64,000 nt of DNA, taken from the NCBI GenBank assembly GCA_035632695.1, contig DASQGG010000019.1, forward strand, positions 3,701 to 67,700, given 5' to 3'. Source of the DNA: Thermoplasmata archaeon (lineage in GTDB: Archaea > Thermoplasmatota > Thermoplasmata > RBG-16-68-12). Made by a program: the position numbers and the translations under genes. Positions 1 to 64,000 of the stretch are shown piece after piece. The number at the start of each line of letters is the position of its first letter. Within the stretch, counting starts at the first letter, position 1. Under the pieces are notes generated by a model. That model ran no database searches and had not been told where the DNA came from. It was given only the letters and a program-made list of their open reading frames with translations.

Positions 1-448
1 TCGAACAGGTTCCCGTCGTAGTCGAGCGCGTGGATGTCGATGAACAGGACCCAGACCTTCTCCTTCGGCTTGATGCACAGCTTCTCGACGTTCACCATCT
101 TGGACTCGCGGATGCCGCGGTCGATGACTCGTGCGATCTCGATCGCTTCGGGCTTGGGCGGTCCGGCCTCGAACGTGGGGCTCGCCATGGGAACAAGCTC
201 GAGGCTCGTCGACAGGACGCCGGTATCCGGGGTGTCCGGATACGGCTCGCCCGTGGACATCTTGATCCCCACGAGGACGTCTGTGTTGCCGAGCCTCGCC
301 CGGGCGCTGCCCTCCGCCGTCCCGACGTACTTCCGATCGATCGTGAGTTTCCGCGGATCCTCGATGCCCCGACCGTCCATGCGCTCCCCGCGCTGCGCGA
401 GCCGGTAAATATGGGCCCGCATGAGGTCCGAGACGATTTCCTCGCTCA
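1..448 (-). CDS. rrp42: Exosome complex component Rrp42 (RNase PH-like), truncated at the window edge. The N-terminal 149 aa are present; the start ATG at 446-448 overlaps the rrp41 stop (ATGA).
   Basis: Manual translation of the minus strand gives [65 protein letters not shown]...VLFIDIHALDYDGNLF, an RNase PH fold. It follows rrp4-rrp41 as in the archaeal exosome operon. It is absent from the ORF track because it runs off the window. Confidence 0.8.
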
Positions 449-1330
449 TCAGATCCCCTCCGGGCCGAAGTCCTCGTCGCGGAGCTCCTTGTCCATGTCC
501 GGCGAGGCTCCCGGTTCCTCGGGGGGCGGTGGGTAGTCGCGGGGTTCCTCCGGAGGCGCTGCAGGGGCCGGCGGACTCTCCTTCAGGATTTCCTCGAGGG
601 TGACGCTGTACCGACGCCGCAGGGCGTCGCGCTGGAGCTCGAACAGCTTCTCCGCCGCGCCGAGGGACAGCTCCATGGCCTTCTGGAACTCGTCGAACGT
701 GAGGTGGCCGTCCATCTGGAGCAGGACAATCTCCCCCGTGCTGCGGACGACGGCCATGGGGCAGTCCGCGTCGCCGAAGTTGTCCTCCTCCTTGTTCAGG
801 TCCAAACACACGACGCCGCCGATCTTGCCGGACGCACATGCGGCGACGAGGTCCCGCATGGGGACGCCGGCATCCGCCAGGGCGACGGATGCCGCCGTGA
901 GCCCGGCGCATCGCGTGCCCGCGTCGGCCTGCAGGACTTCGATGAAGATGTCCACGGACGTCCGCGGGAACTGCTCCTTGAACACCACGGAGGAGAAGGC
1001 CTCCGAGATCACCTTGGAAATCTCCACGGACCGGCGGTCGGGCCCGGGCCGCTTCCGGTCCGAGACGCTGAAAGGCGCCATGTTGTATCGGCATTGAACG
1101 AGGGCCCGGGCGGGGTCCTGGATGTGCCGCGGATGGGCCTCCCGTGGACCGTAGACCGCGGCGAGGACCTTGTTGCCGCCCCACTCGATGTACGCGGACC
1201 CGTCCGCGCGCTTGAGCACGCCCGCCTCGATGCGGACGGGGCGGAGCTCGTTGAACTTCCGGCCGTCGAGCCGGATCCCTTTCTCGTCGATCAACTTCAT
1301 TTCCTTCTCGATGTGCTCTACGTCTTCCAT
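449..1330 (-). CDS. rrp41: Exosome complex exonuclease Rrp41 (RNase PH domain) with an acidic, Pro-rich C-terminal tail.
   Basis: The 293 aa ORF translation has an RNase PH-like core ([42 protein letters not shown]). It sits between rrp4 and rrp42, and it is separated from rrp4 by 14 bp. Confidence 0.9.
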
Positions 1331-1343
1331 GGCATGCCTCCCC

Positions 1344-2039
1344 TTACGGGGACCGACCCGTCTTCCGGGTTTCGCGTTCCAGCAGGTCCCGAACGGCCTC
1401 CGTCAGGCCGAACGCTTGGGCCCGCTCCTCGATGAACCGGATCGCGAGGGCCGCCGTGGCGGCCGCGTCCTCGGGTCCGTCGATCCAAATCCGACCGTTC
1501 TGGCCCACGTAGATCCGGGTGCGCGTGAGGTCCTTGATCAGGGAGACCATGCTGCCCTGCTTCCCGATCACCCGGGGGACCTTCGTGGGGGCGATCTCGA
1601 TGAGCATCCCGCCGCTCAGCTTCCGCGCGTCCCGGTCCTGCATCGTGAGCTGGATCCGCTTGATTTCGTCCACGCTCAGGACGAAGGCGAGGATCGCATC
1701 ACCCACCTTCATGTAGCGGGCCGTGTCGCCGAACTCGACCCGCCAGGGCGACTCCGTGGCATGAAGTGGGGCCGGATACGGTGCGTTGATGTCCACGAGC
1801 CAGTGCGAAGGACCGAAGTCGATGACCTCGCCCACGACGGCGTCGCCGCGTTGGGGCAGGTAGCGGCCGTTCAGCGGGATAACGGTCACATGCCCCTCGC
1901 GCTCGGACCGAATCCCCAGCTGGGAGGCCAGAATCTGGCCTCCCGACTTGAACGTCCCGGGACCCGGTTTCAGCCCAGGTCCACCGACGACCTCGCCAGG
2001 AATGACAATCTGGCGAAGCGCCGCCCCGCTGCCTTCCAT
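1344..2039 (-). CDS. rrp4: Exosome complex RNA-binding protein Rrp4 (S1 + KH domains).
   Basis: The 231 aa product has an S1-like N-terminal region and a KH motif ([30 protein letters not shown]). It lies in the conserved position upstream of rrp41. Confidence 0.85.
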
Positions 2040-2162
2040 TGAATACTCTCTCTCACGCAGGGGCGTCGAAACGGAGGCGGCTACTTGAGCCTTTGCCTTG
2101 CCAGGAGCCTCGTGTACCGCACTGCTTCCCCGCCCAGACGGCGCGGGACGGAGCTGCGCCGT

Positions 2163-2423
2163 TCAGGGGCTCGACGCCGCCCGTCCGCCTCGCCGAACCA
2201 GGAGAATCCCGGTCACAAGAACGGCGAGGCCGGCAGGGAGAACCGCCGCGTAGTACCATGGGGGCGGTTCCGCGATAATCTGATAGCACGTGTTCCCGGA
2301 GCAGAATGCGTTACCGCCAGTCCGCCAGAAGAGGTAGACCCAGAAGTCCAAAGCCCCGATCCCGGTGAGGACCGCTCCGACGACAACGGACGCGATGCCC
2401 AGGGTACGAACGGGATTCGGCAT
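2163..2423 (-). CDS. Hypothetical small membrane protein (two predicted TM helices) inserted between the SBDS gene and rrp4.
   Basis: The 86 aa ORF has two hydrophobic segments (LGIASVVVGAVLTGIGAL and YYAAVLPAGLAVLVTGILLV). Codon third positions are GC-rich. I recognise no similarity to any known family. Confidence 0.3.
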   Translation of the reverse strand: MPNPVRTLGIASVVVGAVLTGIGALDFWVYLFWRTGGNAFCSGNTCYQIIAEPPPWYYAAVLPAGLAVLVTGILLVRRGGRAASSP

Positions 2424-2501
2424 GCGGCAACCTCCTAGCCATCCCCAGCGACTCCCAAGGCTTGAAGGCTGCCGGTCCGTGCTGGTTGTTCGCGGGGAGC
2501 G

Positions 2502-3242
2502 TCAGATCCTCTGGTCCGCCTTCAGGACCTTGATCTCCGCGTTGCCCTTCGTCTTCGCGTTGATCCGGTCGAAGAAGTCCGTCTGCATCCCCGCGGGCAT
2601 CTCCACGACGCCAATCCAGGCGCCCGTGGGCGACCACTCTTCCTTCAGGATCGTGCCGAACGACTTGAGGTCGCCGTAGCACTTCGCGCTGTCCTCCGCA
2701 CTCAGGCGCACCGCGATGCGCGCCTTCTCGAACCGAATCGGAATCAGAGGCCGCAGGGAATCCAGCACCTCCTTGACCTGCTCCTCGACGCCCTTGAACG
2801 GGTCGATGTGGACCTTGGCCTCCTCCATGGCGATCTCGATGCGCTGCGGCGGATGCGGCGTGTTCGTCTGCGGGTTGATCGCGTTCTGGGCGATGTACTG
2901 GACGATCTGCTTCCGCTTCTGCTCGAGCATCTGGCGGCGCTGGTCCGTGGTCAGCTGGATCTCGCCGTGGCGGATGATGTTCTTCGCTACCTTGAGCGGT
3001 TCCGTGGTGCCGAAGAACTCCTGCATCTTCTCCTCGGAGGCCTTGGAACCCTTGTGGGCATCCTTGAAGATCTCGTCGATCGCGAGCTCGGCCATCAGGT
3101 CGATGTCCTTGCCGTCCCGGAGGCGTTGCACGGCGTCGGGCTTGACCAGAACCTCGAACTTCTCGCCCGACTTCTCGATTCGGGCGATGACGTATTCCTT
3201 GAAGATGTCGTCGCGGCGGTCCGAGCGAAGCTCCTTGGGCAT
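2502..3242 (-). CDS. Ribosome maturation protein SBDS/Sdo1 homologue.
   Basis: The 246 aa product ([38 protein letters not shown]...) shows FYSH-domain architecture. It sits in the conserved position between psmA and rrp4 of the archaeal exosome superoperon. Confidence 0.85.
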
Positions 3243-3250
3243 GGCCTCGC

Positions 3251-3976
3251 CTAGGCGGCGGCCGGCAACTTGGCGAGGTACGCGGCGACTTCCTGCTCAC
3301 TCAGCCGGCGGAACTTCTGGCCCTCGGCGACTAGCCCGACCTCGATCGTCTTACCGTCGAGCTTTTCCCCCTCGGACGCCTTCTGAAGGGCCTCGAGGCC
3401 CAAGAGGATCGCCTCGTCCTGCGCCATGCCTTCCTTGTACTTCTCCTCGAAGAGCTCCATGACGGCGTTGCGGCCCGCACCGATGGACCCCGCCTTGTAG
3501 GACACGAGCGCCCCGCTGGGGTCCGTCTCGAACAGGTGCGTTCCCATGTCATCCACCCCGGCCACCAGGAGCGCGGTCCCGAAGGGCCGGACACCGCCGT
3601 ACTGCGTGTAGTTCTGCTTGTAGTCGCAGATCTTCTTGACGAGGAGGTCCACGCCGATCTTCTCGCTGTAGGTGACCTTGTTGATCTGGGCTGCCAGCCG
3701 GGCGTAGTCGATCAAGACGCGGGCGTCGGCCACGAGCCCCGAGGTCGCCGCACCGATGTGCTCGTCGATCTGGAAGATCTTCTCGATGGACGAGGTCTCG
3801 ACCAACCGGGAGCCGATCTTCTTGTCGGCCATGAGGACGATCCCGTTCTTGAACTTCAGTCCCGCCGTCGTGTTGCCTCGCGTGACCGCCACGCGGGCGT
3901 ACTCGACCTGGAAGAGCCGCCCGTCGGGGCTGAAGACCGTAATCGCCCTGTCGTATGCCATCTGGCCCGGTTGCAT
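3251..3976 (-). CDS. psmA: Proteasome subunit alpha.
   Basis: The 241 aa product carries the proteasome alpha N-terminal signature [20 protein letters not shown] and a GxxxxG core. A TATA-like GCTTATAAGTG lies on the minus strand about 35 bp upstream. Confidence 0.92.
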
Positions 3977-4053
3977 AACGTCCCTCTTGCGGGGCCGACT
4001 ATGGTCCCGTCACTTATAAGCCTTCTTTCGAACGGCCCGGAGGCACGAGATCC

Positions 4054-4338
4054 TCAGGAGAGATACTTCTCCGTCGCACGCCGAATGGTCCCCGAGGTGC
4101 CCAGCGTGGTGACCCGCACGGGAATGCCCGCGATGGTGGCCATCGTCTTGAGCGCCTCGATCGTGGCGTCCTTCCGCAGGTGGGTGCACCGCACGAGGCC
4201 CTTCGGGTCCTGGAACCCCACGAGCCACAAGGGATCCCTCAGCGCGTGCAAGGCGTCGAGCACCTCGTCGCGGCGGAAGGGGCGATCCCCTTCGACCCGG
4301 AACGCGATGTATCGGTACCTCGGGCGATGGGTGCTCAC
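4054..4338 (-). CDS. RNase P protein component 2 (Pop5/Rpp14-like), GTG start.
   Basis: The 94 aa product carries RYRYIAFRVEG, typical of Pop5. It lies in the conserved position upstream of psmA in archaea. Confidence 0.6.
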   Translation of the reverse strand: MSTHRPRYRYIAFRVEGDRPFRRDEVLDALHALRDPLWLVGFQDPKGLVRCTHLRKDATIEALKTMATIAGIPVRVTTLGTSGTIRRATEKYLS

Positions 4339-4345
4339 GCTGACC

Positions 4346-4395
4346 CGAGAGGAAAGGGAGAAGGAAAAAGGTTGGGGAGAAAAAAGTGGAGGAGG
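4346..4395 (-). terminator. Pyrimidine-rich tract with T6 and T5 runs (minus-strand sense) immediately after the ftsZ stop. It is a likely oligo-T terminator and also carries the pop5 promoter.
   Basis: The plus strand is almost pure purine (gagaggaaagggagaaggaaaaaggttggggagaaaaaagtggaggagg). On the coding strand that gives CCTCCTCCACTTTTTTCTCCCCAACCTTTTTCC. Oligo-T tracts are archaeal termination signals. Confidence 0.4.
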
Positions 4396-5541
4396 TCAGC
4401 GTACCTCATCGACGTCGGAAGAGGTGCCGAGGCGGACGGCCCCGGTGTTCACTTCCTTGCCGAGCAGAGACTTGGACTTGACTCCCGTGATCACGAGGAG
4501 CACCTGGACCGTATTCGCCAGATCGGGCTCCACGGAGCAGCCCCAGATGATCCGGGCCTGCGGGTTCACCTTCTGCCCGACGATCTCCGCGGCCTTCTCC
4601 GCTTCGGAGACGGTCAGGTCCGGGCCACCCACCACGCGGACGAGCACGCCGCGAGCGTGCGTCAGGTCCACCTCGCCGAGCAGCGGGGACTCGAGGGCCT
4701 CGTTGATCGCGTACTCCACGCGGTCCCGCTCCTCGTCGCTCTCGCCGATGCCGATCATCGCGACGCCGCCGCCCTTCATGATCGTCATGAGGTCGGCGTA
4801 GTCCAGGTTCACGAGCCCGGGCTTCGTGATGATCTCCGTCATGCCCTTGATGGACTGCATGAGAATCTCGTCGGCCACCTTGAACGCGGCGTTGATTGGG
4901 AGCCGCGGGACGAGTTCCAGGAGCTTGTCGTTGTAGATCACGATCGTCGTGTCGCAGAACTTGCGGAGCTTGTCCAGGCCCGCCTCCGCGTTCTCCATGC
5001 GGATTCGGCCCTCGGACTTGAAGGGCATCGTGACGACGCCCATGGTGAGCGAACCCTCTTCCTTGGCGACATGGGCCACGTACTGCGCCGCGCCGGTCCC
5101 GGTTCCGCCGCCCATGCCTGCGGTGATGAACACGACGTGCGCGCCGCGGATGAAGGTCCGGATCTCCTCCTCGTTCTCGTGGGCGGCCTGCTCGCCGACC
5201 TCGGGTAGGGCACCGGCACCGAGGCCCTTCGTGAGGCGCTTCCCGATGAGAATCTTCTTCGGCGCATGGACGGAGAGGAGGTGCTTCGCGTCCGTGTTGA
5301 TCGCGCAGAGCTGCGCACCGGTGATCCCGGCCTCGCTGCAGCGGTCGATCGTGTTCGAGCCGCCACCGCCGCAGCCCACGATCTTGATCGAGACGTTGAT
5401 CGACTCCACGATCTTCTCGATATCCGCGTCGTCCGCGGTCTTCGCGGCCTCCGGCTTCGCGGCGGCCGCGGCCTTCTCCTTCTCTTCCTGTTCCTGTGCC
5501 TCTTGGTGCCGAGCGAGGGCTTCGTTCAGAAGCGACTTCAT
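4396..5541 (-). CDS. ftsZ: Cell division GTPase FtsZ. The start is trimmed to [12 protein letters not shown]; the six-frame ORF runs on to 5718.
   Basis: The product has the tubulin/FtsZ signature GGGTGTG ([15 protein letters not shown]) and the nucleotide-binding loop GCGGGGSN. The longer ORF start would place the TATA box (TTTAAATA at 5595-5604) inside the gene. Confidence 0.92.
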
Positions 5542-5594
5542 TGAACCATCCCATCCCGATGGATTCTGACTTTGTGGCGCATCGGGGTGAGGGT

Positions 5595-5604
5595 ATTTAA
5601 AAGT
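5595..5604 (-). promoter_or_regulatory. TATA box (TTTTAAATACC on the minus strand) for ftsZ, about 55 bp upstream of ATG 5541.
   Basis: An AT-rich TTTAAATA sits in a GC-rich intergenic region. A GGATGGGATGG SD-like element precedes the ATG. Confidence 0.45.
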
Positions 5605-5669
5605 AGTCATACATTTGTCGGACGCGGCCCGTTGACAAAGGAGGATGGCATCCGCGGGAGGGAGCGCAC

Positions 5670-6458
5670 TCAGAGGCTCGCGGCGACGCCCTTCGACGCC
5701 CCGCTCTGGATCACGCAACCCGTGTTCGTGATATCGAACGGGTACACGACGTCATCGTGGCTGGAGCCCTTGTACTTCTCGATCGAGATGAACCGCTTGA
5801 TCCCCGTGTCGTCGCGGAACTTGTGCAGCCGGATCTCGCCGCGCGCCAGGAAGGCCTCCGGAGGAACCTCGCCCTCCTCGGGGAGCTCGAGGGTCAAGAG
5901 CGACGTGACCTTGGACTCCGCCAGGAAGCGCATGAACGATTGCGTCGTGAGCGTCTCCTCGAACTCGCGCATGCAGAAGTACTTCAGCGCGGTGATCGAA
6001 TCGATCACGACGCGCTGGTATTGCCGCTTCAGGAAGAGGTTCTTGAGGAGCTGCTGCAGGGAGTGGACGGTGACCTCGCGGCTCTCGAAGTCGGGGGTCT
6101 TCCGGATGCGGTCGTCCAGGTCGCGCAGGCGGATGGGCTCCTCCTCCGTGGAGATCTCGAGGATGGGGGTGGGCTCGAACCTTCGGATGTCCGAGTTCGC
6201 ATCCAGGACCTCGAGGTCGTCCAGGTTCCAGCGGAACGGCCGCATGTTGAGCTTGAGCTCGTTCGGCGGCTCCTCGAGGGCCACGAAGAGGCAGCGTTCC
6301 CCGCCCTCGAGCCCTTCCCGGAGGAACTGCACGCTCATGATCGTCTTGCCCGCGCCGGGCGGACCCGAGAGGATGTAGGGACGTCCCGGGACGAGGCCGC
6401 CATGGAGCATCTTGTCCATGCCCGGCACCCCGGTACGGATCTTGGGCACGGCGCTCAT
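5670..6458 (-). CDS. KaiC-like / RecA-superfamily ATPase, single domain (COG0467-type).
   Basis: The 262 aa product has Walker A GPPGAGKT and Walker B RVVIDSITAL, with a KaiC/RadA-like layout. The start overlaps the stop of the upstream paralogue by 4 nt. Confidence 0.75.
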   Translation of the reverse strand: MSAVPKIRTGVPGMDKMLHGGLVPGRPYILSGPPGAGKTIMSVQFLREGLEGGERCLFVALEEPPNELKLNMRPFRWNLDDLEVLDANSDIRRFEPTPILEISTEEEPIRLRDLDDRIRKTPDFESREVTVHSLQQLLKNLFLKRQYQRVVIDSITALKYFCMREFEETLTTQSFMRFLAESKVTSLLTLELPEEGEVPPEAFLARGEIRLHKFRDDTGIKRFISIEKYKGSSHDDVVYPFDITNTGCVIQSGASKGVAASL

Positions 6459-7537
6459 GGGGTCACCCGCTTCGGCGGCGGAGGCACCGGCGTCGCGGGC
6501 GGCGGCGGGACGATGCCCAGGCGCTGCTCGAGCTCCGAGTTGCAGGCCAACGCCTGCTTCATCGCCTTCTGGTAGTTCTTGCGCTGGAAGTGGAGCATGG
6601 CGCGGGAGAGGGACACCTCAACGTCCCGCACGGGGATCTGCCGGCGCTGGGCCTCCTCGACCTTGCGGAGCGCGGCCTCGAAGACGTTCGAGATGTCGTC
6701 GATGATCCGCATCTCCAGGAGGGTTTCGCTGCCGTGGGTGCCCACGCCGTTTGTCATCGCGACCTGCTGGTCCGCATAGACCACAAGCCCGTCGCCCGTG
6801 ATGGCGAGGGGTCGGACGTGGTCATCGAAGCGGCTGCCGCGGAACTTCTCGATGGAGATGGCGCGCCGCACGGTCGTGCTGTCCACCCACTTGTGGAGAC
6901 GGATCTCGCCGCGCCCGAGGAAGAACTCCGTCTCGATGGCCTTTCGGTCGAGGTGCTCGGACACGATGAGCGTGGTCGCCTCGAGCTCGGAGAGAAACCG
7001 CATGAAGGATTGGATGAGGATGCGGCTGTCTTCGCCCTCCATGGAGAACATCTTGAGCGCGGTCATGGAGTCGACGACGATCCGCTTGTACCGCTCCTTG
7101 GTTCTCTCCAAGCGTCCGAAGAACTCCTGCTTGATCATCTTCTGGACACTGTGGACCGTGACCTCGAGCGCACGGATCTGGGACGATTGACGGATGTCTT
7201 GGACGTCCTCCATGTCCCGCACATCGAGCGCCGTGCCCACGTCGATCACGGACCGCTGGCGCTTGTGCGCGCGCACGTCCGGCGTGGCGTCCAAGATCTT
7301 GAGCCGATCGAGGTTCCAGCCGAACATGGTCATGTTGGACTTGACCTCGATGGGCGGTTCGTCCAGGGTGACGAGGAGGCAGGGCTCGTTGCGCTTGAGA
7401 CCGTCGAGGAGGAACTCGGTGGCCAGGATCGTCTTGCCGCTGCCCGTGGGTCCGGAGATGATGTACGGACGGGTCGGCAGCAAGCCGCCGGTCAGCATCG
7501 CGTCGAGGCCTTCGACGCCCGTCTTGACACGTTCCAT
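6455..7537 (-). CDS. KaiC-like / RecA-superfamily ATPase paralogue with an approximately 110 aa helical C-terminal extension. The start is set at MERVKTGVEGLD; an alternative ATG lies at 7582.
   Basis: The product has Walker A GPTGSGKT and Walker B RIVVDSMTAL. The N-terminus aligns with the downstream paralogue (MERVKTGVEGLDAML versus KIRTGVPGMDKML). The ATG at 7582 sits inside a TATA-like AACGTTTATGG. Confidence 0.75.
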   Translation of the reverse strand: MERVKTGVEGLDAMLTGGLLPTRPYIISGPTGSGKTILATEFLLDGLKRNEPCLLVTLDEPPIEVKSNMTMFGWNLDRLKILDATPDVRAHKRQRSVIDVGTALDVRDMEDVQDIRQSSQIRALEVTVHSVQKMIKQEFFGRLERTKERYKRIVVDSMTALKMFSMEGEDSRILIQSFMRFLSELEATTLIVSEHLDRKAIETEFFLGRGEIRLHKWVDSTTVRRAISIEKFRGSRFDDHVRPLAITGDGLVVYADQQVAMTNGVGTHGSETLLEMRIIDDISNVFEAALRKVEEAQRRQIPVRDVEVSLSRAMLHFQRKNYQKAMKQALACNSELEQRLGIVPPPPATPVPPPPKRVTP

Positions 7538-7850
7538 GGACTTCGGCCTGGAGACATTTCGCCCGACGAGGGGTGCTCCCATAAACGTTCCGATGTGAGA
7601 ATCAAGGATAGCGATGGTGGGCGAGGCCCACGGAGACCGGCTCGGGCTCCGAAAGGGGGCATAGCGGGGGATGGAATCTCAGGGACCGAGGCGGGTCCTC
7701 GGTGCCGTTTGAACCATCGATCTCCGGGTGTCTCACCGGGGACCCGGGAGTCCCGGGGTATGAGCCCGACGGGATATCCTGGCTACCCCACCCCGCTATC
7801 GCGGCTCGAGAGGATTGGCCCCTCGCGCTTAAACCTTACGCGGGCGGCCG

Positions 7851-8180
7851 TCAGAAGAACTTGCGGAATCGGAGGAGGTCATCGAGGCTGCCCTTGAACT
7901 TCAGCTTCCCCGTCGCGTAGGCCTTGAAGGGGCCGATTTCGCGGAGCAGGAGACCGCGGAGCGTTTCCTCGTCCGTCAGCAGGGCGATGTCCGCGCGGTC
8001 GACGCCTCCGTCCAGGATGCCCGCCACATGCCGGTCCTTCAGGGTGAAGTGCCACTTCGCCCCGTTGGACAGCTCGATGAGCACGGTCTTCTGGAGGTCC
8101 CCGACCTCCGCGCTCAACGCGGGGTCCGCGTCCACCTTCGCGTTGAACTTCGCGACCAGGTTCTCGAGCAGCTCCTTCAT
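7851..8180 (-). CDS. SCP2 (sterol carrier protein-2) domain protein. The start is trimmed to MKELLENLV and overlaps the rnhB stop by 4 nt.
   Basis: The product has an SCP2-like pattern (LSAEVGDLQKTVLIELSNGAKWHFTLKD...KAYATGKLKFKGSLDDL). Confidence 0.6.
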   Translation of the reverse strand: MKELLENLVAKFNAKVDADPALSAEVGDLQKTVLIELSNGAKWHFTLKDRHVAGILDGGVDRADIALLTDEETLRGLLLREIGPFKAYATGKLKFKGSLDDLLRFRKFF

Positions 8181-8833
8181 GCCTTGCCCCGCCCAAATTC
8201 CTCCAGCTTCCGGTTCTTCGCCTCCGCGAGGAGGCGGCGCGTGGTGTCCCACGTCAACCGAGTGTAGGGCGGCGGAGACCCCTTCGCCCTAATCCACCTT
8301 TCCAGGAATGCGATCGTCAGAGGGTCCGACGGGTAGCCGGAACCCACGGGCTCCCCGATCTCCGCCTCGATCTTGCGCATCTCCGCGTCCCTGCGGACCT
8401 TGGCAACGATGGAGGCCGCGCTCACGACGGGGAAGAGATCGTCCGCCTCGTGCTGGGAGACAACTTCGACCTCGAAAGGGAGCTGCTTCAGGATGGACCG
8501 CTTGAACTCGATCTCGTCCACGTCGACCGCGTCGACGTAGGCGGTCTCCGGGTGGAGTTTCTCGATCACCGAGGCGAAGAGATGGGCCTCGAAATCGTTG
8601 AGGGACATCTGCGCGCGCATCACGTCGATGTCCGAGGCAGGCACCACGACGACCTCGGACTTCGCGACCTTCTCGATCTCCGGCGCGAGGAGCTCGCGCC
8701 GTTCCGGGGAGAGCTTCTTCGAATCCCGCACGTTCAGATGACGGAGGGGTACGTCCGATTCGACCAGCACGCCGGCCACGACCAAGGGACCCAGCACGGG
8801 GCCTCGGCCTGCCTCATCCACCCCGCAGATCAC
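8177..8833 (-). CDS. rnhB: Ribonuclease HII.
   Basis: The 218 aa product has the N-terminal MICGVDEAGRGPVLGPLVVAGV motif (DEAGRG catalytic) and an RNase HII fold. Confidence 0.88.
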   Translation of the reverse strand: MICGVDEAGRGPVLGPLVVAGVLVESDVPLRHLNVRDSKKLSPERRELLAPEIEKVAKSEVVVVPASDIDVMRAQMSLNDFEAHLFASVIEKLHPETAYVDAVDVDEIEFKRSILKQLPFEVEVVSQHEADDLFPVVSAASIVAKVRRDAEMRKIEAEIGEPVGSGYPSDPLTIAFLERWIRAKGSPPPYTRLTWDTTRRLLAEAKNRKLEEFGRGKA

Positions 8834-8836
8834 GGA

Positions 8837-10123
8837 TCACGCCTCGAAAAGCTCCCGCGCGGTCTCCTGGGCGCGTTCGAGGACCGCATCTTCGTCGACG
8901 GTCCGCACAACTCCCCCGGCCATGAGAACTTGGCCGTCGACGATCGTCGTCTGGACATCGCTGCCTCGGCTCGAGTAGACGAGATGGCTGATGACGTTTG
9001 CCGGATAAAAAGGCGTGGTGTGGGGACGCCGCAGATTCACCACGGCGAGGTCGGCGCGCTTCCCCACCTCGATCGAGCCGAGACGCTCGCTGACGTGGAG
9101 GGCCTCCGCGGCGTCGATGGTGACCATGTCGAGCGCGGTCTGAGCAGGGAGAACGCGCGCGTCCCAGCGCGTCGCCTTGTGGAGCAGGGAGGCCGTCTTC
9201 ATCTCGGCGAAGAGGTCCGCGGAGTTGTTGGACAGGGGCGAGTCGGTCCCGAGGCCCACGCTCACGCCCTGGGCGAACATCTCGGGAACGGGCGCCACGC
9301 CGCCCGAGGCGAGCTTCATGTTCGAGACGGGGCAGTGGGCGACGCTCACGCCGTGGCGAGCGAGGATGCGCACCTCGTTGAGGGTGAGCCACACGGCGTG
9401 CGCGACGTTCAGCCGCGGATCGAGAAGGCCGATCCTCTCGAGCCACTCCGCGGGACGCATCCCGGTCTTCGCGACGTGGTCGTAGACCTCCTTCCGAGTT
9501 TCGGAGAGATGCGCGTGGAGGCGCACGTCGCGGTGGGTGGCGACCTCGCGGGCGCGGAGAAACGTTTCCTCGGACGCGACGTAGACGCCTTGGACGCCTA
9601 CGGAGGGCGTGACGAGCGGGTCGCCGAGGTGCTTCGCGACGAACGCGTCCGCGTTCTTCACCGGGTCGCCGTGCTGGGTCGTGTACGCCGAGTCGAGCGT
9701 CACCCACGACAGGAAACCGCGCATCCCGGACTCCCGCACGGCCCGGGCGACCTCGTCCTCCCAGTAGAAGAGGTCCTGGAAGCTCGTGGTCCCCGACCGG
9801 ATCATCTCGAGGCAGGCGAGGAGGGCGCCAATCTGCACGTCCCGCCGGGTGAGCTTCGCGTCGATTGCGAAAGATTTCGTCAGCAACTCCTCGAGCGGCA
9901 TGTCGTCCGCGATGCCTCGGAGGAGCGTGTTGGCCGCGTGCTGGTGGAGGTTGATGAGGCCGGGGAGGACAGCGCAGCCCGAGCAGTCCAGGACTTCGTC
10001 CGCGCGGTCCTGCGTCTCGCCGATCGCCGCAATCCGACCTCCGTCCACGAAGACGTTTCCGCGCACGATGCGGCGTCCGGAATCCTGCGTGACGACGAGG
10101 CCGTTCTTCAGGAGGAGGGACAT
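8837..10123 (-). CDS. Amidohydrolase of the MtaD/SAH-deaminase/chlorohydrolase family. The start is trimmed to MSLLLKNGLVV.
   Basis: The product has a metal-dependent hydrolase HxH motif (LPGLINLHQHAANT) and DSPLSNN/HCP motifs typical of 5-methylthioadenosine/S-adenosylhomocysteine deaminases. Confidence 0.65.
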   Translation of the reverse strand: MSLLLKNGLVVTQDSGRRIVRGNVFVDGGRIAAIGETQDRADEVLDCSGCAVLPGLINLHQHAANTLLRGIADDMPLEELLTKSFAIDAKLTRRDVQIGALLACLEMIRSGTTSFQDLFYWEDEVARAVRESGMRGFLSWVTLDSAYTTQHGDPVKNADAFVAKHLGDPLVTPSVGVQGVYVASEETFLRAREVATHRDVRLHAHLSETRKEVYDHVAKTGMRPAEWLERIGLLDPRLNVAHAVWLTLNEVRILARHGVSVAHCPVSNMKLASGGVAPVPEMFAQGVSVGLGTDSPLSNNSADLFAEMKTASLLHKATRWDARVLPAQTALDMVTIDAAEALHVSERLGSIEVGKRADLAVVNLRRPHTTPFYPANVISHLVYSSRGSDVQTTIVDGQVLMAGGVVRTVDEDAVLERAQETARELFEA

Positions 10124-10398
10124 CGGTCCGCGGCCGATGGGGGGAAGGCTAGAAAGGTTTTGTGGGGCGCCCACCACACTCTACGGTCTAGTGGTGAAGG
10201 TGGTATGCTGGCGCTGTCGCGTCCGGGCTTCGAGTTGCGTCGCGAACCCCCCTCGTACCGAGCTCCCCCGCCGGACACGCCTTCACGGAATCCACGAGCT
10301 CGCTCGGTAGCTCCGTTTGGATGTAGTGACAGGCCGCCACAACACGAGGGGGACGAATGACCGCCTATCCGCCCGATCGTTCCTGGGTCGCGTGCGGC

Positions 10399-11229
10399 TC
10401 ACTTTCGGGCCGTGAACACGAGCCACTTCGCCTGCGGCATACGCCTCGGGCGGATCATCCAATCCGGGTAGCAGGCGGGGTCACGGAAACCGGCATCCTC
10501 CAACATGCGGATGATGTCCGAATACGTAAAGAAGCGGAGGCGTTCCCGGTCCCGGAATTCGTGGCGGCCATCCGGCGCCTCGATCTCGATGCTCTCGGAT
10601 AGCCATCCCCAGCCGCGCATGGGGTCGATGTCTTGGAACTGACTCATCTCCGTCATCCGGATGCCCGGGGCTCGCGATTTCACGACCTGGCGTTGGCGCT
10701 GGATCAGGCGTCCCAGGCTGCGGGGTCCCGACGAGAAGGGGTTGAACACGTTGCACACGAAGAGCCCGCCGCGTCGGAGAGAGTTGTGGGCTTGGCGGAG
10801 GCATTTCGCCACATCGTCATCGCTCGGCAGGAGAAAGAGGATGTAGAGGGCCAAGACCGCATCGAATTCAGATGTGTAGGGGAGTCTCGTCGCGTCTCCC
10901 TGAGAAAGAGGCAACGAGAGCCCGGAGCGCTTGGCCCGAGCTCGGGCCATGGCCACGCGATCGGGCGTGAGGTCTTGGCCCACGCATTCGTATCCCCTTC
11001 GCGCAAGGCCGACCACGTGACGCCCGCCTCCACAGGCGACATCGAGGACACGCCGTACCGAGCGAGTCGCCTGGTCCTTGAACACGCGTTCGAGGAACTC
11101 AAGTTCCTTCTCGGTTGCGGGGTCGCGGTTCTTGCGTTGCGCGAGGAGGTCGTAGTAGAACGCGCGATTCGCATAGTAGGATCGGGACGACTTCAAGACG
11201 GTTTCCCGGTCCACGAGCCCAGACACCAT
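10399..11229 (-). CDS. Class I SAM-dependent methyltransferase. The ORF's Arg-rich 176 aa upstream extension is discarded.
   Basis: Methyltransferase motif I VLDVACGGGRH. The start MVSGLVDRET was chosen because the upstream translation is low-complexity RS-rich. Confidence 0.6.
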   Translation of the reverse strand: MVSGLVDRETVLKSSRSYYANRAFYYDLLAQRKNRDPATEKELEFLERVFKDQATRSVRRVLDVACGGGRHVVGLARRGYECVGQDLTPDRVAMARARAKRSGLSLPLSQGDATRLPYTSEFDAVLALYILFLLPSDDDVAKCLRQAHNSLRRGGLFVCNVFNPFSSGPRSLGRLIQRQRQVVKSRAPGIRMTEMSQFQDIDPMRGWGWLSESIEIEAPDGRHEFRDRERLRFFTYSDIIRMLEDAGFRDPACYPDWMIRPRRMPQAKWLVFTARK

Positions 11230-11374
11230 GCACCCAGGATTCGTACCTGGGTTCTTATGCGATGCGGCTGTGCGCTCGAGGAAGATAGGGGCCGAGGGCG
11301 ACTCGACCCTAGCGATGGGCGGGCGTACGCAAAGCGCTGCGGGAGTATCCGCAAGGTTTTGTGGACCTGACCGC

Positions 11375-12319
11375 ATGTGGGACGCAGTGAGCATCCGATT
11401 CGAGGAGGCGCTGGCCGCGACCGTCGCGAGCATCCCCCACGGCAAGGTCGCGACTTGCGGGGTCGTCGCGCGAACCCTCGGCGACGTCCGCGCGGCCCGT
11501 GCGGTCGCGGAGTGGCTCGCGGAACGCCCGTACCTCGACCCGGGAGGGCAGGTCGTGCGCGCCGACGGTCGGCCCGTCCTTTCCCGGGCGGGTGCACCTC
11601 TCCCTGCGAGGTCGAGGGAGTCCCCCCCACGTCCCGCGGACCGCGGTGCCTTCGTAGACCGCCTCGATGGACCCTCCCTCCTATCGGACCTCCGAAATGA
11701 ACAGGTTCGTCTGGCGGCCCAGGTGCGAGAGCGGGATGGCCCCTTGAGCGTACGCACGTTGGGCGGCGTGGACGTGGCCTACATGGGCCAGAAGGGGATC
11801 GCGGCCGCCGCATTGCTGGACGCGACCACCCTGGAGGTTCTCGAGACCGCGGTGCGTACGGTCGACGTGGACTTTCCGTACATCCCCTCGTACCTGGCCT
11901 TCCGAGAGTTCCCCGCCGTTCGGGAGGCCGTCCGCGGCCTCTCGCGGACGCCTGACCTGCTCTTCGTCGACGGGCACGGCCGTCTCCATCCGGCCCTCTT
12001 CGGGTTCGCGTGCTTCGCGGGCGTGTCCCTGGACCTTCCCACGATAGGGGTTGCGAAGCATCCGCTCGCCGGAACGCCGCGGCCCACGCAGAGCACGGAG
12101 GACGGCGCCATCCCCATCGAGCTCCAAGGTGAAGTGCGAGGATACGCGTGGCGACCCCCGCGGGCTTCCCGCGCGTTCTACGTCTCCGTGGGCCATCGGC
12201 TCTCCCTGGAGAACGCTCTCGCGTGGGCGCGAGCGAGCACGCGGGACCATTACCCTGAACCGCTCCGAGTCGCCGACCGGCTGTCCAAGGAGGCCAAAGG
12301 AAGCCGCCCGGGAAGATAA
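11375..12319 (+). CDS. nfi: Fusion protein: an MGMT-like (O6-alkylguanine-DNA alkyltransferase-like) N-terminal domain joined to endonuclease V (deoxyinosine 3' endonuclease).
   Basis: The N-terminus has IPHGKVATCGVVA (an MGMT-like DNA-binding domain). The C-terminus has the EndoV core (VDVAYMG...VDFPYIPSYLAFREFPAV...LLFVDGHGRLHPALFGFACFAGV...IGVAKHPL). A GTG at 11387 would make the mRNA leaderless relative to the TTTTGTGG element at 11356. Confidence 0.75.
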   Translation: MWDAVSIRFEEALAATVASIPHGKVATCGVVARTLGDVRAARAVAEWLAERPYLDPGGQVVRADGRPVLSRAGAPLPARSRESPPRPADRGAFVDRLDGPSLLSDLRNEQVRLAAQVRERDGPLSVRTLGGVDVAYMGQKGIAAAALLDATTLEVLETAVRTVDVDFPYIPSYLAFREFPAVREAVRGLSRTPDLLFVDGHGRLHPALFGFACFAGVSLDLPTIGVAKHPLAGTPRPTQSTEDGAIPIELQGEVRGYAWRPPRASRAFYVSVGHRLSLENALAWARASTRDHYPEPLRVADRLSKEAKGSRPGR

Positions 12320-12397
12320 ATTGACCTGTTATTATATAATCAATCATATTCTTATCTCGTCGAAAACGTTTTCGCCCACCTCCCGCATCCCGGGGTC

Positions 12398-13306
12398 GTG
12401 GACATCCTCGTGTTCGGTGCAGGCGCAACGGGCAGCCTGATTGGCGGGCTCCTGTCCGTGCGGCATGACGTGACCCTCGTGGGACGAGGCGACCACATGG
12501 AAGCAATCCGTTCCCGCGGGCTGCGGATCACCGGGAAGACCGCCCGGGTGGTCCACCCGGAGACCGCGACGCGCATCCCGCCCGGCGCCCACCCTCAGCT
12601 CATCGTCGTGAGCACGAAGGCCTACGACACCGCAGCGGCCATGTTCCCCCTCAAGCGATTCGCGGCGTCCGCCGTGTTCCTGACGCTCCAGAATGGACTC
12701 GACAACCCGGAGATCATCGGACGCACCGCGAAGCGCGTGATCGCGGGCACCACGTCGCACGGCGTCACGGTCCTGGGCCTCGGGGAGATTCGCCACGCCG
12801 GCATCGGAGACACCGTGGTGGGCGGCTGGCAGGGCGTGGAACCGGAGGACGTGGTCCGTGTCCGCGATGTGCTGGAGGAGGCGGGCTTCCGTACGCGGAT
12901 CTCAAAGGACATCCGGGTGGATCTCTGGGCTAAGCTCGTGGTGAACGCGGCGATCAATCCCCTCGCGGCCCTCGCGGGCGTCCCGAACGGGCGTCTCGTT
13001 CGCGACCGCGACCTGTCCCGGCTCCTCGACGAAGTAGGCCGCGAGGCGCTGGCGGTCGCGGCGGCGGAGGGGGTGCCGCTGGACCGCGAAGACACCCTCC
13101 GAAGGACGCGGCTCGTCGCCCGCCGCACGGCGTCGAACCGAGCGAGCATGCTTAAGGACCTGTATCACTGCCGGAGGACCGAGATCGACGCGATTACGGG
13201 CGCCATCCTTCGGACCGCGGAACGTCACGGCTTGGAGGCCCCGCGGAACCGTACGCTGTACGCGCTGATCCGAGCCCGGGAGACCGCGGCGGCCGAGTCG
13301 GCCTGA
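12398..13306 (+). CDS. panE: 2-dehydropantoate 2-reductase (ketopantoate reductase, ApbA/PanE family), GTG start.
   Basis: The product has an N-terminal Rossmann ILVFGAGATGSLIGGLL and a PanE C-terminal domain. An AT-rich promoter island lies upstream (ttattatataatcaatcatattc). Confidence 0.7.
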   Translation: MDILVFGAGATGSLIGGLLSVRHDVTLVGRGDHMEAIRSRGLRITGKTARVVHPETATRIPPGAHPQLIVVSTKAYDTAAAMFPLKRFAASAVFLTLQNGLDNPEIIGRTAKRVIAGTTSHGVTVLGLGEIRHAGIGDTVVGGWQGVEPEDVVRVRDVLEEAGFRTRISKDIRVDLWAKLVVNAAINPLAALAGVPNGRLVRDRDLSRLLDEVGREALAVAAAEGVPLDREDTLRRTRLVARRTASNRASMLKDLYHCRRTEIDAITGAILRTAERHGLEAPRNRTLYALIRARETAAAESA

Positions 13307-13357
13307 CCGTCCGCGATCGGGCTTGTCCACGGGGGAATTCGGAACCGGGGGGTCAAT

Positions 13358-13381
13358 CTTTATAAAGGGCTATTTAAATCC
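13358..13381 (+). promoter_or_regulatory. Tandem TATA elements (TTTATAAAGGGCTATTTAAAT) upstream of the TBP gene.
   Basis: This is the strongest AT-rich TATA-like stretch in the window. It lies 55-75 bp upstream of the TTG start at 13436, with a GGAGG SD 8 nt upstream. Confidence 0.5.
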
Positions 13382-13435
13382 CCAGGGGTCCAAGGGGCGG
13401 GGAGGCCGGCTCTCCGTCCGCTCGGAGGCATCTCC

Positions 13436-13984
13436 TTGGCGAAAATCAAGATCGAGAACGTCGTCGCGTCGACCTCCCTCGGGGAGGAGCTGGACCTCCA
13501 GGCGATCGCCCTCGCCCTCGGCGGCGCGGAGTACGAGCCGGAGCAGTTCCCGGGCCTGATCTACCGCCTCAAGGAGCCCAAGACGGCGACCCTCCTCTTC
13601 CGGAGCGGCAAGGTCGTGTGCACGGGTGCGAAGAGCCTGGAGCACGTGAAGACTGCGATCGACCTGGTCGCGAAGCAGATCGAGGCGGCGGGCATCCCCA
13701 TCAAGAAGAACCCGGAGATCGAGGTCCAGAACATCGTGGCGTCCTCGGACCTTGGCACGGAGATCAACCTGAACGCCATCGCGATCTCCCTGGGCTTGGA
13801 GAAGGTCGAGTACGAGCCCGAGCAGTTCCCCGGCCTCGTGTACCGCATCGACGTGCCCAAGGTCGTCGTCCTCCTGTTCGGGAGCGGCAAGCTGGTCTGC
13901 ACGGGAGCCCGCAAACCCTCCGACGTCGAGGAGGCCGTGGAAAAGATCACCGCGGAGCTCAAGGCCGCAGGCCTCCTGCGCTGA
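13436..13984 (+). CDS. tbp: TATA-box binding protein (TBP), TTG start.
   Basis: Two direct TBP repeats are present (IENVVASTSLGEELDLQAIA...LLFRSGKVVCTGAKS and VQNIVASSDLGTEINLNAIA...LLFGSGKLVCTGARK). Confidence 0.95.
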   Translation: MAKIKIENVVASTSLGEELDLQAIALALGGAEYEPEQFPGLIYRLKEPKTATLLFRSGKVVCTGAKSLEHVKTAIDLVAKQIEAAGIPIKKNPEIEVQNIVASSDLGTEINLNAIAISLGLEKVEYEPEQFPGLVYRIDVPKVVVLLFGSGKLVCTGARKPSDVEEAVEKITAELKAAGLLR

Positions 13985-14040
13985 CGTCCCTGGGCGCGCG
14001 GTACCGATTGTCGGGGCAAGCCCTTCGACGTAAGGGCGAA

Positions 14041-14052
14041 CGGTTTATCGCC
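14041..14052 (+). promoter_or_regulatory. BRE/TATA-like element AACGGTTTATCG about 35 bp upstream of the tatD-like gene.
   Basis: It matches the recurrent GTTTATC promoter-like motif of this window. The spacing to the ATG at 14088 is consistent with a short leader. Confidence 0.35.
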
Positions 14053-14087
14053 CTCCGGGGCGTGCGAGGGAGCAGGGGAAAGCCCGG

Positions 14088-14933
14088 ATGGCCAAGCGCC
14101 TGCCCATCTTCGACAACCACATTCACTTCCGCCCCGAGTTCCTGGGGGTCGAGGGCGCCAAGCTGTTCGAGAAGGCGGGCGGCACGGCCCTTCTCTTGAC
14201 CCATTCGCCCTACGAGGACATTCCCATCAGCCACGGGTCGGACTACGACCGCGCGTACCGAAAGACCCTCGCCATGGCGGACGCGATCCGCGCGGCGACC
14301 CACCTCCAGGTCTTCGTCGCCCTAGGCCCGTATCCTGTGGAGTGCCTTCATCTGAAGGAAGTGCAGGGGCTTGACGCCGCGGTCGCGGCGATGCGCCAGG
14401 GACTCGACCTCGCGTCTCGGTACATCGCGCAGGGGAAGGCCGTGGCGATCGGCGAAATCGGGCGTCCACACTTCCCCGTCGGCCCGGAAATCATCACGGC
14501 GTGCAATGAGGTCATGCGGTACGCGATGGAGGCGGCGAAGCGCCTCGGATGCGCCGTGGTCCTCCACACGGAAGACCCGACCCCGGAGACGTTCGCGGAA
14601 TTCGCATCGATCGCGACGAAGGCAGGGCTTGACAGGAACCGCGTGGTCAAGCACCATTCTACCCCACTCACGCGGCCCGAGGACACGCACGGTCTCGTGC
14701 CATCCATCCTGGCGAAGGAGGTCCTCGTCACGGAGGCCCTCAAAGGCGGGCCGAACTTCATGCTCGAGACGGACTACATCGATGACCCGAAGCGGCCCGG
14801 GGCCGTCCTGGGGCCCGCAACGGTGCCCAAGAAGACCCGCGCGTGGATCGAAAAGAACGTGATGACCGAGGACCAGGCGTGGGTCATCCACAAGGAAGTG
14901 CCCGAGCGCACGTACCACGTGCAGCTCGCGTGA
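14088..14933 (+). CDS. TatD-family metal-dependent hydrolase (TatD-related DNase).
   Basis: The product has the N-terminal IFDNHIHF motif and later HTED and acidic residues typical of the TatD TIM-barrel hydrolases. Confidence 0.55.
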   Translation: MAKRLPIFDNHIHFRPEFLGVEGAKLFEKAGGTALLLTHSPYEDIPISHGSDYDRAYRKTLAMADAIRAATHLQVFVALGPYPVECLHLKEVQGLDAAVAAMRQGLDLASRYIAQGKAVAIGEIGRPHFPVGPEIITACNEVMRYAMEAAKRLGCAVVLHTEDPTPETFAEFASIATKAGLDRNRVVKHHSTPLTRPEDTHGLVPSILAKEVLVTEALKGGPNFMLETDYIDDPKRPGAVLGPATVPKKTRAWIEKNVMTEDQAWVIHKEVPERTYHVQLA

Positions 14934-15161
14934 GGCTCAGCCCGACGAGGACCGCCCGTGAAGGGCAGCGCCCCGGCGAGGGGTGCCCGGGCCTTCCGCG
15001 AGCGGGTTAGCACAAACACGACGGCCGTGGGCTCGAAGACGATTCCCGGGGGACCCGGCCGGGGCCCCGGCGGAAGGTGACATCCCCCCCGACATCCACG
15101 GTTCCCCAATCCGGACATGTGGGGACAAACCCTCGCCGTTTCGGGCCCGTGGAACGCGAGA

Positions 15162-15437
15162 TCACCGCCGGATCTCGAACCCGCGGAACTCTCCCGTGGC
15201 CGTCCCCCACTCGACGTCCACGGAGGACACGCGCGCCGCAGGCTGAGCGTTGCGGTTCCAATCGATGCACTCCTCGATCAACGCACGCTCCCCCTCGAAC
15301 ACGGCCTCGACGCTACCCCCGGGAAGGTTGCGGACATAGCCGTCGAGCTCGAGGGACTGCGCCTTCTCCTCGCAGTGTGCCCGGAAGTACACGCCCTGCA
15401 CGCGCCCATGGAAGACGGCCGTCGCGCGGACCCGCAT
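15162..15437 (-). CDS. acyP: Acylphosphatase. The ORF is trimmed to MRVRATAVFHGRVQGVYFR.
   Basis: The product has the acylphosphatase signatures VxGxVQGVxFR and GYVRNLPGGSVEAVFEG. It is 91 aa. Confidence 0.8.
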   Translation of the reverse strand: MRVRATAVFHGRVQGVYFRAHCEEKAQSLELDGYVRNLPGGSVEAVFEGERALIEECIDWNRNAQPAARVSSVDVEWGTATGEFRGFEIRR

Positions 15438-15461
15438 CCGCTTCCGAACGGACGCTCGCCA

Positions 15462-15474
15462 AATAAGGTTATTA
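15462..15474 (+). promoter_or_regulatory. Divergent-promoter TATA element AAGGTTATTATAG between acyP and the CBS-domain gene.
   Basis: It lies 43 bp upstream of the CBS gene ATG (15517) and about 25 bp upstream of the acyP start on the other strand. It matches the AAGGTTWT family. Confidence 0.4.
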
Positions 15475-15516
15475 TAGACCGACCTGCTACGGAAGGTTCC
15501 CGCGAGGGATTCTGGC

Positions 15517-16665
15517 ATGCCAGGTCGAAGAGTGCAGGACCTCACGGTGTCCGAGTACCTAACCCGGGAGGTCGTGTGGGCCGCGCCCGACGACGACCTC
15601 GGCGAAGTCCTCGGAAAGATGAAGAAGTACGATGTCCACGAGATCCCCGTCGGCCGCAAGGGGAAGCTCCAGGGGGTCGTGACCCTCCGCGAGCTCATGA
15701 AACGCCACAACGTGCCGCCCACGACGAAGTTGTCCTCGGTCCTCGTGAAGGCGCCGGTCGTGAGCCCAACCGCGACCCTGCCTGCGGCCGCGGAGGAGCT
15801 CATCACGACGGGCTTCCGCGCCCTCCCTGTCGTGGAGCGGAAGACACTCCTCGGGATCATCTCCCGCACGGACCTCGTGCGCGCCCTGGTCGACGCGAAG
15901 GCGCTCGGGGGACTCGCGGTCCGGGACTTCATGACGCCCAACCCTCAGGCCGTGTCCGAGGACGACACGATCGATCGTGCCGTCCACGTCATGCAGTCCC
16001 TCGGGGAGCGCTCCCTCCCCGTGGTGGACAAGAACCGCCGCCTCAAGGGCGTGATCGGGATGAAGGACGTGACGGACCTCTTCGCCCGGCCCAAGATGCG
16101 CCAGCGGTACGGGGAGCGCGCCGGGACCGAAACCAAGGTGGAGCTTCAAGTCAAGGGCGCCATGCACTACCCGCCCGTCACCATGGGCGCGGAGGGGGAA
16201 CTCGCCCACGCCGCGGAACTCATGCTGAAGAACGATGTCTCAAGCGTCATCATCACGGAGAAGGATGAGCCCGTCGGAATCGTGACCAAGCTGGACCTCA
16301 TGCATTTCCTGGCGGGCCTCCGACCCCGCGACCAGCTCTTCGTGGAGATCAGCGGCCTGGAGGACGAGCCCGCCGAGACGTACGACACGATCTACTCGAC
16401 GGTCCAGAAGGAGATGCGCCGGATCGCGCAGCTCGTGACCCCGAAGACGCTCTCGCTCCACGTCCAGAAGTACAAGCCGAACGGCGACCGATGGAAGTAC
16501 TCCATCCGCTGCCGATTCCAGACGGCCCACCAAATGTACTACGCGAACCACTTCGACTGGGATCTCCACCTGGCGTTGCGGGATCTCCTGGAGATCCTGT
16601 ACAAGCGGATCGTGAAGGACAAGGAGCGGATGATCACCGAGCGCAAGCTCGGGCGTTCAACGTAG
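15517..16665 (+). CDS. CBS-domain protein (four CBS motifs plus a C-terminal domain of about 120 aa of unknown function).
   Basis: Repeated CBS signatures are present (VHEIPV..GKLQGVVTLRELM; ALPVVER.TLLGIISRTDLV; SLPVVDKNRRLKGVIGMKDV; VSSVIITEKDEPVGIVTKLDLM). Confidence 0.75.
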   Translation: MPGRRVQDLTVSEYLTREVVWAAPDDDLGEVLGKMKKYDVHEIPVGRKGKLQGVVTLRELMKRHNVPPTTKLSSVLVKAPVVSPTATLPAAAEELITTGFRALPVVERKTLLGIISRTDLVRALVDAKALGGLAVRDFMTPNPQAVSEDDTIDRAVHVMQSLGERSLPVVDKNRRLKGVIGMKDVTDLFARPKMRQRYGERAGTETKVELQVKGAMHYPPVTMGAEGELAHAAELMLKNDVSSVIITEKDEPVGIVTKLDLMHFLAGLRPRDQLFVEISGLEDEPAETYDTIYSTVQKEMRRIAQLVTPKTLSLHVQKYKPNGDRWKYSIRCRFQTAHQMYYANHFDWDLHLALRDLLEILYKRIVKDKERMITERKLGRST

Positions 16666-17664
16666 GTTCCAGAACTCCTTGTGGGCCCGCTTGGTCGCCT
16701 CGACCCCCGGACGTCCCTTGCCCTTCGCATCGAGGAGCTGCGTGAGCTCGAGATCGACGCGGCGGTGCCGGAGCCGCGCGACGACGCCGGCGTAGACCTC
16801 GGAGAGGGCTTGCAGGTGGTACCCGCCCTCCAGGGCGACGACGAAGCGGTTGCCGCACACCTCCTTGGCGAGGCCCGCGCTCCACGTCACGAGGTCCACG
16901 TACCCCGGGGAGGACAGGGAGAGGCCCGTGAGAGGGTCGCGGTAGTGAGCGTCGATCCCCAGGCTCACGAGGATCACGTCGGGCTTGTAGGCCCGTACTA
17001 CGGGCTCGACGATCTCGCCGTACGCGATGCGAAACGACTCGTCGCCGCAGCCCGCGGTGAAGGGGATGTTCACGTTGAAGCCGCGTCCTTCTCCCTTGCC
17101 GACGTCCTCCGCGGCGCCGGTCCCCGGGTAGATACCGTATTGGTGCGTGGAGATGTAGAGGACCGCGGCCTCGTCCTCGAAGATCTCGCTCGTGCCGTTC
17201 CCGTGGTGGGCGTCGTAGTCCAGGATTGCGACGCGGCGGCCTTGGGCCACCTGGTCCGCCGCAGCCGCGGCCACGTTGTTCAGGTAGCAGAAGCCGCCGC
17301 CGTAGTCGGGGCCGGCGTGGTGCCCCGGAGGCCGCACGAGGGCCACCGCAGGGCGTCCCTCCTTTACCGCCTCGCGGGCCGCCTGCACGGTCGCTCCCGC
17401 GGCGAGCAGGGCGATGTCCCAGGTCTCCGGATGGACCGCGGTCTCCGGATCCAGGAATCCCTCGTTGAGGTCGCGAAAGAACTCGAGGAACGTCTGGCGA
17501 TGCACCCGGCGGAGCTCCCCGAGGCTCGCGGGGCCCGCGGAGCGGACGTCGGTCAGGAGCTCCTCCTTCCGAAGTCGCTCCACGATCGCTTGGAGGCGCT
17601 CGGGCCGCTCCACATGCATGGGGGACGAGATGTGCTCCAGGAATCTCGGGTCGTAGAAGAGCAC
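16657..17664 (-). CDS. Histone deacetylase-family protein (acetoin utilisation AcuC / acetylpolyamine amidohydrolase-like).
   Basis: The product has the HDAC catalytic motifs PPGHHA, ILDYDAHHGNGT and GGGYH. It is 335 aa. Confidence 0.8.
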   Translation of the reverse strand: MLFYDPRFLEHISSPMHVERPERLQAIVERLRKEELLTDVRSAGPASLGELRRVHRQTFLEFFRDLNEGFLDPETAVHPETWDIALLAAGATVQAAREAVKEGRPAVALVRPPGHHAGPDYGGGFCYLNNVAAAAADQVAQGRRVAILDYDAHHGNGTSEIFEDEAAVLYISTHQYGIYPGTGAAEDVGKGEGRGFNVNIPFTAGCGDESFRIAYGEIVEPVVRAYKPDVILVSLGIDAHYRDPLTGLSLSSPGYVDLVTWSAGLAKEVCGNRFVVALEGGYHLQALSEVYAGVVARLRHRRVDLELTQLLDAKGKGRPGVEATKRAHKEFWNLR

Positions 17665-17855
17665 GGTCGCTCCGCAACGGGTGCCGCCTCATCAAGCCAT
17701 CGTAGCGCTGCGGGCCCGAGCGCGAGGCCTTCGGCCCGGGCGCCGTCATGGTATCAGGAATAAAAATCAGCCGTGAGAACTTGTGAAAATCATGCCGTCA
17801 CCCTTAAGCAAGCCGCTCCGATAAGGAGAAGCGGCCGGGCATCAGAAGGGCGTTG

Positions 17856-19910
17856 ATGAAAGGGTTCTACGCCAGACGTTCGTTGGCTCTGCTCCTCGCA
17901 GGGACCCTTGCCGTGGGAACCCTCGCCCTCTTGAGCCCGCCCGTGCCGGCACCCGCCCAGGCATCGTTGGGATTCTGGGAGGCCAGCAGTCGGGGACTCG
18001 TGAGCGTCGTCATGGTGAACGAGACGTTCAACGAGAACGGACATGAGGTCACGGCGCCTGTGGGCATCCTGGTGACGAACACGGCCACTGTGCCGGTCGT
18101 CATCCCGGAGGAGGCGGTGCTCATGAGTCCCCATCCGTCCCAGTCGCCGCCTCCCAGCCCGATGAACACGACCGCGGACGCGACGCTCACGAACGCCACG
18201 GTTCCGGCGAAGGGCAGCCTCCTGTACTCGTTCGGTCCGTACGTGCTCGCGGGCTACCTGAGCGGGCCCATCTGGTGGGACATGGAAGAGATGCAGTTCG
18301 CGAAGGCCGGCGTCGCGTTCCGGGTTGGGGGGGAGACCCTTCCCTTCGGCCTCCGCACTCTCGTCGAGCATCCGTTCTACAAGGGGCCGGGCAACAACAC
18401 GCAGACGCATGTGTGGGCGTACCTTCGATCGTTCCCGACCGTGGTCGTGGGGAAGCTGCCTCTCTACACGATCACGAACGGCACCGCGGGGCAGACCGTG
18501 CGCGTGCGAATCGACGCGACGAACCTGGCCGTCTGGGCCTACGACGACACGTACACGGCGAACGTGAACGTGACCCGTGGGATCGTCGAGGACGACGTGC
18601 CTGCGGGATGGAGCGTGCAGGCGGGCAGCTACTCCGTGCCGCCGGACGTCATCGTGAACTACACAGACGGTTCGAAGACCCTGGAGTGGTACGCGAACCT
18701 CCCGGCCGCGCAGGTTAGCTACCAGGGCAACCCCGACCTGCCTACGCCGTACGTTACCGTGACGCGATTCTACACCCTCGTCGCGCCCGCTCTGCCCAAC
18801 GGCAACGTGACGCTGCCCCGGGCGAGGTCCGACATGAACCGGACGGGCACGCCGGACGCCCATTCGGCGCCCGCGATCGTCGCGGTGGTGGGCAACGCCC
18901 CGCCCATCGCGGACGCCGGGGGACCGTATCGGGGGAACGAGGGCGACACGATCATCCTGAACGCATCCAAGTCCTCGGATCCGGACGGCGACCCGCTCCA
19001 ATTCCGGTGGTCCTTCACGGACAACGGGAGCTGGGACACGGGCTGGTCGTCGAGCCCGACGGCCGCGGTCCGGTACACGGACGAGTTCTCCGGGTTGGCG
19101 AGGGTCGCGGTCTCGGACGGCCACACGGTCGTCACCGCGGTCGCGAACGTGACCATCGACAACGTGCCCCCGGCGATCCGAAGCCTGGTCATGACTGCCA
19201 CGGGGGACTTCCGGCTCACGGTCGCGGGGAAGAAGCCCGTGAACGTGACGCTGACGATCCGAGGAAACGGAACGGTCCTCTCGACCCTGCGGATCGTGCA
19301 CGCGAGGGGTGAATCGGGCCCGCAGACCGCGGACACGGGACCCCTTTCGATGAATCTCTCCCAGCCGATTACGGCCACCCTCCGATTCAGCGATTTCGCG
19401 AACTGCCACGGGAATCGCGACCGGGTTTGGCTCAACCTGACCTTCCCGGACGGCACCTCGGTCGCGTTGCTCCACCCGGGGAAAGGCCGCCATCTGGACG
19501 CGGCGGGAATCCGGTTCAAGGACCTCCGTCCGCTGTTCATCCGCCATGGCATCTCGTTTCGCGCGATGCTGAGCGACCCGGGTGCCGATGCGCTCACGGC
19601 CCACTGGGCCTTCGGGGACGGCACGAACCTCACGCAGGTCTTCCCGAACGGCCCCGCCAACGACACGCCGGAGAGCCCCGTGGGCGGCAACGCGCCGATG
19701 AACGTCACGGCCATCGCCGTGCACGGCTACCACGTCGGAGGCCACCACGGGTGGGAGCGGTGTGGGGGCGACGGGAAGGGCGAGGGCACGCGCTCCAGGA
19801 CCTACGAGATCACGCTGACCGTGACCGATGCCGACGGCGCGTCCACGAGCGCGTCCCTCACGATCTCGCTGGGCTTCGGCGGTCACGGCCCCGAGGACGA
19901 AGACGACTGA
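17856..19910 (+). CDS. Large secreted/surface glycoprotein with a signal peptide and at least one PKD domain. A TTG alternative start lies at 17853.
   Basis: The N-terminus has a signal/TM (LALLLAGTLAVGTLALLSPPVPAPAQA). A PKD domain is present (PPIADAGGPYRGNEGDTIILNASKSSDPDGDPLQFRWSFTDNGSWDTGW), with a second PKD-like segment (HWAFGDGTNLTQVF). About 19 N-glycosylation sequons (NxS/T) occur. Confidence 0.6.
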   Translation: MKGFYARRSLALLLAGTLAVGTLALLSPPVPAPAQASLGFWEASSRGLVSVVMVNETFNENGHEVTAPVGILVTNTATVPVVIPEEAVLMSPHPSQSPPPSPMNTTADATLTNATVPAKGSLLYSFGPYVLAGYLSGPIWWDMEEMQFAKAGVAFRVGGETLPFGLRTLVEHPFYKGPGNNTQTHVWAYLRSFPTVVVGKLPLYTITNGTAGQTVRVRIDATNLAVWAYDDTYTANVNVTRGIVEDDVPAGWSVQAGSYSVPPDVIVNYTDGSKTLEWYANLPAAQVSYQGNPDLPTPYVTVTRFYTLVAPALPNGNVTLPRARSDMNRTGTPDAHSAPAIVAVVGNAPPIADAGGPYRGNEGDTIILNASKSSDPDGDPLQFRWSFTDNGSWDTGWSSSPTAAVRYTDEFSGLARVAVSDGHTVVTAVANVTIDNVPPAIRSLVMTATGDFRLTVAGKKPVNVTLTIRGNGTVLSTLRIVHARGESGPQTADTGPLSMNLSQPITATLRFSDFANCHGNRDRVWLNLTFPDGTSVALLHPGKGRHLDAAGIRFKDLRPLFIRHGISFRAMLSDPGADALTAHWAFGDGTNLTQVFPNGPANDTPESPVGGNAPMNVTAIAVHGYHVGGHHGWERCGGDGKGEGTRSRTYEITLTVTDADGASTSASLTISLGFGGHGPEDEDD

Positions 19911-19952
19911 GCGGAAAGGATTATCTGACGCGGCGCCCGTCGTGACCGCGCG

Positions 19953-20510
19953 ATGATTGAGGACCACCGGATCCTGCGCGGCGCCCGTGTGACGCTGCGT
20001 CCCCTGGCGTCGGGCGATCTCCGCCGTTGCGTGAAGTGGTTCAGCGATCCTCTCGTAACCCAGTTCCTCGGGAGGGCGGGACCCGTCAGCCTCGCCGAGG
20101 AAGAGCGGTGGTTCCGGGATTACCTGCGGCGATCCGACGAGCAGATCTTCGCGATTGAAATCGAGGGGAGGCACGTGGGCAACCTGGGCCTGCACAAGGT
20201 GGACCGGGTCCATCGGAAAGCGGACCTCGGGATCGTGATCGGGGAGAGCGCGTACTGGTCTCGGGGTTATGGAACCGAGGCGCTCCGCGCAGCCCTCGAC
20301 TACGGCTTCGACCGGCTCGAGCTGAACAAGGTGTCCCTCGAAGTCCTCGAGGACAACGTCCGCGCCATCCGTTCGTACGCCAAGTGCGGGTTCGTGCGGG
20401 AGGGGATCCACCGCGAGGACGTGTACAAGGATGGCCGCTTTCAGAATGTGATCCGCATGAGCATCCTGGCCCGGGAGTTCCGCGAACGGCCCGTCCCGAC
20501 CGGGGCATGA
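19953..20510 (+). CDS. GNAT-family N-acetyltransferase (RimJ/RimL-like).
   Basis: The product has the GNAT motif A region (VIGESAYWSRGYGTEALRAALDYGF) and a RimL-like N-terminus. Confidence 0.75.
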   Translation: MIEDHRILRGARVTLRPLASGDLRRCVKWFSDPLVTQFLGRAGPVSLAEEERWFRDYLRRSDEQIFAIEIEGRHVGNLGLHKVDRVHRKADLGIVIGESAYWSRGYGTEALRAALDYGFDRLELNKVSLEVLEDNVRAIRSYAKCGFVREGIHREDVYKDGRFQNVIRMSILAREFRERPVPTGA

Positions 20511-20517
20511 GCTCGGC

Positions 20518-21609
20518 TCACAGTTCGAGGAGTTCCCGCGGGGCCGTGCTCATGTACCGGCCGCCCTTCGGGGTCACGAGGACCGTGTCCTCGATCCGGA
20601 CACCGCCGAAGCCGGGGACGTACACGCCGGGCTCGTCCGTCATGACCATGTTCGACTTCAGGACCAAGTCGCTCGTCGTGTAGAGACCGCCGCCGTCGTG
20701 GACCGCCAGACCGACGGAGTGCCCGAGGCCGTGGATGAAGCGGCCCTTGTACTTGGTCGAGTCGATGAGCGTGCGGGCCGCCGCGTCGACGGCCTTGCCC
20801 CGGACCCCGGGCCGGAGCTTCGCAAGGGCGGCCTTCTGCGCCCTCGCGACCGTGTCGTACATCGCGCGCTGCTCCTCGCTTGCCTTGCCGACGACCACGG
20901 TCCGCGTGACGTCGGAGCAGTACATCCGGTACAGGGACCCGAAGTCGATCACGATGAGATCGCCCTTGCGGATCTTCCGGGGCCCCGCCGTGTAGTGGGG
21001 TTCCGCGCCGTTAGGACCCGACCCCACGATGGTGCGGAACGACGGGCCCGTGGCCCCGTTGCGCTGCATGCGATACACGAGCTCGGAGGCGATCTCGGAC
21101 TCCTGCACGCCGGGCCGGATGAACGACAGGGTCTCGCGGAACGACTTGGAGGCGATGTCGCACGCTCTCTGGATGAGATCGACTTCCTTCGCGTCCTTCA
21201 CGAGGCGCGACTGGGTGATCGCCTCGGAGACGTCCACGAACCGCGCGTTGCGGGGCGCGTACTTGCGCAGGCGATCGAACGCCTGGTGCGTCAACTCCGC
21301 GGAGTTGATCCCGATCCGCCGGTGCCCCTTGAGCAGCTTGCGCATGAGCCGAGCGGGTTCCTCCCGATGTCGGAACACATGGAGGGGGAGTCCGCTCTTC
21401 TTCGCGGCTTCCTCCTCGAGGGCGGAGGTCATGATCTCCGCGCTCCCGTCGGGATGCAGCCACGCCGCGCACCCTTCGAACAGGCCGTCCGTGATCCCCG
21501 TCGCATAGAAGAACGACATGTCGATGTGGGGATCCACGGAATTCATGAGCACGATGAGGTCGACGTGGTCGTCCGCATTCCGGAAGATTCGCTTCACGCG
21601 CGCGCGCAT
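20518..21609 (-). CDS. M24-family metallopeptidase (Xaa-Pro aminopeptidase/prolidase).
   Basis: A pita-bread fold with metal ligands is present (DFGSLYRMYCSDVTRT, HGLGHSVGLAVHD, GVRIEDTVLVT). Confidence 0.8.
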   Translation of the reverse strand: MRARVKRIFRNADDHVDLIVLMNSVDPHIDMSFFYATGITDGLFEGCAAWLHPDGSAEIMTSALEEEAAKKSGLPLHVFRHREEPARLMRKLLKGHRRIGINSAELTHQAFDRLRKYAPRNARFVDVSEAITQSRLVKDAKEVDLIQRACDIASKSFRETLSFIRPGVQESEIASELVYRMQRNGATGPSFRTIVGSGPNGAEPHYTAGPRKIRKGDLIVIDFGSLYRMYCSDVTRTVVVGKASEEQRAMYDTVARAQKAALAKLRPGVRGKAVDAAARTLIDSTKYKGRFIHGLGHSVGLAVHDGGGLYTTSDLVLKSNMVMTDEPGVYVPGFGGVRIEDTVLVTPKGGRYMSTAPRELLEL

Positions 21610-21662
21610 GGGAACCGCGGGAGGAAAGCCGAACTCCGTAGTTAAAGGTTGGTCGGGCGGCA

Positions 21663-21675
21663 GCCGCGAAGGGTT
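21663..21675 (+). promoter_or_regulatory. BRE/TATA-like element AAGGGTTTTATGG upstream of the RNase P Rpp21 gene.
   Basis: It lies about 55 bp upstream of ATG 21727 and belongs to the recurrent motif family. Confidence 0.35.
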
Positions 21676-21726
21676 TTATGGCGTCGGACCCGTCGCCCGG
21701 CCGTGCCCAAGCGGCGCCACCGGGGA

Positions 21727-22053
21727 ATGGAGCGGCGCATCGCCCTCGAGCGGATTGAGATTCTCTTCCGCCACGCCGAACACGAGGCCCTCCAGGCACG
21801 ACCCGTGCGGGCCCGCCGGTACGTGGACCTGGCCCGACGGATCGGGATGCGATACAACGTTCGGGTGCCCGCGGCGTTCAAGCGTCGGTTCTGCAAGGAA
21901 TGCCTCGCCTACCTTCTGCCCGGGGTCAACGCACGGGTTCGCGTCGGGCGAGGACGGATCGTCGTCACGTGCACAGCATGCGGTGCGATCCAACGCATGC
22001 CGTTCCGCGAGGAGCGGAGGACCGCGAGGGCCCGGCGGAGGGCGTCTCAGTAG
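21727..22053 (+). CDS. RNase P protein component 4 (Rpp21/Rnp4, zinc ribbon). The start is trimmed to MERRIALERIE.
   Basis: The product has a helical N-terminal domain (IEILFRHAEHEA), RRYVDLARRIGMRYNVRVP, and a zinc ribbon CKECLAYL...CTACG. Confidence 0.7.
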   Translation: MERRIALERIEILFRHAEHEALQARPVRARRYVDLARRIGMRYNVRVPAAFKRRFCKECLAYLLPGVNARVRVGRGRIVVTCTACGAIQRMPFREERRTARARRRASQ

Positions 22054-22919
22054 GATGTGGTCATGTCGATCTTGCCCGCCTTGCGGGCCAGGTATTCTCC
22101 GAGCTTGAAGACGCCGAGGCTCAGACCGAAGAAGATCACGCTCGAGAGGGCGAGGAAGCCGAGGATCGCCACGTCCGAGAAGCCCCCGAGGCCGGTCAAA
22201 GGATTCACGGCGGCCTGGTCGGCGGGCGAGAGGAGGAGCCGACGGGAGAGCTCGAACCAGTACGTCAGGGGAATCGCCTTCCCCACGCCCTGCAGCCATC
22301 CCGGGAGCACGGACAGGGGAAACAGGACCCCGCAGAACACGTAGAAAATCCCGGGGACCGCCTCGGCCAACGACTGGGTGTGGCGGGCCATCAGGAACGT
22401 CACGCCTCCGAGCGTGATCCCGATTGCGAGGAGACAGAACAGACCCAAGACGAGGCCCGCGAGGAACAGGGGAACCGAAGCGAGGGAGAGGGAGATCTGC
22501 ACGGCGGGATGGAGGACGAACGCACCGAAGGCCAAGGTGATGACGACCGCGAACGAGGCGACCAGGATCTTCGAGATCGCGCGGCCCATCACGTAGACGT
22601 AGAAGGAGATCGGGGAGATGTAGATGTACCGGATGGTCTGGTACCACTCGCGGTCCGACTGGATCACCTGGAACGTGCCGAACAACGTGGTCCCGACGAA
22701 GATGAAGAAGGCGTTCCCCACGTACATGAAGTCGAAGAGGGGGCCCGCGCTGAAGTTCCCAATCGCAGCGAGGACGATGTACATGAGGACCAGGATGAAC
22801 GTCGCGGCGATCGGCTTGATAATCGAGTAGACGATGAACAGCCAGGGCTCCGTCCAGTTCGAGTCCATCTCCCAGCCAAGCCACGCGGCGACCTTGAACG
22901 TGTTCCAGAAGTTGCTCAT
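22047..22919 (-). CDS. ABC-2 type transporter permease.
   Basis: It is a 290 aa polytopic membrane protein with an ABC-2 permease-like topology. It overlaps the upstream permease by 4 nt. Confidence 0.65.
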   Translation of the reverse strand: MSNFWNTFKVAAWLGWEMDSNWTEPWLFIVYSIIKPIAATFILVLMYIVLAAIGNFSAGPLFDFMYVGNAFFIFVGTTLFGTFQVIQSDREWYQTIRYIYISPISFYVYVMGRAISKILVASFAVVITLAFGAFVLHPAVQISLSLASVPLFLAGLVLGLFCLLAIGITLGGVTFLMARHTQSLAEAVPGIFYVFCGVLFPLSVLPGWLQGVGKAIPLTYWFELSRRLLLSPADQAAVNPLTGLGGFSDVAILGFLALSSVIFFGLSLGVFKLGEYLARKAGKIDMTTSY

Positions 22920-23896
22920 TGATGCCGTGAGGTCAGCCTCCCCTCTCGCCTAGCGAGGGTCTCTAGGCGCGCGAGCGCGAACCGTGCGAGGATGAGGAAC
23001 CCGACGGCGAGCACCAGCAGGAGTCCGAGCTCTGGGACGGGACCCAGGAGCACCGGGAGCTTCGCGTTCGGCAGGGTGAGCTGCCGGAGGGCGTCGAGCC
23101 CGAGCATGGCGGGCACGATGCTCCCGGCGACGGCCACTGCGGGCCCCCAGGGCTGCACCAGGAGGAAGCCTCCCGCGGGGAAGTACATCCCGCTCGAGAA
23201 GAAGATGGGCTCCTCGAGGAGGGAGGACAGGTTTGCGGCCTCCCGACCCCAGATGAGGTAGAGGGAGGCAAACAGCATCCCCATTCCGTAGAGCGCGATG
23301 AGCGTGACGAAGAACACCGCGAGGAGGAGGAACGGGTTCGCGACCTGGAAGATCACGCCGAAGACGAGGACGCCCGCCACGAGGGTCGAGAGCGCCCGGA
23401 CGGAGGTCATGAACATGCCGCCGATCGCCATGCCCGCGAGGAGGGCCATCCGGCTCATCGGGGCCATCATGTAGATCTGGAGGTTCCCGATCTCCTTCTC
23501 CCAGTAGAGCTGGCTGGCCATGGACCACAGGACGTTCAGCCAGAAGGCGACCATGGTCCCTCCCAGGACCACTGTGCCGACCAGGCCGTTGAGGTTCTGG
23601 GCGGCGGCTTGGAGATGCGCGAGCTGGTCGGCCGGGGAGGCACACGGGACGCCGGCGCACTGCCCGGCCTGGATGAGGGCCACCTGCGCGCCGTAGAAGG
23701 ACTGGTAGATGAAGACGTAGGCGGCGATCCCCAGCAGGGGGAGGAAGACCTCGAAGAAGATCCAGGACGGCTCTCGGTTCGCGCCGATGACCCGGGGGTA
23801 CGCCCGGCCCAAGATGGATCGGAGGTTGAGGCCCATCCTGTATCGAACGTCGGACCGCCGTTCGGCCGAGGAACGGTACGGGATCGCGGCGTTCAT
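22916..23896 (-). CDS. ABC-2 type transporter permease (second subunit).
   Basis: It is a 326 aa polytopic membrane protein. It overlaps the ATPase gene stop by 4 nt (operon ATPase-permease-permease). Confidence 0.65.
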   Translation of the reverse strand: MNAAIPYRSSAERRSDVRYRMGLNLRSILGRAYPRVIGANREPSWIFFEVFLPLLGIAAYVFIYQSFYGAQVALIQAGQCAGVPCASPADQLAHLQAAAQNLNGLVGTVVLGGTMVAFWLNVLWSMASQLYWEKEIGNLQIYMMAPMSRMALLAGMAIGGMFMTSVRALSTLVAGVLVFGVIFQVANPFLLLAVFFVTLIALYGMGMLFASLYLIWGREAANLSSLLEEPIFFSSGMYFPAGGFLLVQPWGPAVAVAGSIVPAMLGLDALRQLTLPNAKLPVLLGPVPELGLLLVLAVGFLILARFALARLETLARREGRLTSRHQ

Positions 23897-24909
23897 TCGA
23901 ACCCCTTCCCAACCATGCTCACGAACACGTCCTCCAGGGAAGGCTCGGACTTCTGGAGGGAATGGACCCGGGAGCCCTGGGCCATGATGTTGCTCAGGAT
24001 GTCTGCGACGGGTGCTTCCCCATCCAGGATGAACGTCAGGTAGGTGATGTTCTTCGTAGGGTCGTGCTTCGCGGAGAAATTCTTCACGCCTTCGATCTTC
24101 CCAAAGCCCGCCGTGTCCCGGATGGGGTCCACCTCCAGGCGGAACGTCGTGTCAAGTCGGACCATCTTCTTCAGGTTCTCGGGCGTGTCGCAGGCGAGGA
24201 TGCGTCCGTTGTCGATGATGGCGATCCGGTCGCACATCTCGTCCGCCTCGGCCATGTAGTGCGTGGTCAGGAGGACGGTCTTCTCCTCCTGCTCCTGGAG
24301 CCACTTCATCACGTAGTCGCGGATCGTCCGGGCCGCGTTCACATCCAGGCCGACCGTGGGCTCGTCCAGGAACAGGATGTCCGGATCCGTGACGAACCCG
24401 CGGATCATGTTCATCTTCTGCCGCTGCCCCGTGGAGAGGGTGCGGACCTTCGAATCCCTCCGGTCCCGGAGGGCGAAGATGTCCATGAGCTCATCGATGC
24501 GGTCGTTCGCCACCTTCGACGGTACGCCGTAGAACTGGGAGAACATCCAGATGTTCTCGCGCGCGGTCAGCAGGCCGTAGCCCGTGGTCTCGCCGCCGGA
24601 GACCATGGAGATCCGTTGTCGGATGGGGAAGACGTCCCTCGCAACGTCGTACCCCGCGACGTACGCCTTGCCGGCGGTCGGGAGCAACAGGGTGCAAAGG
24701 ATCTTGATCAAGGTGGTCTTGCCCGCGCCGTTCGGCCCGAGAAGGCCGAACAACTCGCCCTCTTTGATCTGCATCGTGACGCCATCGAGCGCGGTCACGG
24801 GTCCCTCGGGCTCCGCCTCGTCCGCGGACGCCTTCTTCCGGTGAGGGAGGAGGTGCCGCTTCCCGGCGAAAACCCGGGTCAGGTCCCGTGTCTCGACCGC
24901 GTACTCCAT
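23893..24909 (-). CDS. ABC transporter ATP-binding protein. The start is trimmed to MEYAVETRDL.
   Basis: The product has Walker A GPNGAGKTT, an ABC signature LSTGQRQK and Walker B ILFLDEPTVGLD. Confidence 0.85.
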   Translation of the reverse strand: MEYAVETRDLTRVFAGKRHLLPHRKKASADEAEPEGPVTALDGVTMQIKEGELFGLLGPNGAGKTTLIKILCTLLLPTAGKAYVAGYDVARDVFPIRQRISMVSGGETTGYGLLTARENIWMFSQFYGVPSKVANDRIDELMDIFALRDRRDSKVRTLSTGQRQKMNMIRGFVTDPDILFLDEPTVGLDVNAARTIRDYVMKWLQEQEEKTVLLTTHYMAEADEMCDRIAIIDNGRILACDTPENLKKMVRLDTTFRLEVDPIRDTAGFGKIEGVKNFSAKHDPTKNITYLTFILDGEAPVADILSNIMAQGSRVHSLQKSEPSLEDVFVSMVGKGFE

Positions 24910-24964
24910 GCCGCTCCGCTCCCGAGGGGTGCGCGGCGACGACCCGCGAGGGTCGGCCGCCATC

Positions 24965-25156
24965 TCAGGCGGTTGCTCGCTGGCGGTAGCGGGTGATGTA
25001 GCCTGCGATCCGGTTCCGCATCAAGATGCTGCTGACATCGCAGAGCTCCGAGACCTTCTTCTTGTTGTGCTCGAAGTCCTCCGTGAACTCGCTCGCATAT
25101 TGCTTCACGAGCTCTATCGCGACGCGCTTGATGTAGGTAGGCCGGATGTTTCCCAA
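24965..25156 (-). CDS. rps17e: 30S ribosomal protein S17e (TTG start).
   Basis: The 63 aa product [37 protein letters not shown] matches the S17e family N-terminus. Confidence 0.85.
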
Positions 25157-25349
25157 GGCGTTTCACTCCGTTATCCAGGTCGGTGAGCCTGTGCCAAAGG
25201 GAGGGACGTAGATAAACGTTCCTCACGCGACCGCAGCGCGGACCGCGGACGAGGCGAGCGGGGACGACATTTGCCAAGCATTAAATAGGAACCTCCAATA
25301 CGCTTTCGAAGGCACGGAGGCCGCGCGGTCCTCAGGAGAACCGGTACCG

Positions 25350-25514
25350 ATGGAAGAGTCCCTCGTGAACGTGGAGTTCCTGAAGAGCTCGAACAACTTC
25401 ATCGCCCGGATCCAGAGCGAACTCGGCGGGATGCGCGAGTACCGCAGCTCGTCCTTCGAAGAGGTCCTCGAGCAGGTCGTCATCGACCTGCAGGAAGAGT
25501 TCGAGTCGTACTGA
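25350..25514 (+). CDS. Unannotated small acidic protein (54 aa, MEESLVNVEFLKSSNNFIARIQSELGGMREYRSSSFEEVLEQVVIDLQEEFESY). It is below the ORF-track length cut-off.
   Basis: Manual translation shows very high GC at third codon positions (about 48 of 54 codons), in frame from ATG to TGA. A TATA-like AGCATTAAATAGG lies about 60 bp upstream and a GGAG SD is present. Confidence 0.4.
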   Translation: MEESLVNVEFLKSSNNFIARIQSELGGMREYRSSSFEEVLEQVVIDLQEEFESY

Positions 25515-26294
25515 CTAGGCGCCCTTCCAGGCCGGCTTGCGCTTCTCCAGGAACGCGGTCATGCCTTCGACCTTGTCCTCGGTCGCGCCGGCGAGCCCGA
25601 ACGCCGCGGACTCGTAGGAGAGCCCCTGGGGCAGCGGCATCTCCTGCGCGGCCCGGAGGCATGCCTTCGCCAACGCAATCGCCACGGGACTCTTGTCGAC
25701 GAGTTTCCGCGCGAGGGCGTGGGCCTCCTCCAGAAGCCGCCCCCCGGGCACGACCCGGTTCACGAGGCCGATCCGCTCGGCTGTGGCCGCGTCGATCGGT
25801 TCCCCGGTGAGGATCATCTCGGCGGCCCAGCCCGCGCCGACGAGGCGGGGGAGACGCTGGCTGCCGCCAAACCCGGGGATGATTCCGATGTTGATCTCCG
25901 CCTGGCCGATCCTCGCGTTCTCCGAGGCGAGACGGATGTCGCACGCCATGGCAATCTCACAGCCGCCGCCGAGGGCGTAGCCGTTGATCGCGGCAAGAAT
26001 GGGCTTCGGACACCCCTCCATGGCGTCGCCGAGCCGGCGGCCGAGCTCGGAGAACGCCTCCATCTCGAGGCCGCTCTTCCCGACCATCTCCCGGATGTCC
26101 GCGCCGGCCACGAACGCCTTGTCCCCGGCGCCCGTGAGCACGATCGCGCCCACGTCCGCGCGGCCGGCGAGACCCTTGAACGCGGCCGTGAGCTCCTCCA
26201 CGACGTGCGAGTTAAGCGCGTTCCGCACCTCGGGCCGGTTGATCGTGACCGTCGCGATGCCTTCGTGCACATCGACACGGATGAAGTCGGGCAT
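25515..26294 (-). CDS. Enoyl-CoA hydratase/isomerase (crotonase family).
   Basis: A crotonase fold is present (ATVTINRPEVRNAL, LTGAGDKAFVAGADI, ILAAINGYALGGGCEIAMACDIRLA). Confidence 0.85.
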   Translation of the reverse strand: MPDFIRVDVHEGIATVTINRPEVRNALNSHVVEELTAAFKGLAGRADVGAIVLTGAGDKAFVAGADIREMVGKSGLEMEAFSELGRRLGDAMEGCPKPILAAINGYALGGGCEIAMACDIRLASENARIGQAEINIGIIPGFGGSQRLPRLVGAGWAAEMILTGEPIDAATAERIGLVNRVVPGGRLLEEAHALARKLVDKSPVAIALAKACLRAAQEMPLPQGLSYESAAFGLAGATEDKVEGMTAFLEKRKPAWKGA

Positions 26295-26441
26295 AGGAAC
26301 CGGCCGCGGGTATGTCGGTGCGAGCGATGAAGGTTCGGCCTCGGTGCACTGTGCTCCCCTATTTCAAGCGGGTGCGAGGAATTGAAAATCGCGCCTCAAG
26401 TTTGATATGGTTGAGGGTTCGTCGCGCGCCGGAGGCACCCG

Positions 26442-27317
26442 ATGCCCCTGACTCGGAAAGCGATCACGATTCTGCTGGCGACCGCGCTCCTCGGGACCAT
26501 GTTCCTCGCGGCTAGCGGCGATGCGAGGGCGACCCAGAACGCGCCGTCCTGGACCACGGGCAACCAATGGGTCTACAGCGCGACGAGCGGCGGCAGCACG
26601 GCGAGCCTCACGATGGTCGTCAAGGAACAGACGACCGTGACCCTCGGCTCGACCACGTACACGGTGTGGCATGTGGCCGCGACCTCGACCACGTCGAGCG
26701 GGAGCTCCTCGTTCAGCTTCACGTACGACCAATACTACACGGTGGACGGGCTCCGGTTCGCCAAGCAGAACGGCACCTTCCCCTTCCTCGGGACGATCAC
26801 GTCGAGCTACGCCGCGCCCTACCCCCTGGCCGTGTTCCCCCTGAACCCCGGGGCCAGCTGGATTGGCAACAGCACGGAGACCACGCTGAGCGCGTTCGGG
26901 ACGAGCACGTCGAACTACCACTGGAACGGGTCCGTGCTCAGCGAGCAAGCCGTGACCGTTCCCGCGGGCACGTACACGGCCTCCGTGGTGTGGTCCAAGG
27001 CCGTCGGCAGCACGGCCCCGGCCGTGTACTACTACTCGGAGCAGGCGGGCTGGGCCGTCCGGATCGACAGCTACAACAACGGCGGCCACTACACGGGCTC
27101 CATGAACCTGACGTCGACGAACTACAGTCCCGGATTCCTGGGCATCTCGAACGTGGTGTGGATCGTCGGGCTCGTGATCGCATTCATTGTCATTGTCGCG
27201 GCGGTGGTCTTCCTGCGGCGCCGCCCGCGAATGCCCTACGGGGCGCCGCCGCCAGGGTATGCGCAGCCGCCGTACCCGCAGCCCCCGCAACAGGGACCTC
27301 CGGGCCCCCCGCGATGA
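26442..27317 (+). CDS. Secreted, C-terminally membrane-anchored Thr/Ser-rich glycoprotein with an Arg cluster and a Pro-rich cytoplasmic tail (paralogue of the 37315-38769 product).
   Basis: The product has a signal peptide (ITILLATALLGTMFLAASGDARA) and N-glycosylation sequons. A C-terminal TM (VVWIVGLVIAFIVIVAAVVFL) is followed by RRRPR and PPPGYAQPPYPQPPQQGPPGPP. Confidence 0.5.
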   Translation: MPLTRKAITILLATALLGTMFLAASGDARATQNAPSWTTGNQWVYSATSGGSTASLTMVVKEQTTVTLGSTTYTVWHVAATSTTSSGSSSFSFTYDQYYTVDGLRFAKQNGTFPFLGTITSSYAAPYPLAVFPLNPGASWIGNSTETTLSAFGTSTSNYHWNGSVLSEQAVTVPAGTYTASVVWSKAVGSTAPAVYYYSEQAGWAVRIDSYNNGGHYTGSMNLTSTNYSPGFLGISNVVWIVGLVIAFIVIVAAVVFLRRRPRMPYGAPPPGYAQPPYPQPPQQGPPGPPR

Positions 27318-27429
27318 GCCGCTCTCCGAGGGACCGGCCGAACTCCGGCCCCTCTTCCTCTCGAGGATAGCACGATAAAGGCTCCCGCTTGGATCGTGGT
27401 CGTCGGTGACCGTACAGGAACACGACGGC

Positions 27430-28299
27430 TCAGCGGGAGCTGTAGTCGTACACGCCGCGGCCTGTCTTGCGGCCGAGTCGGCCCGCTCGGACGTACTTCC
27501 GCAGCAGGGGCGAGGGCCGGAACTTGGGATCGCCCGTCTCGCGGAACAGGACTTCCATGACGTCGAGGGCGATGTCGATGCCCGTGTAGTCCATGAGCTC
27601 GAACGGCCCCATGGGCATGTTCGTGCCGAGCTTCATGGCCTTGTCGATGTCCTCCGGGCTCGCAACGCCCTCCTGGAGGAGGTTGAACGCCTCGTTCATC
27701 ATGGGGACCAGGAGGCGGTTCACGACGAAGCCGGGCGCCTCCTTGACTTCGACGGGCTCCTTGCCCAGCTTGACGCAGAGGTCCCTCGCGAGCCGCACGG
27801 TCGCGTCGCTCGTCTCGGATCCGCGGATCACCTCCACGAGCTTCATCACGGGAGCCGGATTGAAGAAGTGCATGCCCACAACGCGGTCCGCGCGCTTGGT
27901 CACATTCGCCATCTCCGTGATGCTCAGGGAGGACGTGTTCGAAGCGAAGACGACCTCCGGGGGCGCGACGCGATCCATCTCCGCGTAGATCTCTCGCTTG
28001 ACCTCCATCTTCTCGAAAACCGCTTCGATCACCACCTGCGCTCCCTTGAGCGCATCCTTCAGGTCCACGGTGCCGTGGATCTTCCCGACGAGGGCTTCGA
28101 CCTCGGCGGAGCTCATCTTGCCCTTCTCGACCCGCTTCATGAGCGGGTCGCGGATTCGGCGGAAACCCCCGTCCACGAGCTTTTGGTCGATGTCCCGCAT
28201 GGCGACCTGGAACCCGGCGGCGGCGCACGTCTGCGCGATGCCCGCACCCATAGTCCCTGCGCCGATCACCGCGATCCTCGTCACGTCCCCGATGTCCAT
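27430..28299 (-). CDS. 3-hydroxyacyl-CoA (3-hydroxybutyryl-CoA) dehydrogenase. The start is trimmed to [15 protein letters not shown].
   Basis: The product has Rossmann [14 protein letters not shown], the conserved NTSSL motif, and a C-terminal 3HCDH domain. Confidence 0.85.
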
Positions 28300-28347
28300 G
28301 GTACTCCCCTCGGCGGACCGCGGTAACGCGGCCGCGGTCAAAAGCCC

Positions 28348-29340
28348 TTGGACCTGAAGGCGCAGTCGTTACATAGCGCGGCGCCTCTCCGGGCCGTCGT
28401 GGAGCAGCCCGCGCCGCCGCGGACGAGCCCCTACCTGGGCATCCTCCTCGCGGTCGTCTCCGTATCCTGGGCGTCCATCCTGATCACCTGGTCCACGTCG
28501 CCCGCGATCACGATCGCGCTGTACCGCCTCGGGTTCGCGACGCTCATCCTGGCAGGGGTCCTCCTGCTCCGGTTCCTCGTGGCCGGACGGGCGCCCCTGA
28601 GGAACCTGCCCCGCCGGGACGTCGCGATCATGGCGGGCATCGGCGCGATCCTGGCGACGCACTTCACCTTGTGGATCTCCTCCTTGAAGGTCCCGCAGGA
28701 GAGCATCGCCTCCTCCGTGGTCCTCGTGACCTCCCACCCCCTCATGGTCGGGCTCCTGTCCCACTTCCTCCTCAAGGAACGGCTGAACCGCTGGATGGCG
28801 ATCGGGATCGTCGCGGGATTCGGCGGCGTCGTCGTGATCGCCTACGCGGACTACGGGTTCTCGGGCAGCCTCCTGTACGCGGACGCCCTCGCGTTCGCGG
28901 GCGGGATCATGGCGGGATTCTACTTCCTCGCGGGCCGCCGGCTGCGGCAACGGGTCGCCCTCCTGGACTACGCGTTCGTGGTGTACGCCTGCGCCACGGC
29001 CGTCCTCTTCGTGTACGCCGTCCTCTTGCGGGAGAGCCTCACGCCCGTCGGGGGCTTGGATACGGAGCTCGTCTTGTTCCTGGCCCTCGCCGTGGTCCCT
29101 CAGATCGGAGGCCACACGTTGTACAACTGGTCCCTCCGATGGGTCCCCGCACCCGTCGTGAGCCTGAGCCTCGTCGGTGAGCCCGTCGGGTCGAGCCTGC
29201 TCGCGTGGATCATCCTGAACCAAGTGCCCAGCGTCGGCGTCGCCGTGGGTGCGTTGCTGGCCCTGCTGGGAATCTACCTCACGGTCTACGGCCAAGGGAC
29301 CGCCACGCGGGCCATCCTGGCGTCCCGAGACGTCGAGTGA
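28348..29340 (+). CDS. EamA/DMT-family transporter.
   Basis: It is a 330 aa protein of about 10 TM with duplicated EamA-like halves. Confidence 0.7.
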
Positions 29341-29376
29341 AGGGAGACCTCCCGTGGGGAGTCCCGGCTTCGGTTC

Positions 29377-29403
29377 ATACCTCTAAGTAGAGGTATACCT
29401 CTG
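29377..29403. terminator. Perfect 9-bp inverted repeat (ATACCTCTA-AG-TAGAGGTAT) plus a third TACCTCT copy between the convergent DMT and ligase genes. It is a candidate bidirectional terminator or protein-binding palindrome.
   Basis: Seen directly in the sequence. It is AT-richer than its surroundings and lies about 37-40 nt from both stop codons. Confidence 0.4.
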
Positions 29404-29435
29404 CAGACGCGCAACGACCGTCGCCATGGGGCCGC

Positions 29436-31046
29436 TCACAGGTCCGCGGGACCGCGCCCCTTCCGCTCGAACTGCTTCGTGTAGAGCTCCTTGAGCCGCG
29501 CGTACGTGTCCGCATCCTCCGGCCCCTTGTCGTCCCGGACGCGCACGATGCGCGCGAACCGCAGGGCGAAGCCGCTCGGGTAGTGCGGGCTCCGCTGGAT
29601 TTCGTTGTACGCAACCTCCACGACGACCTCGGGGCGGACGTGGATGCCCCAGCGCTCCTCGGAGATTGCAAGGGACTTCATGCGCTGGGTCATCAGCTCG
29701 AACTCCTCGTCCGTGAGGCCCTTGAAGGTCTTCCCGATCATCTGGAACGCGCCCGTGGCCTCGTCGCGGACGGCGAGCCAGTAGTTGGACAGCCAGCCCT
29801 CGCGGCGGCCCGAGCCCCATTCCGCGGCAATGATCGCCAGGTCGAGGTGGTCTGCGGGCTTGATCTTGAACCACTTCTTCCCGCGCTTCCCGACGGAGTA
29901 CGTCGAGCTCAGGGACTTCGCCATGAGCCCTTCGTGACCCGCTTCCATGGACTCCCGGAGGAACGCGACGATCTCATCCCGCGTCCGTGCAATCCGCCGG
30001 GGCGTGCGGACCTCGGGCGGGACGAGCGCCTCGAGCCGGGACCAGCGGTCCCGGTAGGGCGTGTCAATCAGGTCCTGGCCTTCGAGGCTGAGGAGGTCGA
30101 ACAGGTACAGCCGGAGGGGAATCTCGCGCGAGGCCTCCGCGATCCCGTGGACCCGCCGGAACCGGCGCATGAGGTCCTGGAACGGGAGGGGTTTGCCCGA
30201 CCGGTCCACCGCGACCACCTCGCCCTCCAGGAGGAACCGCGTCGACGGAAGGGAGCGGGCGAAGTCCACGATCTCCGGGAGGCTTTCCGTGACGTCCGTG
30301 AGCCGGCGGCTGAAGATTCGCACGGCGTCCCCGACCCGGTGGATCTGGATGCGGGCGCCGTCGAGCTTGAACTCGATCGCGGTCTCGCCTCCGTGCTCTC
30401 GCAGGACCTCCTCGGGGTCGTCCGCCATCTCCGCGAGCATGGGCTTCACGGGGGAGAGGAGGCGCAGGCCCGAGGACCGCAGCCCCCGCACGCCGTCCCG
30501 CAGGGCGATCTCCGCGACCCGGCCCAGGTCTCCCAGGAACATGTGGGCCGTCCGGACCGCTTCGAGGTCCACGCCCGCGGCATCCGCGATCCCTTCCAGC
30601 ATGACTCCTTCGTTCACCCCGATCCGCATCTCGCCGAAGACGATTCGGAGGAGGATGTCGCGATCCGCGGAGGAGACGCGGCCCAGGAGGGATTCCAAGA
30701 GCCGTCGGCGTTCCCGGACGGAATCGGGCCCGTGCGCGGCCGCAATCTCCGCGAACGCCCGGGACACGTCCGCGATCGACAGCGGTTCGGCGAGCAGGGT
30801 GGTCTGGCGCCGGCCCTCGAGGGCGCGACGCAACGTCGCCCAGCCGACGTTCAGGGCGCGTTCGTCGGATTCCGCGAAGATGCGTCCCACGACGAGGTGG
30901 ACCGCGGGTGCGACCTCCTCGGGTCGCAGGGAGCGCAGGAACCCCGCGAGCAACGCGCGTTTCTCGAGGCGCTTCGACGTGGACTCGAGGGCTCGCGCGA
31001 GGTGCGCCAGGGAGGCGAACGGGGTCTCGGATCGTGGGGGCGTCAC
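29436..31046 (-). CDS. lig: ATP-dependent DNA ligase. A GTG start overlaps the stop of the upstream DMT gene (GTGA); the ORF track's Arg-rich N-terminal extension is discarded.
   Basis: The product has the adenylation motif I (EFKLDGARIQIH), motifs III-V (LEGEVV, GLMAK) and KxxG (WFKIKP). It is about 536 aa, typical of archaeal Lig. Confidence 0.9.
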   Translation of the reverse strand: MTPPRSETPFASLAHLARALESTSKRLEKRALLAGFLRSLRPEEVAPAVHLVVGRIFAESDERALNVGWATLRRALEGRRQTTLLAEPLSIADVSRAFAEIAAAHGPDSVRERRRLLESLLGRVSSADRDILLRIVFGEMRIGVNEGVMLEGIADAAGVDLEAVRTAHMFLGDLGRVAEIALRDGVRGLRSSGLRLLSPVKPMLAEMADDPEEVLREHGGETAIEFKLDGARIQIHRVGDAVRIFSRRLTDVTESLPEIVDFARSLPSTRFLLEGEVVAVDRSGKPLPFQDLMRRFRRVHGIAEASREIPLRLYLFDLLSLEGQDLIDTPYRDRWSRLEALVPPEVRTPRRIARTRDEIVAFLRESMEAGHEGLMAKSLSSTYSVGKRGKKWFKIKPADHLDLAIIAAEWGSGRREGWLSNYWLAVRDEATGAFQMIGKTFKGLTDEEFELMTQRMKSLAISEERWGIHVRPEVVVEVAYNEIQRSPHYPSGFALRFARIVRVRDDKGPEDADTYARLKELYTKQFERKGRGPADL

Positions 31047-31990
31047 AGCAGCTTCGGACCATCCGAGCCCGCAGGTTTCAACGTTTCGCCGACGGGGGCG
31101 GACCGTTCCGCGGCCCCGCCGAACACGTACAGGGCGATCGTGGAGAGGACCATGAGGGCGCCTCCCGCGAGCTGTGTCGGGCTCAGGGTCTGGTTCGGGA
31201 AGAGGATGAGGGAGATCAGCACGCCCCACAACGAGGAGGTAGAGAGGATGGAGCCCGCGCGCATCGCGCCAATCCGCCGGAGCGCGTGGTAGAACAGGAT
31301 CGTGAAGCTCGCGACGCCGCCGAACGCGATGACTAGGAGGAGCCAGGCGTCGGGCCCGGATGGAACCAGGGGCGCGCCCCTGACGACCAGGATCGGGAGC
31401 AGAAGCGCGGAGCCCAGGAGGAGTTTCACGGAAATCATGGGCAGGATGCGCGACCGCTTGCTCAGGATCGTGCTCCCGTTGTTGTCCACGGCCCAGAAGA
31501 AGGTGCCCAGGATGAGGAGGAGGTTCCCGCCGAGGTACTGGACCGAGGCGAGGTCCGTGAGGCGGAGCTCCGTGGTCACGATGAACGCGCCCAGCACGAC
31601 GCCTGCCATGGCGAGGTAGCCGCGGGGCGTGAGACGCTCGCCCAGGAACGCGAAGGCGATCACGACGGTGAACACTGCCTCCGAGTTCGAGAGGAGCGCG
31701 GCATTCGACGCCGTGGTGCCGACGAGGCCGTAGTAGTAGATGACCGGGGCCGCGACGGCTCCGGAAACGCTGATGAGCAGGAGGAGGCGCACGTCCCCGC
31801 GCGGGAAGCCGTGGCGTGCGACCGCGGGAACGTACAGGAGCCCCGGGAGGAACTGCGTGTAGAGCGCAATGGTCAAGGGGGGGACGCTGGCTTCCGCGAG
31901 CTTCGAGAGGTTCGCCCAGAGACCGTAGAGGACCGCGGCGACGGAAACCGCAAGGTAGCCGACGACGCGTGCGTCGGCTCGGATGGGCAC
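31043..31990 (-). CDS. EamA/DMT-family transporter (second).
   Basis: It is a 315 aa polytopic membrane protein. It is translationally coupled to the ligase gene. Confidence 0.7.
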   Translation of the reverse strand: MPIRADARVVGYLAVSVAAVLYGLWANLSKLAEASVPPLTIALYTQFLPGLLYVPAVARHGFPRGDVRLLLLISVSGAVAAPVIYYYGLVGTTASNAALLSNSEAVFTVVIAFAFLGERLTPRGYLAMAGVVLGAFIVTTELRLTDLASVQYLGGNLLLILGTFFWAVDNNGSTILSKRSRILPMISVKLLLGSALLLPILVVRGAPLVPSGPDAWLLLVIAFGGVASFTILFYHALRRIGAMRAGSILSTSSLWGVLISLILFPNQTLSPTQLAGGALMVLSTIALYVFGGAAERSAPVGETLKPAGSDGPKLL

Positions 31991-32057
31991 CCGGGACTGT
32001 ACGCACGCCCACGATTTAGAGATGGCGACTGCGATACTCTTAAGACCGCGTTAGCCG

Positions 32058-33170
32058 ATGCTTTCAAACCAGCTCTACGGAAGGAGGAAAATCCCCGTGG
32101 GAGAACCCGTGCGCGTGCTCCGAGAGGACGGCTCCGTCGACCCCGCGGTCGACCCGCACCTGTCGCGCTCGGACGCCGAGCGGCTGTACCGCGGGATGAT
32201 GCTCGAGCGGATCCTCGACAACCGGATGCTCGCCTTGCAACGCCAAGGACGGATCGGGTTTTACGGTCCCTCGATCGGCCAGGAGGCCGCCATCGTCGGG
32301 GCCGCGATGGCCATGGAAGCCAACGACTGGATCGTGCCCCAGTACCGCGAGCCGGGGGCGGCGCTCGCCCGCGGCATGCCGCTGAAGGAGCTCATCTGTC
32401 AGTTCATGACGAACAGCGGCGACCCGGCCAAAGGCCGCCAGATGCCCTGCCACTACGTGTACCGCAAGGGGAACTTCCTCTCGATCTCCTCGCCCGTGGG
32501 GACCCAGATCCCGCACGCCGTCGGAATCGGGTGGGCCATGAAGCTCCGGAAGGCCCGCGATGCGGTCCTCGTGTACTTCGGCGACGGCGCGACGAGCACC
32601 CCGGACTTCCACGTGTCCATGAACTTCGCGGGCGTGTTCGGCGTGCCCTGCGTGTTCCTCTGCAACAACAACCAGTGGGCGATTTCCCTCCCCGTATCCC
32701 GGCAGACGGCGACGGCCACGCTCGCGGAGAAGGCCCAAGCCTACGGCCTGCCGAGCCGGCGCGTGGACGGCATGGACGCGCTCGCCGTGTACGGCGCCAC
32801 GCGGACCGCGGCGATCGCCGCGCGCGAAGGTCGAGGACCCACTCTCATCGAGTCGCTCAGCTACCGGTTCGGGCCGCACTCCTCGAGCGACGACCCCGCC
32901 CGATATCGGGACGAGAAGGAGGCCGCCGTATGGCAGGCGCGGGATCCCCTCGTCCGGTTCCGCGCGTACCTGGAGGCGCAGGGCGGCTGGAACGACGACC
33001 GCGAGGCCGCATTGGAGAAGGCGATCGGCGACGAGATCACGCAAGCCGTTGCGGAGGCGGAGGCCATGCCTCCCGTCCCCGTCGAGTCGTTCTTCACGGA
33101 GGTCACCCAGGACGTGCCCTGGAACCTGCAGGAGGACCTCGCCGAGGCGAGATCCGTGCCGAGGGGATGA
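32058..33170 (+). CDS. 2-oxoacid dehydrogenase E1 component alpha subunit (pyruvate/branched-chain 2-oxoacid dehydrogenase type).
   Basis: The product has the TPP-binding motif (YFGDGATS...NFAG) and conserved LQRQGRIGFY and YRFGPHSSSDDP. Confidence 0.88.
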   Translation: MLSNQLYGRRKIPVGEPVRVLREDGSVDPAVDPHLSRSDAERLYRGMMLERILDNRMLALQRQGRIGFYGPSIGQEAAIVGAAMAMEANDWIVPQYREPGAALARGMPLKELICQFMTNSGDPAKGRQMPCHYVYRKGNFLSISSPVGTQIPHAVGIGWAMKLRKARDAVLVYFGDGATSTPDFHVSMNFAGVFGVPCVFLCNNNQWAISLPVSRQTATATLAEKAQAYGLPSRRVDGMDALAVYGATRTAAIAAREGRGPTLIESLSYRFGPHSSSDDPARYRDEKEAAVWQARDPLVRFRAYLEAQGGWNDDREAALEKAIGDEITQAVAEAEAMPPVPVESFFTEVTQDVPWNLQEDLAEARSVPRG

Positions 33171-33318
33171 GACCGCGGTCAAGAAAGGGAGCGCCGCACC
33201 GTCATCGCCGCCGCCGAGTGGCGGCAGCGCGGTCGCGCGCGCCCACGAACTCTTCAAGCAGGGCCGGACGTCGGAGGCCCTCGCCCTGGTCCGACCGCTT
33301 GTCCAACGGAAGGACGCC

Positions 33319-33756
33319 GTGGACCCGGAGGCCGCGGCTCTGGCCGCCGCCTGCCTGGGCTCCGAGGGCAAGCACCTGGAGGCCGCGCGGATTGATCAGA
33401 TGCTCTGCGACGCGAACCCCTCCAACCCGCAGGGCTGGAACAGCCTCGGCTTCGATCTCCTGAACGCTGGGGACCTCGAGGGCGCCCTGGGGGCGTACGG
33501 CCGTGCCCTCGAGCTGGAGCCCGGGCGCGCGAGCGCGCACTACAACGTCGCGCGGATTGCGGCGAGAATGGGGAACAAACCTAAGGCCATCGAGCATTTC
33601 GTGAAGGCCGTGGAACTCCAGTCGGACTACGTGGACCGGTTGGACGAGGACCCGGACCTGCGACCCCTGAAAGACGACCCGCAACTCCAGGACCGCCTCC
33701 CGGGCCAAGCCCCGAGCCAGGATCCCTACGCGGAATACTACGCAACGGAGTCGTGA
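33319..33756 (+). CDS. Small TPR-repeat protein inserted between the E1 alpha and E1 beta genes. The start is uncertain (GTG 33319 or ATG 33400).
   Basis: TPR-like helices are present (GWNSLGFDLLNAGDLEGALGAYGRALELEPGRASAHYNVARIAARMGNKPKAIEHFVKAVEL). There is no ATG in frame downstream of the E1 alpha stop before 33400. Confidence 0.35.
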   Translation: MDPEAAALAAACLGSEGKHLEAARIDQMLCDANPSNPQGWNSLGFDLLNAGDLEGALGAYGRALELEPGRASAHYNVARIAARMGNKPKAIEHFVKAVELQSDYVDRLDEDPDLRPLKDDPQLQDRLPGQAPSQDPYAEYYATES

Positions 33757-33762
33757 GCGCAT

Positions 33763-34734
33763 ATGCCGCCGATGACCATGGTGCAGGCCATCAACAACGC
33801 TCTCCGGGAGGAGATGCGCCGCGACGACCGCGTGATCGTCCTGGGGGAGGATGTGGGCAAGAACGGCGGCGTCTTTCGGTGCACGGAAGGCTTGATCGAC
33901 GAGTTCCCCGACCGCGTGTTCGACACGCCGCTCGCGGAGAGCGGGATCATCGGGAGCGCGATCGGGATGGCCCTGTACGGCCTGCGCCCGGTGCCGGAGA
34001 TCCAGTTCATGGACTTCATCTATCCCGCCTTCGACCAGATCGTCTCGGAGGCCGCGAAGATGCGGTACCGGAGCGGCGGACAGTACACGGTCCCCATGAC
34101 GATCCGCACGCCGTACGGCGGCGGGATCCGCGGCGGACACTACCACTCCCAGTCCAGCGAGGCCTACTTCTGCCACACCCCCGGGATCAAGGTCGTCGTG
34201 CCCTCGACCCCGGGCGACGCGAAAGGCCTCCTGACGTCGTCCATCCGCGACCCGGACCCCGTGCTGTTCTTGGAGCCCAAGAAGCTCTACCGCGCGTTCC
34301 GCGAGGACGTTCCGGAGGGCGAGCACACGGTCCCTCTGGGCAAGGCGCTCGTACGCCGCCCGGGCAAGGATGTGTCCTTGTTCGCTTGGGGCTACATGAC
34401 CCAGGTGTGTCTGGACGCGGCCCAAAAGGCCGCGGAGAAGGGCGTCGACGCCGAAGTCGTCGATCTCCGCACCCTGGTCCCCCTGGAACTGGACGCCATC
34501 CTCGCCTCCGTGAAGAAGACGGGGCGCGCGGTGGTCGTGTACGAGGCGCCGCGGACGGGCGGATATGGGGGCGAGATCAGCGCCCTCCTCGCGGAGCGGG
34601 CCATCGAGTACCTCCGCGGGCCCATTGTGCGTGTCGCCGGTTTCGACACCCCGTTCCCGTACGCCCTCGAGGACGTTTACATGCCGAACCCGGACCGCGT
34701 GCTCGCCGGGATCGACAGGGTCATGGCGTTCTAG
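33763..34734 (+). CDS. 2-oxoacid dehydrogenase E1 component beta subunit.
   Basis: A transketolase-like pyrimidine-binding domain is present (VIVLGEDVGKNGGVFRCTEGL, PLAESGIIGSAIGMALYGLRPV), with a C-terminal TK domain. Confidence 0.88.
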   Translation: MPPMTMVQAINNALREEMRRDDRVIVLGEDVGKNGGVFRCTEGLIDEFPDRVFDTPLAESGIIGSAIGMALYGLRPVPEIQFMDFIYPAFDQIVSEAAKMRYRSGGQYTVPMTIRTPYGGGIRGGHYHSQSSEAYFCHTPGIKVVVPSTPGDAKGLLTSSIRDPDPVLFLEPKKLYRAFREDVPEGEHTVPLGKALVRRPGKDVSLFAWGYMTQVCLDAAQKAAEKGVDAEVVDLRTLVPLELDAILASVKKTGRAVVVYEAPRTGGYGGEISALLAERAIEYLRGPIVRVAGFDTPFPYALEDVYMPNPDRVLAGIDRVMAF

Positions 34735-34746
34735 GCGAGCCGACCG

Positions 34747-35340
34747 TCATGCGCGGGCCTTCGTCGATACGTGGGAGAGGCTCCGTGCCACGGCGGCGCG
34801 ACGCATCGCTTCCTCGCCGCCGATCCGGAATACGCACTCCGGGGCACCCGTGGCGCGACACGCTTCCTCAAACCCGCCGAGGCCCTGGCGCCCGGTGAAA
34901 CCGCACAGCAGGCCCACGAGCACCCCGCGGCTGAAGTCGCACACGGGCCGGGTCCGGTGCTCTCCGTTCGTGATGGAGGCGTACGCCTCGAAGGCCATCG
35001 GATCCTTGCACACGAGGACCGCCTTCCCTTTCGCAAAGTCGAGCTCTTGGATTTCGAACGCGCCGAATCCACCTTCCGAATACTCCCGGATCGCACGTCG
35101 GTAGCCGCGCTCGGCCGCGGCCATGACCCCGTGGGCCAGGAGCGCCGCCGCATAGTGGACGCCACCGCGGAATCCCGAGTCGTAGAAGAGGATCGCGGCC
35201 GCGTCGCCCACGACCCCCTCCACGGACGTGCGGAGGCCGTGGAACGAGGTCTCGACGTCGAGCAAGCACATCCGCATCCCCGAATCCAGTAGCTCGCCGA
35301 GCCGGCCCTCGAGACGGATGCGTGGGCGCGAGGAGGGCAT
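34747..35340 (-). CDS. V4R (4-vinyl reductase) domain protein / hydrocarbon-binding protein family. The probable leaderless start is MPSSRPRIRLEG; an alternative ATG lies at 35355.
   Basis: The C-terminus has the V4R hallmark GFEEACRATGAPECVFRI. A TATA-like AAGGGTTATCC (35363-35379, minus) is centred about 27 bp upstream of ATG 35340. Confidence 0.6.
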   Translation of the reverse strand: MPSSRPRIRLEGRLGELLDSGMRMCLLDVETSFHGLRTSVEGVVGDAAAILFYDSGFRGGVHYAAALLAHGVMAAAERGYRRAIREYSEGGFGAFEIQELDFAKGKAVLVCKDPMAFEAYASITNGEHRTRPVCDFSRGVLVGLLCGFTGRQGLGGFEEACRATGAPECVFRIGGEEAMRRAAVARSLSHVSTKARA

Positions 35341-35875
35341 GAGACCCCGACTCAAGGCATCTAGGGATAACCCTTGGCTCCAGGTTATCGGATTCGCGAA
35401 CGGTCGGAGAAAGGAGGAGCGGGCCGGGATTCTGCGGACGGCCCGCGCCCCTCAACGAGACGCCTCCGCCATCGAGCCCGAAGGACCCGAGGCGAGATCC
35501 CGGAGGTCGCTAGCGCCGAGTCGGCCTGCACAAATCACGCCCACCGGTTTGTGCCACTCCTCCACGACCCTACTCCTCCCCGGAGGGGTATCGGAACGAG
35601 GCCATAAAGGAATTCCTCCTCCCTGAGCGCGCAGGGCCGTTACGCGCGCCCAATCGGAAGGACCGTCGAGGGCACCAGGAACACCGCCACGGCCTCGACG
35701 AACTCGGGTGCCATGTACGCCAGGGTGGGCACGCCGACCAACCGCACAACGCGGACGGCTGGCCGAATGGGCTCACGGACCAACGGGGCACCTGAGCGGG
35801 GCTTCATCTCGACGTGTCATCCCGTGCGCACCCGTAGGGGCACACCCTCGAGGGCTGCGCCGAGGCTCCGCGAGC

Positions 35876-35892
35876 GAAGGGTTATTACAATC
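35876..35892 (+). promoter_or_regulatory. BRE/TATA-like element GAAGGGTTATTACAATC upstream of the E2 gene.
   Basis: It lies about 40-50 bp upstream of ATG 35931 and matches the recurrent AAGG(G)TTAT family. Confidence 0.35.
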
Positions 35893-35930
35893 GGGGAGCT
35901 TCGACGCCCCGGCACGGCAAGGCGGTGCGA

Positions 35931-37172
35931 ATGGCCCGTGAGTTCAAGCTCCCCGACATCGGAGAAGGCGTCCACGAAGGCGAAATCACGAAATGGTTCG
36001 TGAAGGAGGGCGACGCCGTCAAGGAGAACGATCCTCTCGTGGAGGTCATGACGGACAAGGTCACGGTCCAGATCCCGTCGCCGGTGACCGGCAAGGTCGC
36101 GGAACGACGCGGCAAGGAAGGGGAGATCGTCCAGGTGGGCAGCACGATCGTCGTCTTCGGCGATGCGGGCGAGCCCGCGGCGATAGGGACGGCCGGGCCG
36201 AGTCCCTCCCGCGGGCCACCGGGTCCGCCGCCATCCCCCTCGGCACCGTCTGCACCGCCCCCGGCGCGCTCCGCCGAGGTCCTCGCGGCGCCTGCGATCC
36301 GGCGTCTCGCGCGCGAACTCGGGGTCGACCTCGCCTCCGTGCGAGGCACGGGGCCCTCGGGACGCATCTCGGAAGCGGACGTGCGAGCGGCGCAGCGCGG
36401 CCCATCACCGGCCCCCACGATCACACCCGCCGGGGCCCCAGGGCCCGCGGTCTCCCTGACGCCAGGGAATCGGGAGGAACGCATCCCCATCCACGGCCTG
36501 CGCAAGCGAATCTACGACAAGATGGCGAAGTCGAACACGACCGCCGCCCACTTCACGTACGTGGAGGAAGTCGACATGAGCCACCTGGTCCAGCTCCGCG
36601 AGCGGCTCAACGAGGCGGCCGCCCACAAAGACGTCAAGCTCACGTACCTTCCGTTCGTCGTCAAGGCGTGCATCGCGGCGCTCAAGGAGCACCCGACCCT
36701 GAACGCCTCCGTGGACGACGAGCACCAGGAGATCGTCGTCAAGGGGTACTACAACGTGGGCATCGCGACGGCGACCGACGAAGGACTCACGGTCACCGTG
36801 GTCCACGATGCGGACCAGAAGGACCTGTGGGCGCTCGCCCGCGAGATCGAGCGCCTGGCGACGGCGGCGCGCGACAAGAAGCTCAGCCTCCAGGACGTCC
36901 AGGGCTCGACGTTCACGATCACATCCCTGGGCAAGGAGGGCGGGATCCTCGCGACCCCGATCATCAACTGGCCCGAGGTCGCCATCCTGGGCATCCACAG
37001 GATCGAGAAGCGACCCGTCGTGCGGGACGACCACATCGTGATCCGCGACATGATGTACGTCTCCTGCTCGTTCGACCACCGCGTGATCGACGGCCACGTG
37101 GGCGCCGCATTCGTGCAGTCCGTGCGAGGGTACCTCGAGCACCCCGCGATGCTGTTCGTGGGTCTCGGGTGA
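35931..37172 (+). CDS. Dihydrolipoamide acyltransferase (E2 component). An alternative GTG start lies at 35925.
   Basis: The product has a lipoyl domain with a lipoyl-lysine (LVEVMTDKVTVQIPSP), an Ala/Pro-rich linker, an E3-binding domain (AAPAIRRLARELGVDLASVRGTGPSGRI) and a catalytic domain with DHRVIDG. Confidence 0.85.
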   Translation: MAREFKLPDIGEGVHEGEITKWFVKEGDAVKENDPLVEVMTDKVTVQIPSPVTGKVAERRGKEGEIVQVGSTIVVFGDAGEPAAIGTAGPSPSRGPPGPPPSPSAPSAPPPARSAEVLAAPAIRRLARELGVDLASVRGTGPSGRISEADVRAAQRGPSPAPTITPAGAPGPAVSLTPGNREERIPIHGLRKRIYDKMAKSNTTAAHFTYVEEVDMSHLVQLRERLNEAAAHKDVKLTYLPFVVKACIAALKEHPTLNASVDDEHQEIVVKGYYNVGIATATDEGLTVTVVHDADQKDLWALAREIERLATAARDKKLSLQDVQGSTFTITSLGKEGGILATPIINWPEVAILGIHRIEKRPVVRDDHIVIRDMMYVSCSFDHRVIDGHVGAAFVQSVRGYLEHPAMLFVGLG

Positions 37173-37314
37173 GCCCTTCGGATCTGAGACGCCGGTCAAG
37201 GACCACTGCACAGAAGCGGCGGTCCGTGCGGGGAATGTCTACGCCCCGCGCCATGGCCCCGCCAAAGGCTAAATAACCCCCGCGCGAATGGTGCACGGGC
37301 TTAGGAGAGATGCG

Positions 37315-38769
37315 ATGCGGTTCTCAGGAATCCTTCTCCCGCTAGTCGTGGCGACCGTCGTGGCCCTCGCCGCGTTCGCCGCTCCGGCTTCCGCCGCAGC
37401 GCCGGCCCCCGTGCCGACGTGGAAGGTGGGGCAATCCGTGGGCTACGGGACGAGCCTGGACCTCGGCAGCCTCGCGGACTCGTACCTCCTGAACGCGATC
37501 CGCAAGGACCCCGGGGCCTACAACATCACGACGATCAACCAGCTGAACGTGACGGGGACCGTGGACTCCTGGGAGGTCGACACGGTCACGAACGTCACGT
37601 CGACATACTACACGCTGGGTTCGCAGTCCGCGAGCGGCGTCAAGCTCCACGTCGCGGTCAACGTGACGCTGAACAACGTCCCCGTGGCCGGTACGTATCA
37701 AGGGACGATCGTCGCCGGCGCGTGCGCGCCACCCACGATCCCCAAGGGAAGCGGCACGGTCGGCGTGAACCTCGACGCCACGAGCCTCGCGGTGACCTGG
37801 GGCGCACGCCGCCTGCAGGTCTCGAACCTGGCCTATGTGAACGAGACGCAGAACGCAGTGGTCAACGCCAGCGTCGCCTTCCAGGGAACCCATCTCCCGC
37901 GGACGGACCTCAACCAGTCCTCCTGTACGTATACGGTGTCCTATGACAACCCCACGTTCACCCTGACCGTGAACACGCTGGATCAGGTGCGGGAGACGTA
38001 CACCCCGACCCTGGACTACTTCAACTTCCCAATCTCGGACAACAAGACTTGGTGGGCGAACACCACGGCGACCCTCGGGGCCACGTTCACCGGGACGATC
38101 AACGAGCAGGGCCTGAGCACCCGGGACGCACACTCCTTCTTCGACAACCTCACGAAGACGTTGGAGACCGCAGGGCTCACGCCGATGGGCCTGGATTCGT
38201 TCCCCATCGATCTCGCCAAGGTGTCCATCCTGGCAGGCCCGAGCTATATCGTGAACAATGGGGTCGTCACGGACTACCCGGTCCCGTCGAACACGCACCA
38301 GCGCGCGATCGCGGCCGTGAAGACCCTCTCGGACGACAACCAGTACCCGGTCTACCTGATCACGAGCGCCTCCTACACGTGCCCGTACACGGGCACGAAC
38401 CTCACCCTGCCCCTGACCTACGCCGCGGTCTACGCACCGGACTTCCCCTCCGCGGGCGCGGGCATGATCGTGGGTTACGACGTCCTCGTGTGCGCGGGAA
38501 CCGTGAGCGTACCGGCCTTTGAACTGACGAACACGAAACCTGCGGACGCCCAGAAGAAGATCGGGCAGACGGAGACGAACTACCAGATCGTCCCGCCCCC
38601 GCAGGGCAATGCCCTCGCGAACTTCTTCCTGGAGTCCCCGTACTGGGGCATCCTCCTGGTCGTCGTCGTGATCGCAGCCGTCGCAGCGGCCCTCCTCGTG
38701 CGCCGGCGCCGGCGGCCCACCCCGGCTCCCCCGCCCCCGCCGCCTTCCGGCGGACCGGGGACCCCATGA
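37315..38769 (+). CDS. Secreted, C-terminally anchored glycoprotein (paralogue of the 26442-27317 product) inserted between the E2 and E3 genes. An alternative start lies at 37288.
   Basis: The product has a signal peptide (MRFSGILLPLVVATVVALAAFAAPASA) and many NxS/T sequons. A C-terminal TM (ILLVVVVIAAVAAALLV) is followed by RRRRR and PTPAPPPPPPSGGPGTP. A TATA-like GGCTAAATAACCC lies at 37268-37285. Confidence 0.5.
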   Translation: MRFSGILLPLVVATVVALAAFAAPASAAAPAPVPTWKVGQSVGYGTSLDLGSLADSYLLNAIRKDPGAYNITTINQLNVTGTVDSWEVDTVTNVTSTYYTLGSQSASGVKLHVAVNVTLNNVPVAGTYQGTIVAGACAPPTIPKGSGTVGVNLDATSLAVTWGARRLQVSNLAYVNETQNAVVNASVAFQGTHLPRTDLNQSSCTYTVSYDNPTFTLTVNTLDQVRETYTPTLDYFNFPISDNKTWWANTTATLGATFTGTINEQGLSTRDAHSFFDNLTKTLETAGLTPMGLDSFPIDLAKVSILAGPSYIVNNGVVTDYPVPSNTHQRAIAAVKTLSDDNQYPVYLITSASYTCPYTGTNLTLPLTYAAVYAPDFPSAGAGMIVGYDVLVCAGTVSVPAFELTNTKPADAQKKIGQTETNYQIVPPPQGNALANFFLESPYWGILLVVVVIAAVAAALLVRRRRRPTPAPPPPPPSGGPGTP

Positions 38770-38832
38770 GGCCCGAATCCGTCCGTCCGCGCGCCCCAAA
38801 GGCATAAAGTCAGGCCCCACCTTCGGCCGTCC

Positions 38833-40236
38833 GTGGCGCGACACGTCGACGTGCTCGTCATCGGAGGCGGGCCGGGAGGCTACCCGGCCGCCATCCGGGC
38901 GGCGCAGCTGGGGAAGAAGGTCCTCCTGGTCGAGCGGCACAAGCTCGGCGGAGAGTGCCTGAACTACGGGTGCATCCCGAGCAAGGCCCTGATTCACGCC
39001 TCCAACGTGGTGAAGGCGATCGAGCGGGCCAAGGAATGGGGGATCGATGCGGGTCCGGCCAAGGTGGACATGGCGCGCCTCCAGGCATGGAAGCAGTCCG
39101 TGGTCGACAAGCTCGTGAGCGGGGTCGCGACCCTGGAGAAAGGGAACGGGGTCGAGGTGGCCTTCGCGGAGGCCTCCTTCCTCGACGCGAAGACCGTGCG
39201 GGCCCGCTACCCGGACGGCCGGACCGAGGACCTCGAGTTCGGGGACGCGATCATCGCGACGGGCGGGAGGCCGTCCGACCTGCCCGCGTTCCGGTTCGAC
39301 GGCAAGCGCGTGATCAGCACGAAGGAGGCGCTCGAGCTTCCCGCGGTCCCCAGGACCCTGCTCGTCATCGGCGGCGGGGTCTCCGGCCTGGAGATCGGCA
39401 CGTTCTACGCGAAGCTCGGGAGCAAGGTGGTCGTGATCGAGCTCCTGGAGCAGCTCCTCCCGGGCATGGACCCGGAGATCGTGCGGGTCGTCGAGCGACA
39501 CCTGCGGAAGCTCGGCGTCGAGTACCATGCGAAGTCCCAGGCCAAGGCGTGGCGGGAGGAGGGCGGCCAGGCCGTCATCGAGGCGGACACGCCGGACGGG
39601 CCGCTCACGGTCCGTGCCGACGTCATCCTGGTCACCGTGGGCCGGCGTCCGAACACGGACGGGCTGAACGCGGACAAGGCGGGGGTCAAGACGAACCCCA
39701 GAGGCTACGTCACCGTGGACAGCCAGCTCCGCACCTCGAACCGCCACGTGTTTGCGATCGGCGACGTCGTCGGCCAACCGTTCCTGGCGCACAAGGCGAC
39801 CATGGAGGGGCTGACCGCTGCGGAAGTCATCGGCGGGCAGCCCGTGGAGGTCGACTATCGGGCGATGCCCTCGGCGATCTTCACGGAGCCCGAGATCGCG
39901 ACCGTGGGCCTGCTCGAGCCCCAGGCTGCCGCGGAAGGGCGGGCGGTCAAGGTGGCCAAGGTCCCCTTCGGCGCGATCGGCCGCGCGCTCACGCAGGGTG
40001 AGTCGGACGGCTTCGTGAAGCTCGTTTCGGACCCGGACTCCAAGGTCCTCCTGGGCGCGGCGATCGTAGGGCCGGAGGCGAGCAACCTGATCAGCGAGCT
40101 CGCCCTCGGGATCGAGATGGGCGCGACGGTCGAGGACATCGCCCTCACGGTCCATCCCCACCCCACGCTGCCCGAAGGGATCATGGAGACCGCGGAGGCC
40201 GCCCTCGGGCAGGCGATCCACGTGCTCAATCGGTGA
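38833..40236 (+). CDS. lpdA: Dihydrolipoamide dehydrogenase (E3).
   Basis: The product has FAD-binding VLVIGGGPGGYPAAIRAAQLG, the redox-active disulfide GGECLNYGCIPSK, an NAD-binding GGGVSGLE and a C-terminal dimerisation HPHPTLPE. Confidence 0.9.
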   Translation: MARHVDVLVIGGGPGGYPAAIRAAQLGKKVLLVERHKLGGECLNYGCIPSKALIHASNVVKAIERAKEWGIDAGPAKVDMARLQAWKQSVVDKLVSGVATLEKGNGVEVAFAEASFLDAKTVRARYPDGRTEDLEFGDAIIATGGRPSDLPAFRFDGKRVISTKEALELPAVPRTLLVIGGGVSGLEIGTFYAKLGSKVVVIELLEQLLPGMDPEIVRVVERHLRKLGVEYHAKSQAKAWREEGGQAVIEADTPDGPLTVRADVILVTVGRRPNTDGLNADKAGVKTNPRGYVTVDSQLRTSNRHVFAIGDVVGQPFLAHKATMEGLTAAEVIGGQPVEVDYRAMPSAIFTEPEIATVGLLEPQAAAEGRAVKVAKVPFGAIGRALTQGESDGFVKLVSDPDSKVLLGAAIVGPEASNLISELALGIEMGATVEDIALTVHPHPTLPEGIMETAEAALGQAIHVLNR

Positions 40237-40976
40237 CCCGAGGCCCAGGGATGCTCGAGACGACCGAGGGGACCGAGACGGAACCGGTCGTGGTCCGGGA
40301 CGCGTGGCTCCTCGATCTCGGGCGCATGGAGTACGGCCGGACCTGGGCGATCCAGAAGGCCCTCGTGACCCGGCGCGCGGAGGACGCGGTTTCGGATGGC
40401 CTCATCCTCGTGGAACACGATCCCGTGGTGACCCTGGGCCGGCGCGGGACCGACGCGGACGTCCTCACCGAGGGGCTGCCCGTATTCCGGGTCGAGCGCG
40501 GGGGCGAGGCGACGTTCCACGGCCCGGGGCAGCTCGTAGGCTATCCCATCCTGAAGCTCCCGGACCGCCTCGACGTGAAACGCCTGGTCACGAATCTCGA
40601 GGACGTCCTCATCGGGACGTGCACGGACTTCGGGATCGACGCCCGGCACGAGGGCCCGGAGCGCGGCGTCTGGGTCAGGACCCGGAAGATCGCCTCCATC
40701 GGCCTCGCGGTCCAGAGGGGCGTCACGTTCCACGGCTTCGCACTGAACGTGACCACGGACCTCTCCTACTTCCTGAAGATCCGGCCCTGCGGCCATGCGG
40801 GAACGATCATGACCTCCATGGCGAAGGAGCTCGGACGGAACGTGGACGTGGAAGACGTCCGCGCGTCCGTGATCCAGCACTTTCAGAGCGTGTTCGGGTT
40901 CACCCTGCGCCTCGTCACGATGGCGGAGTTGCTTCCCGAGGGCGCGCCGACTCCGCCTGGCCCCGGAAGGCCTTGA
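40233..40976 (+). CDS. lipB: Octanoyl (lipoyl) transferase LipB. The start overlaps the E3 stop by 4 nt.
   Basis: LipB/LplA-family motifs are present (ILVEHDPVVTLGRRG, RGGEATFHGPGQLVGYPIL, KIASIGLAVQRGVTFHGFALNV) and a catalytic Lys lies in the KIA context. Confidence 0.8.
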   Translation: MTRGPGMLETTEGTETEPVVVRDAWLLDLGRMEYGRTWAIQKALVTRRAEDAVSDGLILVEHDPVVTLGRRGTDADVLTEGLPVFRVERGGEATFHGPGQLVGYPILKLPDRLDVKRLVTNLEDVLIGTCTDFGIDARHEGPERGVWVRTRKIASIGLAVQRGVTFHGFALNVTTDLSYFLKIRPCGHAGTIMTSMAKELGRNVDVEDVRASVIQHFQSVFGFTLRLVTMAELLPEGAPTPPGPGRP

Positions 40977-41955
40977 GCTGGCGGATCGCCTCGGGGATGA
41001 GCTGGAAGAGGTCGCCCACAATCCCGTAGTCGGCGATCTCGAAGATCGCGGCCTTGGGATCGTTGTTGATCGCGACGATCTTCGCGGCCTCCTGCATCCC
41101 GGCCAGGTGCTGGACCGCGCCGCTGATGCCCACCGCGATATAGAGGCTCGGCCGGACCGTCTTCCCCGTCTGTCCGACCTGGAGGGCCTTGGGCACCCAG
41201 CCCAGGTCGACGGGCTTGCGCGACGAGGCGACGGCGCCTCCGAGGAGGGAAGCGAGCTCCTCGAGCAGGGCGAAGTTCTTGGGATCGCCGAGGCCGAAGC
41301 CGCCGGACACGAGGATCTTCGCGTCGTCAATCTTGCGCGTCTCGTGAGTCTCCGTGGGTTTGAAGCCCACGATCTTTGTGTCGAAATCGGCGGGCTCGAA
41401 GACCACGGTCTCCCGGACGACCTCCCCGGTCCGGGAGCGGTCCCGCGGCGGCATCGGGAACACGTTCCAGCGGGCGGAGGCCATCTGGGGCCGGTGCTCC
41501 TCGCAGTGGATGTGGGCCAGGCTCTTCCCGCCGAACGCGGGGCGGATCATGTCCAGGAAGCCCTCCTCGGTCACGTCGAAGCGCACGCAGTCCGCCGCGA
41601 GGCCCGTGTCGATCGCGGCATGGAGCCGCCCGCCGAGGTCCCTCCCGTTCTTGGACGCGCCGAACAGGATGACCTCGGGGTTGTACTTCCAGCGCAGGGT
41701 CGCCATGACCCTCGTGAACGGGCGGGAGGTGTAGAACTCGAGCCGCGGGTCTTCCACGAGCAGGATACGGTCGCACCCGCACTCGATCGCCTGGCGCGCG
41801 AGCGGCTCGACATTCCAGCCCGGCAGGATGCCCGTGAGGTCCGCGCCCCGCTTGTCCGCGATGCGCCGCGCCTCGCCGATGAGCTGCACGCTCACGTCGC
41901 GGAGGGCCCCGTTGCGGGCTTCCAGGAACACCCACACGCCCCGGTGCTCCGCCAT
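40915..41955 (-). CDS. etfA: Electron transfer flavoprotein alpha subunit (EtfA/FixB). The start is trimmed to MAEHRGVWVF.
   Basis: An N-terminal ETF domain and a C-terminal FAD-binding domain are present (ILVSGGFGLGDPKNFALLEELASLLGGAVASSRKPVDLGWVPKALQVGQTGKTVRPSLYIAVGISGAVQHLAGM). Confidence 0.85.
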   Translation of the reverse strand: MAEHRGVWVFLEARNGALRDVSVQLIGEARRIADKRGADLTGILPGWNVEPLARQAIECGCDRILLVEDPRLEFYTSRPFTRVMATLRWKYNPEVILFGASKNGRDLGGRLHAAIDTGLAADCVRFDVTEEGFLDMIRPAFGGKSLAHIHCEEHRPQMASARWNVFPMPPRDRSRTGEVVRETVVFEPADFDTKIVGFKPTETHETRKIDDAKILVSGGFGLGDPKNFALLEELASLLGGAVASSRKPVDLGWVPKALQVGQTGKTVRPSLYIAVGISGAVQHLAGMQEAAKIVAINNDPKAAIFEIADYGIVGDLFQLIPEAIRQLKAFRGQAESARPREATPPS

Positions 41956-41981
41956 GGGCGGCGGAGAGGGATGCGCGTGGG

Positions 41982-42800
41982 TCACGGGATCACCCGGTCC
42001 CGTCGCAGGGCCTCGAGGAGCAGGGAGACCGCGATCGTGGGCTCCTCCTGGAAGATCTGGCCCTGCCGGCTCGGGAGCTGGACCGTGTCGACCTTGGCGA
42101 CGATCGTGGGCGAGCCTTTGAGGCCGATCTGGGACGGTTCGAGTCCGAGGTCCGCCGCGCTCCAGTGCTGGACGAGCCCGCCGCGCTTCACACGGACCTT
42201 GCCCGTCAACGTGGGCTGGCGCGGCTTGTTGCATCCGAAGTCCACGGTGACGACGCACGGCATCGGGGCCTCCCAGGTCTCGGCCCCGTCTTCGATCATC
42301 CGGACCCCGCGCACGCGGCGGTCCACGATCTCGACGCCGGAGCAGTACGTGATCTGAGGGATGTCCATGTGCCCCGCGATCCCGGGGCCGACGTGGCCCG
42401 TGGACGCGTCCGTGGTCTCCTCGCCGCACAGGATGAGGTCCACGCCGCCGATCTTCTCGATGGCTCGCTCCAGGGTGAGCGCCGTCGGCACCGTGTCCGA
42501 ACCGCCGAGGTTGCGGTCCGTGACCAGGAACCCGCGGTCCGCGCCCATCGCGATGGCCCGCTCGAGGCTCTCATCGAACGACGTGGGCCCCATGGAGAGG
42601 ACGATGATCTCGCCGCCGTGCTGCTCCCGGAGCAGGAGGGCCATCTCGAGGGCGTTCTGGTCGGGCGGGTTGATCTCGCTCGGCACGCCGACCCGCTTGA
42701 GCGTCTTCGTGACGGGGTCGACTTGGAGCTCCTGGGCCTTCGGCACCTGCTTCAGGCACACCACGATCCGCAGCCCCTGCTTCGCGGCGGTGTCCGTCAC
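41982..42800 (-). CDS. etfB: Electron transfer flavoprotein beta subunit (EtfB/FixA).
   Basis: It has an EtfB fold (RIVVCLKQVPKAQELQVDP...IIVLSMGP...DLILCGEETTDASTGHVGPGIAGHMDIP). It overlaps the fixC stop by 4 nt. Confidence 0.85.
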   Translation of the reverse strand: MTDTAAKQGLRIVVCLKQVPKAQELQVDPVTKTLKRVGVPSEINPPDQNALEMALLLREQHGGEIIVLSMGPTSFDESLERAIAMGADRGFLVTDRNLGGSDTVPTALTLERAIEKIGGVDLILCGEETTDASTGHVGPGIAGHMDIPQITYCSGVEIVDRRVRGVRMIEDGAETWEAPMPCVVTVDFGCNKPRQPTLTGKVRVKRGGLVQHWSAADLGLEPSQIGLKGSPTIVAKVDTVQLPSRQGQIFQEEPTIAVSLLLEALRRDRVIP

Positions 42801-44092
42801 ATGGATCGCGCTCCCTTGACGAGGTCCATGAGGAGAGCGAGCTTGGACACCCCGGAGGCGTTGGCTTCCTGCAGGACCGTTTCCAGCAAGCGCTCGCGCG
42901 GCGCGCCGTCCACGCGGTACATCCGCTCCGCGAGGTCGATGAGCAGACGCGGGTACACGTCGAACAGGCGCTCGTTCTTCAGGTACAGCGGGGCGCGGGA
43001 GAAGGTCTCGAGGTCCGTGAGGACGCGGCGGTCCCGCAGCCGCCGTTCGTAGGCCGCCAGGTTGGCCGCGCTCATCCCGCCCGCGACCCGCGCCGCCTCC
43101 GCGGCCTCGCCCGCCGCGATCCCCGAGGCCATCGCGAGGTCCACGCCCCGGAACGTATAGCCGTTGTTGATCAGGAAGCCGGCGCTATCGCCGACGACGA
43201 GGACACCGTCCCCCACGAGCTGGGGCATCATGCGGCGCCCGAGTTCGGGCACCAGATGGGCGCTGTACTCCGCGAGCTTGCCGCCCTTCACCAGCTTCTG
43301 GACCGAGGGATGCATCCGGAACCTCGTCTGGACGTCCTGGACCTCGACCTTCTTGCGGGCCAGATCCTCGGACGAAACGACGAGGCCCAGGGAGAGGGAC
43401 GACTTGTTCGTGTACAGGAAGCCGCCACCCCGGAGGCCGAGGGACGCGTAGCCCGCGTACACGAACGCGGCCCCTTCCTTCTCCCCCAGACCGAAGCGCT
43501 CCTGGATCGTCTCCGCGGGGAGCTCGATCGTCTCCTTGACGCCCACGCTGACCTCGCGGGGCTCCAGGTCCGCCTTGAGCCCCGCCTTGCGCACGAGGGT
43601 CGAGGTCGCGCCCTCCGCGATCACCACGAGGTCCGCGGACACCCGGTCGTTCGGCGCCACGAAGACGCCCCGGACGCGGCCGTCCGCCCGCCACAGGTCA
43701 TCCACGCGGATCCCCGTGACGAGCATGGCCCCGGCCTCCTCCGCCTTCTTTGCGAGCCACGCGTCGAACCTGGGCCGCAGGGCGGTGAAGCTGGCCGCCT
43801 TGCCTTCCCCGAGCTTGGGCGAGTCGAACCGGATTCCGAGGGAGGCGCCCTCCGTCAGGAAGGCGAGGTTCTCCTGGGTCACGAGTCGCTCGACGGGACA
43901 GTCCTTGGCCCAGTCCGGGACGAGGTCGAAGAGCGGCCAGGCGTAGATGCGCCCGCCGAACATGTTCTTGGAACCCGGCGCGCGGCCGCGCTCCACGAGC
44001 AGGACGGAGAACTTCTTCCGGGCCAGGGTGAGCGCCGCGGCGGAGCCGGCGGGGCCCGCGCCCACGACGATTGCGTCAAAACGCTCCGCCAT
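42797..44092 (-). CDS. fixC: FixC-type ETF:quinone oxidoreductase-like flavoprotein. The start is trimmed to MAERFDAIVVGAG.
   Basis: FAD-binding DAIVVGAGPAGSAAALTLA is present. It is about 431 aa and sits in the conserved position upstream of etfB-etfA, as in fixABCX loci. Confidence 0.8.
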   Translation of the reverse strand: MAERFDAIVVGAGPAGSAAALTLARKKFSVLLVERGRAPGSKNMFGGRIYAWPLFDLVPDWAKDCPVERLVTQENLAFLTEGASLGIRFDSPKLGEGKAASFTALRPRFDAWLAKKAEEAGAMLVTGIRVDDLWRADGRVRGVFVAPNDRVSADLVVIAEGATSTLVRKAGLKADLEPREVSVGVKETIELPAETIQERFGLGEKEGAAFVYAGYASLGLRGGGFLYTNKSSLSLGLVVSSEDLARKKVEVQDVQTRFRMHPSVQKLVKGGKLAEYSAHLVPELGRRMMPQLVGDGVLVVGDSAGFLINNGYTFRGVDLAMASGIAAGEAAEAARVAGGMSAANLAAYERRLRDRRVLTDLETFSRAPLYLKNERLFDVYPRLLIDLAERMYRVDGAPRERLLETVLQEANASGVSKLALLMDLVKGARSM

Positions 44093-44145
44093 GGTCCGAG
44101 ACCCGAAGCGGAAAAGCGGGGCGAGTAAAAGCCTTTGTGTGGGCC

Positions 44146-44748
44146 TCAACGGGTCGGCATGGGCTGGAGCTGAAATTCGCACCGGTCCTTGCCCTGCGCG
44201 CGGCACGCGGCCTCCTCGCAAAGGATCTCCGTGCCGAACAAGCGGCTGGCGATGCCCGCAATCCAGCCCGCGAGCAGATGGCAAACGGGCTTCTTGGACG
44301 GCCCGTACATCTCCGCGCTCGCGCTGTTCTCGAGCGTGATGACCCCGCGCCGCCGCTCCACATCGAGGGAGCCCACCTCGAACCGTCCCCATCCCGCGAG
44401 CGCCAGGATGTCGGCCATCCGTTTCGCCGTCTCGAACGGGGTCTCCTCGAGAGGGAAGCCGCGGAGCAGATCGGGGATCTCATGTACGCCTTCCTTGCCG
44501 CTCTTCTCCCCCGCGAGGTAGAGGATGCCCTTCGTGGAGGCGCCCACGGTCTGCTCCATCTGCCGCTGCAGGTTCACAAGGAGTGCAGGCCGGATGAGCA
44601 CGTGTCGATCGCCGAACCACTCCAGCCGGCCTCCGGAGGAATCGAGTCGGAGACTTCGTGCCAGGAGGGCACGGGCCTCTTCGGGACGCAGCGTGGCGAG
44701 CTCCTTCTCGCCATCCGGCGGGTCGCCTCCCGAGTCGGGTGGGGCCAT
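44146..44748 (-). CDS. V4R-domain protein (second copy), first gene of the fixC-etfB-etfA operon.
   Basis: The C-terminal V4R hallmark EILCEEAACRAQGKDRCEFQL is present. The product is 200 aa. It is on the same strand as fixC, 53 bp upstream of it. Confidence 0.6.
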   Translation of the reverse strand: MAPPDSGGDPPDGEKELATLRPEEARALLARSLRLDSSGGRLEWFGDRHVLIRPALLVNLQRQMEQTVGASTKGILYLAGEKSGKEGVHEIPDLLRGFPLEETPFETAKRMADILALAGWGRFEVGSLDVERRRGVITLENSASAEMYGPSKKPVCHLLAGWIAGIASRLFGTEILCEEAACRAQGKDRCEFQLQPMPTR

Positions 44749-44896
44749 GGACGATCCTCGCGCCGCGGGGCGCGGACCGTCTACCCCGGCCGTCCCGACT
44801 AGTACGTTTCTCCATGAGTCCGGCCACTGATAACGTGCGAGGACGGTGCGTCCGTGCTCGTGGCCAACCCTTTAGTACCCTCGTTCGCTTCCGACG

Positions 44897-45220
44897 ATGG
44901 AGCCCATGCCGGAGCCCCCGAAACCCGACGCGTCGAAGGCCCTAACCGCGGACGACCGCGTGGGCCTGGACAAGTTCGAGTTCGACGAGGAGCCCTTCAT
45001 CACGGTGGACACCCAGGTGTGCCGCACGTGCGTCGAGAAGCCCTGCCTGTACGTGTGCCCGACCCAGGTGTACCGGAAGGAGAAGGGGGAGCTCGTGTAC
45101 AACACGGAGGGCTGCATCGAGCTCGGCGCCTGCGTGATCGTGTGCCGGCACATCGGCAGGGGCGCCATCCGCTGGTCGTATCCCCGCGGGTCGTACGGGG
45201 TCGGATTCCGCTTCGGCTGA
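44897..45220 (+). CDS. fixX: FixX-like ferredoxin-like protein.
   Basis: Cys clusters CRTCVEKPCLYVCP and CIELGACVIVC are typical of FixX. It is divergent from the V4R-fixC-etfBA operon. Confidence 0.65.
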   Translation: MEPMPEPPKPDASKALTADDRVGLDKFEFDEEPFITVDTQVCRTCVEKPCLYVCPTQVYRKEKGELVYNTEGCIELGACVIVCRHIGRGAIRWSYPRGSYGVGFRFG

Positions 45221-45277
45221 TCGGATCGCCCCCGGAACCGCGAGAGCTATTAAGGCCCGCGTGCTTGCGTGCATCCG

Positions 45278-46174
45278 ATGTTGACGGCGGGGAAGCCGGA
45301 GTGGTTGCGCGTCCGTCCACCGGGAGGACCGAGCTACGCGCACCTCAAAGACCTCCTCCGGGACCTGAACCTCCACACCGTGTGCGAGGAGGCCCGCTGC
45401 CCCAACGTGGGGGAGTGCTGGGGCGGGGGCACGGCCACGATCATGCTGCTCGGCGACGTCTGCACCCGAGGTTGCCGCTTCTGCGCGGTCACGTCGGGCA
45501 ACCCCCACGGCCTCGTGGACCTCGCGGAGCCTCGCCGGGTGGCCGCGGCGATCGCGGAGCTGGGACTCGGCTACGTGGTCCTGACGTCCGTGGACCGCGA
45601 CGACTTGCCCGACGGCGGCGCGGCGCAGTTCGCGGAGACGATCCGGGAGATCAAGGAACGGGACTCGGACATCCTGGTCGAAGCGCTGATCCCGGACTTC
45701 CAGGGGGACCTGGAGGCCGTCCGGACCGTGGTCGACGCGGGTCCGGACGTCCTCGACCACAACCTGGAGACCGTCCGGCGCCTGCAAGGCGTGGCCCGGG
45801 ACCGACGGGCGAACTACGAGCAGAGCCTGTCCGTCCTCCGCGGGGCGAAAGGGATGCGGGACGGCCTGATCACGAAGTCCTCCCTCATGCTCGGGCTCGG
45901 GGAGACCCGGGACGAGCTCCTGGAGGCGATGCGCGACCTCCGCGCGAACCGCGTGGACCTCCTGACCTTGGGCCAGTACCTGCGGCCGAGCGCGTGGCAT
46001 CTTCCCGTGCAGGAGTACGTCTCCCCGGAATCGTTCGACGAACTCCGGGCCGCCGGGGAGGCCCTCGGGTTCACGTACGTCGCGGCGGGACCGCTCGTCC
46101 GGTCGTCGTACCGCGCGGGCGAGTTCTTCCTCGAGAGGGTGCTCCGGGAGCGGCGCGGACGCACGGGGGCGTGA
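45278..46174 (+). CDS. lipA: Lipoyl synthase LipA. The probable leaderless ATG is at 45278; an alternative GTG lies at 45269.
   Basis: The product has a radical-SAM [10 protein letters not shown] plus an N-terminal auxiliary cluster motif [18 protein letters not shown]-like GCTATTAAGGCC is centred about 27 bp upstream of ATG 45278. Confidence 0.9.
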
Positions 46175-46177
46175 GCC

Positions 46178-47290
46178 ATGGCCCAGGAGGAGCTGCTGCG
46201 GATTGTCGACCTGGACGGGACGTACGACTCGAAGCGGGAGCCGAAACTCCCGGCGGAGACCCTGATCCGAGGCTATCGAAACCTCCTCCTGATCCGTGTG
46301 CTCGACGGCCGCATGCTGTCCCTCCAGCGGCAAGGACGGATCGGCTTCTACGTCCCGAGCACGGGCGAGGAGGCGTGCCAAGTGGGGAGCGCCCTCGCGC
46401 TGAACCGGGAGGACTGGGTCTTCCCCGCGTACCGCGAGCCCGGGTGCGCCCTGACGCGGGGGCTCGACCTCAAGCTCATGATTGCCCAGGAGTACGGGAA
46501 CAGCCTCGACGTGAACAAGGGTCGGCAGATGCCCAACCACTTCGGGTGGCGGTCCATCAACTACGTCTCCGCCTCGAGCCCCGTGGGCACGCAGATCCCC
46601 CATGCGGTCGGCACGGCGTGGGCCGCGCAGATCCGGGGCGACAAGCTGGTCACCCTCGTCTACTTCGGCGACGGGGCGACGAGCGGGAGCGACTTCCACG
46701 TCGGGATGAACTTCGCGGGCGTGTTCAAGACGCCCACCGTGTTCTTCTGCAAGAACAACCAGTACGCGATCTCCTTGCCCATGGCCCGACAGACCGCGGT
46801 GAAGTCCCTCGCGCAGAAGGCCCTCGCGTACGGGTTCGAGGGCGTCCGCGTGGACGGGAACGACCTCCTCGCTGTGTACGCGGCCACGAAGGCCGCGGCG
46901 GACAAGGCGCGCGCGGGCGGTGGCCCGACGATGATCGAGGCGGTCACGTACCGGTTGGGGCCGCACTCCTCGAGCGACGATCCCACGCGGTACCGCTCCA
47001 AGGAGGAGGTCTCCGAGTGGCAGCGCCAGGATCCCGTGGAGCGCATGCGGAAGTACCTCGAGCTTAAGGGGCTGTGGACGGAGGAGCGGGAGGCGTCCCT
47101 GAAGAAGGAGCTCGATGACCTCATCACGGCCACGATCAAGGAGGTCGAGCGGGCGCCGCCCCCCGCGCTCGAGAGCCTCTTCGCCGACGTGTTCGAGGAG
47201 CTCACGCCCGCGCTGAAGGACCAGATGGAGGAGTACCTGAAGAGCGGCGAGCGGCGGCGTCCGGAGATCCTAGACAAGTTCCCCCTCTGA
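46178..47290 (+). CDS. Second (orphan) 2-oxoacid dehydrogenase E1 alpha subunit paralogue, located 3 bp after lipA.
   Basis: It is clearly paralogous to the 32058-33170 product (LQRQGRIGFY, YFGDGATSGSDFHVGMNFAG, YRLGPHSSSDDP). No E1 beta gene follows it. Confidence 0.85.
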   Translation: MAQEELLRIVDLDGTYDSKREPKLPAETLIRGYRNLLLIRVLDGRMLSLQRQGRIGFYVPSTGEEACQVGSALALNREDWVFPAYREPGCALTRGLDLKLMIAQEYGNSLDVNKGRQMPNHFGWRSINYVSASSPVGTQIPHAVGTAWAAQIRGDKLVTLVYFGDGATSGSDFHVGMNFAGVFKTPTVFFCKNNQYAISLPMARQTAVKSLAQKALAYGFEGVRVDGNDLLAVYAATKAAADKARAGGGPTMIEAVTYRLGPHSSSDDPTRYRSKEEVSEWQRQDPVERMRKYLELKGLWTEEREASLKKELDDLITATIKEVERAPPPALESLFADVFEELTPALKDQMEEYLKSGERRRPEILDKFPL

Positions 47291-47330
47291 CCGCGTGCCG
47301 TTGCGGCGGCCCGAGTCTCGATATTGATTA

Positions 47331-47344
47331 TCCGAGGACAAGGG
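47331..47344 (+). promoter_or_regulatory. BRE/TATA-like element AAGGGTTATGGCGG; the downstream small zinc-ribbon gene would be near-leaderless.
   Basis: The element centre lies about 36 bp upstream of ATG 47375. An identical core, AAGGGTTATGGAC, occurs at 54697 upstream of the VOC gene. Confidence 0.35.
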
Positions 47345-47374
47345 TTATGGCGGGGTCCCCGTGTTCCCACGCGA

Positions 47375-47584
47375 ATGGCCCCCGACGCGTGCCCTTCCTG
47401 CGGGAAGCCCATGACGAAGGGGTTTCTGGTCGCGGAGAGCTTCGTCGAGGGCGCCAAGTGGATGACCGAGAAGAGCCGCCTGGCCCGCGGCGGCGAAGTC
47501 CTCGTCAAGCCGGACGGATGGGGCAACGTGTACATGGACGCCGTGCGCTGCACGGGATGTCGCCGGGTCATCGTGCAGTACTGA
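47375..47584 (+). CDS. Small zinc-ribbon protein (69 aa; CPSCG...CTGC).
   Basis: The product MAPDACPSCGKPMTKGFLVAESFVEGAKWMTEKSRLARGGEVLVKPDGWGNVYMDAVRCTGCRRVIVQY carries a C4 motif. Codon third positions are GC-rich. Confidence 0.4.
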   Translation: MAPDACPSCGKPMTKGFLVAESFVEGAKWMTEKSRLARGGEVLVKPDGWGNVYMDAVRCTGCRRVIVQY

Positions 47585-47593
47585 GGCGCGGGC

Positions 47594-48724
47594 CTAGCGG
47601 GCCCGCTTCGCCAGCCGCGTCGTCGCCGCAGCGATCGCGGATCCCATCTCGCTCGTCTTCGCGGACCCGCCGAGGTCGTACGTAAGGCGTCCCCCATCCC
47701 GGAGGACGTCTTCCACGGCCTTCTCGACGACCACCGCGGACTCCTGAAGCGCCTTGTCGTTCCTGCGGCGGCCGAGCCACTCGAGCATCATCTGGGTCGC
47801 GAGGATCATGGCGGTCGGGTTCACGACGTCCTTGCCCGCGTACTTAGGCGCGCTCCCGTGGATGGGCTCGAACATGGCGTGCGCGTCGCCCACGTTCCCG
47901 CCCGCCGCCATCCCCATTCCGCCTTGGAGGACCGCGGCCAGGTCCGTGGCGATGTCCCCGAACACGTTCGACGTGACCGCCACGTCGTAGGACTCCGGGG
48001 TGCGCACGAGCCACTGGAGGAAGGCGTCGATGTACGCGTAGTCCCGCTCGATCTTCGGGTAACCCCCCGCCACTTCGTCGTAGATCGCGCGGAACAGCTT
48101 GCAGCCCGCGGTCACGTTGGACTTGTCCACGCAGGTCACGCGGTGCTTCCCGTCCGCGGGGGCCCCCGTCCGCGTCGTGGCCAGCTCGAAGGCGAACCGG
48201 ATCACGCGCTCCGCGCCCTTGCGGGTGATCACACGGCTGTCGATGGCGAGCTCCTTGACGCCACCGCGGTCCAAGAAGCCGCGCGTCGGCGTGTACAGGC
48301 CCTCCGTGTTCTCCCGGACGATCACGAGGTCCACCTTGCCGGGCTCCCACACCTGCTTGAACCCGTTGTGGACCTTGTGCCGCACGTTCGGGTACAGCTT
48401 CGTCGGGCGCACGTTCGCGTACAGGTCGAGGCCGAAGCGCAACCCGAACAGCACGTTGATCCCGGCGATCTCCCCGTTGGGGAGGTTCGCGTTCGGGAGG
48501 CCGACCGCGCCGAGCAGGATTGCATCCGCGGCCTTGCACGATTCGAAGGCGCCGTCGGGCCACTCCTCCCCCGTGTCCAGATAGTGCTGCCCGCCCGCGG
48601 GATACGGGACCAGGTCGAAGGACACGCCGTACGCGTCCTCCACGGCCCGGAGGACCTTCACGCCCTCGCGCATGACCTCGGGTCCCGTGCCGTCTCCCGC
48701 CAGAAGGACCAGCCGGTACGCCAT
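47594..48724 (-). CDS. leuB: 3-isopropylmalate dehydrogenase (isocitrate/isopropylmalate dehydrogenase family). The start is trimmed to MAYRLVLLAGDGTGPEV.
   Basis: IMDH/ICDH family motifs are present (AGDGTGPEV, NLFGDI-like NVFGDIATD). It is the last gene of the leuC-leuD-leuB operon. An inverted TATA-like CCTTATCTGG is centred about 27 bp upstream. Confidence 0.8.
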   Translation of the reverse strand: MAYRLVLLAGDGTGPEVMREGVKVLRAVEDAYGVSFDLVPYPAGGQHYLDTGEEWPDGAFESCKAADAILLGAVGLPNANLPNGEIAGINVLFGLRFGLDLYANVRPTKLYPNVRHKVHNGFKQVWEPGKVDLVIVRENTEGLYTPTRGFLDRGGVKELAIDSRVITRKGAERVIRFAFELATTRTGAPADGKHRVTCVDKSNVTAGCKLFRAIYDEVAGGYPKIERDYAYIDAFLQWLVRTPESYDVAVTSNVFGDIATDLAAVLQGGMGMAAGGNVGDAHAMFEPIHGSAPKYAGKDVVNPTAMILATQMMLEWLGRRRNDKALQESAVVVEKAVEDVLRDGGRLTYDLGGSAKTSEMGSAIAAATTRLAKRAR

Positions 48725-48800
48725 GTGGCCGTGCGGAAGCGCAGAGCCCAGATAAGGGTTCGCGCGGGGACCGGGAGAGACCACGACCGTCCCGAGGAAA

Positions 48801-48820
48801 TCAACCTTGTTTAAGGTTGA
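48801..48820. promoter_or_regulatory. Perfect palindrome TCAACCTT-GTTT-AAGGTTGA in the leuD-leuB intergenic region. It is a candidate operator or internal promoter element.
   Basis: An 8-bp inverted repeat with a 4-bp spacer is seen directly. It is the most AT-rich spot of a 141-bp intra-operon gap. Confidence 0.35.
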
Positions 48821-48865
48821 CTTGCTGGGGCGTGTAGAACGGCTCGCGTGGGGTCTGCCACCCGC

Positions 48866-49372
48866 TCACGCGCTCTTCGCGGCCAGATCGGCGCGGAGCT
48901 TGGGCACGAGGCCGCCTGCATTCAGAATCTCCAGGATGTTTGGCGGCATCGGCTGGAACGGGATTCGCTCCCCCGCCGGCAGGACGACGTGGCCCGAGGC
49001 GAGGTCCACGGTGATCGTGTCCCCGTCCTTCACGCGGTTATGAAGGCCCGGGCACTCGACGACCGGGAAGCCGATGTTGATCGAGTTCCGGTAGAAGATC
49101 CGCGCGAACGTGTTCGCCACGATGCAGGAGATGCCTGCGGCCTTCAGGGCGATGGGCGCCTGTTCCCGGCTCGAGCCGCATCCGAAGTTCGTGGCGGCCA
49201 CGACGAGGTCGCCCGGCTTGACCTTCTTCACGAACTGCGGGTCCACGTTCTCCATGGCATGTTCCGCCAGGACCTTCGGGTCCGTCGACGTGAGGTACCG
49301 ACCCGCGATGATGTGGTCCGTGGAGATGTCATCCCCGAACTTCCACACGCGGCCGGAGAACTTCGTCTGCAT
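48866..49372 (-). CDS. leuD: 3-isopropylmalate dehydratase small subunit. The start is trimmed to MQTKFSGRVWKFGDDISTD.
   Basis: An aconitase swivel domain is present (KFGDDISTDHIIAGRYL...VAATNFGCGSSREQA). Confidence 0.8.
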   Translation of the reverse strand: MQTKFSGRVWKFGDDISTDHIIAGRYLTSTDPKVLAEHAMENVDPQFVKKVKPGDLVVAATNFGCGSSREQAPIALKAAGISCIVANTFARIFYRNSINIGFPVVECPGLHNRVKDGDTITVDLASGHVVLPAGERIPFQPMPPNILEILNAGGLVPKLRADLAAKSA

Positions 49373-49374
49373 GC

Positions 49375-50637
49375 CTAGATCCCTCGTGGATCCGTGATCT
49401 GCCCGTAGACGGCCGAGGCGGCCACCGTGTAGGGCGAGGCCAGGTACACCTGGGCCTCCGGACTGCCCATCCGCCCCGGATAGTTCCGGTTTGTCGACGA
49501 GATGCAGACCTCTTTGGGCCCCAGGACGCCCATGTGGCCGCCGAAGCAGGGTCCGCACGTCGACGACGTGAACGTCGCGCCCGCGTCGAGGAATACGTCC
49601 GCGAGGCGTTCCTTAATCGCCTGGCGGTAGATCGCTTGGGACGCGGGCGTCACGATCATCCGTACGCGGGTCGCGACCTTCTCGCCCCGCATGATCTCCG
49701 CCGCGGCGCGCAGGTCCTCGATCCGTGCGTTCGTGCACGAACCCAGGAAGGCCATGTCGATCTTCGCACCCGCGACCTCCTCGACGGGCTTCACGTTCGC
49801 GGGGTTGTTCGGGCACGCGACCTGCGGGCCCATCCCGTCCACGTCGAGGTCGTACACCTTCAGGTAGGCCGCGTCCGGGTCCGCGTCGAGCGCCCGGTAG
49901 GCGCCCTTCGCCCCCGCCGCCTCCAGGTACCGCTTCGTTGTCGCGTCCGAGGGCACCATCCCGGCCTTCGCGCCCATCTCCGTGGTCATGTTCGACAAGG
50001 TGAAGCGCTCGTTCATGGGAAGCGCCTTGATCGTGCCGCCGTGGAACTCGACGCTCTTGTACGCGGCGCCGTCGTCCCCGGTCGTCTGGATGACCTTCAG
50101 GATCACATCCTTGGCGCCCGTGCGGTTCCCGAGCTTCCCGCCCACGCGGACGTCGAGCGTCTCGGGGACCTTGAGCCAGAGCTTGCCCGTCGCGAGGACC
50201 GCGGCGGTCTCCGTCGCGCCGATCCCCGCGGCGAAGGCTCCCATGGCCCCCGCCATGTTCGTGTGCGAATCGCAGCCGATGACGAGCTCGCCGGGATGGA
50301 CGTACCCCCGCTCCACGACGAGCTGATGGATGATCCCGTGGTCCCCGACGTCGTGGAAGCGCGCGATCCCCTGGGCCCAGCAGAACTCCCGGATCGCCTG
50401 GTGCATCTTGGCGACCTCGGCCGTCGGCGGCGGCACCCAGTGGTCGATCGTGACGACGCACTTCGAGGGGTCCCAGACCTTTTTCACGCCGATCTCGTCC
50501 CAGGGCTTCAGGGCGAGGGCGAGCATCTCGTGCATGTAGAGCAGGTCCACGTAGCCGTCCACGATCTGCCCCGGCGTCACCGCGGCCTCGTGGCTCGCCC
50601 GGGCGAGGATCTTCTCGGCCATGGTCTGGGCGGGCAT
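49375..50637 (-). CDS. leuC: 3-isopropylmalate dehydratase large subunit. The start is set at MPAQTMAEKIL; an alternative lies at 50622.
   Basis: An aconitase catalytic domain is present (VIGCDSHT, GSCTNARIEDL, CGPCFGG Fe-S ligands). Confidence 0.85.
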   Translation of the reverse strand: MPAQTMAEKILARASHEAAVTPGQIVDGYVDLLYMHEMLALALKPWDEIGVKKVWDPSKCVVTIDHWVPPPTAEVAKMHQAIREFCWAQGIARFHDVGDHGIIHQLVVERGYVHPGELVIGCDSHTNMAGAMGAFAAGIGATETAAVLATGKLWLKVPETLDVRVGGKLGNRTGAKDVILKVIQTTGDDGAAYKSVEFHGGTIKALPMNERFTLSNMTTEMGAKAGMVPSDATTKRYLEAAGAKGAYRALDADPDAAYLKVYDLDVDGMGPQVACPNNPANVKPVEEVAGAKIDMAFLGSCTNARIEDLRAAAEIMRGEKVATRVRMIVTPASQAIYRQAIKERLADVFLDAGATFTSSTCGPCFGGHMGVLGPKEVCISSTNRNYPGRMGSPEAQVYLASPYTVAASAVYGQITDPRGI

Positions 50638-50829
50638 GTCCACCGTCCTACTCCCCCAAGCCGAGGCGGCTCTTAAACATCGGCCATGCGAACGCGGACC
50701 GACGCCTCGTTCGCCCAAGGCGTCGTCGCTTCCCTCCCGTCATGAGGGCCCCGGACGCCAGGGCGGCTCGTCCGCTGCGGCGCGGGTTTAAGTCCGGCCG
50801 GAGCATTGGGCGGCGGAAGGGAGCGAGCG

Positions 50830-52083
50830 ATGGCCCTCATTGCGAAGCGCGGTACCGTCCCGCCGACGCCGCATACGGAGTTCTACGCGGTCCCAGGCGT
50901 TCTGGCCCTCGAGGAGATCCACGGCAGCTACGGCTTCAGCGGACCCTGGTCCCGGAAGATCCACGTGCGGGCGTACCCCACGGACCAGGTGCGGCCGCCG
51001 CGGCGTGGGGACTTCGACCTGTCGCCCGGCTTCCCGCCCGAGGCCGACCTGCTCCAGCCCCATCACATCCGGACGGGCCGGATGCCCTACGAGCGGGACG
51101 CCATCCGCGGTCGCAAGGCAATCGTCGCGGGGCCCCGGACGTCCCTCGCGATCTCGAAGCCTAAGGAGGACATGCTCACGGACACGTTCTTTCGGAACGG
51201 GGAGCGGCACGAGGTCTATTTCGTCCAGGAGGGCGAGGGGCGCGTCCGCACGGAGTACGGCGATCTGCGCTTCCGCAAGGACGTGTACGTGTCCCTCCCG
51301 AAGGGGACCACCTATCGCGTCGAGCTGGACACCGACAAGGCGTGGTTCCTGATCGTGGAGTCCGTCTATCCGATCACGTTCGCGCCGCAGTACTTCAACA
51401 AGGCCGGCCAAGCGACCCTGATGTCCCCCGTGGTGGAGACGGAGGTCGAACTCCCCGAGCTTCCGCCGTTCCGGGACGAGAAGGGCGAGTTCGCCGTGGA
51501 CGCGAAGTTCGGCGGCGGGAAGATCACGCGGCTCACCCTGGGCCACCATCCCTTCGACCTCGTGGGCTGGGAGGGCGCCCTCTACCCGTTCGTCTTCGAC
51601 ATCCGCAGCCACCACGGGATCGCGCGGGAGATCCACACCGCGCCGCCCATGCACCAGACGTTCCAGTCCGGGAACGTCCCGAACAACGGCTTCTCCCTGT
51701 GCTCGTTCGTCCCCGTGATGCAGGGGTGGCACCCGCGCGAGGTGCCCGCGCCGTACGCGCACTTCAACGTGGACAGCGACGAGCTCATGTTCTTCTGCAA
51801 CATGGCCTACGAGGCGCGCAAGGGCGTCATCGAGGAGGGATCCTTCACGTTCCACCCCGGCGCCACGCCGCACAGTCCCCAGGGCAAGGCCGCGGAGAAG
51901 TCGCTCGCGGACCGGGGCAAGGTGTCCCCGCGGCTCGCGGTCATGCTGGACACGTACTTCGAGACCATGCGGATCACCACGGACGGCTGGGCGTTCCGCG
52001 ACCCCGAGTACGTCCTGAGCTGGTCGGAGAACCGCACGACGGCCCAGCCTGCGGCGCCCGGGTGGGAGTCCCCGAGCGCGTGA
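50830..52083 (+). CDS. hmgA: Homogentisate 1,2-dioxygenase. The start is set at MALIAKRG; a TTG alternative lies at 50806.
   Basis: A cupin core matches the HGD pattern, and the C-terminal HxxxxE...HPxGxxPHSP segment (HFNVDSDELMFF...FTFHPGATPHSPQ) parallels human HGD (HRNCMSEFMG...HSTMTPHGPD). The neighbouring FAH-family gene supports the call. A TATA-like GCGGGTTTAAGTCC lies at 50782-50795. Confidence 0.7.
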   Translation: MALIAKRGTVPPTPHTEFYAVPGVLALEEIHGSYGFSGPWSRKIHVRAYPTDQVRPPRRGDFDLSPGFPPEADLLQPHHIRTGRMPYERDAIRGRKAIVAGPRTSLAISKPKEDMLTDTFFRNGERHEVYFVQEGEGRVRTEYGDLRFRKDVYVSLPKGTTYRVELDTDKAWFLIVESVYPITFAPQYFNKAGQATLMSPVVETEVELPELPPFRDEKGEFAVDAKFGGGKITRLTLGHHPFDLVGWEGALYPFVFDIRSHHGIAREIHTAPPMHQTFQSGNVPNNGFSLCSFVPVMQGWHPREVPAPYAHFNVDSDELMFFCNMAYEARKGVIEEGSFTFHPGATPHSPQGKAAEKSLADRGKVSPRLAVMLDTYFETMRITTDGWAFRDPEYVLSWSENRTTAQPAAPGWESPSA

Positions 52084-52096
52084 GCGGAGCGCCACG

Positions 52097-52771
52097 ATGG
52101 AGCCTTCCCTCGGCGAACGGTTGACGGCGACCTCGCCGACGTTCTCCCGGGACCGCCTGCGGACGATCCTGGAGAAGGCGAAGCCGTTCCATCCCAAGGG
52201 CCACTACCTCGAACCCGCGGACCCGCACGGCAACCACCTCGGCGGCTACTTCCTCCTGGATCCCGTGACCGCGGACCGGGGCTTCGTGGAGTGGATCGCG
52301 GAGGACATCGTCGCCTGGATTGTCCGGAACCGCATCGAGTTCGACGTGCTGTTCGCGCCCGCGAACCCGGCGCTCCGGGTCCTCGTGCAGACCGTGTCGC
52401 GCGCGATGGGACGGCCCGCGGCGTACTGGGAGTACCTTCCCAGCGGCCGCTTCGGGGAACGCCTCGTGGAGGGCCGGGTGGATCGACGCGCGCGGGCGCT
52501 GGTGCTCAACGGGGTGAGCCACACGGGGCGGTGCGTGGGCCAGCGACTCCCCGAGTTCGTGGAGCAGCTCGGAGGCACGCGGGCCGCCGCGGCCGTGTTC
52601 GTCAAGGGGAGCGTGCCGAAGGTCGCGGAGATCGAACGGACCCTGGGCCGGCGCTTCTACAGCGCGCTCCGGGTCGACGTTCCCGTGTTCGCGGCGGCCG
52701 AATGCCCGCTGTGCCGGACCGCAGGACCGCCCGTGCCGTGGACCGCCTTGCTCCGGAGCGGGAAGCCGTGA
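52097..52771 (+). CDS. Phosphoribosyltransferase-like domain protein (function unknown).
   Basis: A PRTase-type motif ALVLNGVSHTGRCV is present in a 224 aa protein. The stop overlaps the GTG start of the FAH gene. Confidence 0.4.
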   Translation: MEPSLGERLTATSPTFSRDRLRTILEKAKPFHPKGHYLEPADPHGNHLGGYFLLDPVTADRGFVEWIAEDIVAWIVRNRIEFDVLFAPANPALRVLVQTVSRAMGRPAAYWEYLPSGRFGERLVEGRVDRRARALVLNGVSHTGRCVGQRLPEFVEQLGGTRAAAAVFVKGSVPKVAEIERTLGRRFYSALRVDVPVFAAAECPLCRTAGPPVPWTALLRSGKP

Positions 52772-53766
52772 AGCTCGTCACCTTCTCGAAAGGGCGCGAG
52801 GCACCTCGACTGGGCGCCGCCCTGGGCCCCTGGGATGCGTGGGAAGCCGTCGTGGACCTGCACGGGATCGATCGAAGGTTACCGACGGAGGCCCTGGACC
52901 TCGTCGACGCCGCGGGCACGCTCTCGGGAGGCGTGTGGAGGCGTGCGCAGACTGCGGTCCGAGGTGCCCAGAAGGCCTTGGTCCGCGCTCGGCCCTCGTA
53001 CGCGCACGATCCGGGCCGCGTCCGCCTCCATCCCCCGCTCCGGCCCCGCCTCCTGAGGGACTTCATCGCGTTCCGCGGGCACATCGCACGGACGCGGGCG
53101 TCCCGCGGGGAGAAGGTGCCTGAGGAATGGGATCGCGTGCCCGCGTACTACAACGGCAACCACCTCAACCTCGTCGGACCCGGAGACGTCGTGCCGTTCC
53201 CGCACACAGCGAGCTTCGGCGCGGGCGTATGGAAGCGGCCTCTTTCCCAGAAGCTCGACTACGAGCTCGAGATCGGCTATGTGGTCGCCGCAACCACGGC
53301 GGCGCCCCACCTGTTCGGAGTCACGATCTTCAACGACTTCTCCATGCGCGATCTGCAGGGCCTCGCCGGGCGCGTGGGCATGGGCCCCGCAGCGGGCAAG
53401 GACTGGGCGAACGCGCTGGGACCCTGCCTCGTCACGCGGGACGAGTTCGGTCCCCTTAAGGACAAGCGCGTGGCCGTGCGGGTGAACGGCGTCCAGCGGC
53501 TTGCAGGAAGGCTCCGGGACCTGGTGACTCGCAATCCCCTCCTCGAACCCGGCCAGCGGACCGCGTGGTCGTTCCAGGAACTCGCCACGTTCCTCGCGGC
53601 GACCCAGACGGTCCACGCGGGCGAGGTCTGGGGGAGCGGGACGATTCCGGGCGGCTGCGAGTTCGAGAAGGGGGACGCCGCAGCGTACCTCATGCCTGGG
53701 GACGCCGTCGAACTCGAGGTCGAGGGAATCGGAGTCTTGGCGAACGCGATCGCGGCGGTCTCCTGA
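52768..53766 (+). CDS. Fumarylacetoacetate hydrolase (FAH)-family protein, GTG start. A candidate fumarylacetoacetase or acylpyruvase for the homogentisate pathway.
   Basis: An FAH-fold C-terminal domain with metal-binding acidic residues is present (YYNGNHLNLVGPGDVVPFP, YELEIGYVV, GSGTIPGGCEFEKGD...PGDAVELEVEGIGVLAN). Confidence 0.7.
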   Translation: MKLVTFSKGREAPRLGAALGPWDAWEAVVDLHGIDRRLPTEALDLVDAAGTLSGGVWRRAQTAVRGAQKALVRARPSYAHDPGRVRLHPPLRPRLLRDFIAFRGHIARTRASRGEKVPEEWDRVPAYYNGNHLNLVGPGDVVPFPHTASFGAGVWKRPLSQKLDYELEIGYVVAATTAAPHLFGVTIFNDFSMRDLQGLAGRVGMGPAAGKDWANALGPCLVTRDEFGPLKDKRVAVRVNGVQRLAGRLRDLVTRNPLLEPGQRTAWSFQELATFLAATQTVHAGEVWGSGTIPGGCEFEKGDAAAYLMPGDAVELEVEGIGVLANAIAAVS

Positions 53767-53808
53767 CAAACCGCGCTTGAACTCTCCCCTCGAACGAACC
53801 AAATCCTC

Positions 53809-54609
53809 ATGAGCCGGGCGACTGTTGCGACACCAAGGATGCTCGGGAAGAAGATCGTCGTCATCGGATTTCGAGGAGACAGTGAATTCGATGACGAACA
53901 CCTCGAAGGGACCGCCGTTCGTGAGACGAAGTCGAAGACGTGGGAGGGGAGCGCCGCATTTGTGGTCCGCATGGACCCGTCGAGTCAGGAGAAGCTCAAA
54001 CGACATACCGGCGATCCGACGGAGCTCTTGGTGGACCTCGATGGCGTACCCCGGGATGCGTTCCCGGGAATGCCTGGCTACAAGGGCGGGGCCTTTGTTC
54101 GGCTATGGGGGCGTGGCTCGCGAGCCGACGTCGGGTTCTCGCGATACCTTGGTCGCGGAGAAGCCCTGGAATCCCGAGGCCAAGAGCCGGGGTCGATGCC
54201 ACCGCATGGGCTCCGCACCGAAGCGGAAACCGTGGTCCGACTCGCGAGAAAAGACTTCGGAATTCGGCTGGATCTCACCCTGCGAGGACTGCTCAAAGGC
54301 GCCACAGTCGTAGCCCGGGCGAAGGTTCCCGAGGAGGGGGGCGACTTCGATGTGGATCGTCGGCGTTTTCTGTGGGGAGCGTTCTTCGGCGAATGCCTCC
54401 GTTCTGCGTACGGGGGAGAGTGGCAGAGCACAGGCGGCCGAATCAGGGTCCTAATCCCAAGGAGGGAAGGGATTCCCGTGCAAGTAATCCCGTCTCCGCT
54501 CTTCGACCGGGTGAAAGCGGCCGGGAATGCTTCCCCGGCCCGGGAGCTGGTCAAAAGGCTCCGCGCAGCCCGGCGGTCTCGTGAGCGGGACCTTCCTCCA
54601 ATCCAGTAG
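53809..54609 (+). CDS. Hypothetical protein.
   Basis: It is a 266 aa ORF with GC-rich third positions and no recognisable family motifs. Confidence 0.3.
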   Translation: MSRATVATPRMLGKKIVVIGFRGDSEFDDEHLEGTAVRETKSKTWEGSAAFVVRMDPSSQEKLKRHTGDPTELLVDLDGVPRDAFPGMPGYKGGAFVRLWGRGSRADVGFSRYLGRGEALESRGQEPGSMPPHGLRTEAETVVRLARKDFGIRLDLTLRGLLKGATVVARAKVPEEGGDFDVDRRRFLWGAFFGECLRSAYGGEWQSTGGRIRVLIPRREGIPVQVIPSPLFDRVKAAGNASPARELVKRLRAARRSRERDLPPIQ

Positions 54610-54737
54610 GAGGCTGCTCGCGACCAAGAACGGGTCGGTGAAGCGACACCCTGGATGCCGTGCGAATTCCGGTCATGCGAAATCCCGCCACGCAAGGGTT
54701 ATGGACATCGTCCGGCAATGCGCCGACCGGGGATCCG

Positions 54738-55463
54738 ATGGCTGTTCCCGAATTCTTGAGGCTGAAGCCGGACCACAAGACCGTGCTCACCCGCGACATG
54801 ACCGTGTTCCAGAATCTGCGCGACTTTCTCGTCAGCGACGGCTATCGCGTGGTGTACGAAACGCCCCGCGTTGGCGAGGAGAAGACGGGCATGGCGACCT
54901 CCGCGTTCCACCACCCGTACACGAACGAGCGGATCGCCATGGTCTTCGGGATCGACGCGCCCGACGAGGTGTCCCAGGGCCAGGCGCCGTTCAAGTTCGG
55001 ATTCGACGGGAAGCCCCAGAAGGACGCGAAGACGTACATCCAGCACCTTGCCCTGCGGACCACGGACATCGTCAAGTTCCGCGACTACCTGGAGAAGAAA
55101 GGCGCGGAGTTCCTCACGCCGATCTTCCAGGACAAGGACTCCTTCGGGCCGCTGCTCCAGTGCTTTTCCCGCGAGCTCCTGGACGACGAATGGTTCTTCT
55201 TCGAGTTCCTCCAGCGCGACTACGACGCGGACAAGATCGGCACGAAGTCCGGGGTGCAGTTCGTGGACAAGACGGTCCGCTCCCTCTACGTGACGAAGCA
55301 GGACGAATTCCGGGAGTGGATGAAGACCCACAGGAAGCGCACCTTTCTCGGGAATCTGCCGAAGGCAAGGGCCCGCGAGGTGTTCCACGAGATCATCGAC
55401 AACGTGGACCCCAAGGGGTACCCGCTCACCGTCTGGGCCATCGCGAAGGCGTACAACCAGTGA
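54738..55463 (+). CDS. VOC-family (glyoxalase/extradiol dioxygenase fold) protein with a 4-hydroxyphenylpyruvate dioxygenase-like C-terminal motif. The start is set at MAVPEF on promoter spacing.
   Basis: YIQHLALRTTDIVKFRDYLEKKGAEFLTPIF...LLQCFS...FFFEFLQR resembles the HPPD C-terminal domain (HIAxxxDDI...GxxFL...FFEFIQR). AAGGGTTATGGAC at 54697-54710 is centred about 30 bp upstream. Confidence 0.45.
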   Translation: MAVPEFLRLKPDHKTVLTRDMTVFQNLRDFLVSDGYRVVYETPRVGEEKTGMATSAFHHPYTNERIAMVFGIDAPDEVSQGQAPFKFGFDGKPQKDAKTYIQHLALRTTDIVKFRDYLEKKGAEFLTPIFQDKDSFGPLLQCFSRELLDDEWFFFEFLQRDYDADKIGTKSGVQFVDKTVRSLYVTKQDEFREWMKTHRKRTFLGNLPKARAREVFHEIIDNVDPKGYPLTVWAIAKAYNQ

Positions 55464-55472
55464 CCGCGGCGG

Positions 55473-55835
55473 TCACGCCGCGTCCAGCGCGATCGCTTCG
55501 CGGAGCAGCGCCCTCAACCGCGGTCGCCTGACCTCGCCCACCGCGTAGACCTTCACGTGGCGCAGATTCTTCCCGGTGCCCTCCAGGAGCGCCGTCGGAT
55601 CGCGCAAGGACGTGCCACGATAGAATTCGAGGTTCGTGTGGTCCGAGTGGGCGGCGATCGCGCAGACGTAGCTCTTCCCTCGATACCACGGCACGCCGTA
55701 TATCACCTTTTCCTGGAGATCCGGTCCCGTCTCAAGGACGAGGTCCCGAAGCGCCCGCGCGACCTCGCGCTGGGGCGGCTCGATCGCCGCGAGGAGCTTG
55801 TCCACATCCTCGCTGCGGCCCGAGGTGGATGGCAT
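55473..55835 (-). CDS. DUF1801 (YdhG-like) domain protein. The ORF is trimmed to MPSTSGRSED.
   Basis: The 120 aa C-terminal segment (VIYGVPWYRGKSYVCAIAAHSDHTNLEFYRG) resembles the DUF1801 family. The upstream part of the ORF is Arg-rich junk. Confidence 0.5.
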   Translation of the reverse strand: MPSTSGRSEDVDKLLAAIEPPQREVARALRDLVLETGPDLQEKVIYGVPWYRGKSYVCAIAAHSDHTNLEFYRGTSLRDPTALLEGTGKNLRHVKVYAVGEVRRPRLRALLREAIALDAA

Positions 55836-55876
55836 GGCGTCCCGGGCCAATGCTCCGCGGAACAAGTACGTTCGCG

Positions 55877-56641
55877 CTACGCGCCCTTTCGGCGCACCTT
55901 CTCCTGGGCTTCGCGGTACGCGTCGGTCCACAGGAGCTGCACGGCGTACTGGGCCTCGAGGAGGAACCGGTTGCGGTAGGGCTTCTCCTCGCCCTCCGTG
56001 AGGGCCCGTTTGATCGCATGGACCGCCGCCCGCGGCTCTTCCGCGAAGGATCGGGCCAGGGCGATCGCCTTGGTCATCGCCTCTCCTTTCTTCGTGACGT
56101 GCTCCACGAACCCGAGGGCCGCGGCCTCGCGGGCGTCCACATTGGCCGCCGACAGGAAGAGCTCCAGGGCCTTCGCACGCCCCACCATCCGCGGAAGGCG
56201 GGCCGTGCCGCCGTGGCTTGGCATCCACGCTCGGTCGATCTCCGGGAAGGCGAACGTCGCCGACTCCGAGGCGAACCGGAGGTCGCACGCCAGGGCGAGC
56301 TCCGCGCCCACGCTCTTGCACGAGCCCTCGACCGCGGCAATCGTGGGCTTCGAGAGATGCTCGAGGGCCCAGAAGGCTTCGAACCCCCGCTGGAGGGCGG
56401 TCTGCGCGTCCTTCGCGCTGAGCCCGGACCACTCCTCCAGGTCGGGACCCTCGCAGAACGTCCGGCCGCCCGCGCCCGCGACCACCACGGCGAGAGCCGC
56501 CGTGTCCTTCTCGAGTGCCGCCACATGGGCCGAGAGCTCGTGGATCATCGCCTGGGTGAGCCGGTTCTCCGGCGGGTGGTCGAGGAACAGGACCACGATG
56601 GGGCCCTCGCGCACGAGATCGATCCGCGGCGCTTCCGGCAT
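55877..56641 (-). CDS. Enoyl-CoA hydratase/isomerase family protein (second crotonase paralogue).
   Basis: A crotonase fold is present (VVAGAGGRTFCEGPDL, TIAAVEGSCKSVGAELALACDLRFA). A TATA-like AAACGGTTATCCG is centred about 35 bp upstream on the minus strand. Confidence 0.8.
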   Translation of the reverse strand: MPEAPRIDLVREGPIVVLFLDHPPENRLTQAMIHELSAHVAALEKDTAALAVVVAGAGGRTFCEGPDLEEWSGLSAKDAQTALQRGFEAFWALEHLSKPTIAAVEGSCKSVGAELALACDLRFASESATFAFPEIDRAWMPSHGGTARLPRMVGRAKALELFLSAANVDAREAAALGFVEHVTKKGEAMTKAIALARSFAEEPRAAVHAIKRALTEGEEKPYRNRFLLEAQYAVQLLWTDAYREAQEKVRRKGA

Positions 56642-56757
56642 GGCACTCCTCGTTTCGCCGAGGGCCGGGCGACGGATAACCGTTTCGCGTCTCGCGGCAC
56701 CGGGTTCGTCCCAACGAACGAGGATTACGTTTAATTCCCCAAGCCGCGGTTCCCCAG

Positions 56758-58494
56758 GTGGAAGAAGGGGAGGACATGCAGGCAGAGGCCATGCTGCCGA
56801 AGCCCTGGCACAAGCACTGGCCCGAGGGCGTGCCGAAGACGATCGAGTACCCGGACATCGCGGTCCACGAGCTGCTTCGCCGCACCGCGAGGGCGCATCC
56901 CGACTGGCCTGCGGTGCGCTTTTACGGGAAGGCCCTGTCGTACCGACAGCTGGACGACGACGCGGATCGGTTCGCCGCGGGCCTGCGCATCCTCGGCGTA
57001 AAACCGGGGGACCGCGTCTCCCTGCTCCTGCCGAACACGCCCCACTTCTTCGTCGCGCTGTTCGGAATCCTCCGAGCCGGCGCCATTGTCGTGCAGACGA
57101 ACCCCCTGTACACGCCGCGGGAGCTGGAGGCCCTCTACAACGACGCGGGCGTCGAGACGGTCGTCGCGATGGACCTCTTCTGGCCCAACCTGATCCGTGC
57201 GAAACCCAACACGCCCGTGAAGCGCGTCATCGTCTGCGACGTCGCGGAGTTCCTTCCGACGCCGCTGCGGCAGCTCTACCCGATTCGCAAGCGAGGCGAC
57301 CTGAAGAAGCAGGGACACTGGCCGCTCCGCATCCCGGCGGAGCCCTGGGTCCACCGGTTCCGGGAACTCCTCGCGACCCCGGGCCAGCCCGGCACGGAGC
57401 CGCCCGTGAACCCGCGCGAGGACGTGGCCGTGCTCCAGTACACGGGGGGCACGACGGGCACCCCCAAAGGGGCCATGCTCACCCACCGCAACCTCGTGGC
57501 CAACGCGCTCCAGACGTCCTCGTGGCTCCCCACCCGGGGACCCACCCAGGAGCGGTTCCTTGGGGTGATCCCCCTGTTCCACGTCTACGGACTCACGACC
57601 GCGCTCACGGGCCCCGTCACCCTCGGAGCCGAGGTCATCCTCCATCCGAACCCGAGGGAGATCAAGGCCATCCTCAAGCTGATCAACAAGACCCGGCCCA
57701 CGATCTTCCCCGGCGTCCCGACGTTGTACATCGCGCTTCTCCGTTTCCCGAAGCTCTCCAACTACGACCTGCACTCGATCAGGGCGTGCATCTCGGGGTC
57801 CGCGCCCCTGCCCAACGAGGTGCGGCACGAGTTCGAGCGCGTCACCGGGGGCAAGCTCGTCGAAGGGTTCGGGCTCACGGAGGCATCGCCCGTGACCCAC
57901 TCGAATCCGCTCGAGGGGCTGATCAAGGAGTGCATCGGGATTCCGTTCCCGGACACGGACTCCAAGATCGTGGACATGGAGGACGCGTCGAAGGACCTGC
58001 CCCAGGGCGAGGTCGGCGAGCTCGCGATCCACGGGCCTCAGGTGATGAAGGGGTACTGGCACAAGCCCGAGGAGACCGCGAACGTCCTCCACGACGGCTG
58101 GCTCCTGACGGGGGACATCGGGAAGATGGACACGGACGGGTACTTCTACATCGTGGACCGGAAGAAGGACATGATCCTCTGCTCCGGGTACAACGTGTAC
58201 CCACGCGAGGTCGAGGAGGTCCTGTACATGCACCCGGCCGTCCAGGAGGCCGCGGCGATCGGCGTTCCCGACCCGTACCGGGGCGAGAGCGTCAAGGCGT
58301 TCGTCGTGCTCAAGCCCGGCACGGCGGCGACCGCGGAGGAGATCATCGCGTTCTGCAAGGGCAAGCTCGCGCCGTTCAAGGTGCCCAAGCAGGTCGCGTT
58401 CGAAAAGGAGCTCCCGAAGACCATGGTCGGCAAGGTCCTGCGCCGGGAGCTCAAGGAGCGCGAGGCCGCGAAGGCGGGCGCCAAGGCTGCCTAG
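56758..58494 (+). CDS. AMP-dependent acyl-CoA synthetase (long-chain fatty-acid-CoA ligase type). A GTG start at 56758 would be leaderless relative to TATA ACGTTTAATT; alternative ATGs lie at 56776 and 56791.
   Basis: The product has the AMP-binding signature LQYTGGTTGTPKGAML, motif YGLTE, and the C-terminal lysine region (VPKTMVGKVLRREL). Confidence 0.85.
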   Translation: MEEGEDMQAEAMLPKPWHKHWPEGVPKTIEYPDIAVHELLRRTARAHPDWPAVRFYGKALSYRQLDDDADRFAAGLRILGVKPGDRVSLLLPNTPHFFVALFGILRAGAIVVQTNPLYTPRELEALYNDAGVETVVAMDLFWPNLIRAKPNTPVKRVIVCDVAEFLPTPLRQLYPIRKRGDLKKQGHWPLRIPAEPWVHRFRELLATPGQPGTEPPVNPREDVAVLQYTGGTTGTPKGAMLTHRNLVANALQTSSWLPTRGPTQERFLGVIPLFHVYGLTTALTGPVTLGAEVILHPNPREIKAILKLINKTRPTIFPGVPTLYIALLRFPKLSNYDLHSIRACISGSAPLPNEVRHEFERVTGGKLVEGFGLTEASPVTHSNPLEGLIKECIGIPFPDTDSKIVDMEDASKDLPQGEVGELAIHGPQVMKGYWHKPEETANVLHDGWLLTGDIGKMDTDGYFYIVDRKKDMILCSGYNVYPREVEEVLYMHPAVQEAAAIGVPDPYRGESVKAFVVLKPGTAATAEEIIAFCKGKLAPFKVPKQVAFEKELPKTMVGKVLRRELKEREAAKAGAKAA

Positions 58495-58503
58495 GTACGC
58501 GGC

Positions 58504-59556
58504 TCAGCGAACCTTCGCGAACGCCACGCGGGCCTCCGGGGCCTCGAGGAAGCGCGCCACGTCCTCCGCCTCGCGCTGCGCGCGATCACGCACCGCGGCT
58601 TCGAGCGGCACGTAGGGCGTAACCCGGACACGGAGCCGCTTCCCTTGGCGCTCGTAGGACCACTCGCCCGCGATCCGGCCGTCCACCAGGACCGCCGGGT
58701 ACACCCAGCCCGCGGCGCGGTAGATGCGTTTGTAGTGGGCTGCGTCGACGAGATGGTCTCTGCCCTTGTGGCCCATGAGGAACGAGTCGAAGTACGGGAG
58801 GAGACGCACCGTGGGCCGACCCAGCCGGGCGCGTTTCAGGGCCGGCAGATCGCGGCGGAGGATCCACATGGCCTGCCCGCCGACCGCCACGGGCTCCAGC
58901 TCGTTCGCAAGACGCGACCAGATCTGCCGGGCGCGCCCTACGGTCAGGATGCTCCACATGGCGAAATCGTGGACGGTCGCGGGACCGAAGCCCCCCAGGT
59001 ACCGGCGGAGGAACGCATCCTCGGCGTCCTCCGCGGGCATGTCGCGGAACGACGGCAGCCAGGCGTCCGGCCGGACGAAGGTGCTGCCCTGCCCGTTGTC
59101 CGGCCCGAAGCACGCGAGGACGCGATAGGAAGCCATGAACGCGAGATCGGGGACGGTGAACACGAGGCGCCCGACGCGGAAGCCCGAGGCGTCCGAGGGG
59201 CTGCCCCAGCCGCGGGACCCTTTCTTCTCGATGGGGACCCCGAGCGCGTCGCGGACGTGGGCCGCGATCTCGTTCCGGGTCCGCGGTCGGTCCATCGAGG
59301 CGCACGCCGCCTCCATGAGCCGCACGTCCGACCCCGGCGGAGCGCCCGACCGGGCCATCCAGGCCGCGACGCGGGCCAGCTGACGGGTACTCGATCCCCG
59401 GGCGAAGACCGCGAGCTCGTCCGAGGGGACCAAGTGGACGGTCCCCCGCATGCACCAGACCCGGGCCAGGGTGCGCTCTTCCCACAGGGCGCGCTCGATG
59501 TCGTCCAGTGTGAGGTTCCGCACGCGGACCCGGAGGGCGAGCTGGGCGGCCGCCAT
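58504..59556 (-). CDS. Winged-helix DNA-binding protein of the YcaQ/AlkZ (DUF1006) family, a putative DNA glycosylase.
   Basis: The 350 aa product has an N-terminal wH-like region and overall YcaQ-like organisation. This assignment is from pattern memory only. Confidence 0.45.
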   Translation of the reverse strand: MAAAQLALRVRVRNLTLDDIERALWEERTLARVWCMRGTVHLVPSDELAVFARGSSTRQLARVAAWMARSGAPPGSDVRLMEAACASMDRPRTRNEIAAHVRDALGVPIEKKGSRGWGSPSDASGFRVGRLVFTVPDLAFMASYRVLACFGPDNGQGSTFVRPDAWLPSFRDMPAEDAEDAFLRRYLGGFGPATVHDFAMWSILTVGRARQIWSRLANELEPVAVGGQAMWILRRDLPALKRARLGRPTVRLLPYFDSFLMGHKGRDHLVDAAHYKRIYRAAGWVYPAVLVDGRIAGEWSYERQGKRLRVRVTPYVPLEAAVRDRAQREAEDVARFLEAPEARVAFAKVR

Positions 59557-59829
59557 GACCTAGGCCTGGATGCCGCAGGCGTCGCCCACAGCTCGGGCGA
59601 GCTGGGTCTTCGGTACGGAGTGGTCGAGGTGGTGGCGAGCCATGCGAAACGCATGGACCTGCTCCCAGGTGACGCGCGTGGCGTCGCCGGGGTCCTCGTC
59701 TCGGCCCATCGGACGGTACGAGCCTGCCGGGCTAGAAATAGGTTCGCGGGAGTCGGGAGAAAGGGCGTGACCCCCGAAGCCTTATGACGCCCGACGGGCT
59801 TGTCCGCGGGAGTTCAAAGGGGAGCGGAG

Positions 59830-60243
59830 ATGGGCAAGATCGAGAGACCGAGTCTCGAGAGCCTGATCATGGACTTCGCGATGGCTCTGACGCGCCGCGC
59901 CACATGCAAGCGATTCCAGGTTGGATGCGTGATCACCTCGCAGGACATGACCCAAATCTACGGGTTTGGGTACAACGGGACGGCGAGGGGTCTCTCCCAC
60001 GAGGACTGCCGGGTGGACCAGGCGGGCGGGTGCGGCTGCGTTCATAGCGAGGTGAATGCCCTCATCAAGGTTCGTGTCAACGACCCCCATAAGGTCGTCT
60101 TTGTCACGGCGCAGCCCTGCATCACGTGCGCCAAGGCGATCGTGAACTCAGGAGTCTCCAAGGTGTACTACCGAGCCACGTACCGTTCGGATGAGGGCCT
60201 CGACGTCCTGCGACAGGTGGGCATCGAGGTTGAACGCGTCTGA
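59830..60243 (+). CDS. dCMP (deoxycytidylate) deaminase / CMP-dCMP deaminase zinc-binding family. A TTG alternative start lies at 59800.
   Basis: Zinc ligands are present (HSEVNAL and PCITCAKAI; H(A/S)E...PCxxC signature). Confidence 0.65.
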   Translation: MGKIERPSLESLIMDFAMALTRRATCKRFQVGCVITSQDMTQIYGFGYNGTARGLSHEDCRVDQAGGCGCVHSEVNALIKVRVNDPHKVVFVTAQPCITCAKAIVNSGVSKVYYRATYRSDEGLDVLRQVGIEVERV

Positions 60244-60258
60244 GCTCCCGGTATCGGC

Positions 60259-61089
60259 TCAGAAGTACTTCTGGGGACGATCCTCGAGCCCGAGGAACTC
60301 CTTCACCGCACTCACGAACTCGGACCGCTTCTCCACATGGGGCCAGTGGCCACAGTCGTCGAGGACCACCAAGCGCGACCCTGCGATCCCGCGGTGGACT
60401 TCCTCCGCGCGCTCCAGGGGCACGCGCACGTCGTCCCGCCCATGGACGATGAGCGTCGGCACCCGGATTTCCTCGAGCCGCTGGCGGACGTCGTAGGTGT
60501 TCGCGCCCACAGTAACCACCCACTTCAGCCGCTCCGGTGAGAACCGCATCCGCGGGAGCAACTCGTCCATCGCGTGGGCGAAGATCTCGGGACGGCGTAC
60601 GGAGCGTGCGACCTCGTCCCGCATCCGCTCCCGCATCGCCTCCTCCGTGGCGGGAAAGCCTCGATCCGTGCGGAGCGGACTCGGGTCGGACCACCAGGCA
60701 GCCGTGGACAGCAGGACGAGATGGGACACACGATCGGGGTACCGCAGGGCGTACGTGAGCGCGACGGCCCCGCCGCCGGAGTGCCCGAGGACCACGCTCC
60801 GCGGCAGGCCGACCGCATCGGCCACCGCCGCGGCATCCCGCACCGTGGCGTCTCGGGAAAACTCGTCCTCAGACCGCACGGGATCGGAGCCGCCCACACC
60901 GCGCGGGTCGAACGTGACCAGGGCCATGTAGAACCCCAGGGAGGAGAAGCCCCGCGTCTGCACGTAGGAGTCGAGTCCCCACGGCACGGGCATGACGAGA
61001 GCGAACGGTCCCTTGCCGCTCACGCGGTACAGGATGCGCGCGCCGTCGGGCGCGGTCGCGAAGGCCTCCTCGACCTCCAGCGCGCACAT
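60259..61089 (-). CDS. Alpha/beta-fold hydrolase.
   Basis: The product has the nucleophile elbow GHSGGG, an HGRDD region and a C-terminal His (CGHWPH). Confidence 0.7.
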   Translation of the reverse strand: MCALEVEEAFATAPDGARILYRVSGKGPFALVMPVPWGLDSYVQTRGFSSLGFYMALVTFDPRGVGGSDPVRSEDEFSRDATVRDAAAVADAVGLPRSVVLGHSGGGAVALTYALRYPDRVSHLVLLSTAAWWSDPSPLRTDRGFPATEEAMRERMRDEVARSVRRPEIFAHAMDELLPRMRFSPERLKWVVTVGANTYDVRQRLEEIRVPTLIVHGRDDVRVPLERAEEVHRGIAGSRLVVLDDCGHWPHVEKRSEFVSAVKEFLGLEDRPQKYF

Positions 61090-61093
61090 GGAG

Positions 61094-62161
61094 TCAGCCC
61101 GCGTCCGGCACGGCGCGCGGCGAGGGAGCGGGCCGCGCGACCGCCTCCGGTGTGGATGCGGGCGCAGGGCCCTCGTCCTTGGGCGGCAGGAGCAGGTTCC
61201 GAATTACGGGCGTGAACGGATCCACGAGGCCGCCCGCGAAGCCCTTCTCCTGGAGCGCGGGGACGTCGGTTTCCTGGACGCCTCCGCCCACGTGCACGGC
61301 GAGGTCGGAGCCTTCGAGGGCGCGCAAGAGGTCGGCGTCCGGGCCTGCCTCCGTGCCGAGCCGCCGCAGGTCCATCACGCACACGGCGGAATAGCCGACG
61401 GCCCGGAGCGCGCGCAGGACCTCCCGCACGTCCGTGCGCACTTCCCGCGGGTCCGCCCACAGGACCTTCCCGTCCCAGTCCAGGCAGGGCAGGACCGCGG
61501 GCGAGAGCGCGTACGCCTCCGTGAACGCGTCCAGGGAGGGCAGCGTCTTGGTGCTCACGACCACGCGCTCCACATCGAGCATGTAGCCGTCCATGATGTC
61601 GTCCGAGTCGCGGACGCCGAGGTCCAGCCACACGTCGCACCGCTTGACCAGGTGCCGCATCACGTCGAAGTTCGGGTTGGACCGCTCGATCCCCGTGAGG
61701 TCGAGCATGAACACGAGGGAGGCGTTGTACCGCGAGCCGCCGATCACATTCCAGTACTCCGGGAAGGACACGCGGTAGCCGTTGGGCACGAGCCGCTGCC
61801 CGTCCCAACGTACGCCGACGACCGCGGCGGAGCGGACCGGGAGCTGGTCCAGGAGGGGCACGTCCACAAGGGGTTCCGTGTAGATGGGGAGGATGGGGAC
61901 GCTCGGCGCGGTCTTCAGGGGCTTGTCCGCAGCGGCGTGGCCCCGTTCCCGGATCTCCTTCTGGAACTGGGCCCGCTGGGCTTCCGTGTCGAAGATCACG
62001 GGCATGGCCTCGTACTTGCAGTCCTCGCAGATGTACGAGTACGCGTCGCTGTCGATCCCGGGGATCGGACCCATCACGAGGAGCTTGGGGTGCACCCGGC
62101 GGCTGCCGCACCGCGCGCACGCGGCGATCCCCTCGGGTCCCCACCGTCTCCGCGCCGCCAT
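61094..62161 (-). CDS. HisA/HisF-like TIM-barrel protein with an N-terminal C4 zinc ribbon (function unknown). The ORF is trimmed to MAARRRWG.
   Basis: The N-terminus has CARCG...CEDC. The C-terminal region AVHVGGGVQETDVPALQEKGFAGGLVD resembles the HisA/HisF phosphate-binding motif. The upstream part of the ORF is low-complexity. Confidence 0.4.
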   Translation of the reverse strand: MAARRRWGPEGIAACARCGSRRVHPKLLVMGPIPGIDSDAYSYICEDCKYEAMPVIFDTEAQRAQFQKEIRERGHAAADKPLKTAPSVPILPIYTEPLVDVPLLDQLPVRSAAVVGVRWDGQRLVPNGYRVSFPEYWNVIGGSRYNASLVFMLDLTGIERSNPNFDVMRHLVKRCDVWLDLGVRDSDDIMDGYMLDVERVVVSTKTLPSLDAFTEAYALSPAVLPCLDWDGKVLWADPREVRTDVREVLRALRAVGYSAVCVMDLRRLGTEAGPDADLLRALEGSDLAVHVGGGVQETDVPALQEKGFAGGLVDPFTPVIRNLLLPPKDEGPAPASTPEAVARPAPSPRAVPDAG

Positions 62162-62171
62162 GCGAGGTGCC

Positions 62172-62318
62172 TCAGTCCACGCGGATGACCTTGACCCGCT
62201 TCCCGATCCAGTCGGGCGGGAGGTACACGCGGCCCGAGCTGCCGCTCTTCGCGACGACCTTCTCGAGCATCTCTTCGCCGAACACCTCGAACTTGGATTC
62301 TCTGCGCGTCCGCGCCAT
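62172..62318 (-). CDS. Small (48 aa) AbrB/SpoVT-like protein that resembles the DUF2080 family from memory.
   Basis: The product is MARTRRESKFEVFGEEMLEKVVAKSGSSGRVYLPPDWIGKRVKVIRVD. The GSSGRVYLPPDWIGKRVKV swapped-hairpin-like motif is present. It lies 10 bp upstream of the HisA/F-like gene. It is below the ORF-track length cut-off as an independent gene. Confidence 0.35.
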   Translation of the reverse strand: MARTRRESKFEVFGEEMLEKVVAKSGSSGRVYLPPDWIGKRVKVIRVD

Positions 62319-62448
62319 GGCGGCTCCCCCGTGAGGGCACGCCCCGCGCGGAGATAAACGTTTGCCGGGTTGGTTATCTTGTAGCTGCAACCCGAGTTCC
62401 GCGGCAGAAAGGTCATGTAGGCCCCCGGCCCATGCCCGAGCGGACCCC

Positions 62449-63225
62449 ATGGCCCGCCCCAGGAGCCGGGCACCGCCCGGATCGTCGTTCGAACTGTACG
62501 CCCAGGCGATGCTCGACTTCTGGATGGGGAAGCACGTCCGCGTGGAGTTCGAGCGGGACGACGGGTACCGCAGCTTGTCCGCGATCCACGCGTACTTCAG
62601 CACGTTCAACGCGTGGCCTCGGATGGAGCGAGAGGCCATGAAGGAGGTCCGAGGACGCGTGCTCGATCTGGGCTGCGGCCCCGGGCGCCATGCGCTCTAC
62701 CTCCAGACCAAGCGCCACCCGGTCGTCGGCCTCGACGCCTCGCCGACCCAGGTCGCCCTCGCCCGGATCCGGGGCGTTCAGGAGGTCTACCTCGGGAACG
62801 TGCACCGGATCCCCCGGGGGCTGGGCACGTTCGACACCGTGCTGCTCCTGGGCAACAACCTCGGCCTGCCCGGAGACGTGCCGCACATGCGCGCGTTCCT
62901 CCGCGGCCTGAAGCCCGTCATGCGGCGGAAGGGGCGCCTCGTGGGCCACGGCCGGATCCCGGGCACGTGGTCCGTGGACCATCTGCCCTACGTGAAGCGG
63001 AACATCGCGCGGGGCCGTCCCGCGGGGCAGCTCACCCTCCGCGTCCGCTACAAGGGCCGCATCGGGGACTGGTTCGACCTGCTCCTCCTGTCGCCGGAGG
63101 ACCTCGCGCGGATCGCACACCAGAGCGGATGGGAACTCACGCGCGTGATCTGGGGCGGCGGCTACGCGCCCGGCGACTACATAGCGGTCGTCGAACCCCG
63201 CGGACGCATGGCTCGCTCGATTTAG
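62449..63225 (+). CDS. SAM-dependent methyltransferase (class I). The start is trimmed to MARPRSRAPP.
   Basis: Motif I VLDLGCGPGRH and a post-I acidic residue (VVGLDAS) are present. A TATA-like GGTTATCTTG lies at 62381-62390. Confidence 0.55.
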   Translation: MARPRSRAPPGSSFELYAQAMLDFWMGKHVRVEFERDDGYRSLSAIHAYFSTFNAWPRMEREAMKEVRGRVLDLGCGPGRHALYLQTKRHPVVGLDASPTQVALARIRGVQEVYLGNVHRIPRGLGTFDTVLLLGNNLGLPGDVPHMRAFLRGLKPVMRRKGRLVGHGRIPGTWSVDHLPYVKRNIARGRPAGQLTLRVRYKGRIGDWFDLLLLSPEDLARIAHQSGWELTRVIWGGGYAPGDYIAVVEPRGRMARSI

Positions 63226-63291
63226 GTCCGCCGAAATTTATAGAAATCCGGCGGGTAAGTTTCATCAGGGAGGGCCCCTTGGTTGACATGG

Positions 63292-64000
63292 ATGGCCCTC
63301 CTCGATCAGTTCCGGACGGAACCGCTCCCGACGAAGTGGCAGGACGAGGGCCGCCTCTGGCAGGAGACGTACTTCCCCGAGATGCCCGTCGTCCTGGACG
63401 CGGCGAACTGGAATCGATACTATCCCGGGACGCCCCTCCCGCTCCTGACGTGTGTGCTCGCGAAGCCGGACGGCTTCGCGGACTTCGCGCGCAAGGTCGT
63501 CGGCGCGACGTCAGCCACCGCGGACCTCACCACGCGCGTCTGGAAGGCCGACGACATGCCGGACAACCAGTACATGACCGCTTTGAAGATCATCCGCGCC
63601 CAGGCGTCCACGGAGCTCGGGTCCATCCAGCAGCACCGGATGGTGTACGAGCAGCTCGACTCCGGGTCCCTGAACGGCCTCGACCGGGAGGTCGTCGAGG
63701 GCATGCACCGCACGGACCCGACGGGCCACCGGCTCGACGCGATCTCGTTCTCCAAGAAGCGCGTCTGCGTGGAGGAGCTGCGGCACCACATGCAGATGGC
63801 GGGCGTCCTCACCCTGGATGCGAGCTTCGACCGGACCCGGTGGGGGCACCACTGGGCCACGGAGACCATGGAGGAGCTCTTCGCGATGAAGCCTGGGGAG
63901 CACGTCCTCGACGCGTTCAATATCGAGTTCAAGAGCATCATGGACTCCGCGACGTTCCTGAGCCTAATCGACCGCGTGGGGAAGTTCCAGCTCGAGATGC
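63292..64000 (+). CDS. Ferritin-like di-iron oxygenase (phenylacetyl-CoA epoxidase PaaA/BoxB-like), truncated at the window end.
   Basis: Manual translation gives MALLDQFRTEP...LKIIRAQASTELGSIQQH...VEGMH...VCVEELRHH. Two ExxH motifs about 27 aa apart are typical of four-helix-bundle diiron enzymes. A TATA-like AAATTTATAGAAATCC lies at 63232-63247 and a GGGAGGG SD is present. Confidence 0.4.
   Translation, partial: MALLDQFRTEPLPTKWQDEGRLWQETYFPEMPVVLDAANWNRYYPGTPLPLLTCVLAKPDGFADFARKVVGATSATADLTTRVWKADDMPDNQYMTALKIIRAQASTELGSIQQHRMVYEQLDSGSLNGLDREVVEGMHRTDPTGHRLDAISFSKKRVCVEELRHHMQMAGVLTLDASFDRTRWGHHWATETMEELFAMKPGEHVLDAFNIEFKSIMDSATFLSLIDRVGKFQLEM

Follow-up and report, generated by a model that had tools for sequence, protein, structure and literature searches.

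Two overlapping KaiC-like ATPase genes upstream of ftsZ in a Thermoplasmata archaeon

Genes and predicted transcription signals of the locus

The 64-kb stretch of DNA that was analysed (the window) contains two KaiC-like ATPase genes, referred to here as A and B, which follow one another head to tail on its minus strand and precede ftsZ. The group of organisms that carries such a pair consists of uncultured soil Thermoplasmata archaea. The open reading frames extend over 6455..7582 and 5670..6458, both on the minus strand, and overlap by 4 nt at the sequence ATGA. Their products are paralogues, with 44% identity over about 269 aligned positions (E 2e-76). In these respects the preliminary description of this DNA was correct, and also in placing the pair upstream of ftsZ on the same strand, the ftsZ start at 5541 being 128 nt past the stop of gene B. 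The other side of the pair is occupied by a tRNA-Met gene and the genes for SCP2 and RNase HII (Table 1), and psmA is three genes downstream. The pair had been described as lying inside the pop5-psmA-SBDS-rrp4-rrp41 block; it is located at the edge of that block, upstream of ftsZ.

Table 1. Positions of genes, protein-coding segments and predicted signals in the window
Feature	Position	Strand	Remarks
KaiC-like gene A ("KaiC1")	6455..7537	(-)	360 aa; ATPase domain, three-helix extension and Pro-rich tail; stop codon 6455-6457
KaiC-like gene B ("KaiC2")	5670..6458	(-)	262 aa; ATPase domain alone
ATGA stop/start overlap of A and B	6455..6458	(-)	putative coupling element; read from the sequence
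Walker A GPTGSGKT, protein A residues 29-36	7430..7453	(-)	read from the sequence; G29, G34 and K35 invariant in 57 orthologues
Walker A GPPGAGKT, protein B residues 32-39	6342..6365	(-)	read from the sequence; G32, G37 and K38 invariant in 49 orthologues
Family-specific expansion, protein A residues 90-146	7100..7270	(-)	about 35 residues; flanked by the LDATPD strand and Walker B
C-terminal three-helix extension of protein A	6518..6739	(-)	helices 267-298, 304-318 and 322-340; AlphaFold2
Pro-rich tail of protein A	6458..6517	(-)	20 residues (GIVPPPPATPVPPPPKRVTP); read from the sequence
Predicted promoter of the A-B operon	7580..7604	(-)	TGATTCTCAcatCGgAAC then TATA-like GTTTAT; about 45 nt before ATG 7537
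Predicted ftsZ promoter and leader	5542..5623	(-)	BRE/TATA-type; GTCCGACAAATGTATGACTA, TTTTAAATA (5594-5602), conserved GTCAGAATCCATCGGGATGGGATGG leader
tRNA-Met(CAU)	7662..7797	(-)	initiator-like, two non-canonical insertions; upstream boundary of the A-B transcription unit
ftsZ	4396..5541	(-)	381 aa; TIGR00065, 398 bits; Tubulin and FtsZ_C Pfam domains

The start of gene A was initially placed at 7582. That ATG falls within a conserved TATA-like promoter element, and the start is assigned to 7537, a position that is conserved in related loci when the upstream regions are aligned. The protein that begins there is 100% identical to an NCBI protein (P0001) of a Thermoplasmata archaeon MAG. Among about 55 related loci with a split pair, 34 share the 4-nt overlap with gene B, in most cases with a purine-rich, Shine-Dalgarno-like stretch preceding it, and an insertion between A and B was found in none of 56 loci. 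This arrangement indicates that the two genes are translationally coupled, as had been proposed. Protein B is better conserved than protein A across the related loci.

The promoter assigned to the pair is conserved in the aligned upstream regions of related loci, and its motif occurs once in the window. That of ftsZ is nearly invariant across 37 aligned spacers (the window and 36 related loci), its motif also occurs once, and it stays directly upstream of ftsZ in those loci where genes have been inserted after B. A and B are thus predicted to form an autonomous two-gene operon with its own promoter, and ftsZ is a neighbour of the pair, outside that operon. No clear terminator was seen after gene B in the window sequence, so that transcripts of B may run on into ftsZ. 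An operator common to the two promoters was considered and rejected, as the motifs differ and each is found only once in the window.

ARAGORN and Rfam searches of the 5-kb stretch 3900-9000 returned no tRNA or RNA family. The tRNA gene upstream of A was spotted by eye, and ARAGORN calls it as tRNA-Met after in-silico removal of both insertions. It is conserved upstream of A in related loci.

Family membership and distinctive parts of the two proteins

A Pfam search of both proteins agreed with the first assignment of the two reading frames as KaiC/RecA-like ATPases carrying Walker A and Walker B motifs. Each matches PF06745 (KaiC) end to end, with E values around 1e-40 (8e-40 for A, 3e-42 for B) and scores of 137 and 145 bits against a gathering cut-off of 26.6, covering positions 1-230 of the 231 in the profile. 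The motifs are intact. Walker B reads RIVVDS and RVVIDS in the two ATPases, and strand 3 is followed by a catalytic acidic pair, D-E in one protein and E-E in the other. Across 57 A orthologues and 49 B orthologues, Walker A, the acidic pair and Walker B show little or no variation, and in those of A the same is true of the Lys/Arg finger positions K231 and R233. Both proteins keep all of the catalytic motifs and are hence predicted to be catalytically competent.

The best relatives among solved structures are KaiC (E 2e-32 and 1e-36) and the archaeal hexameric KaiC-like proteins PH0284 and PH0186. Both A and B are closer to the CI half of KaiC than to the CII half, so that the A/B duplication was independent of the one in KaiC. 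Membership of the RecA superfamily could also be read to mean that the pair are RadA paralogues, RadB or aRadC-like, with a part in DNA repair or recombination, and weak matches exist to RecA and RadA (Sms) models as well as to SSO2452 (2w0m; E 8e-11 and 3e-16). The KaiC matches are far stronger, however, and the RadB equivalog reaches 19 bits against a cut-off of 278 and the RadA models 16-30 bits against 259-403 (a range that holds across NF006861 (RadB), NF003301 and TIGR00416). Nor are any DNA-repair genes coupled to the pair, and a role of this kind is very improbable.

The named archaeal subfamilies of KaiC-like ATPases are also distant. Against TIGR03877 (thermo_KaiC_1) the two proteins score 96-102 bits (cut-off 307), against TIGR03880 (KaiC_arch_3) 72-81 bits (cut-off 249) and against TIGR03881 (KaiC_arch_4) 69-75 bits (cut-off 248). 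Judged by these profile scores, the pair constitutes a new subfamily of archaeal KaiC-like ATPases, set apart from those already named. A connection with anti-phage defence was rejected, PADLOC having given only a P-loop-level match to mad8 (E 1e-4, about 20 bits).

Both proteins carry the same conserved expansion. It is nearly invariant, with invariant columns that include R95-T102 and V106-D108 of protein A. In a phmmer alignment to KaiC, residues 90-146 of protein A face chain residues 108-129, and by way of the published KaiC numbering the expansion appears to occupy the position of the B-loop of CI.

The helical C-terminal extension and poly-Pro tail of the upstream protein, also noted in the preliminary description, were confirmed. 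AlphaFold2 predicts three helices between residues 267 and 340 with pLDDT values above 90 (91-95 over this stretch in one model, 82-91 in the full-length model). Pfam gave nothing above threshold for the extension, only a sub-threshold similarity to TPR_16, and a comparison of the three helices with PDB folds gave no significant match, none being better than E = 3. An MIT- or TPR-like arm, which would bind Pro-rich motifs of the ESCRT-III type, was rejected as unsupported; the 50 best PDB matches included no MIT domain. The tail contains a PPPP run in most close orthologues of A, and in more distant subclades basic tails are found instead. The full-length model of protein A, built from 16 sequences, has a poor ATPase domain (mean pLDDT 49). 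Foldseek with this model found KaiC and PH0284 at TM-scores near 0.2, and because of the poor ATPase domain no structural statement on interfaces is drawn from it.

Gene order around the pair in related genomes

The preliminary description linked the pair to the division GTPase as a regulatory module for cell division, and suggested that the gene neighbourhood be compared in relatives. The linkage is conserved: ftsZ comes within 2.3 kb after the pair in all 51 split-pair loci whose length allows this to be seen. This holds down to 50% identity for protein A and 62% for FtsZ. In one locus (L063), psmA has been lost downstream of pop5, yet the order pair-ftsZ-pop5 is kept. The functionally unrelated genes for an amidohydrolase, RNase HII and SCP2 are kept just as faithfully in the same block, and the whole block of about 15 kb is conserved along with the pair and ftsZ. 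As the rest of the block is equally conserved, the adjacency of the pair to ftsZ says little.

The junctions within the block differ in how often they are broken. Insertions longer than 450 bp separate B from ftsZ in 13 of 51 loci and SCP2 from A in 11 of 45, and no other junction of the block is broken as often as these two. None were found at A|B, ftsZ|pop5, pop5|psmA or psmA|SBDS in the 37-56 loci that could be scored for each, and ftsZ|pop5 is unbroken in 40/40. The insertions at B|ftsZ consist of 1.1-2.2 kb of unrelated genes, some of them on the opposite strand. The inserted genes are mutually unrelated as well: one lineage has an S8 protease, another a winged-helix regulator together with membrane or secreted proteins. 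With a separate promoter before ftsZ and this junction interrupted in a quarter of loci, the pair and ftsZ lack the sequence signs of one operon. In a further, low-GC locus (L146, GC 0.47) the two genes of a window-type pair overlap by the same 4 nt, but the upstream context is different; the contig ends inside B.

These data bear directly on whether a complex of A and B acts as an ATP-dependent regulator of FtsZ or of the timing of division, for example through Z-ring assembly or ftsZ expression. The shared strand and the short spacing in the window, the proximity of ftsZ in all 51 loci and the persistence of the arrangement in L063 are what such a role would predict. Against it, the promoters of A-B and ftsZ are separate and dissimilar, the ftsZ promoter travels with ftsZ past insertions, including those with opposite-strand genes, and the junction itself is frequently broken, while genes with no functional relationship to division are retained equally well. 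The relatives of the pair described below are found away from ftsZ: none was seen within the available flanks of the fused orthologues, which occur in three contexts (L057/L059, L058 and L060), or in those of 80 loci with long-tailed pairs. The literature searched contained nothing tying KaiC-like proteins to FtsZ. A regulator of this type is unlikely, and the proposed division module finds no confirmation here. Nothing beyond adjacency ties the pair to division, and a role in division or its timing is unsupported speculation.

A narrower version, in which the fixed position reflects a partnership despite separate transcription, would make the complex a lineage-specific, ATP-driven regulator of division in these soil Thermoplasmata, acting post-translationally on FtsZ or on an anchor of the Z-ring through the arm and Pro-rich tail of protein A; this is quite unlikely. 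A genuine link to ftsZ would make the pair the first ATPase of this kind to regulate archaeal FtsZ division, a view that the present evidence does not support. On balance, the pair probably lies beside ftsZ as a matter of gene order inherited within a single Thermoplasmata lineage; the arrangement is not that of an operon, nor does it demonstrate a functional link. This judgement is made jointly with the overall explanation given in the next section.

Fused relatives, a possible complex of A and B, and comparison with known ATPases

The closest relatives outside the clade are single-chain A-B fusions and a large Thermoplasmata family of long-tailed pairs. In the fused proteins of 529-537 aa (P0084, P0085, P0086, P0091 and P0121-P0123), the N-half shares 56-59% identity with A and the C-half 51-56% with B, and a linker of about 28 residues stands in for the helical arm of A. 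In a neighbour-joining tree their N-halves group with A (bootstrap 71, or 99 with P0162 included) and their C-halves with B (bootstrap 74). A second, independent fusion of 620 aa (P0160/P0125) joins a long-tailed A to its partner B in the same order, with bootstrap values of 100 for both halves. Fused forms are rare among the relatives.

In L057 and L059 the fused gene lies 52-57 nt upstream of a gene for a PAC2-family proteasome assembly chaperone, on the same strand. Together with the presence of psmA downstream of the pair in the window, this would fit a function in proteasome assembly or gating in place of one with FtsZ. The two loci come from close relatives, however, and count as one observation, and the other fused contexts (L058 and L060) are without a proteasome gene. 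The exosome-proteasome gene block, of which psmA is a part, is widely conserved, and psmA is found in it with or without the pair. A partnership with the proteasome is therefore highly unlikely.

The two independent fusions, both in the order A to B, argue that A and B act in one complex, and from sequence they probably do so. Of the heteromeric pair functionally tied to the division GTPase that was first proposed, the heteromer is thus plausible, having fusions with an A-like N-half and a B-like C-half to speak for it, and the functional tie is not upheld.

The explanation favoured here, to which we give a probability of roughly 55%, is that the operon encodes two competent KaiC-family ATPases forming a split-KaiC hetero-oligomer with a signalling role, not a clock, and that its adjacency to ftsZ is inherited gene order. 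A and B would be made in step by way of the overlapping stop and start codons, and would in all likelihood come together as a single hetero-oligomer functioning as a split KaiC. A ring of A would be stacked on a ring of B, as CI is on CII in KaiC, with the C-terminal arm of A in the place of the CI-CII linker. By binding and hydrolysing ATP in its two tiers, the complex would change conformation, and this switch would control the binding of a putative partner. Contacts would probably be made by the nearly invariant 35-residue expansion at the predicted B-loop position, and by the helical arm with the Pro-rich tail. Such a complex would be a signalling or regulatory ATPase, as proposed for archaeal KaiC-like proteins, and not a phosphorylation clock.

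A and B could serve the same role by mixing within one ring, such as a hexamer of alternating subunits (A3B3). As close paralogues (44% identity) with the same expansion they could take equivalent positions in a ring, and as both resemble CI more than CII they are not differentiated in the manner of CI and CII. Both independent fusions, on the other hand, join A to B by a short linker, and the A-to-B order matches the CI-CII topology of KaiC; moreover, the known single-domain archaeal KaiC-like proteins crystallise as homohexamers (PH0284/2dr3, PH0186; PMC5520375). A mixed ring is thus doubtful, although the fusions as such bear on A and B being in one complex and not on stacked versus mixed rings.

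This obligate pair, fused at least twice into a KaiC-like two-domain chain, suggests how the two-tier rings of KaiC may arise from, or break into, single-domain genes. The locus is a clear and testable case among archaeal KaiC-like ATPases, with candidate partner-binding surfaces that can be named, and in practice it is chiefly useful in defining a subfamily for biochemical and structural studies.

Cyanobacterial KaiC, the CI-CII hexameric clock ATPase and kinase (PF06745, TIGR02655), belongs to the same ATPase fold family and is the best solved match. It shares Walker A, the acidic pair and Walker B with the pair; its Lys/Arg finger is kept in protein A, whereas protein B has Lys at the Arg position. 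The CI-CII order is mirrored by the gene order A then B and by the A-B fusions, but KaiC carries its two domains in one polypeptide and the window has two separate genes. The pair further differs in the expansion of about 35 residues at the predicted B-loop position and, when aligned to CII of a KaiC chain, in having, at the I-S-T positions, G-R (protein A) and A-R (protein B) in place of the phospho-acceptors S431/T432. Against the circadian KaiC equivalogs TIGR02655 and NF006799, A scores 70 and 104 bits and B 67 and 110, with cut-offs of 546 and 408. Without the acceptors, and with scores this far below the cut-offs, the circadian-style timing raised in the preliminary description is not supported. 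The identified neighbours of the pair (tRNA-Met, SCP2, RNase HII, FtsZ and Pop5) do not include kaiA or kaiB.

ArlH (FlaH) and GvpD, also single-domain ATPases of the KaiC family, each bind another machine and thereby regulate it. The ArlH/FlaH models score 16-27 bits against cut-offs of 194-215, and no archaellum (arl) or gas-vesicle genes are among the neighbours of the pair. Archaea carry many KaiC-like ATPases, almost all without a known partner. Makarova, Galperin and Koonin (mBio, 2017), as cited in two later papers (PMC5847659, PMC6393860), reportedly proposed that the single-domain archaeal members are signal-transduction hubs. The family offers a precedent for hexamer formation, and several paralogues per archaeal genome are typical (PMC5520375).

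The long-tailed KaiC-like pair found here in Thermoplasmata and Ca. Lutacidiplasmatales has the same design as the window pair: its protein A shares the expansion and has a helical region and a Pro-rich tail, and a bare B of about 258 aa comes directly after it. The ATPase domains of the two types are 40-47% identical, and each type also has a single-chain A-B fusion. The long-tailed pair differs in its tail of 300-1000 aa (20-28% proline), in a B partner that falls in a different, more divergent clade, and in its context, which is PGI, EVE, an HD-domain protein and a 1500-aa TPR protein, never ftsZ. NCBI assembly GCA_035272385.1, retrieved for the long-tailed pair, is not among the assemblies with a window-type pair. 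PH0284 (2dr3), PH0186 (2zts) and the KaiC_arch families have one RecA-like domain of about 250 aa, like A and B. The pair is distinguished from the named archaeal KaiC-like families by being an obligate tandem with a conserved expansion in both members, of which protein A also bears a helical arm and a Pro-rich tail.

The ATPase pair and its family

The two ATPase genes A (KaiC1) and B (KaiC2, 262 aa) overlap by the sequence ATGA. The preliminary description gave the right coordinates and motifs for the pair, the start of A apart: the ATG at 7582 falls within a promoter kept in related loci, in its TATA-like element. Conservation places the start at 7537 (ATG), for a protein of 360 aa that NCBI names 'ATPase domain-containing protein [Thermoplasmata archaeon]'. 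The assignment of both products to the KaiC family was borne out by a Pfam search, in which KaiC (PF06745) covers A and B over the whole profile (E 8e-40 and 3e-42), with the motifs present. The two proteins share 44% identity.

Location of the ATPase pair, neighbouring genes and features in the window and in related loci (L-numbers)
Feature	Position	Strand	Remark
Amidohydrolase	8837-10177	minus	
RNase HII	8177-8833	minus	
SCP2-like gene	7851-8180	minus	
tRNA-Met(CAU)	7662-7797	minus	136 nt
A	6455-7537	minus	
Expansion, RSVIDVGT..VRD....IRQSS in A	7100-7270, and equivalent part of B	minus	alignment to KaiC
B	5670-6458	minus	
ftsZ promoter/leader	5542-5623	minus	
ftsZ	4396-5541	minus	
pop5, psmA, SBDS, rrp4, rrp41	downstream of ftsZ	minus	
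Insertions between B and ftsZ	L043 11861-12919; L041 10136-12238; L002 7087-9183; L061 8834-10936		hot spot
Pair of a low-GC lineage	L146 4676-5916		
A-B fusion	L057 3074-5499; L059 3004-5343		
Long-tailed family	L064-L145, e.g. L144 8001-10892		

Among the orthologues compared (57 of A, 49 of B), Walker A, an acidic pair that is D-E in A and E-E in B, and the D-S of Walker B are invariant or nearly so. A also conserves the Lys/Arg finger positions (K231 and R233); in B the Arg is a Lys. Both proteins thus appear to be active ATPases. Among solved structures, the closest are KaiC (E 2e-32 for A, 1e-36 for B) and two single-domain hexamers from Pyrococcus, PH0284 and PH0186; matches to RecA and to SSO2452, a RadA paralogue, are much weaker. 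Single-domain archaeal homologues of KaiC have been described (PMC5520375). Both proteins score below the cut-offs of the curated NCBIfam subfamilies circadian KaiC, thermo_KaiC_1, KaiC_arch_3 and KaiC_arch_4, as well as those of the RadB, RadA and ArlH models. A and B most likely represent a new subfamily among the KaiC-like regulatory ATPases of archaea, in line with the proposal of such proteins as a 'signal-transduction hub' that is cited in PMC5847659.

Promoters and gene order around ftsZ

The 90 nt preceding the ftsZ start codon are near-invariant among 37 aligned spacers (the window and 36 related loci), and consist of GTCnGACa..GTATGACTAcTTTTAAATA, about 25 variable nt, and GTCAGAaTCCaTCGGGATGGGATGG before the ATG. 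This motif is still directly upstream of ftsZ where inserts follow B. GTCnGAC lies before the TATA box, GTCAGA after it, and a GGGATGGGATGG run precedes the ATG, an arrangement that resembles an operator or leader on which a dedicated regulator of ftsZ would act; the promoter/leader is near-invariant across species in which FtsZ identity is only about 80%. The pair has a conserved element of its own (TGATTCTCAcgtCGcAACGTTTAT, about 45 nt upstream of its ATG), which is unlike the ftsZ motif, and each of the two motifs occurs once in the window. The tRNA gene, which lies further upstream, has a TATA of its own. Sequence evidence points to three separate transcription units: one for the tRNA, one for A and B, and one starting with ftsZ that probably continues into pop5 and beyond; read-through between them may occur.

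The tRNA-Met gene, which related loci also have ahead of the pair, is initiator-like (A1:U72 pair, GGG/CCC in the anticodon stem) and is interrupted by insertions at two non-canonical positions: in the variable loop, after position 45, and in the T-loop. With these in place it is called by neither ARAGORN nor Rfam, and with both taken out ARAGORN calls tRNA-Met.

Related loci were collected from species-representative genomes (52) and from metagenome contigs. The 52 all come from uncultured Thermoplasmata-type MAGs, for the most part of soil and sediment origin, and their A proteins show 43-92% identity. The order RNase HII-SCP2-...-A-B-...-ftsZ-pop5-psmA-SBDS is found in every locus of enough length, so the pair is conserved near ftsZ. 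This conservation extends to the whole block, including genes without a conceivable tie to division. Junctions were compared by counting insertions of >450 bp, which tells tight links from loose. None was found between A and B (0/56 loci), ftsZ and pop5 (0/40), pop5 and psmA (0/37) or psmA and SBDS (0/40); the two loosest junctions are SCP2 to A (11/45) and B to ftsZ (13/51). Inserts at the latter vary by lineage: a membrane-anchored subtilisin-like S8 protease in one, and in another an opposite-strand HVO_0163-type double winged-helix regulator with a small membrane protein, plus a 387-aa secreted or anchored protein without a known domain. A low-GC lineage (0.47, L146) has a pair of the window type, likewise overlapping by 4 nt; its A is 263 aa and lacks the helical arm, the upstream surroundings differ (genes for a PIN/RHH toxin-antitoxin pair and for an isochorismatase), and the contig stops within B.

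The pair had been proposed as an ATP-dependent module for cell division or timing. Its constant presence near ftsZ (no more than 2.3 kb away in every checkable locus with separate A and B genes) agrees with this, but unrelated genes keep their neighbourhood equally well, the pair and ftsZ each have their own promoter, the junction between them is loose, and the closest relatives sit elsewhere in the genome. A functional tie to FtsZ or timing is therefore improbable.

Fusions and long-tailed relatives

The idea of a heteromeric pair gains real support from single-chain A-B proteins (seven clusters, 529-537 aa), with N-halves 56-59% identical to A, C-halves 51-56% identical to B, and a linker of about 28 residues in place of the helical arm. 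A neighbour-joining tree of ATPase domains places the N-halves with A (bootstrap 71; 99 when P0162 is included) and the C-halves with B (74). Where the genes are separate, 34 related loci show a [ATG]TGA overlap, usually with a GGAGG-like stretch in front, and the gap is 0-14 nt in most of the remainder. The fused genes occur in three contexts, none with ftsZ within the flanks examined: upstream of the fusion RibD_C and Mut7-C, and downstream of it a PAC2 chaperone and iron-uptake genes; methyltransferase neighbours; and adjoining a GvpD-like gene and PolD. In L057 and L059 the fusion lies 52-57 nt upstream of a same-strand gene of the PAC2 family (proteasome assembly chaperone). In the window, psmA is three genes downstream of the pair. 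A proteasome link, from one lineage only, is possible.

An exhaustive profile-free search returned 6479 representative proteins at E <1e-3, of which 132 fall below 1e-30. The nearest group outside the window clade and the fusions comprises at least 70 clusters of proteins of 500-1300 aa, labelled Thermoplasmata and Ca. Lutacidiplasmatales by NCBI. Their N-terminal ATPase domain (40-47% identity to A and B) is followed by a helical region and a proline-rich (20-28%) tail of 300-1000 aa, in which Pfam finds no domain. Of 31 loci with a gene for a bare 258-aa KaiC-like partner, 30 have it directly after the long-tailed gene on the same strand, and a 620-aa single-chain fusion has halves that group with the A and B of this family (bootstrap 100). 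This family repeats the layout of an A bearing arm and Pro-rich tail ahead of a bare B, which is therefore a recurring Thermoplasmata module. Neither ftsZ nor any other window gene lies within 10 kb in 80 metagenome loci of the family, and only the window's version adjoins ftsZ. The long-tailed genes usually neighbour PGI-like, EVE-domain and HD-domain genes as well as one for a TPR protein about 1500 aa long.

Comparison with KaiC

The arm of A consists of three helices (residues 267-298, 304-318 and 322-340; AlphaFold2 pLDDT above 90) followed by a PPPP-rich tail; a PDB fold search gave no significant match to the helices, and similarity to TPR is sub-threshold only. Residues 90-146 of A align to just 22 residues of KaiC. 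This leaves an almost invariant expansion of about 35 residues, which A and B share with the fusions and with the long-tailed relatives. By published KaiC numbering, it presumably corresponds in position to the B-loop with which CI binds KaiB, and it is a candidate partner-binding surface. At the clock phospho-acceptors S431/T432 of KaiC, A has G-R and B has A-R. Both proteins align better to the CI half than to CII. Since the fusions run A then B, the arrangement of CI and CII in KaiC, the pair may be a split KaiC in which A and B would form stacked rings.

Follow-up and report, generated by a model that had tools for sequence, protein, structure and literature searches.

The locus raises the question of whether the 2-oxoacid dehydrogenase complex (OADHC) of a soil or sediment Thermoplasmata archaeon is encoded by a single operon that has been interrupted by unrelated genes. 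In the window, which is the whole 64,000-nucleotide stretch of DNA that was analysed, the genes for E1alpha, a TPR protein, E1beta, a V4R protein (on the minus strand), E2, a secreted glycoprotein, E3 and LipB follow one another in that order, and all are intact. As originally predicted, the complex is complete and carries its expected motifs, according to domain matches and motif inspection, and the TPR, V4R and glycoprotein genes do lie between its subunits. The region is, however, a conserved neighbourhood of catabolic genes found in soil Thermoplasmata and not a single interrupted operon. It encodes a complete lipoate-dependent complex (E1alpha/beta, E2 and E3), LipB and LipA, which build the cofactor on E2, and a FixABCX-like electron transfer flavoprotein (ETF)/ETF-quinone-oxidoreductase set. 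The best explanation of the whole joins this neighbourhood with transcription as several units, an origin by duplication and an RNA switch, a combination that is, taken jointly, judged to be probable.

The same layout is found in more than 130 related contigs. Synteny is kept across 13 genome loci and in about 120 metagenome contigs, the latter being an unbiased sample as to genes because they were retrieved with the sequence of a structured RNA (described below) as the sole query. The layout is common to all recovered contigs of the clade that span the relevant parts, with the V4R and glycoprotein genes occurring patchily in relatives. The earlier gene list was incomplete, having overlooked a second E1alpha, a second V4R gene and the ETFalpha/beta-FixC-FixX set.

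The TPP-dependent decarboxylase E1alpha (32058-33170, plus strand) is identified by PF00676 (308 bits) and its GDG..NN motif, and scores 410.6 bits against the TIGR03181 cut-off of 411.35, which is exceeded by its orphan paralog E1alpha2 (46178-47290, plus strand; 427.7 bits, 55% identity to E1alpha). The TPR protein (33181-33756, plus strand) has TPR_1 and TPR_2 matches, and E1beta (33763-34734, plus strand; Transket_pyr and Transketolase_C domains) is 85-93% identical to its relatives. E2, the dihydrolipoyl acyltransferase (35931-37172, plus strand; 413 residues in an independent assembly), contains Biotin_lipoyl, E3_binding and 2-oxoacid_dh domains with the lipoyl lysine motif TDK and DHRVIDG. 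The secreted protein (37315-38769, plus strand), identical to the 484-residue ‘hypothetical protein’ VEY12_01185 of NCBI, has a signal peptide, a C-terminal transmembrane helix followed by RRRRR, and 11 NxS/T sequons (5.1 ± 2.0 in shuffled sequences); its AF2 model (pLDDT 78) is all-beta and gave no specific fold match. The 197-residue minus-strand V4R protein (V4Ra; 34747-35340 or 34747-35355), also called in the independent assembly, is a diverged paralog that reaches 28 bits against Pfam V4R, short of the gathering cut-off (31), and aligns with the family of the second V4R protein at 97.9% probability (hhalign, E = 3e-13). The second protein (V4Rb; 44146-44748, minus strand) scores 66.9 bits against PF02830 (cut-off 31) and bears a weak likeness, below cut-off in each case, to the MobR sensor domain and to the C-terminal region of MsvR.

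The dehydrogenase and the two enzymes for its cofactor are all of known kinds, and the sole novelty is an undescribed, highly conserved structured RNA that occupies the gap separating V4R from E2. This gap (575-590 nt), described in the original prediction as 584 bp of non-coding DNA, holds the RNA together with two promoter-like boxes. In the window the RNA is present in its long form (175 nt; 35407-35581, minus strand), and it is built from a closing stem P1, an adjoining P2, an invariant hairpin P4 and an arm P5 of variable length, with a single-stranded GGAGGAGU exposed in the junction. The RNA is without a match in Rfam and occurs in at least 120 metagenome contigs, in every case in the interval from E1beta to E2. 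Three size classes differ in P5 only, which is a hairpin of 6-7 bp in the short form and an arm of ~92 nt in the long form; this arm folds as one long hairpin in 19 of 22 middle and long forms, although its sequence similarity averages 0.57. The inner end of P1 shows compensatory changes (UC/GA, UU/AA, CA/UG and UC/GG), standard pairs make up 97.9% of all pairs versus 45-58% after the partners have been shifted against each other, and the folding z-scores are -2.5 and -2.6. Covariation is weak in the short forms, with both-side changes at 2 pairs, and most of their pairs never vary because these forms are so conserved; 15 of 39 sequences have a mismatch at pair 15-84. A BRE/TATA-like box, GGAATTCCTTTATGGCC (35600-35616, minus strand), precedes the RNA 5′ end by ~21 nt and corresponds to CGAATCGTTTTATGG in relatives; 10 of 12 genome loci have TTTATGG without change, and it is mostly kept across the wider set.

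The RNA usually precedes a gene for a small membrane protein; in 77 of the 91 unique sequences that follow the RNA, the start codon of this gene is placed 16-38 nt past P1, and in 59 a purine-rich, Shine-Dalgarno-like run lies in between. The element looks like a translational riboswitch, and a cis-acting translational switch is its most likely role. The P1 3′ strand CUCCUCC would have two alternative pairing partners: pairing with GGGGAGGAG at the RNA 5′ end would leave the downstream ribosome-binding site free, and pairing with the purine-rich ribosome-binding site itself would constitute the alternative state. In the window the RNA precedes V4R because the membrane-protein gene has been deleted; neither a trace of that gene in the window nor a good ribosome-binding site after the RNA was found. 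The RNA is also intact in a second lineage (L029/L166) in which nothing lies downstream on its strand, so that at least two lineages keep it without the membrane-protein gene, an observation more in keeping with a trans-acting or stand-alone role than with that of a pure leader. A stand-alone small RNA, acting in trans or as part of a ribonucleoprotein and linked to the membrane-protein gene by position only, is accordingly a possible reading, if a clearly less probable one, and one with which the RNA's own promoter-like box, the exposed junction segment, the single copy per locus and a core that is near-invariant in every recovered copy, as in a stable RNA, are all consistent. Against it stand the proximity of the start codon, reached without an intervening T-run terminator, the ribosome-binding site directly after P1, the fixed position at one locus and the lack of a nameable target. 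The translational switch in cis is the preferred reading of the element.

Promoters were inferred in this genome of 67% GC from conserved AT-rich boxes of the BRE/TATA type together with gene spacing, and E2, the glycoprotein gene, E3-lipB and lipA-E1alpha2 each have a conserved box of their own. The E2 box, GGTTATTACAA (35879-35889, plus strand), includes an AT-rich 8-mer, of which the window has very few, and 62 of the 86 unique sequences upstream of E2 (72%) have its equivalent, GCAAAccGTTATAA or GTTAAG, at a distance of ~55 nt from the gene. The glycoprotein gene is preceded by CTAAATAAC (37269-37277, plus strand; aatTTATAAGTA at the same place in relatives). For E3, the box CAAAGGCATAAAG (38797-38809, plus strand) lies 24 nt before the start codon, which implies a leaderless mRNA; of the 53 unique sequences upstream of E3, 39 (74%) have CAAAGGCATAAG at -37. 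Furthermore, TATA-like boxes precede lipA in 15 of 16 upstream sequences and FixX, at about -25, in 16 of 16, and AT-rich boxes are absent before lipB (0 of 38) and before the TPR gene (0 of 15). The proposed plus-strand units would be E1alpha-TPR-E1beta, E2, the glycoprotein gene, E3-lipB, FixX and lipA-E1alpha2. A divergent unit would run from the structured leader RNA through the small four-helix membrane protein (in relatives) to V4R, and a further minus-strand unit would comprise V4R-FixC-ETFbeta-ETFalpha. Read-through from unit to unit is possible.

These data make it unlikely that the OADHC genes form a single operon, recently remodelled by three foreign genes, still co-transcribed and with E3 and LipB coupled through a 4-nt overlap. 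Such an operon would account for the common strand and canonical order of the OADHC genes, for the tight spacing within E1alpha-TPR-E1beta and E3-lipB, and for the patchiness of the V4R and glycoprotein genes. However, the TPR gene separates E1alpha from E1beta in all relatives whose sequence covers the region and is therefore old, and the picture of a recent interruption is not supported by a layout that is clade-wide. In nearly all relatives the minus-strand RNA/membrane protein/V4R unit splits E1beta from E2, and the subunit-specific boxes before E2 and E3, that of E3 being kept even where the glycoprotein gene is missing, speak against a single co-transcribed operon. The ATGA overlap reported for E3 and lipB is not present either: the junction reads cgGTGAccc, so that only a GTG start at 40233 could overlap the E3 stop (as GTGA), whereas the LipB start in relatives and in the NCBI call is ATG 40251, 14 nt after that stop. 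In relatives 4-15 nt separate E3 from lipB, and no promoter box intervenes. An ATGA does occur at the E1alpha stop (33167-33170), in a frame different from that of the TPR gene.

The several-unit neighbourhood may instead have arisen, most parsimoniously on gene order and protein relationships, from an ancestral lipA-E1a-E1b-E2-E3-lipB operon that was duplicated in tandem, later lost genes reciprocally and took in the ETF set by insertion. A contiguous lipA-E1a-E1b-E2-E3-lipB arrangement is found in a distant archaeal MAG (L013), E1alpha and E1alpha2 are sister paralogs within the clade, and every outgroup E1alpha is closer to E1alpha2 than to E1alpha.

Two further explanations are very improbable. 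Decay of the cluster, with parts reduced to pseudogenes, would be suggested by the traceless loss of the membrane-protein gene, by the failure to find a second E1beta within the window, and by the TPR gene, whose frame is open from 33049 to 33756 and whose conserved coding begins at K-K-G (33181), with no ATG, GTG or TTG at the conserved M-x-K-K-G start, for which reason NCBI calls a shortened protein (HYM38740.1; 145 aa, 33319-33756, from GTG 33319). Yet every frame is open with strong codon bias (GC3 0.84-0.96), the TPR segment upstream of GTG 33319 is 91% identical to that of a relative (L001), two relatives have ACG or CTG at the same start position, and E1alpha2 is kept after lipA in every relative reaching that far. 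A DNA element, serving as a divergent promoter or regulator-binding region for E2 and the minus-strand unit, would suit the two divergent boxes that flank the block and the V4R sensor proteins encoded beside it, but a 55-nt core invariant in 12 loci whose flanking proteins are merely about 70% identical, joined to an arm that keeps its pairing despite sequence change, is unlike a protein-binding site, the G-U pairs make the RNA sense strand the more stable one in 61 of 61 sequences, and, relative to the TATA box facing it, the block has a downstream position rather than one in between.

Lipoylation enzymes flank the ETF set. E3, the dihydrolipoyl dehydrogenase (38833-40236, plus strand; TIGR01350 527 bits, cut-off 409), carries CLNYGC and HPHPTLPE, and is followed by the octanoyl(lipoyl)transferase LipB (40251-40976, plus strand; HYM38746.1, 241 aa), which scores 209 bits against NF010925 (cut-off 155) and 170 bits against TIGR00214 (cut-off 83.6). 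With two curated LipB equivalog cut-offs exceeded and the catalytic Lys (RKIASIG) and Cys (RPCG) in place, its identity as an LplA ligase is ruled out; no LplA was seen among the scanned window ORFs, about 50 of roughly 57. Lipoyl synthase LipA (45278-46174, plus strand; TIGR00510 381 bits, cut-off 310; CX4CX5C and CX3CX2C) lies downstream as stated earlier, at 4.3 kb from lipB and not 5 kb, and E1alpha2 begins 3 nt past its stop. The suggestion of de novo lipoylation is supported: with a true LipB and a true LipA nearby, the LipB-LipA route is encoded beside its substrate, LipB being expected to transfer octanoyl to E2 and LipA to insert two sulfurs. That archaea, among them Thermoplasmata, possess LipB together with LipA is on record in the literature and not new, the combination with E2 having been catalogued in 2014 with Ferroplasma acidarmanus LipB as query (PMC3904984) and again in 2023 (PMC10332631).

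Between lipB and lipA, ETF alpha (FixB-like; 40915-41985, minus strand; NCBIfam ETF-alpha families; 64-88% identical to relatives) overlaps the lipB 3′ end convergently with its own. It is joined by ETF beta (FixA-like; 41982-42800, minus strand; PF01012 and NCBIfam), by a FixC/ETF-quinone-oxidoreductase-like flavoprotein (42797-44092, minus strand), whose matches to PRK10015 (415 bits), PRK10157 (FixC; 394 bits) and ETFQO_UQ-bd are all below cut-off, and by a 4Fe-4S ferredoxin (44897-45220, plus strand) whose best NCBIfam match is FixX, below cut-off. V4Ra is restricted to the sub-lineage with the long RNA form. An acyl-CoA dehydrogenase gene was not identified within the window. Neighbouring genes of the beta-oxidation type, among them those for two enoyl-CoA hydratases, an acyl-CoA synthetase and a 3-hydroxyacyl-CoA dehydrogenase, make a branched-chain or pyruvate type probable for the complex, and the ETF set could take electrons from acyl-CoA dehydrogenases acting on the products of the complex.

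The window has a GC content of 64-70% and carries archaeal housekeeping genes (exosome Rrp41/Rrp4, SBDS, proteasome alpha, FtsZ and KaiC-like ATPases), and the nearest relatives of its E2 protein are found in Thermoplasmata MAGs from soil and sediment (70-83% identity). Mapping of the genes by third-position GC, Pfam and NCBIfam places a 2-oxoacid dehydrogenase complex (OADHC) cluster beside a minus-strand EamA transporter gene (31043-31990). On the plus strand follow E1alpha (32058-33170; PF00676, with the GDG(X)~26NN motif as GDGATSTPDF...NNN), a TPR protein gene (to 33756) and E1beta (33763-34734; PF02779 and PF02780, the transketolase Pyr and C-terminal domains), and on the minus strand V4Ra, one of two V4R paralogs (34747-35340). 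Beyond a gap lie the plus-strand genes for E2 (35931-37172; PF00364, PF02817 and PF00198, lipoyl motif EVMTDKVTVQ, DHRVIDG), a secreted glycoprotein (37315-38769), E3 (38833-40236; TIGR01350 at 527 bits against a cut-off of 409, CLNYGC, HPHPTLPE) and LipB (40251-40976), then minus-strand genes for ETFalpha, ETFbeta and a FixC-like protein (40915-44092) and for the second V4R protein, V4Rb (44146-44748), and finally plus-strand genes for a FixX-like ferredoxin (44897-45220), LipA (45278-46174) and E1alpha2, a second E1alpha (46178-47290).

The four subunits E1alpha, E1beta, E2 and E3 are intact, as had been claimed from the sequence, with their domains and the TPP, lipoyl, DHRxxDG, CxxxxC and His-Glu motifs all found, and the OADHC, LipB and LipA proteins together carry their full set of catalytic motifs. 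An independent Logan assembly agrees on the V4R (197 aa), E2 (413 aa) and secreted (484 aa) proteins. An alternative E2 frame (35993-37276) is without a Pfam match, the true E2 being 35925/35931-37172. The original prediction that three genes lie between the subunits stands for the TPR, V4R and secreted-protein genes; it overlooked E1alpha2, V4Rb and the ETF genes, and placed lipA 5 kb downstream of lipB, where the actual distance is 4.3 kb. Elsewhere in the window, two stretches of about 2 kb (10177-12398 and 29340-31043) are without an ORF bearing the usual third-position GC signature; the former finishes in a patch (12313-12348) richer in AT than any other in the window, and a spacer of about 1.7 kb between the two EamA genes is also present in relatives. 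Just downstream of E1alpha2 are a gene for a small DUF6487 protein (47324-47584) and minus-strand genes (47594-50718) for an isopropylmalate/isocitrate-type dehydrogenase and a two-subunit, LeuCD-like dehydratase of the aconitase family.

The arrangement was compared across 13 genome loci and about 120 metagenome contigs, the latter retrieved by a 21-mer from a conserved RNA in the E1beta-E2 gap, so that the sample is independent of the protein genes. Within the coverage of each contig, the order E1alpha-TPR-E1beta / E2 / E3-lipB / ETF set / FixX-lipA-E1alpha2 is found throughout, and no contig spanning the TPR region lacks the TPR gene. The suggestion that an operon has been interrupted and remodelled is therefore mostly unsupported, since this order is common to all of these loci. 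V4Ra is restricted to the sub-lineage nearest the window, and the glycoprotein gene is patchy, occurring in several sub-lineages at 31-59% identity.

Nor are the subunit genes contiguous as in an operon of the Thermoplasma type, and they are probably not transcribed as one unit: they are separated by three genes and a minus-strand RNA unit, and conserved BRE/TATA-like boxes stand before E2 and E3. AT-rich 8-mers are rare in this GC-rich genome (96 positions in 64 kb), and those inside the cluster fall exactly at the positions expected of archaeal promoters. The E2 box (TTATTACA) lies 42-49 nt before the start codon and is matched by GCAAAccGTTATAA or GTTAAG in 62 of 86 unique upstream sequences of relatives, while the box before the glycoprotein start (CTAAATAA) has its counterpart aatTTATAAGTA at the same place. 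The E3 box (CAAAGGCATAAAG) is 24 nt before the GTG, a leaderless arrangement; relatives have CAAAGGCATAAG at -37 (39 of 53 sequences), and the box is also kept where the glycoprotein gene is missing. Similar boxes precede lipA (15 of 16 upstream sequences of relatives) and FixX (16/16), and none is seen before lipB (0/38) or the TPR gene (0/15), either in the window or in relatives. Because conserved promoter-like boxes sit before individual genes, the cluster is, from its sequence, best read as several transcription units.

The E3-lipB junction had been described as a 4-nt ATGA overlap. It reads aatcgGTGAccc, with ATGA absent, and a GTG is the only start that would overlap the stop codon; the LipB proteins of relatives align from the in-frame ATG at 40251, the distance from the E3 stop to the LipB ATG in relatives is 4-15 nt, and the NCBI call likewise corresponds to the 241-aa form. 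There is, at the E1alpha stop, an ATGA (33167-33170), its ATG being out of frame with the TPR gene. At the position where relatives start the TPR protein with ATG or GTG followed by P/A-K-K-G, the window reads GCG GTC AAG AAA GGG, and two relatives have ACG (L009, about 7774) and CTG (L029, about 4000); the NCBI start is GTG 33319. The TPR frame nevertheless stays open and is 91% identical to that of the related locus L001 from residue 22 on, and the N-terminal segment is therefore taken to be coding. Since this frame lacks a start codon, a frameshift fusion of E1alpha and TPR was considered and rejected: the relatives all have a stop with a start codon 3-9 nt beyond it, and there is no obvious slippery site. 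The missing start may possibly reflect an assembly error of 1 nt, or translation may re-initiate at a non-canonical codon. More generally, second cistrons a few nucleotides after a stop codon are often without a canonical start at the conserved position, E1alpha2 for example aligning from ACG in six relatives (L003, L009, L083, L103, L115 and L147), and possible causes are that translation re-initiates at near-cognate codons, that starts are mis-set or that the assemblies contain errors.

The gap between E1beta and E2, originally described as non-coding, contains a conserved structured RNA. Conserved DNA was suspected because the same peptides recurred in spurious ORFs from every relative's E1beta-E2 spacer, and alignment revealed a block of about 55 nt without variation across 12 loci (plus strand, GCACAAATCACGCCCACCGGTcTGTGCCACTCCTCCACGACCCnACTCCTCCCC), followed by about 19 variable nucleotides and then CCATAAA, invariant in 10 of the 12. 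Read on the minus strand, these elements are a BRE/TATA box (CGAATCGTTTTATGG), a spacer of about 21 nt and an RNA starting GGGGAGGAG. The core 21-mer occurs once in the window (0 expected by chance), once in each related locus covering the spacer, and in at least 120 metagenome contigs, and in every such contig with flanks the RNA lies between E1beta and E2, divergent from E2. The distance from the core to the E2 start is usually about 150 nt, rising to 580-1,545 nt in about ten contigs. On one contig (L084), two inverted copies (2060-2158, plus strand, and 2493-2591, minus strand) have E2 on either side, which is probably a palindromic assembly artefact.

The RNA occurs in size classes of 96-101, 126-130 and 170-181 nt, the window copy having 175 nt (35407-35581, minus strand). 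These classes differ only in the arm P5, which is a hairpin of 6-7 bp in the short forms and an arm of ~92 nt in the long ones; a single long hairpin is formed by P5 in 19 of 22 middle and long forms, at a mean sequence similarity of 0.57. The common fold consists of a 13-bp closing stem P1 (GGGGAGGAGnnGG / CCnnCUCCUCCUU), a short stem P2 and an invariant hairpin P4, around a junction that includes the single-stranded GGAGGAGU. The inner end of P1 shows compensatory changes, the z-scores for folding are about -2.5, and the sense strand is the more stable one in 61 of 61 sequences. Standard pairs make up 97.9% of the total, compared with 45-58% when the partners are slid, with the qualification that most pairs in the short forms never vary, conservation being so high, which is the weak point in the support for the fold. 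A covariance model (R1) built from the short forms detects every copy of the RNA and none in the outgroup loci (L013, L014, DPANN and bacteria). R1 misaligns the long forms, and their P5 and P1 were therefore analysed by direct folding and anchored comparison.

In most relatives the RNA is followed directly on its 3' side by a gene for a membrane protein of ~130 aa with four helices and weak similarity to DUF2127 (L001 9269-9655, minus strand; L003 9338-9760, minus strand; and about 85 other loci). The start codon of this gene lies 16-38 nt past P1 in 77 of 91 unique downstream sequences, most commonly at 17-18 nt, and in 59 of those sequences a purine-rich run lies between P1 and the start codon. 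In these relatives the succession of TATA box, RNA, purine-rich site and start codon amounts to a structured domain in a 5' leader. Furthermore, as read from the sequences, the CUCCUCC of the P1 3' strand is complementary to the 5' GGGGAGGAG, to an internal GGAGGAG and to the downstream purine-rich site. Such complementarity of one strand to both the RNA 5' end and the purine-rich run is the layout that a translational switch would have.

Against a purely cis-acting role stands the fate of the RNA where the downstream gene has gone. In the window the membrane-protein gene has been cleanly deleted without trace and the RNA, which persists, now lies 66 nt upstream of V4Ra; in the relatives L029 and L166 the gene is also missing and the RNA is kept with nothing downstream on its strand, and in L181 the gene is seemingly degenerating (no tblastn match). 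Weighing these losses against the leader architecture, we consider a cis-acting switch the most likely function, at somewhat short of an even chance, with a stand-alone small RNA as the next most likely and more tentative reading, the one that persistence without a following gene would fit.

A more specific form of the switch proposal is that the 100-180-nt RNA might represent a new archaeal riboswitch class for a metabolite connected with the oxidation of 2-oxoacids or with lipoate metabolism (for instance an acyl-CoA, lipoate or octanoate) or for a redox cofactor, switching on the membrane protein and the stand-alone V4R sensor divergent from E2. This we regard as unlikely, and the genes downstream of the RNA (for the DUF2127-like membrane protein and the V4R protein) point to no candidate ligand. 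Known archaeal riboswitch classes include TPP and fluoride. In translational classes such as SAM-II and preQ1, the closing stem P1 competes with the ribosome-binding site, and the RNA resembles these in its 5' leader position in most relatives, its near-invariant junction nucleotides, its variable-length peripheral stem and the complementarity of the P1 3' strand to the downstream purine-rich site. It differs from them in having no Rfam match, in being kept without a downstream gene in some genomes, and in its confinement to one archaeal clade and one locus.

Known RNA classes (tRNA, SRP RNA, RNase P RNA, C/D-box or K-turn RNA, known ribozymes) were rejected for want of an ARAGORN or Rfam match: ARAGORN found no tRNA, Rfam 15 (4227 families) gave no match at gathering scores in the window and none at E <= 10 in 35300-35960, the corresponding search of L003 returned only two trivial matches (E = 1.3 and 9.1), and the GA...UGA of P4 is out of K-turn register because its stem is a perfect 8-bp helix.

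The two V4R proteins are both about 200 aa in length, and no further domain, including DNA-binding or ATPase domains, was detected in either. V4Rb matches PF02830 at 66.9 bits, above the cut-off of 31, and V4Ra at 28.3 bits, below it; at the level of family profiles, however, V4Ra and V4Rb match with 97.9% probability, and a PVC...C...C cysteine pattern is common to both. The V4R domain and conserved cysteines are shared with MsvR, a redox regulator of methanogens, and with the effector-binding domain of XylR/DmpR/MobR, the similarity to the MobR sensor domain and the MsvR C-terminal region being below cut-off. Judged by their family, the V4R proteins would be sensors. A sequence search of the PDB with V4Ra gave no match.

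The secreted protein and NCBI VEY12_01185, from a 'Thermoplasmata archaeon' TPA MAG, are identical. A signal peptide is present, a TM helix near the C-terminus leads into RRRRR and a tail rich in proline, and there are 11 NxS/T sequons compared with 5.1 +/- 2.0 in shuffled sequences. Its family comprises 61 members, all unnamed, without Pfam domains and confined to the clade of the window. The AlphaFold model (m011444bcef72; pLDDT 78, and 80-97 over most of the ectodomain) contains a very large sheet of strands of 20-25 residues; fold searches with the model gave generic beta-barrel similarity and no specific relative in the PDB, and a PDB sequence search gave no match. A second predicted secreted protein (26442-27317, plus strand, 291 aa) has a C-terminal anchor like that of the glycoprotein (W, TM helix, RRR, proline-rich tail), and this may be a recurrent surface-anchoring module of the organism.

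Between lipB and lipA (40915-45220) lies a minus-strand ETFalpha/ETFbeta/FixC-like/V4R operon with a divergent FixX-like ferredoxin gene, the ETFalpha and lipB 3' ends forming a convergent overlap of 62 nt. The ETFalpha, ETFbeta, FixC and FixX proteins have their best matches to these families, all under the curated cut-offs (FixC 394-415 bits, FixX 53 bits). FixX is on the strand opposite to the ETF genes, with the V4R gene between them.

The claim of de novo lipoylation holds, LipB and LipA both scoring above curated equivalog cut-offs and carrying their motifs, and has published archaeal precedent. LipB (241 aa) matches NF010925 at 209.4 bits (cut-off 155) and TIGR00214 at 169.9 bits (cut-off 83.55), with PRK14345 as its best NCBIfam LipB model, and has the catalytic Lys in RKIASIG and the Cys in IRPCGH (PCG). 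It has no LplA model among the NCBIfam matches listed and no LplA accessory domain, and the scanned ORFs of the window (about 50 of roughly 57) yielded no domain of the LplA type. LipA matches TIGR00510 at 381 bits (cut-off 310) and has both the radical-SAM motif CTRGCRFC (CX3CX2C) and the auxiliary CX4CX5C motif. The presence of both enzymes supports a de novo lipoylation route being encoded here, which is not in itself new. A survey with a Ferroplasma acidarmanus LipB as query detected LipB in nine species of archaea, in each case alongside LipA and E2 (Borziak et al. 2014, PMC3904984), and a later one also reported LipB/LipA combinations in archaea (Tanabe et al. 2023, PMC10332631). The window agrees with both in the co-occurrence of LipB, LipA and E2 and in a LipB that is clearly separable from LplA and LipM; those surveys recorded presence or absence per genome, whereas the window has physical ties, of E3 to lipB and of lipA to E1alpha2. 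The octanoyl donor of archaeal LipB is unclear because ACP is generally absent (PMC10332631). The window also encodes a 3-hydroxyacyl-CoA dehydrogenase, two enoyl-CoA hydratases and an acyl-CoA synthetase, and given these acyl-CoA-metabolising neighbours an acyl-CoA donor is a reasonable guess, but no more.

Lipoylation genes also adjoin the E2 that they modify in the mycobacterial neighbourhood dlaT-lipB-lipA, which differs in being bacterial, in having ACP available and in its gene order. In Thermoplasma acidophilum the OADHC is a four-gene operon, with E1alpha, E1beta, E2 and E3 contiguous, and the complex is reportedly active on branched-chain 2-oxoacids and pyruvate (Heath et al. 2007, FEBS J 274:5406, cited in PMC8305020). 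It shares with the window the four subunit types and their order, the heterotetramer-type E1 and the archaeal class, and in both cases E2 has a single lipoyl domain plus an E3-binding domain. The window differs in that E1, E2 and E3 apparently have their own promoters, with extra genes between them, and in encoding LipB, LipA and a second E1alpha in the cluster. Lipoylation in T. acidophilum is carried out by a two-part LplA/LplB ligase that scavenges lipoate, without lipoyl synthase (PMC10332631).

As to the origin of the gene order, the distant archaeal MAG 'Thaumarchaeota archaeon SubAcS15-15' (outgroup locus L013) has a contiguous lipA-E1a-E1b-E2-E3-lipB operon with gaps of 15-150 nt. It has these six genes in common with the window (proteins 38-62% identical), with lipA beside E1alpha and lipB beside E3, and differs in lacking the TPR, V4R, glycoprotein and ETF genes, the second E1alpha and the RNA element. 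In the window, E1alpha2 begins 3 nt past the lipA stop and is 55% identical to E1alpha, and the lipA-E1alpha2 pair is kept in every relative reaching that far. A neighbour-joining tree places E1alpha and E1alpha2 as sister groups within the clade, with the outgroup E1alphas outside and all closer to E1alpha2. The most economical scenario, still a hypothesis, is that tandem duplication of an L013-like operon would have given rise to the observed ...E3-lipB / lipA-E1alpha2 order, with lipA lost from the first copy and E1b-E2-E3-lipB from the second, and that the ETF set would have been inserted after these losses.

No second E1beta was found within the 64-kb window, so E1alpha2 would need the single E1beta there or one encoded elsewhere. 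Were the orphan E1alpha2 to pair with this E1beta, one E2/E3 core would serve two substrate specificities. Against the PDH-type model E1alpha scores 410.6 bits (cut-off 411.35) and E1alpha2 427.7, and the choice between branched-chain and pyruvate substrates for the OADHC is based on gene context only.

The main content of the original prediction was thus for the most part correct, with errors in several details, and since the enzymes are textbook ones and archaeal LipB and LipA have already been catalogued, it adds little; only the RNA in the gap may be new. In archaea, structured RNAs with a regulatory role are very scarce, and this one is strongly conserved, absent from Rfam and of plausible switch architecture, with more than 130 natural sequence variants. 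LipB, lying beside E3 among acyl-CoA-metabolising genes, offers a convenient system for the question of the acyl-CoA donor. One reconstruction of a soil Thermoplasmata genome, of an order that may differ from that of the window, is reported to have no pyruvate or 2-oxoglutarate dehydrogenase complex (PMC9038741). The cluster described here belongs to an abundant soil Thermoplasmata clade with a complete lipoate-dependent dehydrogenase, to which the genes that build its cofactor are attached.

Follow-up and report, generated by a model that had tools for sequence, protein, structure and literature searches.

The window analysed here, a stretch of 64,000 nucleotides from a Thermoplasmata archaeon, contains a 2-oxoacid (branched-chain keto-acid) dehydrogenase (BCKDH) cluster on the plus strand (32058..40976), interrupted by a minus-strand gene, V4R-1. 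The cluster begins with the genes of E1a (32058-33170), a TPR protein (~33208-33756) and E1b (33763-34734); then comes V4R-1 (34747..35340, minus strand) and, again on the plus strand, E2 (35925-37172), a 493-aa membrane or secreted protein (37288-38769), E3 (38833-40236) and LipB (40233-40976). The minus strand onward is occupied by the fixC-etfB-etfA block (40915..44092), in which etfA/fixB lies at 40915-41955, etfB/fixA at 41982-42800 and fixC at 42797-44092, and by a second V4R gene, V4R-2 (44146..44748). Divergently from the latter, on the plus strand, starts the gene of a fixX-like ferredoxin (44897..45220), after which come lipA and another E1-alpha gene. The position of V4R-1 between E1b and E2, on the opposite strand, is thus as the first-pass annotation had it. 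A published account of the order concerned (PMC9038741) describes FixABCX and BCKDH as located together and does not mention V4R.

Both V4R genes are minus-strand ORFs at the ends of the interval 34747-44748 and encode, as had been claimed from the sequence, proteins of about 200 aa ending in the V4R hallmark E-x2-C-x-A-x-G-x3-C-x-F, which reads E-E-A-C-R-A-T-G-A-P-E-C-V-F in V4R-1 (197 aa) and E-A-A-C-R-A-Q-G-K-D-R-C-E-F in V4R-2 (200 aa). The ORF of V4R-1 extends to a TTG at 35355, its likely start being the ATG at 35340, which matches the NCBI protein VEY12_01175. At a gathering score of 31 bits, the Pfam V4R family (PF02830) includes V4R-2 (66.9 bits, E 1.7e-18), and V4R-1 falls slightly below this score (28.3 bits, E 1.8e-6); for most orthologues of V4R-1 a PF02830 match is precomputed. 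The AlphaFold models have pLDDT values of 87.7 (V4R-2) and 86.2 (V4R-1), and the best matches of both in a Foldseek search of the PDB are the sensor domains of MopR, PoxR and DmpR (E 5e-11 and 8e-8), so AlphaFold, Foldseek and Pfam agree on the V4R fold of the two proteins. By sequence, V4R-2 matches the sensor domains of CapR, MopR and PoxR over its full length (E 3e-7 with the single sequence, 5e-12 with a profile), and V4R-1 gave no match in the PDB. V4R-1 is 25% identical to V4R-2 (E 2e-8) and also matches the V4R-2 profile; its family is sister to that of V4R-2. No DNA-binding or other output domain was found in either protein by Pfam or in the models, all 197-200 aa lying within the fold, and V4R-1 and V4R-2 are genuine stand-alone single-domain V4R proteins. 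The two families make up approximately six clusters at 50% identity among 4782 superfamily representatives and are confined to this archaeal lineage. Their stand-alone members are uncharacterised, as had been remarked of such proteins: no named family in NCBIfam fits, the matches of both proteins being far below the cut-offs, and several orthologues carry the JGI label 'predicted hydrocarbon-binding protein'.

Among known systems, the best match by sequence and structure is the A domain of XylR, DmpR (CapR), MopR and PoxR (XylR_N plus V4R; PDB 6iy8, 5kbe, 5fru), of which V4R-2 is a full-length homologue. Its alignment, starting from residue ~22, covers the whole sensor domain and retains the Cys/Glu/Cys/Cys zinc ligands, and an N-terminal beta-hairpin predicted from strands at residues 33-49 may be a counterpart of the arm that interlocks the XylR-type sensor dimer. 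In V4R-1 this hairpin is absent, the N-terminal region has helices, and the C-terminal helix is basic. Identity of these regulators to the proteins discussed here is only 17-24%, and Pfam XylR_N gave no match at E <= 0.01. A sigma54 activator of the XylR/DmpR/MopR type was ruled out by the absence of AAA+ and HTH domains (NCBIfam MobR, 30.5 bits versus a cut-off of 999). Likewise single-domain, archaeal and function-unassigned are the COG1719 stand-alone V4R proteins (Foldseek E ~1e-5 to 1e-3), such as MJ1460 (PDB 2oso/2osd), which is shorter (163 aa) and a distant match (E 9e-6 and 7e-4 for the two models). The alpha/beta fold of V4R-1 and V4R-2 is also that of H-NOX domains and of Bet3/TRAPPC3 from eukaryotes and Asgard archaea, but the resemblance is far weaker than the one to the sensor domains of the regulators, and the surroundings of the two genes show no sign of a tethering complex or of haem.

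In the profile alignment, Leu115 and Leu139 of V4R-2 stand at the positions of His106 and Trp134, the phenol-anchoring residues of the MopR pocket. In DmpR this role belongs to H100 and W128 (PMC7264223). As the residues at these positions of V4R-2 are aliphatic leucines, we read its pocket as probably non-phenolic, unlike those of MopR and DmpR. A published view of V4R domains is that their ligands are hydrophobic and that they signal either in cis or in trans (PMC2253512), which gives a precedent for a trans-acting protein. The proposal of the first-pass annotation that both proteins are sensors for the neighbouring operons is nevertheless unproven, since an output domain is lacking and the XylR/DmpR analogy fails at the ligand-anchoring residues.

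The hallmark at the end of both proteins is the C-terminal part of the Cys-Glu-Cys-Cys zinc site of the fold. The putative ligands are C134, E158, C161 and C169 in V4R-1 (197-aa numbering) and C156, E179, C182 and C190 in V4R-2; none of these four residues varies in either family, and, judging from the sequences, both proteins may bind zinc. In DmpR the ligands are Cys151, Glu172, Cys177 and Cys185 (PMC7264223); the residues of V4R-2 align with the DmpR-type arrangement of three cysteines and a glutamate three positions before the second of them, the aligned glutamate being residue 174 by chain offset versus 172 in that paper. The cysteine spacing C-x25-C-x7-C, common to V4R-2 (C156/C182/C190) and V4R-1 (C134/C161/C169), is equal to that in the V4R domain of the archaeal (methanogen) MsvR, where mutation of C206, C232 and C240 of MaMsvR alters redox-dependent DNA binding (PMC3729527). 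The triad, together with the glutamate, could therefore work as a thiol/zinc redox switch of the MsvR kind: oxidation or zinc release would shift the conformation, and V4R-2 (and V4R-1) would report the cellular redox state, not a metabolite, to the electron-bifurcating Fix system. Near-invariant extra cysteines close to the site (C177 in V4R-2; C25 and C111 in V4R-1) and the flavin and Fe-S redox enzymes encoded nearby are in line with such a switch, which would be compatible with ligand binding. We nonetheless regard it as fairly unlikely, because the output of MsvR is a DNA-binding N-terminal HTH, absent from V4R-1 and V4R-2, and the equivalent residues of MopR, PoxR and DmpR hold structural zinc, in aerobes (PMC7264223). 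Membership in MsvR itself was rejected (a match of 27.1 bits that covers just the V4R part, versus a 220-bit cut-off; no HTH).

As to V4R-1, its association with the 2-oxoacid dehydrogenase genes, on which its supposed role had been based, does not hold among relatives. The gene fills the gap between E2 and E1b in 6 of 97 loci, even three of its six nearest relatives lack it, and its relatives at 43-52% identity are found in unrelated contexts. Contexts seen for relatives include OsmC, MFS and PEPCK genes, or ABC, CbiQ and Roadblock genes; the conserved occupants of the gap are a structured-RNA-like element and a small protein with four TM segments. We read V4R-1 as a recent, patchy insertion in this intergenic gap, tied to the dehydrogenase by position and not by conservation. 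It probably has its own transcript of leaderless type, as implied by the TATA-like GGTTATCC at 35365..35372 (minus strand), 25-32 nt upstream of its ATG. Together with GATAACC at 35383-35389 this sequence makes up an inverted repeat, and the CCAAGG-TTATCC element upstream of V4R-1 is conserved in the loci L004, L005 and L022.

The association of V4R-2 with the fix genes is of another kind and is conserved, as had been expected, across one archaeal order, with one exception. In the set selected by V4R-2 itself, 25 Thermoplasmata loci from GTDB species genomes, the gene adjoins fixX and/or fixC in all 25 and lies between them wherever both flanks are assembled; the same location was observed in 16/16 loci sampled independently of it, that is, found through the RNA element and reaching as far as the V4R-2 position. 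The single exception, L004, has fixX and fixC adjacent on a 427-kb contig with lipA, lipB and the fix genes intact, which means that the locus can do without V4R-2. The gene thus accompanies the fix genes in a clade-specific way, within a single order of soil Thermoplasmata, probably RBG-16-68-12 / Ca. Angelarchaeales. As all the loci come from this one order, inherited synteny alone could account for the association. Of the two refuting conditions set by the first-pass annotation, absence of the V4R fold and an association that is not conserved, the second holds for V4R-1 and neither holds for V4R-2.

Of the earlier description of V4R-2 as the first gene of a V4R-fixC-etfB-etfA operon, the gene order stands and the operon is not established. 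The 53-bp spacer between V4R-2 and fixC holds the BRE/TATA-like element of fixC, AAAGGCTTTTAC (44125..44136, minus strand), kept with small variations in 26/26 sequences (the window and 25 loci), among which are loci with insertions and the one locus devoid of V4R-2. Moreover, the junction of V4R-2 and fixC is an insertion hot spot, with heterogeneous, unrelated genes in at least six relatives (L001, L009, L011, L012, L014, L034), one insert being a defence-type island. The region upstream of V4R-2 (44798..44835, minus strand) includes its own BRE/TATA-like element GAAACGTACTAGTC at 44798-44811, for which the consensus of the relatives is GAAAC-TTCTATAG, and a conserved box CGTTATCAG at 44827-44835. 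This box occurs once in the window, and no recurring motif common to the promoters of the cluster was found. On the other side, the 148-bp spacer between V4R-2 and fixX harbors a TATA-like element of fixX (~44864-44880).

Divergence of V4R-2 is also rapid: relatives share 42-55% identity in this protein, versus 68-89% in FixC and 76-92% in FixX, and only the gene of the 493-aa protein evolves faster in the cluster. This speaks against a stoichiometric subunit of FixABCX; the extra-subunit reading, suggested by adjacency in all loci but one within the one order, is made doubtful by the divergence together with the separate promoter-like elements, the insertions and the absence from L004. In view of these promoter-like elements, insertions and rapid evolution, we call V4R-2 a companion gene, as neither membership in an operon nor a place as a subunit is demonstrated. 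The insertions, the absence from L004 and the rapid divergence, along with the patchy occurrence of V4R-1, the other contexts of its relatives and the restriction of both families to this lineage, would agree with the absence of any functional link, both genes being lineage-specific passengers in permissive gaps, carried by synteny within a young clade. We find this unlikely, though deserving of serious consideration, as V4R-2 stays beside fixX in all other loci of both samples despite nearby insertions and rearrangements, and its family keeps 27 invariant residues and the conserved upstream region.

The explanation we prefer, tentatively and well short of conviction, is that V4R-2 acts as a trans-acting modulator near the fix locus and V4R-1 is a positional insertion. 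V4R-2, which has a promoter-like element of its own and sits between two divergent units, fixX-lipA-E1a2 and fixC-etfB-etfA, would act in trans, most likely by protein-protein contact. It may bind a small non-phenolic metabolite, probably aliphatic or hydrophobic, or report the redox state via its three-cysteine site, and it could target the FixABCX/branched-chain keto-acid dehydrogenase system either directly or through one of its regulators; zinc binding, the ligand class, the partner and the regulatory effect are inferred.

Members of the same fold may also serve other purposes than regulation. For BchJ, likewise a V4R protein, work on a hydrophobic substrate has been proposed, not regulation, and the Foldseek matches include 6aq3, Bet3/TRAPPC3 crystallised with covalently bound palmitate. 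A carrier or chaperone that channels a hydrophobic substrate or cofactor in the manner of BchJ, or buries an acyl chain in that of Bet3, could deliver, for instance, quinone to FixC, or octanoyl/lipoyl or branched-chain acyl groups to LipB, LipA or E2; the neighbouring LipA, LipB, ETF-QO-like FixC and lipoyl-E2 and the aliphatic pocket positions of V4R-2 fit this. It is improbable in our opinion, given that the Bet3 similarity is by far the weaker one, that lipA, lipB and the fix genes are intact where V4R-2 is absent, and that the weak NCBIfam match to BchJ (TIGR02019) gives 26.0 and 19.4 bits against a 74.3-bit cut-off; in a cluster devoid of chlorophyll genes, BchJ identity was rejected. 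Participation in a Roadblock/LC7-small GTPase signalling module, a role that has been put forward for other V4R/TRAPPC3-like proteins of archaea, is very improbable: a distant V4R-1-like gene adjoins a Robl_LC7 gene (L035) and a 2xV4R-Robl_LC7 fusion (P0088) is among the closest outgroup proteins, but annotation of the syntenic loci inspected showed neither a Roadblock nor a GTPase gene.

The trans-acting role favoured above for V4R-2 could be taken a step further, to a dedicated sensory partner of the archaeal electron-bifurcating FixABCX, i.e., a domain-minimal XylR-type effector domain working in trans. Doubtful as it is, this possibility would make V4R-2 the link by which a branched-chain catabolite, or else the thiol/zinc redox state, is coupled either to electron bifurcation or to expression of the fix/BCKDH/lipoylation supercluster, and it would be the first functional assignment of a stand-alone archaeal V4R protein.

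One more feature of the region is the structured-RNA-like element located between E2 and V4R-1 (35409..35583, minus strand), which reads in the direction of V4R-1 and gave no match in Rfam. It is preceded by a TATA-like TTTATGG at ~35602-35610, spans ~100-180 nt and is highly conserved.

The window has a G+C content of about 67%, and one of the two V4R proteins considered here, V4R-1 (a 197-aa minus-strand ORF, 34747-35340), is identical to the NCBI protein VEY12_01175 from a "Thermoplasmata archaeon" MAG. The close loci all derive from Thermoplasmata MAGs (Angelo soils, EA_x; Rifle, RBG_19FT_COMBO_69_17; a soil-MAG catalogue), and the window belongs to a soil or sediment Thermoplasmata archaeon. 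From these MAG sources and the matching co-location of the FixABCX and branched-chain keto-acid dehydrogenase (BCKDH) genes we infer that the lineage is the GTDB order RBG-16-68-12, Ca. Angelarchaeales, for which this co-location was noted in a paper that nowhere mentions V4R (PMC9038741).

The supercluster includes, on the plus strand, the BCKDH genes E1-alpha (32058-33170), E1-beta (33763-34734), E2 (35925-37172) and E3 (38833-40236), then lipB (40233-40976); on the minus strand, etfA (40915-41955), etfB (41982-42800) and fixC (42797-44092); and, again on the plus strand, fixX (44897-45220), lipA (45269-46174) and a second E1-alpha gene (46178-47290). V4R-1 is situated between E1-beta and E2, and V4R-2 (a 200-aa minus-strand ORF, 44146-44748) between fixC and fixX. 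A TPR-repeat protein gene (~33208-33756, plus strand) separates E1-alpha from E1-beta and occupies the same position in every related locus reaching there; a conserved insert of this kind inside an E1 operon is unusual. Between E2 and E3 a 493-aa membrane or secreted protein is encoded (37288-38769, plus strand), with an N-terminal signal/TM segment, a C-terminal TM segment and a Pro-rich tail; it matched no Pfam or NCBIfam family and is found in some relatives (31-65% identity) and missing from others. The second E1-alpha is 55% identical to the first and is an orphan without an E1-beta partner; its position directly after lipA is kept in all relatives. The genes lipB and etfA are convergent, with their 3' ends overlapping by 62 bp (40915-40976), similarly to the relatives (e.g., 12470-12534 in the related locus L001). 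LipB is bona fide (209 bits against a 155-bit cut-off), while LipA was assigned by its position and by the LIAS_N/Radical_SAM domains of its orthologues. To our knowledge, archaea have no acyl carrier protein, which makes the source of octanoyl for LipB puzzling.

Both V4R ORFs end in the motif E-x2-C-x-A-x-G-x3-C-x-F, the V4R hallmark recognized by the first-pass annotation, and structure prediction bore out the fold. The Pfam V4R profile scored 66.9 bits with V4R-2 and 28.3 bits, slightly below the 31-bit threshold, with V4R-1; the two proteins share 25% identity (E 2e-8). By sequence, V4R-2 matches CapR/DmpR, MopR and PoxR over their entire sensor domain (E 3e-7, or 5e-12 when the family profile is used), and it also matches MJ1460. 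V4R-1 had no sequence match in the PDB, either as a single sequence or as a profile, and was placed by structure search only. The AlphaFold models are confident (pLDDT 87.7 for V4R-2 with 48 homologues, 86.2 for V4R-1 with 35), and for both proteins Foldseek ranked the MopR/PoxR/DmpR sensor domains highest (E 5e-11 and 8e-8), followed by MJ1460, Bet3/TRAPPC3 and H-NOX. Membership in the MobR, MsvR or BchJ families was rejected, the NCBIfam scores being far under the curated cut-offs.

Neither protein contains a further domain beyond the V4R fold; since an output domain is thus absent from both, any signalling would have to proceed in trans, one of the modes proposed for V4R domains in general (PMC2253512). 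Both families are narrow: at 50% identity they make up about six clusters, whereas the V4R superfamily has 4782 representatives. When homologues were sought a third time, with V4R-1 and V4R-2 joined in one profile, only two more proteins came to light and no close relatives outside the lineage (the genomic contexts of the proteins P0080 and P0086 are too short to be informative). Stand-alone V4R proteins are widespread, as those 4782 profile-matching cluster representatives indicate, and we know of no demonstrated function for the archaeal ones; our two proteins belong to this already known, functionally obscure kind. Tandem 2xV4R proteins form the nearest outgroups, and in one of these a Roadblock/LC7 domain is fused on. 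However, participation of the two proteins in a Roadblock/GTPase module is hardly credible, as no partner gene was present in the syntenic loci inspected.

In DmpR, zinc is bound by Cys151, Glu172, Cys177 and Cys185, which adjoin the phenol pocket (PMC7264223). In HMMER alignments these positions correspond to C156/E179/C182/C190 of V4R-2, the aligned Glu being the residue three before the second Cys. The C, E, C, C set (C134/E158/C161/C169 in V4R-1) and the Phe after it do not vary within either V4R family. A C-x25-C-x7-C triad is also common to these proteins and Methanosarcina MsvR, where C206/C232/C240 governs redox-dependent DNA binding (PMC3729527). Because it aligns with the zinc ligands of DmpR and the redox triad of MsvR, the hallmark would represent a putative metal/thiol site and not the ligand pocket. 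A pure redox switch, with such a site as its thiol centre, is an unlikely explanation. As to the pocket, His106 and Trp134 of MopR, which we take to be the phenol-anchoring positions, aligned to Leu115 and Leu139 of V4R-2; judging from these residues, a phenol-type effector is unlikely and an aliphatic or hydrophobic ligand is possible. That a hydrophobic molecule is carried as a cofactor, and not sensed, seems quite improbable. V4R-2 also has a predicted N-terminal beta-hairpin (residues 33-49) resembling the N-terminal arm that interlocks the DmpR sensor dimer (PMC7264223), whereas V4R-1 has helices in place of this hairpin and, in addition, a basic C-terminal helix.

The scan for V4R-2, with one genome per GTDB species, retrieved 25 Thermoplasmata loci, in all of which the gene adjoins fixX and/or fixC, lying between both wherever both flanks were assembled. 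In a sample independent of V4R-2, namely 117 metagenome loci found via a conserved RNA-like element of the dehydrogenase cluster, V4R-2 was present in 16 of the 16 loci that reach past fixC. The sole exception is the related locus L004, on a contig of 427 kb: V4R-2 is missing there, and about 170 bp separate the neighbouring fixX and fixC. The proposed association of V4R-2 with Etf genes is therefore conserved within one order. Its description as the first gene of a V4R-fixC-etfB-etfA operon, on the contrary, is rejected as not generally valid: a BRE/TATA-like element belonging to fixC itself, AAAGGCTTTTAC (44125-44136, minus strand), is kept with small variations in 26 of 26 sequences (the window and 25 loci, L004 and insertion-bearing loci included), and in the related loci L001, L009, L011, L012, L014 and L034 insertions of unrelated genes separate V4R-2 from fixC, with V4R-2 still adjoining fixX. 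Among the inserts are a nucleotidyltransferase, a membrane protein and an island of the low-GC or defence type. This junction is an insertion hot spot; the low-GC islands of L034 (10600-20540) and L009 (10560-13760) carry TIR-domain, DprA-like and MmeI-type restriction-modification genes.

In the fixC 5' region (44092-44136, minus strand), the strongly conserved AAAGGCTTTTAC is followed by CCGCTTTTCCGC..GGG, also in the 25 loci compared; for the latter motif, possible roles are those of an initiator, a 5'-UTR hairpin or a regulator site. Upstream of V4R-2 there are its own conserved TATA-like element and a conserved box CGTTATCAG (44827-44835, minus strand). Nearly all relatives share this box in the divergent spacer between fixX and V4R-2, and it might serve as an operator or as a second promoter. 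The box occurs once in the window and is no commoner than chance at one mismatch, which gives no evidence for a regulon with a shared operator.

V4R-2 is unlike a core subunit in its conservation, as its identity across relatives is 42-55%, compared with 68-89% for FixC and 76-92% for FixX. The strongest competitor of a functional interpretation is that V4R-2 is a passenger gene with no functional link to its neighbours, because the whole of the evidence amounts to synteny, and this inside a single order; given how regularly this synteny recurs, we consider the passenger model rather doubtful.

The placement of V4R-1, which had been taken to suggest ligand-responsive control or substrate delivery, did not prove to be conserved. 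V4R-1 occurs in the E2/E1-beta gap only in the nearest subclade of the window (related loci L004, L005 and L022, and 6 of the 97 loci anchored by the RNA element), and hmmsearch of all gap ORFs detected none in the more distant subclade. Even where E1-beta is at least 90% identical to that of the window, V4R-1 is present in three and missing from three of the six loci. More distant family members (43-52% identity) adjoin OsmC/MFS/PEPCK genes in L006, or ABC/CbiQ genes and a Roadblock/LC7 gene in L035. A TATA-like element belonging to V4R-1 itself is situated 25-32 nt upstream of the ATG at 35340. The best-supported reading is that V4R-1 was inserted recently and has no conserved link with the dehydrogenase.

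Taken as a whole, the reading that we tentatively favour is that both proteins would be V4R sensor modules with a predicted zinc site and without an output domain, V4R-2 being a companion gene that this clade keeps at its fix locus, and V4R-1 a recent insertion. V4R-2 could plausibly modulate FixABCX/BCKDH or their regulator in response to a non-aromatic ligand or redox state. The initial interpretation of both proteins as candidate ligand sensors of the neighbouring operons is partly supported: the V4R fold and the V4R-2/fix synteny stand, while the patchy occurrence of V4R-1, the separate promoter-like element of fixC and the lack of phenol-type pocket residues speak against it. A V4R family reproducibly located beside the electron-bifurcating FixABCX is a concrete lead, offering a candidate partner, a candidate ligand class (non-aromatic) and three cysteines as targets for mutation; its value is limited by the positional nature of the association, confined to one uncultured order, and by the failure of the V4R-1 half of the claim in conservation.

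The more novel object in this interval may be not the V4R genes but the RNA-like element, almost invariant inside the dehydrogenase cluster. The V4R-1/E2 spacer is 570 bp long, and the nucleotide sequence of its segment ~35409-35583 (minus strand) is conserved wherever a locus spans the gap, the subclade that lacks V4R-1 included. Identity in the core is 82-92%, and a stretch of about 30 nt shows no variation in any of the 14 genome loci, the E2 proteins of which are only ~70% identical; an exact 25-mer from the element retrieved the 117 metagenome stretches. The context is always E2(-), element(+), a four-TM protein(+), optionally V4R-1, and E1-beta(-). A TATA-like box is situated ~28 nt upstream (TTTTATGG in relatives, TTTATGG in the window, ~35602-35610), and in relatives a Shine-Dalgarno-like GGGGGAGGAG and then the start of the four-TM gene follow downstream. 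In the window this gene is missing from positions 35356-35924, and owing to its loss the element directly precedes V4R-1 there.

The element exists in 102-nt, ~130-nt and ~180-nt forms, differing in the length of one hairpin; examples of the element are 17675-17776 in L017, 11047-11148 in L013 and 9202-9404 in L004. It is predicted to fold as a three-way junction, with -51 kcal/mol and, for the element's own strand, z = -2.2 (G-U pairs favour the same strand), and three GGAGGAG copies and one 3' CUCCUCC make alternative pairing possible. Covariation is sparse, too little to establish the outer helix. The Rfam search gave only chance-level matches (E 1.3 and 9.1), and the element contains no tRNA. 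A small ORF is unlikely, given tblastx matches in all six frames, length differences between variants not divisible by three and, in the genome-derived set, invariance at all codon positions. The element resembles a conserved 5' leader or a small RNA, and is a candidate for a new leader, riboswitch-like element or sRNA. The covariance model found exactly one copy per locus and no second one elsewhere in 0.9 Mb; the two copies on opposite strands of L039, a 2834-bp contig with mirrored E2 genes, are most likely a palindromic assembly artefact. The small four-TM protein follows the element in 92 of 97 related loci (e.g., 5140-5514 in L005, 9446-9841 in L004 and 15932-16351 in L002); it is 124-139 aa long, has weak DUF7144/DUF2127 similarity and is conserved at only 35-50%, in contrast to the almost invariant element.
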